34,892 nucleotides of DNA from Oikopleura dioica. Its lineage: Eukaryota; Animalia; Chordata. The position numbers were made by a program, and so were the translations under genes. Of the stretch, positions 1 to 34,892 are shown one piece after another (position 1 is the first letter of the stretch; each line of letters opens with the position of its first letter). The notes under the pieces are model-generated. The model was not told the DNA's origin. It ran no database searches and saw only the letters and a list, made by a program, of their open reading frames with translations. The stretch lies in assembly GCA_907165135.1 (NCBI GenBank), contig CAJRAX010000013.1, positions 1 through 34,892 on the forward strand, given 5' to 3'.

Positions 1-488
1 TGTAACTAAGACACTTGGTGTACTGTGCTGAAGCTTTGAAAACTTGCTCAGTTTTTATCCTAGGGCCTCAGCGACAATACACGGATGTACTCGCTTGACT
101 ACTAGCAGTTAATAAAGGTGAACAAGCCTTAGTACGAAAGAGTAGATTCGAAGGGCTTGGTGGAGGAGAACTCTAATAGGTATAGAGTTCTATCGTCTTG
201 TTTGTCGTCGTTCTCTGTTTGTTCTCTATTCTAGTTGTTGTTCCTGCGAAGTCAGTAAAAAGTCAAGTTGTTTGTTTTTGTTTGTTCGTTCCTGTTCGGA
301 TAGGATAGATTTATTGCAGTAAAAGGTTCAGTATATATAGTCAGTACAGAATAGCGCCGGAGAGCAGTTGGCGGTAGTGAGTCACTCTCTGCTGCCATCG
401 TATGAGTCATCATTGAGAATCTAATCGCCTAGAAGGTTCCATCGTGATTCATCCCTTATCAGTGCGTCATTGCTTTATCAGTGCGTCA
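1..488 (-). mobile_element. Probable 3' LTR of a minus-strand LTR retrotransposon
   Basis: The minus strand reads TG(488)...CA(1). It is immediately preceded by an 11-nt purine tract GAGAAAGGAAA (plus 489-499, PPT-like). A minus-strand TATATATA (332-339) is followed by AATAAA (310-315), and there are duplicated enhancer-like motifs at 456-490. No second copy is in the window, and the TG at base 1 could be chance. Confidence 0.45.
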
Positions 489-490
489 TT
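456..490. promoter_or_regulatory. 16-bp direct repeat TTATCAGTGCGTCATT x2 (GATA plus CRE/AP-1-like half site)
   Basis: Copies at 456-471 and 475-490 (period 19). TGAGTCA/TGACTCA motifs lie nearby around 377-410 and 523-540. The repeat is seen directly; its function is inferred. Confidence 0.5.
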
Positions 491-650
491 TCCTTTCTCA
501 TGGTTTTGGTTTCCCAGGGTCTGTGAGTCACTATGACTCAGTAAGGAGAATCTGCGTGGTGGGCTAGAGTGGCGCACGAGTGCGGCCAGAGCAAGCCTGC
601 CCGTGGGAAACACCGGTGGCAGGGGTCTAAATATCAGCCAAAATCCTAGT

Positions 651-785
651 GCGAAAGCGAAGCGAAAGCGAACCATTTTTCAATTTTTTTGCGAAGCGAA
701 AGCGAAGCGAATTCTTCGCCCATGTGCGAAGCGAAAGCGAAGCGAAATATCATTGAAAATTGCGAAAAAAGCGAAAATTTTTCGC
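651..785. repeat. GCGAA(A) short-repeat cluster
   Basis: Clusters of GCGAAAGCGAAGCG at ~651-670, ~690-710 and ~726-745, decaying to ~785. It may be the subterminal region of an unidentified DNA transposon. Confidence 0.7.
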
Positions 786-976
786 TTGAATTGAGACGCA
801 TTCTCGGCAAGAATCTTTAGCAATCAGCCACTCAAAAGCAAAGATGATTTCAAAAACCTATTTTTGAAGCAGAACATAACAAAAAAATCTGTTATTGTAC
901 CTTTTTCAGCTCGTCAATATAAGCCGAATGGTGGGTCTAACTGTTGATAATTCCAAGTTAGTAACAAACTCGATAG

Positions 977-2027
977 CGGAGGTGACCGTTCGGGCATCGG
1001 GAAGTCGGGGAAAACGGACAATTTTCGGGCAAAATGTGTTCGGCCGGGCATTCTCAGCCCCTTAAATTTGGCCGGGCAAAAGCGGGCATTTTGGCAAGTT
1101 CGGCACTTTTGGGGAATTCAGCGCTTTCGGGCATTTCAGTCTAGCCCGCGCCGAGGAAAATTCTTAAATTTCGCATTCTTTACAACTATTTTTGGAGACG
1201 GGAGCTTTTCCAGCCATTAGCTTTTCCAGCCGTTAGCTTTTCCAGCGATTAGCTTTTCCAGCCTTGCTGGAAATTCTAATTTGCTGGAAAAGCTAATATA
1301 CTGGAAAAGCTTCTTTCAGATCGATATTTTTCTAATGAAGATATAAGTTGATAAAATAAGTACTATTTTTATTAAAAAGTGTATTTACTTAGACGTACTT
1401 TTTTTAAGGTCAACGAAGTTTTCCAGCCCACTTCCGCCTTATAGACCCCCGAACACCATAAAAAGGCACGTCTTAGTGCAATATAATTAATAATGATTTA
1501 TTATTAATTAATAATCGTCGATTAGTATAAAATTTATCGAGAGATCGTTTTCAAAGGATGTCGGGATTTTCGGTACTCCTTGTTCCGATTTCGGTACTGC
1601 GAGCATGGCTGTTGATTTCGGAGGGATTATTTATTATTTATGATATTTCACAAAGTAAATACACTTTTTAATAAAAATAGTACTTATTTTATCAAACTAT
1701 ATTTTCATTAGAAAAATATCAATCTGAAAGAAGCTCTTCCAGCCATTAGCTTTTCCAGCCGTTAGCTTTTCCAGCCTTGCTGGAAATTCTAATATGCTGG
1801 AAAAGCTAACGGCTGGAAAAGCTAATGGCTGGAAAAGCTCCCGTCTCCTATTTTTGCTCTCTTGCTCCTCTTACTGAATCAAAAGCCTCTCGAAACTTAT
1901 TTTTCAAACCCTTATCTATTGAAAATCCCATCACCAACTCGACCGGGCATTCGCACGGTGCGACTCTTGGCCCTTCATTTCAGCCGGGCATTCGGATGGC
2001 CAAATCTTGCCCGAATGGTCACCCTTG
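977..2027. mobile_element. Non-autonomous hAT-like element (about 390 bp once the nested insertion is removed)
   Basis: Perfect 8-bp TSD CTCGATAG at 969-976 and 2028-2035. 20-bp TIRs CGGAGGTGACCGTTCGGGCA / CAAGGGTGACCATTCGGGCA match 16/20. There are multiple subterminal CGGGCA motifs. An 8-bp TSD with a GGGTGACCA-type TIR is typical of hAT (Tip100-like) elements. Confidence 0.85.
1195..1847. mobile_element. Mutator-like (MULE)/foldback MITE nested in the hAT element
   Basis: 9-bp TSD CTATTTTTG at 1186-1194 and 1848-1856. TIRs of ~195 bp (1195-1390 and 1653-1847) start GAGACGGGAGCTTTTCCAGCC and contain tandem TAGCTTTTCCAGCC subrepeats. No coding capacity. Confidence 0.85.
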
Positions 2028-2355
2028 CTCGATAGGAGAGGAGATCATCTTCGATTCTAGATAACCCTGTTCATAAAGATCATTCTGATCATTCAAAAAA
2101 TATTCTAGCATACTTACAAGCATACTAGCAAAACGCTGGTGACAACGTGTATTCCGGGGTAGGACCAGGTTGATAACCAGTCAATCCTTTGATTTATTGA
2201 GAGTTAGACTCACCATTAGACTCGTCTTCAGAAGACTGAGAAAACTTGAATTTATAACAGCATCAATAAATTATTGACAATAATGCCCCTCTCCATCTCT
2301 TTGATAAAGAATCTTCCGAATAGCAAAGTCGCTTGATGTGCGAAAATCTATGCGA

Positions 2356-4148
2356 AAATTTGGGAATTTCGTTTTTTGCCCTTATTTTATTTGCAGCGTT
2401 TCTGCCGTCTTCCGGGCCCCATTTTGGTTGATTCTGAGCCTCTCAAACTCAACAGAAAAAAAATTCAAAAAAAAATTTTTTTTTCGATGGTCATCGTTAT
2501 CATGAATCGCCCAAAAACGAGGTCAAAATTTTGAAATTTCATTTTTTTGCCCTAATTTTATTTGCAGCGTTTCTGCTGTATTCCGAGCGTCATTTTGGTT
2601 GATTCTGAGCCTCTCAAACCCAACAGAAAAAAAATTAAAAAAATTTTTTCGATCGTCATCGTTATCATGAATCGCCCAAAAACGAGGTCAAAATTTTGAA
2701 ATTTCATTTTTTGCCCTAATTATATTTGCAGCGTTTCTGCTGTATTTCGAGCGTCATTTTGGTTGATTCTGAGCCTCTCAAACCCAACAGAAAAGAATTC
2801 AAAAAAAAATTTTTTTTTTCGATGGTCATAGTTATCATGAATCGCCCAAAAACGAGGTCAAAATTTTGAAATTTCATTTTTTTGCCCTAATTTTATTTGC
2901 AGCGTTTCTGCTGTATTCCGAGCGTCATTTTGGTTGATTCTGAGCCTCTCAAACCCAACAGAAAAAATTAAAAAAAATTTTTTTCGATCGTCATCGTTAT
3001 CATGAATCGCCCAAAAACGAGGTCAAAATTTTGAAAATTCGTTTTTTGCTCTAATTTTATTTGCAGCGTTTCTGCCGTCTTCCGAGCGTCATTTTGGTTG
3101 ATTCTGAGCCTCTCAAACCCAACAGAAAAAATTCAATAAAAATTTTTTTCGATGGTCATCGTTATCATGAATCGCCCAAAAACGAGGTCAAAATTTTGAA
3201 ATTTTGTTTTTTTCCCCAATTTTATTTGCTGCGTTTCTGCCGTCTTCCGAGCGTCATTTTGGTTGATTCTGAGCCTCTCAAACCTAACAGAAAAAATTTA
3301 AAAAATTTTTTTCGATGGTCATAGTTATCATGAATCGCCCAAAAACGAGGTCAAAATTTTGAAAATTCGTTTTTTGCTCTAATTTTATTTGCAGCGTTTC
3401 TGCCGTCTTCCGAGCGTCATTTTGGTTGATTCTGAGCCTCTCAAACCCAACAGAAAAAATTAAAAAAATTTTTTTCGATGGTCATCGTTATCATGAATCG
3501 CCCAAAAACGAGGTCAAAATTTTGAAATTTCGTTTTTGCCCTTATTTTATTTGCAGCGTTTCTGCCGTCATCCGAGCGTCATTTTGGTTGATTCTGAGCC
3601 TCTCAAACCCAACAGAAAAAATTCAAAAAAATTTTTTTCGATGGTCATCGTTATCATGAATCGCCCAAAAACGAGGTCAAAATTTTGAAATTTCATTTTT
3701 GCCCTTATTTTATTTGCAACGTTTCTGCTGTCTTCCGAGCGTCATTTTGGTTGATTCTGAGCCTCTCAAACCCAACAGAAAAAATTCAAAAAATTTTTTC
3801 GATGGTCATCGTTATCATGAATCGCCCAAAAACGAGGTCAAAATTTTGAAATTTCATTTTTGCCCTAATTTTATTTGCAGCGTTTCTGCCGTCTTCCAGG
3901 CGTCATTATGGTTGATTCTGAGCCTCTCAAACCCAACAGAAAAAATTAAAAAAATTTTTTCGATGGTCATCGTTATCATGAATCGCCCAAAAACGAGGTC
4001 AAAATTTTGAAATTTCGTTTTTTGCCCTTATTTTATTTTCAGCGTTTCTGCCGTGTTCGGGCGTCATTTTGGTTGATTCTGAGCCTCTCAAACCCAACAG
4101 AAAAAATTCAAAAAATTTTTTTCGATGGTCATCGTTATCATGAATCGC
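2356..4148. repeat. Tandem satellite, ~163-bp unit, ~11 copies
   Basis: The marker GAATCGC recurs at 2504, 2669, 2839, 3004, 3169, 3332, 3495, 3658, 3819, 3980 and 4142 (spacing 161-170). Length variation is mostly in A/T homopolymers. Confidence 0.97.
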
Positions 4149-4571
4149 TTGGGTTGCGCCAGTGGGAAAATGGACTTTTTGCAGTTAACCTGGAGGGATG
4201 AAATTTTGTGGATATATTTCTGAGGTCCTAATCAAGAAAAAATCAAAAAAATTTTCGAAATATTAAGGGTTTAGGGGTCGAAAAATCGATTTTTTCATTT
4301 TTGCAAAATTAAGCCTGAGAAAACCTAGACTATCATATAAAAGCTCAAAAATGATTTTTTCGAGTCGAAAAAGTCGAAGCAAAATAATAAATCCGCAAAA
4401 TAAGAAATTTTAATTATAAAAAATTTGGATAGAAACCATAATAAAAGGAAAAACTTGAATAATTTGTATTTTCACCTCGAATGGGTGTGGGCGGGGTTGG
4501 AGACATAACTGAGATTGATCGCCTCAGAGTCCTACGCCGATCTCAAGCCCCTTAAATTTATATAAATATAA

Positions 4572-5407
4572 ATAATTAATATAAATAATGATGCAGTGTA
4601 TTCGGGACTGAGCGATAAATGTCCTGCTGCGGTGTTTTCGGGTAAATCATTATCAGGAAAATGCAAAAGTCAACTCATAAAGTCATCGGGAGACTGTATT
4701 TTCAATAGAAACATAAGAAGTAATGAGGTCTTGGTGGGTCATTTTTATCTCCCAAAATTGAAAATTAGGACAGAAGCGGAATTTCCGGTGCATAGACGTA
4801 AGGGGAAATTTCTTGAGATGAAAAATGTCTCATTAATTGAAATTGGGGAGGAAGCTAACCAAATTGAATGTAAATATTCTGTTTTCGAAGATAAGGCGGT
4901 AAGAAACCCTGAAAATATGACATACATATTGAATGATAAAATGGAAAATTTTGAACCTTCTGTTTCGATGCATTGGGAAATGGACGAAACATCGAACTCT
5001 TCACTAGAAATAATTCAAGGGGAAATACATAATCTGGGGGAAAATTTTGGTCAAAGAGCAGAAGAATCCATTCAACCGCATTGGTACGAATATTTTATGT
5101 CAGCGGAATTCAAAGACTCTCTCGTGACGAGTGCGTGGTACTTTTTGCACTCGTACTTTCTGGCCTATTAGTAGGAACGAAAAGGGGGAGGAAAATTCTT
5201 TCAAAAATCGGGGGCTTCATTTGGAAAATCTTGAAATGCAAGCGTAAGAAAATCAAAAATAGGGAGATCGAGTCGAGACAAGACTGCGAAATGATGGGTT
5301 TGGGAAAGCCTGGGCCAAATGCGGTCCAAAAATCAGGGAAAAGAAAAATCAAAATTGAAACAATGTTTGAAGTGCTGTGTGTCGCACAAGGGATGCGGTT
5401 AAAATAG
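4572..5407 (+). pseudogene. env-like type I membrane glycoprotein, C-terminal ~278 aa, one frameshift
   Basis: ORFs 4596-5171 and 5081-5407 join if one T is added to the T5 run at 5142-5146. The joined sequence is ...QPHWYEYFMSAEFKDSLVTSAWYFFALVLSGLLVG-TKRGRKILSKIGGFIWKILKCKRKK: aromatic juxtamembrane region, TM helix, basic cytoplasmic tail. The ectodomain has four Cys and three sequons (NVS, NMT, NSS). There is no ATG or signal peptide, and an in-frame TAA sits at 4569. Confidence 0.6.
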
Positions 5408-5519
5408 AACTGGGGTTGTTCTAGATGACGACTCGTCAATCTTTGGATAGATAGCTTAAGGGGATCCCTGGGGATTTGGGAATATAGATAAGGGGTTATA
5501 ATCTTCGTTCAGCAGCTCT

Positions 5520-6380
5520 ATGGACAATTCAATGGAAACGGAGGTTAAGACTGCCACTTCTGAAGAAAATAAGGGTCAGGAGGCCGTTACAGAGGGGAAC
5601 AAAAGTGATATGGAAACTAACGATGAATTTTCACTTGCCCTGGAAGAATTCGAAAATTTGGCTATAGCGGAAGTGTCGACTCAGACGGGGCACATGACGG
5701 CATCGACAGTAGCTACTCAGACAGAAGTGGAAAGCTATTATCAGGGGACATAAACGGAGCAGCAGCGAGACCGATCTGAGGGACAGGATGGTGGTACTCG
5801 ATTTATCTTTTCTGGGAGATATGAAGTTACTACGCCACCAGCGGCGATTCTGGCACGTCAGTTGTTGGAAATTGAAAAGTATCAGCGTTGGAATATGTGC
5901 TATCAGGAGTTCGGAACCATCGATGAATGGGGCCCTTCTTTTGTTGGTTATCGACTGGTTGCCATGCAAGACATGCACACGAGATTTATTACGGTTGCGC
6001 GGCCCTTATCGAATGACCCAGTCGGTACTGCGAACATAACAGGGGTTTCCGCAATCGACAAAATGCCGGAGACTGTAGGCTTGTTCGTCAAGATAACGTT
6101 TGAGGGAATGGCAAGCCTATTCGCCACTTTCATCACTGAAAAAGGGGGACAGATTTCAAGGAACAGCAGTCATATCACGTGGTATGGGAACTCGTCGGAG
6201 AGACCGAAATCTTACAAATCGGGAAATTCAAGGGCAGCTCGCATCCGAATAGATCTATGGGGATTTATCAGGCACGCCGAGCGCGCGACGGACGAAATGG
6301 AGGTCCACAGCGGGGTTCGAATTTCGGGCGCCGGAATGGGAAAAATCGAGGATACCGGGGCCGATACTAGGGGTTCCTGA
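5520..6380 (+). pseudogene. Accessory ORF A, 286 codons, interrupted by one in-frame TAA; unknown function
   Basis: ORFs 5520-5753 and 5862-6380 are in the same frame, and 5754-5861 is open (TEQQRDRSEGQDGGTRFIFSGRYEVTTPPAAILARQL). The only break is TAA at 5751-5753. The N-terminus is acidic and looks disordered, with TQT motifs; the C-terminal half looks globular. Confidence 0.65.
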
Positions 6381-6480
6381 TTGGCTGGATTTATTTTTCT
6401 TTTCTATTCTTTCCTTATATTGTATTTATGGCTTGGCGATTTATTAATTTGGCGATGCTTTCTACCGTATTTATGATTCA

Positions 6481-6819
6481 GTGACAATCTCGACACAAGA
6501 AGAAGAACGACACCTGGGGTACCGCGAACTCGAAACGGAACGCCTTCTCGACCGGATAAAGTTACGGCAATTTCCGGACAGAATGCATCTATTGGAGTGG
6601 GAAATAAATCGATATGATGAGACTGAACTGGCGGAGTATAAAAGAAAAAATTTGAGGGAAATTGTGGCCATTCTGGGCAAAGAGTATTGGTTCGACTGCA
6701 GGACTAACACGCCGTTATCGGAGGACGGGGATGTTGCGACTTTAGCGTTCAACAGTTTGGTGAACATCCTTCATTTCATGGAGGGCCGGGGTATCAATGT
6801 TCAGAACATCATCGATTAA
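6481..6819 (+). CDS. Accessory ORF B, 112 aa, charged helical protein of unknown function
   Basis: The frame is open from 6448 with protein-like composition (EEERHLGYRELETERLLDRIKLRQFPDRMHLLEWEINRY...). There is no ATG at the 5' end, so the start is uncertain. It may be entered by splicing at CAG 6479-6481. Confidence 0.5.
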   Translation: MTISTQEEERHLGYRELETERLLDRIKLRQFPDRMHLLEWEINRYDETELAEYKRKNLREIVAILGKEYWFDCRTNTPLSEDGDVATLAFNSLVNILHFMEGRGINVQNIID

Positions 6820-7024
6820 AACTTTGGTGGGGTCTGGGGCTCTCGATTTGTCACTGGATATTTTTATTTTCTTTTTTCTTTCTTTCTTTTGCTTGGCTGG
6901 TTTAGTAAGTTTTTATTGGATAGACGACAAAAATCAATGTGATTATTGATTTATCAAAATTCTGGCTTGGCTTTATTGTGTTCTTTTATCTTTATTTTAT
7001 CTTCATTGGTGATGCTTATTTCGA

Positions 7025-7337
7025 TGGATGGAAACTGGACATTCGTCACGGTTCAGCTTTCAGTCGACAGAACTTATGTTTCATGAGAGGGTGGGTTGTG
7101 GAGATCAGCATTTCTGTCTTGTTCTGCCAGTCTCTGCAGCACGTCATGCTCTGCCTACGAAACTGATAACGGCCAAGGCCGCACCGTTCGTTCACTCACA
7201 GCTCACTTCTTACTTTCATAAAATCGAGAAATAAACACACTTTACTTGCTACAAAAACTCTTGACCTCGCTTATTGCAACAACGCCTTTCAACTACGACT
7301 ACTCTGCAGGAAGCTGCTGCCAGGCTAGCTCGTCTCA
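7025..7337 (+). repeat. Putative 3' LTR of E1 (313 bp, TG...CA)
   Basis: It contains ATCGAGAAATAAACACACTTTA (7223-7244), identical to the E2 LTR core. The TG at 7025 lies 198 nt upstream of that core, the same offset as in E2. It ends CTCA at 7337, directly followed by satellite. Only one copy is present, so the 5' boundary is inferred. Confidence 0.55.
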
Positions 7338-8016
7338 AACGCATCAAAAATTTTCGCGATTTTTATGAACTTAACATCGTCTAAAAACGCGAAAAAACGC
7401 ATCAAAAATTTTCGCGATTTTTATGAACTAAACATCGTCTAAAAACGCGAAAAAACGCATCAAAAAATTTTCGCGATTTTTTGAACCAAACATCGTCTAA
7501 AAACACGAAAAAACGCATCAAAAATTTTCGCGAATTTTATGAAATAAACATCGTCTAAAAACGCGAAAAAACGCATTAAAAAATTTTCGCGATTTTTATG
7601 AACTAAACATCGTCTAAAAACGCGAAAAAACGCATCAAAAAATTTTCGCGATTTTTTGAACCAAACATCGTCTAAAAACGCGAAAAAACGCATCAAAAAT
7701 TTTCGCGAATTTTATGAAATAAACATCGTCTAAAAACGCGAAAAAACGCATCAAAAAATTTTCGCTATTTTTATGAACTAAACATCGTCTAAAAACGCGA
7801 AAAAACGCATCAAAAAATTTTCGCGATTTTTATGAACTTAACATCGTCTAAAAACGCGAAAAAACGCATCAAAAAATTTAGCGATTTTTTGAACTAAGCA
7901 TCGTCTAAAAACGCGAAAAAACGCATCAAAAAATTTTCGCGATTTTTATGAACTAAACATTGTCTTAAAACGCGAAAAAACGCATCAAAAAATTTTCGCG
8001 ATTTTTATGAACTTAA
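7338..8016. repeat. 58-59 bp satellite, block 1 (~11-12 monomers)
   Basis: Consensus AAAAACGCGAAAAAACGCATCAAAAA(A)TTTTCGCGATTTTTATGAACT(A/T)AACATCGTCT. ATCGTCT occurs at 7376, 7434 and 7492. Confidence 0.99.
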
Positions 8017-8663
8017 GAAGGGGGTCGACGAGAATTTTTTCGCTTTTTCAAAATTTTGACAATATTTTTGGATTCCTTAATGGAAAAGGAGCATTTTTGG
8101 TTTCCAGCATTTTGCGCATTGATAAACATTTTTAGCAAAATTTTCGATTTTGTGTCTGGAATTCGAGGTTTAACGAAATTTGAAAGTTGGCTTTCTCACC
8201 CAAAAACAGTCTTTATCCGATTTTTTTACTAGATATTAATTAATAATGGTTTTTCTATCATTATAAGTAAAAAATAGCGAGTCTCCGCGAGTTTTGTAAA
8301 ACTCGCTGTAAAAATGAGCAAAAATGACGATTTTTAGGAAAATCGGATATTTTTAATCAACAGTAAAAAAATTTCAAGAGAAGCATCCCTTTTTTTATTG
8401 TCGCAGCTGTATTTTTAAGGGTTTGAACTTACTATTTACAGTATTTGATGGAGAAAAAATAATCCCGGTTTCGAGATTTTTTGGCTACGAGACACCCCCA
8501 CTTTGCCCTAATTTTTCAAGATTTTTCGAGAAAATTTTTTCTAGTTTTTGCCGCTGTATTTTTGAAACCCTTTTCTTTCCGCGTGAAAAGTCAGAATTTC
8601 CCTATCTAAGCAGTTTTTTTCGCATTTTTGGTTACAGAAATCCCGATTCTCGTCGACCTCCCC
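8017..8663. mobile_element. TTAA-specific MITE (Kolobok-like), 647 bp, inserted in the satellite
   Basis: The satellite's TTAA is duplicated (8013-8016 and 8664-8667). TIRs of ~18 bp: GAAGGGGGTCGACGAGAAT / GGGGAGGTCGACGAGAAT. Purine (RR) termini with a TTAA TSD fit Kolobok rather than piggyBac (CC termini). Removing it restores a perfect monomer. Confidence 0.85.
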
Positions 8664-11600
8664 TTAACATCGTCTAGAAACGCGAAAAAAGCATCAAAAA
8701 TTTTCGCGATTTTTATGAACTTAACATCGTCTTTAAACGCGAAAAAACGCATCAAAAAATTTTCGCGATTTTTATGAAATAAACATCGTCTAAAAACGCG
8801 AAAAAACGCATCAAAAATTTTTCGCGATTTTTATGAACTAAACAATGTCTTAAAACGCGAAAAAATGCATCAAAAATTTTCGCGATTTTTATGAACTAAA
8901 CATCGTCTAATAACGCAAAAACGCATCAAAAATTTTCGCGATTTTTATGAACCAAACATCGTCGAAAAACGCGAAAAAACGCATCAAAAATTTTCGCGAT
9001 TTTTATGAACTAAACATTGTCTAAAAACGCGAAAAAACGCATCAAAAAATTTTCGCGATTTTTATGAACTAAACATCGTCTAAAAACGCGAAAAAACCCA
9101 TAAAAAATTTTCGCGATTTTGATGAACTAAACATCGTCTAAAAGCGCGAAAAAACGCATCAAAAATTTTCGCGATTTTTATGAACTAAACATCGTCTAAT
9201 AACGCAAAAACGCATCAAAAATTTTTGCGATTTTTATGAACTAAACATCGTCTAAAAACGCGAAAAAACGCATCAAAAATTTTCGCGATTTTTATGAACT
9301 AAACATCGTCTAAAAACGCGAAAAACGCATCAAAAAATTTTCGCTATTTTTATGAACTAAACATCGTCTAAAAACGCAAAAAAACGCATTAAAAAATTTT
9401 CGCGATTTTTATAGGCTAAACATCGTCTAAAAACGCGAAAAAACGCATCAAATAATTTTCGCGATTTTTATGAAATAAACATCGTCTAAAAACGCGAAAA
9501 AACGCATCAAAAATTTTTCGCGATTTTTATGAACTAAACATCGTCTTAAAACGCGAAAAATGCATCAAAAATTTTCGCGATTTTTATGAACAAAACATCG
9601 TCTAATAACGCAAAAAAACGCATCAAAAAATTTTCGCGATTTTTATGAACCAAACATCGTCGAAAAACGCGAAAAAACGCATCAAAAATTTTCGCGATTT
9701 TTATGAACTAAACATCGTCTAAAAACGCGAAAAACGCATCAAAAATTTTCGCTATTTTTATTAACTAAACATCGTCTAAAAACGCAAAAACGCATTAAAA
9801 AATTTTCGCGATTTTTATGAACTAAACATCGTCTAAAAACGCGAAAAAATGCATCAAATAATTTTCGCGATTTTAATGAACTTAACATCGTCTAAAAACG
9901 CGAAAAAACGCATCAAAAAATTTCGCGATTTTTATGAACTTAACATCAACTAAAAACGCGAAAAAACGCATCAAAAAATTTTTGCGAATTATATGAACTT
10001 ATCATCGTCTAAAAACGCGAAAAAACGCATCAAAAATTTTCGCGATTTTGATGAACTTAACATCGTCTAAAAGCGCGAAAAAACGCATCAAAAATTTTCG
10101 CGAATTTTATGAACTAAACATCGTCTAAAAACGCGAAAAAATGCATCCAAAAATTTCCGCGATTTTTAAGAACTAAACATCGTCTTAAAACGCGAAAAAA
10201 CGCATCAAAAAATTTTCACGATTTTTATGAACTTGACATCGTCTAAAAACGCGAAAAAACGCATCAAAAATTTTCGCGATTTTTATGAACTAAACATCGT
10301 CTAAAAACGCGAAAAAACGCATCAAAAATTTTTCGCGATTTTTATGAACTAAACATTGTCTAAAAACGCGAAAAAATGCATCAAAAAATTTTCGCGATTT
10401 TTATAAACTTAACATCGTCTAAAAACGCGAAAAAACGCATCGAAAAAATTTCGCGATTTTTATGAACTTAACATCAACTAAAAACGCGAAAAAACGCATC
10501 AAAAAATTTTTGCGAATTTTATGAACTTAACATCGTCTAAAAACGCGAAAAAACGCATCAAAAATTTTCGCGAATTTCATGAATTTTACATCGTCTAAAA
10601 ACGCGAAAAAACGCATCCAAAATTTCCGCGATTTTTATGAACTAAACATCGTCTTAAAACGCGAAAAAACGCATCAAAAATTTTTACGATTTTTATGAAC
10701 TAAACATCGTCTAATAACGCAAAAACGCATCAAAAAATTTTCGCGATTTTTATGAACCAAACATCGTCGGAAAACGCGAAAAAACGCATCAAAAATTTTC
10801 GCGATTTTTTGAACTAAACATTGTCTAAAAACGCGAAAAAACGCATCAAAAAATTTTCGCTATTTTTATGAACTTAACATCGTCTAAAAACGCAAAAAAA
10901 CCCATAAAAAATTTTCGCGATTTTTATGAACTAAACATCGTCTTAAAACGCGAAAAAATGCATCAAAAATTTTTGCGAATTATATGAACTTAACATCGTC
11001 TAAAAACGCGAAAAAACGCATCAAAAATTTTCGCGATTTTGATGAACTTAACATCGTCTAAAAGCGCGAAAAAACGCATCAAAAAATTTTCGCGAATTTT
11101 ATGAACTAAACATCGTCTAAAAACGCGAAAAAATGCATCCAAAAATTTCCGCGATTTTTAAGAACTAAACATCGTCTAAAAACGCGAAAAAACGCATCAA
11201 AAATTTTCACGATTTTTATGAACTTGACATCGTCTAAAAACGCGAAAAAACGCATCAAAAATTTTCGCGATTTTTATGAACTAAACATCGTCTAAAAACG
11301 CGAAAAAACGCATCAAAAATTTTTCGCGATTTTTATGAACTAAACATCGTCTAAAAACGCGTAAAAATGCATCAAAAATTTTCGCGATTTTTATAAACTT
11401 AACATCGTCTAAAAACGCGAAAAAACGCATCGAAAAATTTCGCGATTTTTATGAATTTAACATCAACTAAAAACGCGAAAAAACGCATCAAAAAATTTTT
11501 GCGAATTTTATGAACTTAACATCGTCTAAAAACGCGAAAAAACGCATCAAAAAATTTTCGCGAATTTCATGAATTTTACATCGTCTAAAAACGCGAAAAA

Positions 11601-14600
11601 ACGCATCCAAAAATTTCCGCGATTTTTATGAACTAAACATCGTCTAAAAACGCGAAAAAACGCATCAAAAAATTTTTACGATTTTTATGAACTAAACATC
11701 ATCTAATAACGCAAAAACGCATCAAAAAATTTTCGCGATTTTTATGAACCAAACATCGTCGAAAAACGCGAAAAAACGCATCAAAAATTTTCGCGATTTT
11801 TTGAACTAAACATTGTCTAAAAACGCGAAAAAACGCATCAAAGAATTTTCGCTATTTTTATGAACTTAACATCGTCTAAAAACGCAAAAACGCATCAAAA
11901 AATTTTCGCTATTTTTATGAACTTAACATCGTCTAAAAACGCAAAAACGCATCAAAAAATTTTCGCGATTTTTATGAACTAAACATCGTCTTAAAACGCG
12001 AAAAATCCCATAAAAAATTTTCGCGATTATTATGAACTAAACATCGTCTTAAAACGCGAAAAATGCATCAAAAATTTTCGCGATTTTTATGAACTAAACA
12101 TCGTCTAATAACGCAAAAACGCATCAAAAAATTTACGCGATTTTTATGAACCAAACATCGTCGAAAAACGCGAAAAAACGCATCAAAAATTTTCGCGATA
12201 TTTTTGAACTAAACATTGTCTAAAAACGCGAAAAAACGCATCAAAAAATTTTCGCTATTTTTATGAACTTAACATCGTCTAAAAACGCAAAAACGCATCA
12301 AAAATTTTCGCGATTTTTATGAACTTAACATCGTCTAAAAACGCGAAAAACCCATAAAAAATTTTCGCGATTTTGATGAACTAAACATCGTCTAAAAGCG
12401 CGAAAAAGCGCATCAAAAATTTTCGCGATTTTTATGAACTAAACATCGTCTAAAAACGCGAAAAAATGCATCAAAAATTTTCGCGATTTTTATGATTTTA
12501 ACATCGTCTAAAAACGCGAAAAAACGCATCAAAAATTTTCGCGATTTTTATGAACTAAACATCGTCTTAAAACGCGAAAAAACGCATCAAAAATTTTCGC
12601 GATTTTTATAAACCAAACAACGTCTAAAAACGCGAAAAAACGCATCAAAAATTTTCGCGATTTTTATGAACTAAACATCGTCTAAAAAAGCGAAAACTGC
12701 ATCAAAAATTTTCGCTATTTTTATGAACTAAACATCGTCTAAAAACGCAAAAACGCATCAAAAATTTTCGCAATTTTTATGAACTAAACATCGTCTAAAA
12801 ACGCGAAAAAATGCATCAAATAATTTTCGCGATTTTTATGAACTTAACATCGTCTAAAAACGCGAAAAAACGCATCAAAAAATTTCGCGATTTTTATGAA
12901 CTTAACATCAACTAAAAACGCGAAAAAACGCATCAAAAAATTTTTGCGAATTATATGAACTTAACATCGTCTAAAAACGCGAAAAAACGCATCAAAAATT
13001 TTCGTGATTTTGATGAACTTAACATCGTCTAAAAGCGCGAAAAAACGCATCAAAAAATTTTCGCGAATTTTATGAACTAAACATCGTCTAAAAACGCGAA
13101 AAAATGCATCCAAAAATTTCCGCGATTTTTAAGAACTAAACATCGTCTAAAAACGCGAAAAAACGCATCAAAAAATTTTCACGATTTTTATGAACTTGAC
13201 ATCGTCTAAAAACGCGAAAAAACGCATCAAAAAATTTTCGCGATTTTTATGAACTAAACATCGTCTAAAAACGCGAAAAAACGCATCAAAAATTTTTCGC
13301 GATTTTTATGAACTAAACATCGTCTAAAAACGCGAAAAAACGCATCAAAAATTTTTCGCGATTTTTATGAACTAAACATCGTCTAAAAACGCGAAAAAAT
13401 GCATCAAAAAATTTTCGCGATTTTTATGAACTTAACATCAACTAAAAACGCGAAAAAACGCATCAAAAAATTTTTGCGAATTTTATGAACTTAACATCGT
13501 CTAAAAACGCGAAAAAACGCATCAAAAATTTTCGCGAATTTCATGAATTTTACATCGTCTAAAAACGCGAAAAAACGCATCCAAAAATTTCCGCGATTTT
13601 TATGAACTAAACATCGTCTAAAAACGCGAAAAAACGCATCAAAAATTTTTACGATTTTTATGAACTAAACATCGTCTAAAAACGCGAAAAATGCATCAAA
13701 AATTTTCGCGATTTTTATGAACTAAACATCGTCTAAAAACGCGAAAAAACGCATCCAAAAATTTCCGCGATTTTTATGAACTAAACATCGTCTAAAAACG
13801 CGAAAAATGCATCAAAAATTTTCGCGATTTTTATGAACTAAACATCGTCTAATAACGCAAAAACGCATCAAAAATTTTCGCGATTTTTATGAACCAAACA
13901 TCGTCGAAAAACGCGAAAAAACGCATCAAAAATTTTCGCGATATTTTTGAACTAAACATTGTCTAAAAACGCGAAAAACGCATCAAAAATTTTCGCTATT
14001 TTTATGAACTTAACATCGTCTAAAAACGCAAAAAAACGCATCAAAAATTTTCGCGATTTTTATGAACTAAACATCGTCTAAAAACGCGAAAAAACCCATA
14101 AAAAATTTTCGCGATTTTGATGAACTAAACATCGTTTAAAAGCGCGAAAAAACGCATCAAAAATTTTCGCGATTTTTATGAACTAAACATCGTCTAAAAA
14201 CGCGAAAAAATGCATCAAAAATTTTCGCGATTTTTATGATTTTAACATCGTCTAAAAACGCGAAAAAACTCATCAAAAATTTTCGCGATTTTTATGAACT
14301 AAACATCGTCTTAAAACGCGAAAAAACGCATCAAAAATTTTCGCGATTTTTATAAACCAAACATCGTCTAAAAACGCGAAAAAACGCATCAAAAATTTTC
14401 GCGATTTTTATGAACTAAACATCGTCTAAAAACGCGAAAAACGCATCAAAAATTTTCGCTATTTTTATGAACTAAACATCGTCTAAAAACGCAAAAAAAC
14501 GCATTAAAAAATTTTCGCAATTTTTATGAACTAAACATCGTCTTAAAACGCAAAAATGCATCAAATAATTTTCGCGATTTTTATGAACTTAACATCGTCT

Positions 14601-17600
14601 AAAAACGCGAAAAAACGCATCAAAAAATTTCGCGATTTTTATGAACTTAACATCAACTAAAAACGCGAAAAAACGCATCAAAAATTTTTGCGAATTATAT
14701 GAACTTAACATCGTCTAAAAACGCGAAAAAACGCATCAAAAATTTTCGCGATTTTGATGAACTTAACATCGTCTAAAAGCGCGAAAAAACGCATCAAAAA
14801 TTTTCGCGAATTTTATGAACTTAACATCGTCTAAAAACGCGAAAAAATGCATCCAAAAATTTCCGCGATTTTTAAGAACTAAACATCGTCTAAAAACGCG
14901 AAAAACGCATCAAAAAATTTTCACGATTTTTATGAACTTGACATCGTCTAAAAACGCGAAAAAACGCATCAAAAATTTTCGCGATTTTTATGAACTAAAC
15001 ATCGTCTAAAAACGCGAAAAAACGCATCAAAAATTTTTCGCGATTTTTATGAACTAAACATCGTCTAAAAACGCGAAAAAATGCATCAAAAATTTTCGCG
15101 ATTTTTATAAACTTAACATCGTCTAAAAACGCGAAAAAACGCATCGAAAAATTTCGCGATTTTTATGAACTTAACATCAACTCAAAACGCGAAAAACGCA
15201 TCAAAAATTTTCGCGAATTTTATGAACTTAACATCGTCTAAAAACGCGAAAAAAAGCATCCAAAAATTTCCGCGATTTTTAAGAACTAAACATCGTCTAA
15301 AAACGCGAAAAAACGCATCAAAAATTTTCACGATTTTCATGAACTTGACATCGTCTAAAAACGCGAAAAAACGCATCAAAAAATTTTCGCGATTTTTATG
15401 AACTAAACATCTTCTAAAAACGCGAAAAAACGCATCAAAAATTTTTCGCGATTTTTATGAACTAAACATCGTCTAAAAACGCGAAAAAACGCATCAAAAA
15501 TTTTTCGCGATTTTTATGAACTAAACATCGTCTAAAAACGCGAAAAAATGCATCAAAAATTTTCGCGATTTTTATAAACTTAACATCGTCTAAAAACGCG
15601 AAAAAACGCATCAAAAAATTTCGCGATTTTTATGAACTTAACATCAACTAAAAACGCGAAAAAACGCATCAAAAAATTTTTGCGAATTTTATGAACTTAA
15701 CATCGTCTAAAAACGCGAAAAAACGCATCAAAAATTTTCGCGATTTTTATGAACTAAACATCGTCTAAAAACGCGAAAAAACGCATCAAAAATTTTTGCG
15801 AATTTTATGAACTTAACATCGTCTAAAAACGCGAAAAAACGCATCAAAAAATTTTCGCGAATTTTATGAACTAAACATCGTCTAAAAACGCGAAAAAATG
15901 CATCCAAAAATTTCCGCGATTTTTAAGAACTAAACATCGTCTAAAAACGCGAAAAAACGCATCAAAAAATTTTCACGATTTTTATGAACTTGACATCGTC
16001 TAAAAACGCGAAAAAACGCATCAAAAATTTTCGCGATTTTTATGAACTAAACATCGTCTAAAAACGCGAAAAAACGCATCAAAAATTTTTGCGAATTTTA
16101 TGAACTAAACATCGTCTAAAAACGCGAAAAAATGCATCAAAAAATTTTCGCGATTTTTATGAACTTAACATCAACTCAAAACGCGAAAAAACGCATCAAA
16201 AAATTTTCGCGAATTTTATGAACTTAACATCGTCTAAAAACGCGAAAAAACGCATCAAAAAATTTTCGCGAATTTTATGAACTAAACATCGTCTAAAAAC
16301 GCGAAAAAATGCACCCAAAAATTTCCGCGATTTTTAAGAACTAAACATCGTCTAAAAACGCGAAAAAACGCATCAAAAAATTTTCTCGATTTTTATAAAC
16401 TTGACATCGTCTAAAAACGCGAAAAAACGCATCAAAAAATTTTCGCGATTTTTATGAACTAAACATCGTCTAAAAACGCGAAAAAACGCATCAAAAAATT
16501 TTTCGCGATTTTTATGAACTAAACATCGTCTAAAAACGCGAAAAAACGCATCAAAAATTTTTCGCGATTTTTATGAACTAAACATCGTCTAAAAACGCGA
16601 AAAAATGCATCAAAAATTTTCGCGATTTTTATAAACTTAACATCGTCTAAAAACGCGAAAAAACGCATCGAAAAAATTTCGCGATTTTTATGAACTTAAC
16701 ATCAACTAAAAACGCGAAAAAACGCATCAAAAATTTTTGCGAATTTTATGAACTTAACATCGTCTAAAAACGCGAAAAAACGCATCAAAAAATTTTCGCG
16801 AATTTCATGAATTTTACATCGTCTAAAAACGCGAAAAAACGCATCAAAAATTTCCGCGATTTTTATGAACTAAACATCGTCTAAAAACGCGAAAAAACGC
16901 ATCAAAAATTTTTACGATTTTTATGAACTAAACATCGTCTAAAAACGCGAAAAAATGCATCAAAAATTTTCGCGATTTTTATGAACTAAACATCGTCTAA
17001 AAACGCGAAAAAACGCATCAAAAATTTCCGCGATTTTTATGAACTAAACATCGTCTTAAAACGCGAAAAAATGCATCAAAAATTTTCGCGATTTTTATGA
17101 ACTAAACATCGTCTAATAACGCAAAAAGTGCATCAAAAAATTTTCGCGATTTTTATGAACCAAACATCGTCTAAAAACGCGAAAAAACGCATCAAAAATT
17201 TTCGCGATATTTTTGAACTAAACATTGTCTAAAAACGCGAAAAAACGCATCAAAAAATTTTCGCTATTTTTATGAACTTAACATCGTCTAAAAACGCAAA
17301 AACGCATCAAAAATTTTCGCGATTTTTATGAACTAAACATCGTCTAAAAACGCGAAAAAACGCATAAAAAATTTTCGCGATTTTGATGAACTAAACATCG
17401 TCTAAAAGCGCGAAAAAACGCATCAAAAATTTTCGCGATTTTTATGAACTAAACATCGTCTAAAAACGCGAAAAAATGCATCAAAAATTTTCGCGATTTT
17501 TATGATTTTAACATCGTCTAAAAACGCGAAAAAACGCATCAAAAATTTTCGCGATTTTTATGAACTAAACATCGTCTTAAAACGCGAAAAAACGCATCAA

Positions 17601-20600
17601 AAATTTTCGCGATTTTTATAAACCAAACATCGTCTAAAAACGCGAAAAAACGCATCAAAAATTTTCGCGATTTTTATGAACTAAACATCGTCTAAAAACG
17701 CGAAAAACGCATCAAAAATTTTCGCTATTTTTATGAACTAAACATCGTCTAAAAACGCAAAAAAACGCATTAAAAAATTTTCGCAATTTTTATGAACTAA
17801 ACATCGTCTAAAAACGCGAAAAAACGCATCAAAAATTTTCGCGATTTTTATGAACTAAACATCGTCTAAAAACGCGAAAAAATGCATCAAATAATTTTCG
17901 CGATTTTTATGAACTTAACATCGTCTAAAAACGCGAAAAAACGCATCAAAAAATTTCGCGATTTTTATGAATTAAACATCAACTAAAAACGCGAAAAAAC
18001 GCATCAAAAAATTTTTGCGAATTATATGAACTTAACATCGTCTAAAAACGCGAAAAAACGCATCAAAAATTTTCGCGATTTTGATGAACTTAACATCGTC
18101 TAAAAGCGCGAAAAAACGCATCAAAAATTTTCGCGAATTTTATGAACTTGACATCGTCTAAAAACGCGAAAAAATGCATCAAAAATTTCCGCGATTTTTA
18201 AGAACTAAACATCGTCTAAAAACGCGAAAAAACGCATCAAAAAATTTTCACGATTTTTATGAACTTGACATCGTCTAAAAACGCGAAAAAACGCATCGAA
18301 AAAATTTCGCGATTTTTATGAACTTAACATCAACTAAAAACGCGAAAAAACGCATCAAAAATTTTTGCGAATTTTATGAACTTAACATCGTCTAAAAACG
18401 CGAAAAAACGCATCAAAAAATTTTCGCGAATTTTATGAACTAAACATCGTCTAAAAACGCGAAAAAATGCATCCAAAAATTTCCGCGATTTTTAAGAACT
18501 AAACATCGTCTAAAAACGCGAAAAAACGCATCAAAAAATTTTCACGATTTTCATGAACTTGACATCGTCTAAAAACGCGAAAAAACGCATCAAAAAATTT
18601 TCGCGACTTTTATGAACTAAACATCGTCTAAAAACGCGAAAAAACGCATCAAAAAATTTTTCGCGATTTTTATGAACTTAACATCGTCTAAAAACGCGAA
18701 AAAACGCATCAAAAATTTTTCGCGATTTTTATGAACTAAACATCGTCTAAAAACGCGAAAAAATGCATCAAAAATTTTCGCGATTTTTATAAACTTAACA
18801 TCGTCTAAAAACGCGAAAAAACGCATCAAAAAATTTCGCGATTTTTATGAACTTAACATCAACTAAAAACGCGAAAAAACGCATCAAAAAATTTTTGCGA
18901 ATTTTATGAACTTAACATCGTCTAAAAACGCGAAAAAACGCATCAAAAATTTTCGCGATTTTTATGAACTAAACATCGTCTAAAAACGCGAAAAAACGCA
19001 TCAAAAATTTTTGCGAATTTTATGAACTTAACATCAACTAAAAACGCGAAAAAACGCATCAAAAAATTTTTGCGAATTTTATGAACTTAACATCGTCTAA
19101 AAACGCGAAAAAACGCATCAAAAAATTTTCGCGATTTTTATGAACTAAACATCGTCTAAAAACGCGAAAAAACGCATCGAAAAAATTTCGCGATTTTTAT
19201 GAACTTAACATCAACTAAAAACGCGAAAAAACGCATCAAAAAATTTTTGCGAATTTTATGAACTTAACATCAACTAAAAACGCGAAAAAACGCATCAAAA
19301 AATTTTTGCGAATTTTATGAACTTAACATCAACTAAAAACGCGAAAAAACGCATCAAAAAATTTTTGCGAATTTTATGAACTTAACATCGTCTAAAAACG
19401 CGAAAAAACGCATCAAAAAATTTCGCGATTTTTATGAACTTAACATCAACTAAAAACGCGAAAAAACGCATCAAAAAATTTTTGCGAATTTTATGAACTT
19501 AACATCAACTAAAAACGCGAAAAAACGCATCAAAAATTTTTGCGAATTTTATGAACTTAACATCGTCTAAAAACGCGAAAAAACGCATCAAAAAATTTTC
19601 GCGAATTTTATGAACTAAACATCGTCTAAAAACGCGAAAAAATGCATCCAAAAATTTCCGCGATTTTTAAGAACTAAACATCGTCTAAAAACGCGAAAAA
19701 ACGCATCAAAAAATTTTCACGATTTTTATGAACTTGACATCGTCTAAAAACGCGAAAAAACGCATCAAAAAATTTTCGCGATTTTTATGAACTAAACATC
19801 GTCTAAAAACGCGAAAAAACGCATCAAAAAATTTTTGCGAATTTTATGAACTAAACATCGTCTAAAAACGCGAAAAAATGCATCAAAAAATTTTCGCGAT
19901 TTTTATGAACTTAACATCAACTCAAAACGCGAAAAAACGCATCAAAAATTTTCGCGAATTTTATGAACTTAACATCGTCTAAAAACGCGAAAAAACGCAT
20001 CAAAAAATTTTCGCGAATTTTATGAACTAAACATCGTCTAAAAACGCGAAAAAATGCACCCAAAAATTTCCGCGATTTTTAAGAACTAAACATCGTCTAA
20101 AAACGCGAAAAAACGCATCAAAAAATTTTCTCGATTTTTATAAACTTGACATCGTCTAAAAACGCGAAAAAACGCATCAAAAATTTTCGCGATTTTTATG
20201 AACTAAACATCGTCTAAAAACGCGAAAAAACGCATCAAAAATTTTTCGCGATTTTTATGAACTAAACATCGTCTAAAAACGCGAAAAAACGCATCAAAAA
20301 TTTTCGCGATTTTTATGAACTAAACATCGTCTAAAAACGCGAAAAAATGCATCAAAAAATTTTCGCGATTTTTATAAACTTAACATCGTCTAAAAACGCG
20401 AAAAAACGCATCGAAAAAATTTCGCGATTTTTATGAACTTAACATCAACTAAAAACGCGAAAAAACGCATCAAAAATTTTTGCGAATTTTATGAACTTAA
20501 CATCGTCTAAAAACGCGAAAAAACGCATCAAAAAATTTTCGCGAATTTCATGAATTTTACATCGTCTAAAAACGCGAAAAAACGCATCAAAAATTTCCGC

Positions 20601-23525
20601 GATTTTTATGAACTAAACATCGTCTAAAAACGCGAAAAAACGCATCAAAAATTTTTACGATTTTTATGAACTAAACATCGTCTAAAAACGCGAAAAATGC
20701 ATCAAAAATTTTCGCGATTTTTATGAACTAAACATCGTCTAAAAACGCGAAAAAACGCATCCAAAAATTTCCGCGATTTTTATGAACTAAACATCGTCTA
20801 AAAACGCGAAAAAATGCATCAAAAATTTTCGCGATTTTTATGAACTAAACATCGTCTAATAACGCGAAAAAGTGCATCAAAAAATTTTCGCGATTTTTAT
20901 GAACCAAACATCGTCGAAAAACGCGAAAAAACGCATCAAAAATTTTCGCGATATTTTTGAACTAAACATTGTCTAAAAACGCGAAAAAACGCATCAAAAA
21001 ATTTTCGCTATTTTTATGAACTTAACATCGTCTAAAAACGCAAAAACGCATCAAAAATTTTCGCGATTTTTATGAACTAAACATCGTCTAAAAACGCGAA
21101 AAAACCCATAAAAAATTTTCGCGATTTTGATGAACTAAACATCGTCTAAAAGCGCGAAAAAACGCATCAAAAAATTTTCGCGATTTTTATGAACTAAACA
21201 TCGTCTAAAAACGCGAAAAAATGCATCAAAAAATTTTCGCGATTTTTATGATTTTAACATCGTCTAAAAACGCGAAAAAACGCATCAAAAAATTTTCAAG
21301 ATTTTTATGAACTAAACATCGTCTTAAAACGCGAAAAAACGCATCAAAAAATTTTCGCGATTTTTATAAACCAAACATCGTCTAAAAACGCGAAAAAACG
21401 CATCAAAAATTTTCGCGATTTTTATGAACTAAACATCGTCTAAAAACGCGAAAAACGCATCAAAAAATTTTCGCTATTTTTATGAACTAAACATCGTCTA
21501 AAAACGCGAAAAAACGCATCAAAAAATTTTCGCAATTTTTATGAACTAAACATCGTCTAAAAACGCGAAAAAACGCATCAAAAAATTTTCGCGATTTTTA
21601 TGAACTAAACATCGTCTAAAAACGCGAAAAAATGCATCAAATAATTTTCGCGATTTTTATGAACTTAACATCGTCTAAAAACGCGAAAAAACGCATCAAA
21701 AAATTTCGCGATTTTTATGAATTAAACATCAACTAAAAACGCGAAAAAACGCATCAAAAAATTTTTGCGAATTATATGAACTTAACATCGTCTAAAAACG
21801 CGAAAAAACGCATCAAAAATTTTCGCGATTTTGATGAACTTAACATCGTCTAAAAGCGCGAAAAAACGCATCAAAAAATTTTCGCGAATTTTATGAACTT
21901 GACATCGTCTAAAAACGCGAAAAATGCATCCAAAAATTTCCGCGATTTTTAAGAACTAAACATCGTCTAAAAACGCGAAAAAACGCATCAAAAATTTTCA
22001 CGATTTTTATGAACTAAACATCGTCTAAAAACGCGAAAAAATGCATCAAAAATTTTCGCGATTTTTATAAACTAAACATCGTCTAAAAACGCGAAAAAAT
22101 GCATCAAAAATTTTCGCGATTTTTATAAACTTAACATCGTCTAAAAACGCGAAAAAACGCATAAAAAAATTTCGCGATTTTTATGAACTTAACATCAACT
22201 CAAAACGCGAAATAACGCATCAAAAATTTTTGCGAATTTTATGAACTTAACATCGTCTAAAAACGCGAAAAAACGCATCAAAAATTTTCGCGAATTTCAT
22301 GAATTATACATCGTCTAAAAACGCGAGAAAACGCATCCAAAAATTTCTGCGATTTTTATGAACTAAACATCGTCTAAAAACGCGAAAAAACGCATCAAAA
22401 ATTTTTACGATTTTTATGAACAAAACATCGTCTAATAACGCGAAAAAACGCATCAAAAAATTTTCGCGATTTTTATGAACCAAACATCGTCGAAAAACGC
22501 GAAAAAACGCATCAAAAATTTTCGCGATTTTTTTGAACTAAACATTGTCTAAAAACGCGAAAAAACGCATCAAAAATTTTCGCTATTTTTATGAACTTAA
22601 CATCGTCTAAAAACGCAAAAAAACGCATCAAAAAATTTTCGCTATTTTTATGAACTTAACATCGTCTTAAAACGCGAAAAAACGAATCAAAAATTTTCGC
22701 GATTTTTATGAACTAAACATCGTCTTAAAACGCGAAAAAACGCATCAAAAATTTTCGCGATTTTTATAAACCAAACATCGTCTAAAAACGCGAAAAAACG
22801 CATCAAAAATTTTCGCGATTTTTATGAACTAAACATCGTCTAAAAACGCGAAAAACGCATCAAAAAATTTTCGCTATTTTTATGAACTAAACATCGTCTA
22901 AAAACGCGAAAAAACGCATTAAAAAATTTTCGCGATTTTTATGAACTAAACATCGTCTAAAAACGCGAAAAAATGCATCAAATAATTTTCGCGATTTTTA
23001 TGAACTTTACATCGTCTAAAAACGCGAAAAAACGCATCAAAAAATTTCGCGATTTTTATGAACTTAACATCAACTAAAAACGCGAAAAAACGCATCAAAA
23101 AATTTTTGCGAATTATATGAACTTAACATCGTCTAAAAACGCGAAAAAACGCATCAAAAATTTTCGCGATTTTGATAAACTTAACATCGTCTAAAAGCGC
23201 GAAAAAACCCATAAAAATTTTCGCGAATTTTATGAACTAAACATCGTCTAAAAACGCGAAAAATGCATCCAAAAATTTCCGCGATTTTTAAGAACTAAAC
23301 ATCGTCTAAAAACGCGAAAAAACGCATCAAAAATTTTCACGATTTTTATGAACTTGACATCGTCTAAAAACGCGAAAAAACGCATCAAAAAATTACGCGA
23401 TTTTATGAACTAATCATCGTCTTAAAACGCGAAAAAACGCATTAAAAAATTTTCACGATTTTTATGATTTTAACATCGTCTAAAAACGCGAAAAAACTCA
23501 TCAAAAAATTTTCGCGATTTTTATG
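8664..23525. repeat. 58-59 bp satellite, block 2 (~14.9 kb, ~255 monomers) with higher-order structure
   Basis: Uninterrupted head-to-tail monomers, with variant monomers recurring in an ordered series. Confidence 0.99.
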
Positions 23526-23825
23526 TGCAAAGACGCTGAGAGACTCCTGGATTGCTGCGTAGTTGCTGTAGAATAGATGAACTCGGGGCCAGTAGTAAAG
23601 CAGGATAAAGTGTGTTTATTTCTCGATATTGTGTTTTTAAGACTGTGTGTGAAGTGAACAGAAAGAGGTTGAGCTGCTTGCTTATCAGTGTAGGCGCGCG
23701 GCTCCGAGACGGTAGAATGCTTTCTGGAAGTGCTGACATGCAACAACCAGAAGCAATCCACGAAATAAAGACTCTCACAACCATCCTCCCTTCAAGTTTT
23801 TGATGTTAAAGATTATCCAACCCCA
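23526..23825 (-). repeat. E2 3' LTR
   Basis: Minus strand TGGGGTTGGA...TCTTTGCA, with AATAAA inside the ATCGAGAAATAAACACAC core (plus 23610-23627). Confidence 0.92.
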
Positions 23826-24211
23826 AGTTGTGTCCAGATTGATAAATGCCTAACCCATCCCAAGCAAAGCAAAGTCGTAGCATATCTTCCAAAGCCAATT
23901 TGATAATGATCCATCCAATCACGTCCAGATCGCAGAAATAAGTCCAAAAATAGAAAGCAGCCAGATAAATTCCACAAAACCCCAACCATTAATTTTTACC
24001 CCTTAGGTTATTTGTCTCGATTTCCGTCTCCCATTTTCCATATATTTGAAGTACATGATTTTGATTTCCTGACTATCCCCACCCCTATTCCAGAAGAAAA
24101 TAGAAGCCCCCATCAACTTTTACTTTTTAAATTATAATTCAGGAATCCTTATTTTATTCTCATCTTCTTTAAATTCATTTTTCCCTTTCCCCTCATGAAA
24201 TTCATTTTTAT

Positions 24212-25785
24212 TTATGAATTGTCCCCATCTTCCCCAATATCAGAGCTATCCAGAATGTTTTGTGCAAGTTGCACAATCTCCAACGGTTTCTTTCCCTCAG
24301 ATCCCATTCGATAGATAATCTCATTCGAGATTGACTTTGGTAATTTTGATTCAAACTCAACGAGTGTCAAGCGCTCAATTGTATCTTCCCATAAATCCCC
24401 ATCCGGTAAATTTTTGCTCACTAGCATCACAAGATTACGAAGCTCTTCAAATTGCTCCCTGAGCTGTTTATCCCGTGTAATCTTGTATTTAGAAATTTCT
24501 TGTTTTATAAATGCCCGATTGTAATTCAAGATGTCGAGTAAACGTTTGAACACGTCTTCCTCAGACGGATACATAATTCCCTCGATTCCCTTGACAACCA
24601 ATGATTGATAGCGATTCCCGATTGCTGAAATGACGAGTGCGAGCCGATCTTGTCGCGATTGAATATCTTGCAGATCCAGCAAAAATTTAACGTTCTTAAA
24701 CCAAGCGTAAACATCGGTGAATTCCCTGAGCCCCCTTTTTCAAATAATATTGGCAACTTAATTTTATGCATTCTCGGTCTCCCAAGCGAGCCTTGATTGT
24801 CATTGAAATGGACAAAATGGTCATTTACCCGTGGTTGCTGCCCTCCAAGGTCCTCGTTTGAAATTTCTGCCTGATTTCTCATAGAGTTAAGCCCGATCCC
24901 CATGTTCAGATTTAGGGTATTCGCCTCCCCATCAACTCGTCCCGAATTTCCGATTCTTGTGAAAGCATTTCGATACCCAGATAGCCTTTCATCCATTTTT
25001 TCATTCGCAAACTTCAAAAGCTCCCTCTCCAACCTGTCTGCTTCGGCAAATTTTCTTTCAAGTCCCATTATAAGTCCCCGATTAACCTGGTTGTCAGTGA
25101 TGCTTGCCTTTAGTTGACTAAGCATAGTTTTGCTTGACTCGCTCAAATATAATTGTTCTTGTCCATCTTGGACAATTTCACCCTCGACTCCCGTTTCAGT
25201 ATCATTTTCTCCCGACTTAAGCCCATCACCTTCAGCCTCCGCTTCCCCCTCTTTATTTTTGCCCATTTTATCCCCGACTCTCTGGTTCTTTTCCATGAAA
25301 ATCCCCACCTTGCTTCTTTCCTCAAGATTTTTCATCCTTTCCAAAAATTTTTTCCCCTCAAAGATGTACTTTTCATACCCCTTCCCATTCGAAGCGTAAA
25401 ATTCTGCGAGGATTATCTGTGATTCCTCATTTGAAGTCCCATATTTCCCGTTTTTTATTCCTTCCGCATCATAACGAAAAAGTTCCGATCCTTCCTTTTG
25501 TGCAAACTTTACCTTAGCGTCATTCAAATCATAAATGGTAATATGTCCCCTTTCCTCCTCAAATTTAGTCAAACTATTGATTGGAATAAGTAGTGCCCTT
25601 CTGTACTGATCCTCGATGAGTGTTATTTTGAAAATTTCTCCCAACCCCAATTCCTTTAGATTTTTAATTAACTCCTCCTTTTTCATCTGATAATACCCCG
25701 TAACCCTATGCATTTTCCCTAACCATTTCAAATAATCAATTGTTGCCGTCTCCATCCGAATGCATCTCTTGACAATTACCGCCAT
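24212..25785 (-). CDS. gag: Gag-like protein (~520 aa) with N-terminal Rho-N/HeH-like module and C-terminal capsid-like domain; one frameshift near 24731-24741
   Basis: ORFs 24526-25785 and 24212-24682 fuse if one base is added in the A/G homopolymer run at ~24731-24741. The join gives KIKLPILFEK(R)GLREFTDVYAWFKNVKFLLDLQDIQSRQDRLALVISAIG...VEFESKLPKSISNEII...PLEIVQLAQNI, which follows the Ty3/gypsy capsid pattern (LP.F...DV..W, F...LP..I, ..A..I). No CCHC knuckle was seen. Confidence 0.7.
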
Positions 25786-26539
25786 CTTAATAGAAATAAA
25801 AATATCATTCTTACTATCCCCATTTTTAATTCAACCCTCAACCCTTACTACTGACCCTGATCATCCCTCCTGAATTTTTAAAAATCCTTCTTCCTGATTG
25901 TTTTTAAAATATTCTTCCGAAATAATATTTATTGTTAAACTCGTATTAAAATGAAACTAAATCAAAACCGCCGGTAGATAATTGCGCAAGTTTACGTTTG
26001 GTCTTGATCTATTCATCGCATCCTTATTTTGGTCTTTCATTTGTGCTTTTATATCTTTCCCGAAAATTTATAAAAATATCTATTTAAAAGGTTTAAGTTT
26101 ATCCTAGAAAAATATTTATGTTGTATCACCCTTCCATAATTTCTTAATTTTCGTTCTTGCGTCCCCCTTATTAACGTGCGCGTTTTCAACGACTTGAGAA
26201 TGATAAAAATATTTATTTATAAATCCCTTAATAATTATAAATTTTCCAACCCTTAATTTGATGTGAATTAATTAGCTTTCAATAGAATCTTTCAAAAATA
26301 ATCCCTTTTACCCCGCATGTTCAAATTTCTTTCCCTATCTTTAAACGCGTAATTTCTAGCGGCATTAAAAAAATTCATGATTTTAGTCCCCTTTTATATC
26401 CCTTTATTTAATTTTTCTTTACTCATATTTCGTGCGCTTTTAGGCGGCCTTTGAAAAATAGATAATTTTGATGAAAAGTTTTTCCCCCAATTTTATTAAA
26501 ATTTCCCGAATTTGCCATTTTAACCCCATTTAATAAAAT

Positions 26540-26572
<33 letters not shown>

Positions 26573-27230
26573 GTTATTATAATTATTATTATTATTATTT
26601 CAACCCTTTAACTTTTGTTTCCATTTTAAAATTCCGCGTCAGATTCATATTCATATCCCGCCTACGCATCCCCGTTTAGTCAATTGTCTGTTCCCCTTAT
26701 CAATTTTGTTGCATGGGAAAACTCATATTCCTCATGACGTCTTTATCTTCCCACCCAAGAATGTTCCTACTTATGCAAATTTACCCCATAATCACGAAAA
26801 TTTTGTAATTTTATTTCTATCCCCCGGTGCCAAGTTTTGGGCTTGAATACGAAATATCGTAAAACAAATAATAAAAATTTCTTTTCTATAAAATTTTTCC
26901 CCGGTCTTCCTTTTTTATCTTATTTAATTTTTTATCTTAATAATTATTTTCTTATAAATTTACCCCTTACTTCCTAAATTGATTCTCTTTTGAAATTTTA
27001 CCCCATAAATTTTATAAACCCTTAATAATAAAAACACAAATGAAAAAACTCAAAATAACGCATTTTTTCTCCCTAAAAAATGATTGATAATGGCCATTAA
27101 ATTCATCCTCATCCTTTTTTATTATTTATAAAATCATCCTCGCGATTTTTTTAAAAATAATATCTATCCTTACTATCCTAACTATAAAATTTAATTTCTA
27201 AATTCCGAAAGCATGGATTCTAAAACTTAC
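25786..27230 (-). other. Predicted 1445-nt leader intron of E2
   Basis: Donor CAA|GTAAGT (27230-27225) lies directly after the PBS. Acceptor ATTTTTATTTCTATTAAG|ATG places AG (25787-25786) immediately before the gag start codon. The intervening DNA is very AT-rich with no long ORF. Confidence 0.55.
26543..26599. repeat. (ATT)n microsatellite, ~19 units, slightly interrupted
   Basis: Read directly; it lies inside the E2 leader. Confidence 0.95.
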
Positions 27231-27231
27231 T

Positions 27232-27239
27232 TGTCACCA
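27232..27239 (-). promoter_or_regulatory. Primer-binding-site-like TGGTGACA
   Basis: It starts 2 nt after the CA end of the 5' LTR. TGGTGAC matches the first 7 nt of the tRNA-Trp-type PBS (TGGTGACCCC...) and then diverges, so primer identity is uncertain. Confidence 0.55.
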
Positions 27240-27241
27240 GT

Positions 27242-27541
27242 TGCAAAGACGCTGAGAGACTCCTGGATTGCTGCGTAGTTGCTGTAGAATAGATGAACTC
27301 GGGGCCAGTAGTAAAGCAGGATAAAGTGTGTTTATTTCTCGATATTGTGTTTTTTAAGACTGTGTGTGAAGTGAACAGAAAGAGGTTGAGCTGCTTGCTT
27401 ATCAGTGTAGGCGCGCGGCTCCGAGACGGTAGAATGCTTTCTGGAAGTGCTGACATGCAACAACCAGAAGCAATCCACGAAATAAAGACTCTCACAACCA
27501 TCCTCCCTTCAATTTTTGATGTTAAAGATTATCCAACCCCA
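27242..27541 (-). repeat. E2 5' LTR
   Basis: Identical to 23526-23825 except for one extra T in GTGTTTTTTAAG and one missing G in TTCAA(G)TTTTT. Confidence 0.92.
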
Positions 27542-30167
27542 ACAAAACGCATCGAAAAAATTTCGCGATTTTTATGAACTTAACATCAACTAAAAACGCG
27601 AAAAAACGCATCAAAAAATTTTTGCGAATTTTATGAACTTAACATCGTCTAAAAACGCGAAAAAACGCATCAAAAAATTTTCGCGAATTTCATGAATTTT
27701 ACATCGTCTAAAAACGCGAAAAAACGCATCCAAAAATTTCCGCGATTTTTATGAACTAAACATCGTCTAAAAACGCGAAAAAACGCATCAAAAAATTTTC
27801 ACGATTTTTATGAACTTAACATCGTCTAAAAACGCGAAAAAACGCATCAAAAAATTTTCGCGATTTTTATGAACTAAACATCGTCTTAAAACGCGAAAAA
27901 ACGCATTAAAAATTTTCACGATTTTTATGAACTTAACATCGTCTAAAAACGCGAAAAAACTCATCAAAGAATTTTCGCGATTTTTATGAAATAAACATCG
28001 TCTAAAAACGCGAAAAAACGCATCAAAAATTTTACGCGATTTTTATGAACTAAACATCGTCTAAAAACGCGAAAAAATGCATCAAAAAATTTTCGCGATT
28101 TTTATGAACTAAACATCGTCTAAAAACGCGAAAAAACGCATCAAAAATTTTCGCGATTTTTATGAACTTAACATCGTCTAAAAACGCGAAAAAACGCATC
28201 AAAAAATTTTCGCGAATTTTATGAACTTATACATCGTCTAAAAACGCGAAAAAACGCATCCAAAAATTTCCGCGATTTTTATGAACTAAACATCGTCTAA
28301 AAACGCGAAAAAACGCATCAAAAATTTTTACGATTTTTATGAACAAAACATCGTCTAAAAACGCGAAAAAACGCATCAAAAATTTTCGCGATTTTTATGA
28401 ACCAAACATCGTTGAAAAACGCGAAAAAACGCATCAAAAATTTTCGCGATTTTTATGAACTAAACATCGTCTAAAAACGCGAAAAAACGCATCAAAAAAT
28501 TTTCGCTATTTTTATAAACTTAACATCGTCTAAAAACGCGAAAAAACGCATCAAAAAATTTTCGCGATTTTTATGAACTTAACATCGTCTAAAAACGCGA
28601 AAAAACGCATCAAAAAATTTTCGCGATTTTTATGAACTAAACATCGTCTAAAAACGCGAAAAAACGCATCGAAAAATTTTCGCGATTTTTATGAACTAAA
28701 CATCGTCTTAAAACGCGAAAAAACGCATCAAAAAATTTTCGCGATTTTTATAAACATAACATCGTCTAAAAACGCGAAAAAACGCATCAAAAATTTTCGC
28801 GATTTTTATGAACTTAAACATCGTCTAAAAACGCGAAAAACGCATCAAAAATTTTCGCGATTTTTATGAACTAAACATCGTCTAAAAACGCGAAAAAACG
28901 CATTAAAAAATTTTCGCGATTTTTATGAACTTAACATCGTCTAAAAACGCGAAAAAACGCATCAAAAAATTACGCGATTTTATGAACTAATCATCGTCTT
29001 AAAACGCGAAAAAACGCATTAAAAAATTTTCACGATTTTTATGAACTTAACATCGTCTAAAAACGCGAAAAAACGCATCAAAAAATTTTCGCGATTTTTA
29101 TGATTTTAACATCGTCTAAAAACGCGAAAAACGCATCAAAAAATTTTCGCGATTTTTATGAACTAAACATCGTCTAAAAACGCGAAAAAACGCATCAAAA
29201 AATTTTCGCGATTTTTAAGAACTAAACATCGTCTAAAAACGCGAAAAAACGCATCAAAAAATTTTCACGATTTTTATGAACTTGACATCGTCTAAAAACG
29301 CGAAAAAACGCATCAAAAAATTACGCGATTTTATGAACTAAACATCGTCTTAAAACGCGAAAAAACGCATTAAAAAATTTTCGCGATTTTTATGATTTTA
29401 ACATCGTCTAAAAACGCGAAAAAACTCATCAAAAAATTTTCGCGATTTTTATGAACTTAACATCGTCTAAAAACGCGAAAAAACGCATCAAAAATTTTCG
29501 CGATTTTTATGAACTTAACATCGTCTAAAAACGCGAAAAAACGCATCAAAAAATTTTCGCGATTTTTATGAACTAAACATCGTCTAAAAACGCGAAAAAA
29601 CGCATTTAAAAATTTTCGCGATTTTTATGAACTAAACATCGTCTAAAAACGCGAAAAAATGCATCAAAAAATTTTCGCGATTTTTATAAACTTAACATCG
29701 TCTAAAAACGCGTAAAAACGCATCGAAAAAATTTCGCGATTTTTATGAACTTAACATCAACTAAAAACGCGAAAAAACGCATCAAAAAATTTTTGCGAAT
29801 TTTATGAACTTAACATCGTCTAAAAACGCGAAAAAACGCATCAAAAAATTTTCGCGAATTTCATGAATTTTACATCGTCTAAAAACGCGAAAAAACGCAT
29901 CCAAAAATTTCCGCGATTTTTATGAACTAAACATCGTCTAAAAACGCGAAAAAACGCATCAAAAAATTTTCACGATTTTTATGAACTTAACATCGTCTAA
30001 AAACGCGAAAAAACGCATCAAAAAATTTTCGCGATTTTTATGAACTAATCATCGTCTTAAAACGCGAAAAAACGCATTAAAAAATTTTCACGATTTTTAT
30101 GATTTTAACATCGTCTAAAAACGCGAAAAAACTCATCAAAGAATTTTCGCGATTTTTATGAAATAAA
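27542..30167. repeat. 58-59 bp satellite, block 3 (~45 monomers)
   Basis: Same monomer and same orientation as blocks 1 and 2. Confidence 0.99.
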
Positions 30168-30576
30168 TGATACGGAAGCGGCTGTCCTGCAAGAATTTTG
30201 CTCGATCTCTAACTCTAGAATGCCAAGCCAAAACAACGAGAATCAAATTTAAAATTTGCGTGGTTTTATTTGTGATTTGAATGACGGAAAAAGGCGCGAC
30301 GCGGGGTTAAATAGCAGCGAGATTCAATCAGTGTTTTTGAACAAGCGGTTGTTTTTGAAAAACAATTTTTCTTTCGAAAACAAGGAAGAGAGCCCGTGGC
30401 TTCTTTTAGCGGTTTTTCTTGCGGGAAATCCTTTCGGATCGATTTCTTTTCGGAAGAGGAGCTGGTCGAACTTGCCAAGCAAGTTATTTTCAAAGGTTTC
30501 GGGAGCCGGCGCCGCGCGTGACGAGATAAAACGCAAATTAATTATTTTTTCATAATAAAAGCAGAAAATAATAACA
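30168..30576 (-). repeat. Putative 3' LTR of E3
   Basis: The CA end at 30168 is well supported by the satellite junction. Minus-strand TATTTAA (30307-30313) is followed by AATAAA (30264-30269). The TG start at 30576 (TGTTAT...GTATCA) is a guess, since there is no second copy and no clean PPT. Confidence 0.4.
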
Positions 30577-30967
30577 GCCACTTAAACTTCTCACTATGTG
30601 ACCGTAGAAGTGACTGTTAATTATGATTGAAATAAATAAAGGATGAGAAAAGTAAAAGAATATATACAAAATTTTAACAAATAAATTGAATAAAATTTGG
30701 TCAGGATTTTATAAAATAAATTTATCAAAATTGAAATCATAGAAGAAGCAAATTCCAAGGAACATACCCGGGGAAGTTACTGTCGCGGTTCGCACCGTAT
30801 CTTCTCTTACGGATGAGCTAGTTTGCGACAAGCGGACGCACTGACAGAGAGTTTGTCCGACCCCACGGCACCGAGATGATACGACGGTTTATCTGCTCGT
30901 TGGAGTTGTTGTTGTTGAAGAAGGTGTTGACGGCTGTTCTGTTGTAGACTTTGAATCGTATGTACTG

Positions 30968-31410
30968 TCAATAATCGAACTTTAAAATCGCAAAGCAATG
31001 ATAAGAAATATCAATAAATAGATTAAACATGCGGTTTTGCGAATTGCATATTTTTGATGAATTGACGTCAGATCGCATTATGATGAGAGCATATGAGCAT
31101 TCCAATGATAAAAGTAGAAATCGTAAAGAGATGACATGATGATAAGACAATTTTGGGTCAATCTGGCTCGTAAAAACTGACCATCTTTTCATTTTGAGAA
31201 GAATATCGTGAAATGATTTTTGAAAAAATGTCTGATCAATTTGGTGATACCAAGCTGACAAGACAAATTTAAACCAACGTAGAACCGAATTGACGTAAAT
31301 ACTTGGCCGTGAAATAAATTTTTGTGTTGCTTGAGGCGTTGTTCCCTAAGGATATCACTGTGACCTTCCATGGGTCGCAAACGAGCATCTTTTTCGCCTT
31401 TCTTTTTCAT
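30968..31410 (-). other. Short overlapping ORFs downstream of pol (73 aa at 31189-31410; ~127 open codons ending at 30968)
   Basis: The 73-aa ORF starts in an ATGA overlap with the upstream stop (31407-31410). A second frame is open from ~31350 to 30968. There is no recognisable motif, so they may be non-coding. Confidence 0.25.
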
Positions 31411-31613
31411 ATTTCAGTTTCAAAGTCTGGAAGAAAAACAAGAACATTTTTTCGCATCGGATGATTTGGAAATTTTTTCAGCAATTCTGTTTCGATAGAT
31501 GCCTGTAAGATTGTCTTTGAACAGTTTTTAAATTTACAGGATAAATCATAAAAAGCGCAAACAGTCTTTAGCTCGGGGACAGTTAGTTCGTACAACGTTC
31601 GCTCTTTTGCACT
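31407..31613 (-). pseudogene. In-frame continuation of pol after a TAG: second SAP/HeH-like repeat
   Basis: The sequence reads CTT TAG AGT GCA AAA GAG CGA ACG TTG TAC GAA CTA ACT = L*SAKERTLYELTVPELKTVCAFYDL..., in the same frame as pol. It aligns with the last 55 aa of pol. Confidence 0.7.
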
Positions 31614-34600
31614 CTAAAGACCGCAAAAAAGAAGTTGTCCGTTTCTCGATTTACGCCAATTCGGATACTCTCTACGAATAGTTTCCTTCACTTTTATCTG
31701 AAGTTTCGCCCTTGATTCCTCGAGATCAAAGTCCTGATTCATTTTAAAAAGAATGAATAACAGAGAGTCTCTTGTTAATTCGTTCAGTTTGATAAATATG
31801 CCATTTTCAACATAGGTCTCCTCTATGTCGTCTGTATTTTTCCATTTATCATTTAGATGTTCGAAAAAGTCAAGATCATGATTTTCCATTTTAATTAAAA
31901 TTGACATGTTTTCCAAATTATTTTCAACTGTAAATTTAGCAATTTTTCGCTCGACAACGGAATCATCAGATCTTTCCCTTCTACGTTTTAGAGCAACTAA
32001 CGGATCAATTTCGGGCAATTTATCGTACGATGTCAAATTAACAGAGAGCTCAGAATCAGAACTTGATTTCTCGGAATCAAGCACAATGTCTGATCCATTT
32101 CCTACTTGATTCAAATCAGGTTGTTGATTTCGATAAATTTTTGGTAATGGCATTTCTATCAAAAGAGTCGATGAGGATGAAAAATTATCTGGTTCTGAAG
32201 AAGAACTAGACCGCTCCCGATAAGGTTCCGATTGTAAAGACTGATCTGACATTTCGGAGGATAAAGATTCATGCGCTATTTCCGATTCTTTTTCTGTAGA
32301 GAAATTTTTCGCAAACCGACCAAGGAAATCCCTCGAAAAAAGACAATCTTCGGAGAAAAATTCGAAAAGCTCGAGATCATTTTCTTGTACTTTTGTCACA
32401 ATCTTGGGATATTTTTCAGCATCGTTATTCGTCTCATCAGTTAAATTCCGCTGAGAATAACTTTTTATATGCTCTGCATGACGCCGAAATTCGTCCTTAT
32501 CATTTTTAACAGTGTACCACAGGCCACTCGGGGATTTAAACGTAACTTCATAAGGACCAATAAATGGAGGGAATTTTTCGCGGAAATTTTTGATAAGAAC
32601 TTTATCGCCTAAATTATATTCTTTGAACCGGGGATTATCAAATTTGTTCATTCTTTTTTGTTTTTCTTGTTCAATTTTTGCACGAATTTTCTCAAAATCA
32701 ACGTCGATTTTATCTCCGTATGTTCGCCAATAAGGGTCTTGAAAATGATGACTGCTTTTTATACCAGTTTCTACACAAAATGGGGTTGTTCCGAGTACTG
32801 TATGTAGACTACTGTTTATTTCGTGAACAATTTCAAACAGAAAAATATCCCAATTCACCCAATTTGAACGAGCCCTAAGCCTGGCTTTTATGGTTCTATT
32901 GACGTTTTCAACTTGCCCATTAGATTGGGGATGGCGCGGGGGAATATAATGCACACCAATTTTGTTTTCTTTCAAAAATTTTTCAATCAAAACGTGTTCC
33001 TTCGCGTTATCTAAAACCATATATTTTGGAAATTTTGGATTTCTAAATAATACGCTTCGAAACTTTTGCAGTAAATAATCCGATTTTTTGCAAGATAAGG
33101 GCTCCGCATAAACTTTTTTGCTGAAACCGTCAATAACCACCATTACATATTTATGACCAAAATCAGTTTCTTGAAGTGGGCCGATTAAATCGAAGTACAA
33201 AATTTCAAAAGGGCCGCTTGGTGTTTCAGATTTACCTAAGGGAGGTTTGTTAGGCTGTAAATTTGGTTTTGAAATTTGACATTTGTGACATGATTTAATA
33301 AAGCTCGCGACTGTGTTTTTTAATCCCGGCCAAAAATACTTTCTAGAAATTTTCTCGGCTGTTATATCGATTCCAAAATGAGAATGATCATGATATTCGC
33401 TGCAAATTGTCTCTGTCAAAGCCTCGGGGACGCAAAATCTTTTTTGATATGCTGGAGAGTTTATTGCTAGTTCCCCGGACTCAAGAATTTCAAGGTCAGG
33501 TCTACGTAAAAAATATGGGTAAAGCTCACTAGCTGGGTTATTTGGCCATCTATCAATTTTAACGAAACGTCTTACTTGTGATAATACTCGGTCAGATTTT
33601 TGAAACTCAACAAATGATTCAGGGGTAAACTTTATTTGATTGATTGAACAATTTAATGTATTACGACTAAGGCAATCACTTATTTTCATTTGATGAGTTT
33701 TTCTTTGTTCAATTCGAAATGAAAATCCCTGAAGCTCCGTAAACCATCTTTGAATTTTTAAATTACTTGTCTTGAAGGATTGAGCGTATTTTACGCAAGA
33801 ATTATCAGTAATCCAAAGAAAATCGACATAAGCAAGATAAGCTCTCCATCGTTCCATACATGTTTTCCCACTATATAGCTCTTTTTCCAATGTCCCGTAT
33901 TTTTGTTGTGCCGGCGTAAAATTTAGCGAGTGGTAAGCTATCGGTTGCAAGCAATTATGCGAATGATGGTGATCTTTATTTCGCTCCGCGCAAAGATAAA
34001 GAACTCCACCAAGACTATGGTTGGATGCGTCAGTCTCAAGTACAAAAACACCGTTATTTAGTGGGGGGATTTTGAGCTCCAGAGTATTATGGCAGATGAT
34101 ACTTTTGAGCTTTTCGAGTGAAATCGTCGCCTCTTTTGTCCAACAAAATGAACCTCTGTACGTTTTTGAAATTTCCACTCCCAGGGGTGCAAAATTTTTA
34201 ATAAACTTTCTGTGCTGCGAAAGAAGTCCGAAAAGTGATTGTGCCTCCTCTCGGTTTCTTGGAATAGAAAGATTTTTAACCGCTTCGATCTTGTCCTGTG
34301 ATGGCCGTATTCTCCCGTTAAAAATTTCAAATCCCAAAATGCATGCTTTTCGCTCAAAAAAACTCGCTTTGTCAATATTTATCCGTAAATTATTTTGATC
34401 TAAAATTTGAAAAAATTTAGATAAATTGGCTAGGTGTTCCTCCTCTGTTCTTGAATGGACCACAAGATCGTCAAGATATGCGCAAATTTGAGTTTTTGGC
34501 GTGTCTCGTAAAATAACATCCATGCATTTTGCGAAATGAATAGGGGCATTTTTAAGACCCATGGGAAGCCTTTTCCAAGTAAATTGTCCGTCTTCAGTCG

Positions 34601-34892
34601 AAAAAGCTAGTTTTTCTCGCGATTTCTCATCCACGAGACACTGATGAAATCCTTTGCGCAAATCAACGCAAGAAAAAATAAGGCTATTTTCTAAAAACCC
34701 TAAAACGTCCTCAATTTGTTGCAGCGGATGATGCTGCTGAAGCGTAAATGAATTCAATTTCCTGTAATCTATACACAGTCTGAATGTACCGTTTCGTTTT
34801 CTTACGAGTAACGCGGGGCTATTATAGGGTGAATTTATTCGCATTATTATGTCTTGACCAAGGTAGGACGTAAGAGTCCCAGTCATTACTCC
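31614..34892 (-). CDS. pol: Pol polyprotein (RT, RNase H, integrase, long C-terminal extension); 5' end outside window
   Basis: RT: SPYNSP, RLCIDYRKLN, DLRKGFHQ, RLPMGLKNAP, YLDD (34467-34478). RNase H: LETDAS, EKEL, ITDN. Integrase: zinc finger HDHSH...CHKC, core DLIGP / DNAKE / PQSNGQVENVN, and GPY/F motif FIGPYEV. The frame is open to the window edge. Confidence 0.97.
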   Translation of the reverse strand, partial: GVMTGTLTSYLGQDIIMRINSPYNSPALLVRKRNGTFRLCIDYRKLNSFTLQQHHPLQQIEDVLGFLENSLIFSCVDLRKGFHQCLVDEKSREKLAFSTEDGQFTWKRLPMGLKNAPIHFAKCMDVILRDTPKTQICAYLDDLVVHSRTEEEHLANLSKFFQILDQNNLRINIDKASFFERKACILGFEIFNGRIRPSQDKIEAVKNLSIPRNREEAQSLFGLLSQHRKFIKNFAPLGVEISKTYRGSFCWTKEATISLEKLKSIICHNTLELKIPPLNNGVFVLETDASNHSLGGVLYLCAERNKDHHHSHNCLQPIAYHSLNFTPAQQKYGTLEKELYSGKTCMERWRAYLAYVDFLWITDNSCVKYAQSFKTSNLKIQRWFTELQGFSFRIEQRKTHQMKISDCLSRNTLNCSINQIKFTPESFVEFQKSDRVLSQVRRFVKIDRWPNNPASELYPYFLRRPDLEILESGELAINSPAYQKRFCVPEALTETICSEYHDHSHFGIDITAEKISRKYFWPGLKNTVASFIKSCHKCQISKPNLQPNKPPLGKSETPSGPFEILYFDLIGPLQETDFGHKYVMVVIDGFSKKVYAEPLSCKKSDYLLQKFRSVLFRNPKFPKYMVLDNAKEHVLIEKFLKENKIGVHYIPPRHPQSNGQVENVNRTIKARLRARSNWVNWDIFLFEIVHEINSSLHTVLGTTPFCVETGIKSSHHFQDPYWRTYGDKIDVDFEKIRAKIEQEKQKRMNKFDNPRFKEYNLGDKVLIKNFREKFPPFIGPYEVTFKSPSGLWYTVKNDKDEFRRHAEHIKSYSQRNLTDETNNDAEKYPKIVTKVQENDLELFEFFSEDCLFSRDFLGRFAKNFSTEKESEIAHESLSSEMSDQSLQSEPYRERSSSSSEPDNFSSSSTLLIEMPLPKIYRNQQPDLNQVGNGSDIVLDSEKSSSDSELSVNLTSYDKLPEIDPLVALKRRRERSDDSVVERKIAKFTVENNLENMSILIKMENHDLDFFEHLNDKWKNTDDIEETYVENGIFIKLNELTRDSLLFILFKMNQDFDLEESRAKLQIKVKETIRREYPNWRKSRNGQLLFCGL

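Follow-up and report, generated by a model that had tools for sequence, protein, structure and literature searches.

Accessory modules of two unrelated LTR elements residing in a 58-bp satellite of Oikopleura dioica

Two unrelated LTR elements, E2 and E3, reside in or next to a satellite in contig CAJRAX010000013.1 of Oikopleura dioica, and each encodes an additional short module. The locus raises the question of whether these modules guide the elements to the satellite, or whether the location of the elements has other reasons. The first-pass annotation had proposed the former, namely that modules of the helix-extension-helix (HeH)/SAP type tether the integration complexes of both elements to the A-tract-rich repeat. 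The whole stretch of 34,892 nucleotides, called the window in the following, was analyzed.

The satellite has a monomer of 58/59 bp and forms three arrays in the window (TRF: 7337-8013, 8666-23525, and 27544-30162). Array A (8666..23525; period 58, 255 copies, 91% matches) is located downstream of E2 on the minus strand, and array B, which TRF follows to 30162 and which can be followed by eye to 30167 (27544..30167), separates E2 from E3. In the TRF consensus, the A-tracts of the monomer are about 9-12 bp apart, a spacing that speaks for satellite binding by the modules. A 26-mer of the satellite had no match among the metagenome contigs searched. The satellite also contains a MITE (8014..8665), the terminal inverted repeats and TTAA flanks of which were read from the sequence, and which is present as a single copy in the window. 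It carries no HeH/SAP-type module and occupies the same AT-rich segment of the monomer as the insertions of E2 and E3.

E2 spans positions 23526-27542 on the minus strand and has a single Gag-like gene and no pol. Its 3' LTR (23526..23826, minus strand) and its 5' LTR (27242..27542, minus strand) are 99.3% identical, and E2 is a young LTR element. Both LTRs border the satellite, and the 3' LTR end of E3 at 30168 lies against it, so the initial description of two unrelated LTR elements embedded in or abutting the array was confirmed. The 3' LTR of E2 terminates with TTTGCA and abuts the satellite directly, and the satellite flank at the 5' LTR ends with GATGCGTTTTG. No target-site duplication of E2 was found: the 5' flank ends with TTTTG(T) and the 3' flank begins with CATAA. 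In addition, the two flanks are not in monomer register, but have a phase shift of about 24/34 bp, and, thus, at least one of the two E2 junctions has been rearranged. The putative primer-binding site (27226..27239, minus strand), which was assigned by reading the sequence, begins with TGGTGAC two bases past the 5' LTR.

The Gag-like ORF is the only long ORF in E2. Its N-terminal part is at 24526..25785 in the ORF list (minus strand; the true frame extends down to about 24730), and its C-terminal part is in another frame at 24212..24739 (minus strand), with a frameshift near 24700-24740. Homologues of the N-terminal part are P0001 (49% identity) and P0013, and the C-terminal part aligns with both as well. 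The protein is termed Gag-like only because of its position between the LTRs and a sub-threshold match of the C-terminal part to the Pfam family DUF7041 (E 0.005). A relative of E2, L011, likewise has no pol downstream, and a marine metagenome is the source of at least one E2-family relative. With two LTRs, a Gag-like ORF, and no pol, E2 is a non-autonomous Gag-only element of the TR-GAG type. Pairs of autonomous and non-autonomous centromeric LTR elements have been described, e.g., Cereba/Quinta (PMC11302176), and E2 resembles TR-GAG elements and the non-autonomous members of such pairs in that it needs the reverse transcriptase and integrase of a partner. E2 itself encodes no integrase, so that where it inserts depends on a partner element, which speaks against a role of the E2 module in directing integration to the satellite. 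The LTR ends of E2 and E3 differ, and their primer-binding sites have no more than the six initial bases, TGGTGA, in common.

The module of E2 comprises residues 12-48 of the Gag-like protein (25642..25752, minus strand). Comparison with Rho_N repeats by hhalign yielded 97.4% and an E value of 1.3e-11 (36 columns, 39% identity), and the alignment revealed a common GYY-x-MKK-x-EL core. A profile search with hmmsearch against 1.84 billion representatives matched three tandem Rho_N/SAP/HeH proteins via query positions 12-50 (E 8e-9 to 2e-4), and these three proteins match Pfam Rho_N with 6e-30 to 4e-41. The E2 module by itself reaches 15.7 bits and is thus under the Pfam Rho_N cut-off of 24.9. 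It is predicted to form a helix-loop-helix (pLDDT 64-85). These comparisons clearly place it among the HeH motifs of the Rho_N type. In contrast to the Rho_N/HeH families (PF07498, PF12949), which occur in tandem in viral and microbial proteins, it is present as a single copy in a retrotransposon Gag-like protein, where it is set between beta strands within an N-terminal domain of about 150 residues, the best conserved part of the protein. Its net charge is near neutral, which gives no hint of DNA binding.

The second element, E3, is represented by its 3' LTR and a pol ORF (31614..34886, minus strand) that extends off the end of the window; the 5' end and the 5' LTR lie beyond position 34892. 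The ORF encodes reverse transcriptase, RNase H, integrase, and an acidic, serine-rich linker. The Pfam scores were 108.6 bits for RVT_1, 72 for RT_RNaseH, and 68.4 for Integrase_H2C2, and rve was slightly under its cut-off (30.7 versus 32.6). The order of the domains is that of Ty3/gypsy elements, and the pol of a relative, L002, is 57% identical over 1127 columns. The 3' LTR (30168..31357, minus strand) has a length of 1190 bp (TGATAT...GTATCA), and a TATA-like box and AATAAA are found near its 3' end. Its bounds were set by motifs that nine related loci share without variation, i.e., TGATAC at the start and GTATCA at the end, followed by the primer-binding site TGGTGAACAC; the LTR thus has the TG...CA ends and the short terminal inverted repeat of Ty3/gypsy elements. 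This invariance indicates that the junction between E3 and the satellite is a true LTR end. No chromo-family match was found at E values up to 1, neither in E3 pol nor in 13 C-terminal sequences, in agreement with the earlier view that E3 is free of a chromodomain. This would fit a different way of reaching the satellite. The relatives of E3 are otherwise known only from metagenomes, and the related contigs have the length of the element, without flanks or satellite.

In the E3 family the integrase is followed by a long acidic, serine-rich linker, a basic KR-rich patch, and a conserved and compact domain that is mildly basic, comprises about 135 residues, and closes the pol protein. In the window copy, the conserved C-terminal region of the pol ORF (31617..32040, minus strand; alignment A1) contains the basic patch, short helices and a strand, and module 1 (31617..31820, minus strand; alignment A7). 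An in-frame TAG stop (31614..31616, minus strand) divides it from module 2 and the conserved tail ending with ETEI (31410..31613, minus strand), which are in the same frame as pol past the stop. The frame is open at this position in relatives, and in eleven of them both repeats lie within one open frame. The dN/dS values of the domain are 0.06-0.15 versus 0.15-0.22 in the linker, showing that the domain is under purifying selection. All three extra modules that the first-pass annotation had reported, one at the N-terminus of E2 Gag and two at the C-terminus of the E3 integrase, are thus present and conserved in relatives. The conservation of the modules and the selection on those of E3 mean that the elements need them. 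Both observations, as well as the position of the E3 domain at the integrase C-terminus, which is the usual place of targeting modules, are compatible with satellite binding.

AlphaFold2 modelled the E3 domain with confidence (pLDDT 78.9, pTM 0.75, core 88-96) as two beta-helix-loop-helix-beta repeats, and module 1 has this shape in the model of a relative. In the model of module 2, helices of 10 and 15 residues are joined by a loop of 10 residues. The top weak Pfam match of module 2 was SAP (PF02037; 14.4 bits versus a cut-off of 23.9, E 0.03 in two of the 13 sequences), and hhalign against SAP/HeH yielded 78.5%. Foldseek gave no significant match for the module models of either element. Local alignments to the solved SAP domains 2do1, 2kve, and 1jjr had rmsd values of 1.6-4.0 A over 35-44 columns (best, 2do1, 1.6 A over 43 columns), all with E values above 1, and the output did not give the repeat that had been aligned. 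Several weak but concordant lines, i.e., Pfam, hhalign, and local Foldseek alignments to solved SAP domains with rmsd values of 1.6-2.0 A, suggest that module 2 is SAP/HeH-like at a sub-threshold level. Module 1 had no sequence relation to Rho_N/SAP repeats (hhalign 0.2%) and only 36% with module 2 by hhalign, and it resembles the latter in modelled shape only. The assignment of all modules to the HeH/SAP type therefore held for E2, holds weakly for module 2 of E3, and was not borne out for module 1. The modules of E2 and E3 are not related to each other, which argues against a common binding of the satellite. Module 1 is basic in most members (pI about 9.5-10), and the net charge of module 2 is near neutral.

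Module 2 shares the pattern of a leucine-spaced helix, an extended loop, and a second helix with SAP domains (PF02037; SAF-A/B, Acinus, PIAS, Ku70, Hcc-1) and the C-terminal SAP-like domain of MANF. It differs from SAP by a longer loop, the absence of the usual glycine, and beta strands that frame the helices and join the two repeats; its DNA binding is putative. SAP domains have been found in other transposon classes, namely in Zisupton DNA transposons and in the Chlamys Penelope-like elements of Physarum (PMC8557442). These cases are similar to E2 and E3 in that an SAP-type accessory domain was recruited by a protein of a mobile element, but the class of the element and the position in the protein differ. 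In the searchable literature, we found neither SAP nor HeH modules described for any LTR-retrotransposon protein, including integrase and Gag.

The position of the two elements and their junctions speak for satellite targeting to some extent. E2 and E3, the only two LTR elements of the window, both lie within the satellite in the same orientation, and their 3' flanks are alike over about 295 bp, with one mismatch in the first approximately 120 bp and 96.9% identity by BLAST. An exact 98-bp variant series has two copies in the window, both at these junctions. The claim that both 3' ends follow the same uncommon monomer series is correct in this respect, but the two junctions differ by 7 bp in monomer phase and the series is repeated locally. 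Directly past the 3' LTR of E2, rare-variant counts revealed an S-type series of three monomers (23349..23525, minus strand). With at least 94% identity across three monomers as the criterion, it is found at five sites, four in array B (30160, 29453, 29102, and 27988) and one at 23525, all in the approximately 3 kb surrounding the two elements. The rest of array A (14.9 kb) and the array at 7337-8013 contain none. The S-type series is thus a local higher-order repeat. The chance of the flank coincidence was estimated by us to be about 0.003 (any array position) to 0.08 (one preferred site per monomer, local domain), values that are post hoc and based on two junctions. Under a global null, the joint arrangement, with both elements in the satellite, equally oriented, 7 bp apart in phase, and beside the same rare series, is unlikely (about 0.003-0.013 by our estimate), which stands against an explanation without satellite recognition.

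The explanation that we regard as probable, if by no means certain, is that E2 and E3 are unrelated, recently inserted LTR elements with accessory modules, and that their position does not involve recognition of the satellite. Both would have inserted into the most AT-rich segment of the monomer, their location would reflect an ordinary preference for AT-rich targets and the persistence of insertions once they lie within repeats, and the shared flanking series would reflect the local higher-order repeat. The five local occurrences of the S-type series, the MITE in the same segment, and the missing target-site duplication of E2 all argue against satellite-specific targeting. The modules would be accessory domains that bind nucleic acids or chromatin. 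Accessory domains at the C-terminus of Ty3/gypsy and retroviral integrases are typically chromatin tethers, such as the chromodomain, the targeting domain of Ty5, and the integrase tail of MLV, and Ty5 carries its Sir4-binding motif at a position comparable to that of the E3 domain. By analogy, the E3 domain most likely serves as a tether between the integration complex and some feature of chromatin or DNA. Chromoviruses and the plant centromeric CRM elements are similar to E3 with respect to the Ty3/gypsy pol, the conserved and selected domain at the extreme integrase C-terminus, the flexible linker, and the satellite location. In place of the chromodomain, E3 has a tandem beta-helix-loop-helix-beta domain without a Pfam family, and any targeting of E3 to histone marks or centromeres would be hypothetical. 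In retroviruses, tethering to chromatin can also be mediated by Gag, i.e., by p12 of MLV and the chromatin-binding sequence of foamy-virus Gag. An added Gag module could similarly act in the pre-integration complex, and for the HeH of E2 a role in binding nucleic acids as part of Gag, or in tethering of this kind, is more likely.

It is possible, with a lower probability, that the modules play no part in target choice, and that the satellite harbors the elements only because it tolerates and retains insertions. The residence of three different transposon types in the array agrees with this view. The HeH of E2 would stand in for a missing nucleocapsid zinc knuckle by binding RNA or cDNA, or would aid assembly: no CCHC knuckle was found in the E2 protein, in contrast to two in the Gag of the E3 family, and the Rho_N motif (PF07498) belongs to the N-terminal domain of an RNA-binding protein. 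The C-terminal domain of E3 would serve nuclear import or binding of a host protein, e.g., via ETEI, which is kept in most members of the family and looks like a PDZ ligand; the KR-rich patch ahead of the domain also agrees with this view. Against this stand the typical tethering function of C-terminal integrase domains and the fact that the SAP-like fold is most often DNA-binding.

Rather unlikely is a third view, i.e., that the identical flanks arose after insertion, when the array, or two copies of E2, underwent unequal exchange or recombination, by which an S-type block was moved or duplicated and came to lie beside an element end. In this case the coincidence of the flanks would say nothing about integration. 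The altered E2 junctions would be accounted for, the S-type blocks recur at spacings of 351 and 707 bp, as expected for local unequal exchange, and past about 300 bp the two flanks are no longer each other's best match. However, both junctions are exact LTR ends and the element sides are unrelated, so no single duplication could have copied a junction.

Satellite targeting by the modules is only weakly suggested: since the case is built on two insertions in one window and SAP domains generally prefer AT-rich DNA or structure over a specific sequence, it is improbable that binding of the modules to the A-tract-rich 58-bp satellite, or to one of its monomer variants, directs the integration of both elements, and equally doubtful that the tandem SAP-like domain of the E3 integrase and the HeH of the co-resident E2 Gag tether their complexes directly to bent satellite DNA. 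If it were true, it would represent a DNA-reading route of LTR elements into centromeric or heterochromatic satellites that does not need a chromodomain.

Two unrelated LTR elements in one 58/59-bp satellite carry conserved accessory domains of apparent HeH/SAP character. E2 lies on the minus strand (23526-27542), and its two LTRs (27242-27542 and 23526-23826), 99.3% identical, bracket about 3.4 kb that contains one Gag-like gene and no pol. A downstream pol is likewise absent from L011, a relative of E2 from a marine metagenome. Alignment with the related proteins P0001 and P0013 placed the gene at 24526-25785 and on to 24212, past a frameshift near 24700-24740. The exact-protein look-up of the Gag-like ORF in the window found nothing on record, the protein lacks a zinc knuckle, and its C-terminus had no relation to the Gag of the E3 family (hhalign 0.2%). 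The label "Gag" is a provisional one, based on the location between the LTRs and on a sub-threshold match to DUF7041. The AT-rich, ORF-free 5' region of E2 (1.45 kb) contains an (ATT)19 microsatellite at 26543-26599.

The N-terminal 150 residues or so are the best-conserved stretch of the E2 protein. A search of 1.84 billion representatives with a profile built from the window protein and P0001 matched four family members and three further proteins, the latter with two to four matches each, the best via residues 12-52 of the query (E 8e-9, 4e-5 and 2e-4). These three are tandem Rho_N/SAP/HeH proteins (Pfam Rho_N 6e-30 to 4e-41). The hhalign comparison of the E2-family N-terminal alignment with ten Rho_N-type repeats gave 97.4% with an E-value of 1.3e-11, at 39% identity across 36 columns. 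The first 50 residues of the window protein alone matched Rho_N at E 0.015, under the cut-off. The AlphaFold model, based on six sequences, had a poor overall pLDDT of 52; residues 11-50 were modelled as strand, helix, loop, helix, and strand with pLDDT 64-85. Foldseek found no match of this model in the PDB at E <0.25, and the fold search was uninformative because the model is too weak overall. The charge of the module is near neutral. Taken together, the two-helix module that the first-pass annotation had proposed for the Gag N-terminus is, judged from the profile matches and hhalign, a genuine HeH module of the Rho_N type. Two proteins of the representative library, P0016 and P0018, are tandem Rho_N proteins with similar N- and C-termini that flank a variable number of repeats.

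E3 is a Ty3/gypsy element, and its pol ORF is found on the minus strand at 31614-34886. With composition adjustment turned off, the window pol and that of the metagenome element L002 formed one alignment of 1127 columns with 57% identity; under default composition-based statistics blastp and tblastn show only the C-terminal alignment of the two. Two nucleotide motifs are invariant across nine related loci, i.e., GGTCAYAG directly followed by TGATAC after pol, and GTATCA directly followed by TGGTGAACAC before gag. By this pair the LTR is canonical: its ends form a perfect 6-bp terminal inverted repeat, and the primer-binding site follows it immediately. The 3' LTR of E3 extends from 31357 to 30168 (1190 bp, minus strand, TGATAT...GTATCA), and satellite follows from 30167. 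The junction between E3 and the satellite is, thus, a true LTR end. A truncated 5' leader at this junction, with TGGCA..TTCTAG as primer-binding site, was rejected, since this motif varies by an indel among relatives and thus cannot be a primer-binding site. An alternative LTR start after the purine tract (a TGCTCG...CGAGCA repeat in the window) was unsupported by L002. In the E3 family (L002-L010; window 30168-30175) the gag start codon spans the boundary between the LTR, which contributes its last base, and the primer-binding site, which contributes its first two, and, thus, the invariant TGGTGAACAC encodes the N-terminal residues MVNT.

The C-terminal pol domain of E3 consists of two repeats. 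In eleven relatives (28-62% identity) a single open frame spans both repeats and mostly ends with ETEI; in the window copy a TAG stop (31614-31616) lies between repeats 1 and 2. The last 135 codons had a dN/dS of 0.06-0.15 across related elements, with unsaturated dS, and the upstream linker had a dN/dS of 0.15-0.22 with a dN three to four times higher. The AlphaFold model of a natural intact relative (P0004, residues 1262-1471, 13 sequences) reached a pLDDT of 78.9 (core 88-96) and a pTM of 0.75. In the model each repeat runs from one strand through a 10-residue helix, a 10-residue loop and a 15-residue helix to a second strand. Repeat 1 is basic, and repeat 2 is near neutral. No chromodomain was found in the pol C-terminus, and a domain-only search for stand-alone relatives revealed only fragments of the same family. 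The conserved C-terminal ETEI-COOH (window 31410-31421; P0002-P0009) resembles a class I PDZ-binding motif and hints at a partner among metazoan host proteins.

The claim that both E3 modules are of the HeH/SAP type held in part. Repeat 2 matched Pfam SAP at E 0.03, and hhalign to the Rho_N repeats gave 78.5%. Local Foldseek alignments of the whole-domain model, all at E >0.25 and with output that does not state the repeat aligned, included the solved SAP or SAP-like domains 2do1 (rmsd 1.6 Å, 43 columns), 2kve (2.0 Å, 44 columns), and 1jjr. The top 50 matches also included several viral proteins with SAP or Rho_N, again at E >0.25; no match at E <0.25 was obtained in the PDB or BFVD, and sequence searches against the PDB yielded nothing useful. 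These weak, concordant lines suggest that repeat 2 is SAP/HeH-like. Repeat 1 is a helix-loop-helix by the model, but its sequence showed no relation to HeH, and the relation to repeat 2 was weak (36%). Between the E2 module and repeat 2 no relation was detectable (hhalign 0.2%).

The window DNA is AT-rich, eukaryotic and, in our view, not human, and the satellite occupies 7337-8013, 8666-23525, and 27544-30162, the last array reaching 30167 by eye. A satellite 26-mer had 0 matches in metagenome contigs, and a search for related loci with a narrow alignment yielded contigs of element length only. Outside the elements Pfam and Rfam gave no match, and the ORFs to the left of the arrays are without a Pfam family. 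A separate tandem array at 2355-4148 has a 163-bp unit (335-bp dimer) repeated about 11 times, with 93% matches. A long inverted repeat at 1194-1848, with arms of up to 90 nt that are 94-100% complementary and 16-bp tandem units AGCTTTTCCAGCCATT, resembles a foldback element. The left edge of the satellite at 7337 breaks at GATGCGTTT, where non-satellite DNA begins, and the phase of this break is the monomer phase of the E2 5' flank (GATGCGTTTTG, 27543).

The 3' LTR of E2 ends with TTTGCA and directly abuts satellite that starts with CATAAAAATCG; the 5' flank ends with GATGCGTTTTG(T). Comparison of the flanks revealed no target-site duplication, and their monomer registers differ by about 24/34 bp, so that one or both of the junctions have been rearranged, possibly by recombination between two E2 copies.

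The 3' flanks of E2 and E3 match closely over about 295 bp (96.9% by BLAST), and their first 120 bp or so differ at one position. The window holds just two exact copies of a 98-bp string with several rare variants, one at each of these junctions, and thus the earlier observation that both 3' ends follow the same uncommon monomer series was correct. One rare variant, GATGAG, has five occurrences versus 230 for the common GATGCG. The series of three monomers (at least 94% identity) was found at five places, i.e., 30160, 29453, 29102, 27988, and 23525, with spacings of 707, 351, and 1114 bp. All are within about 3 kb around E2 and E3, whereas neither the remainder of the 14.9-kb array (8666-23525) nor 7337-8013 has a copy. 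This series is a local higher-order repeat. Beyond about 300 bp the two flanks stop being each other's best match, and the junction phase differs by 7 bp (E3 before TTTATTTCAT, E2 before CATAAAA). Our own post hoc estimate for the chance of the coincidence at two junctions ranges from about 0.003, for any array position, to about 0.08, for one preferred site per monomer in the local domain; the coincidence is suggestive, not demonstrative. A MITE within the satellite (8014-8665, 652 bp, TTAA-flanked, terminal inverted repeats with the core GGTCGACGAGAAT) is inserted at the TTAA of the AT-rich monomer segment that also holds the 3' junctions of E2 and E3. The evidence in the window is also explained by a target preference for AT-rich DNA, by survival of insertions in arrays, and by the local higher-order repeat.

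The first-pass annotation had proposed that the modules may tether the integration complex to the satellite. For E3, the position of the domain, the linker, the basic patch, and the fold class point to a putative tether of the integration complex, by analogy with chromodomains and other C-terminal integrase modules. The HeH module of E2 may stand in for the missing nucleocapsid function, or it may act via Gag in the pre-integration complex.

What is understood about the choice of heterochromatin or centromeres by LTR retrotransposons comes mainly from elements with a chromodomain and a few elements of yeast, and centromere-targeted LTR elements are known chiefly by chromodomains or CR motifs. 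The terminal domain of the E3 integrase is unlike a chromodomain; being conserved, under purifying selection, and confidently modelled, it is a different candidate tether. SAP domains have been reported in Zisupton transposons and in a Chlamys Penelope-like element (PMC8557442). Full-text literature searches found none in the integrase or Gag of LTR retrotransposons, and HeH on a Gag-like protein is an unusual domain combination. The only relatives of the element proteins are metagenomic, including one Tara Oceans contig, and both families appear to be marine, from at least that one contig. Binding of satellite DNA or a chromatin protein by either module would make it a new class of targeting module and would bear on the co-evolution of satellites and transposons; failing that, the modules still mark two uncharacterised element families.
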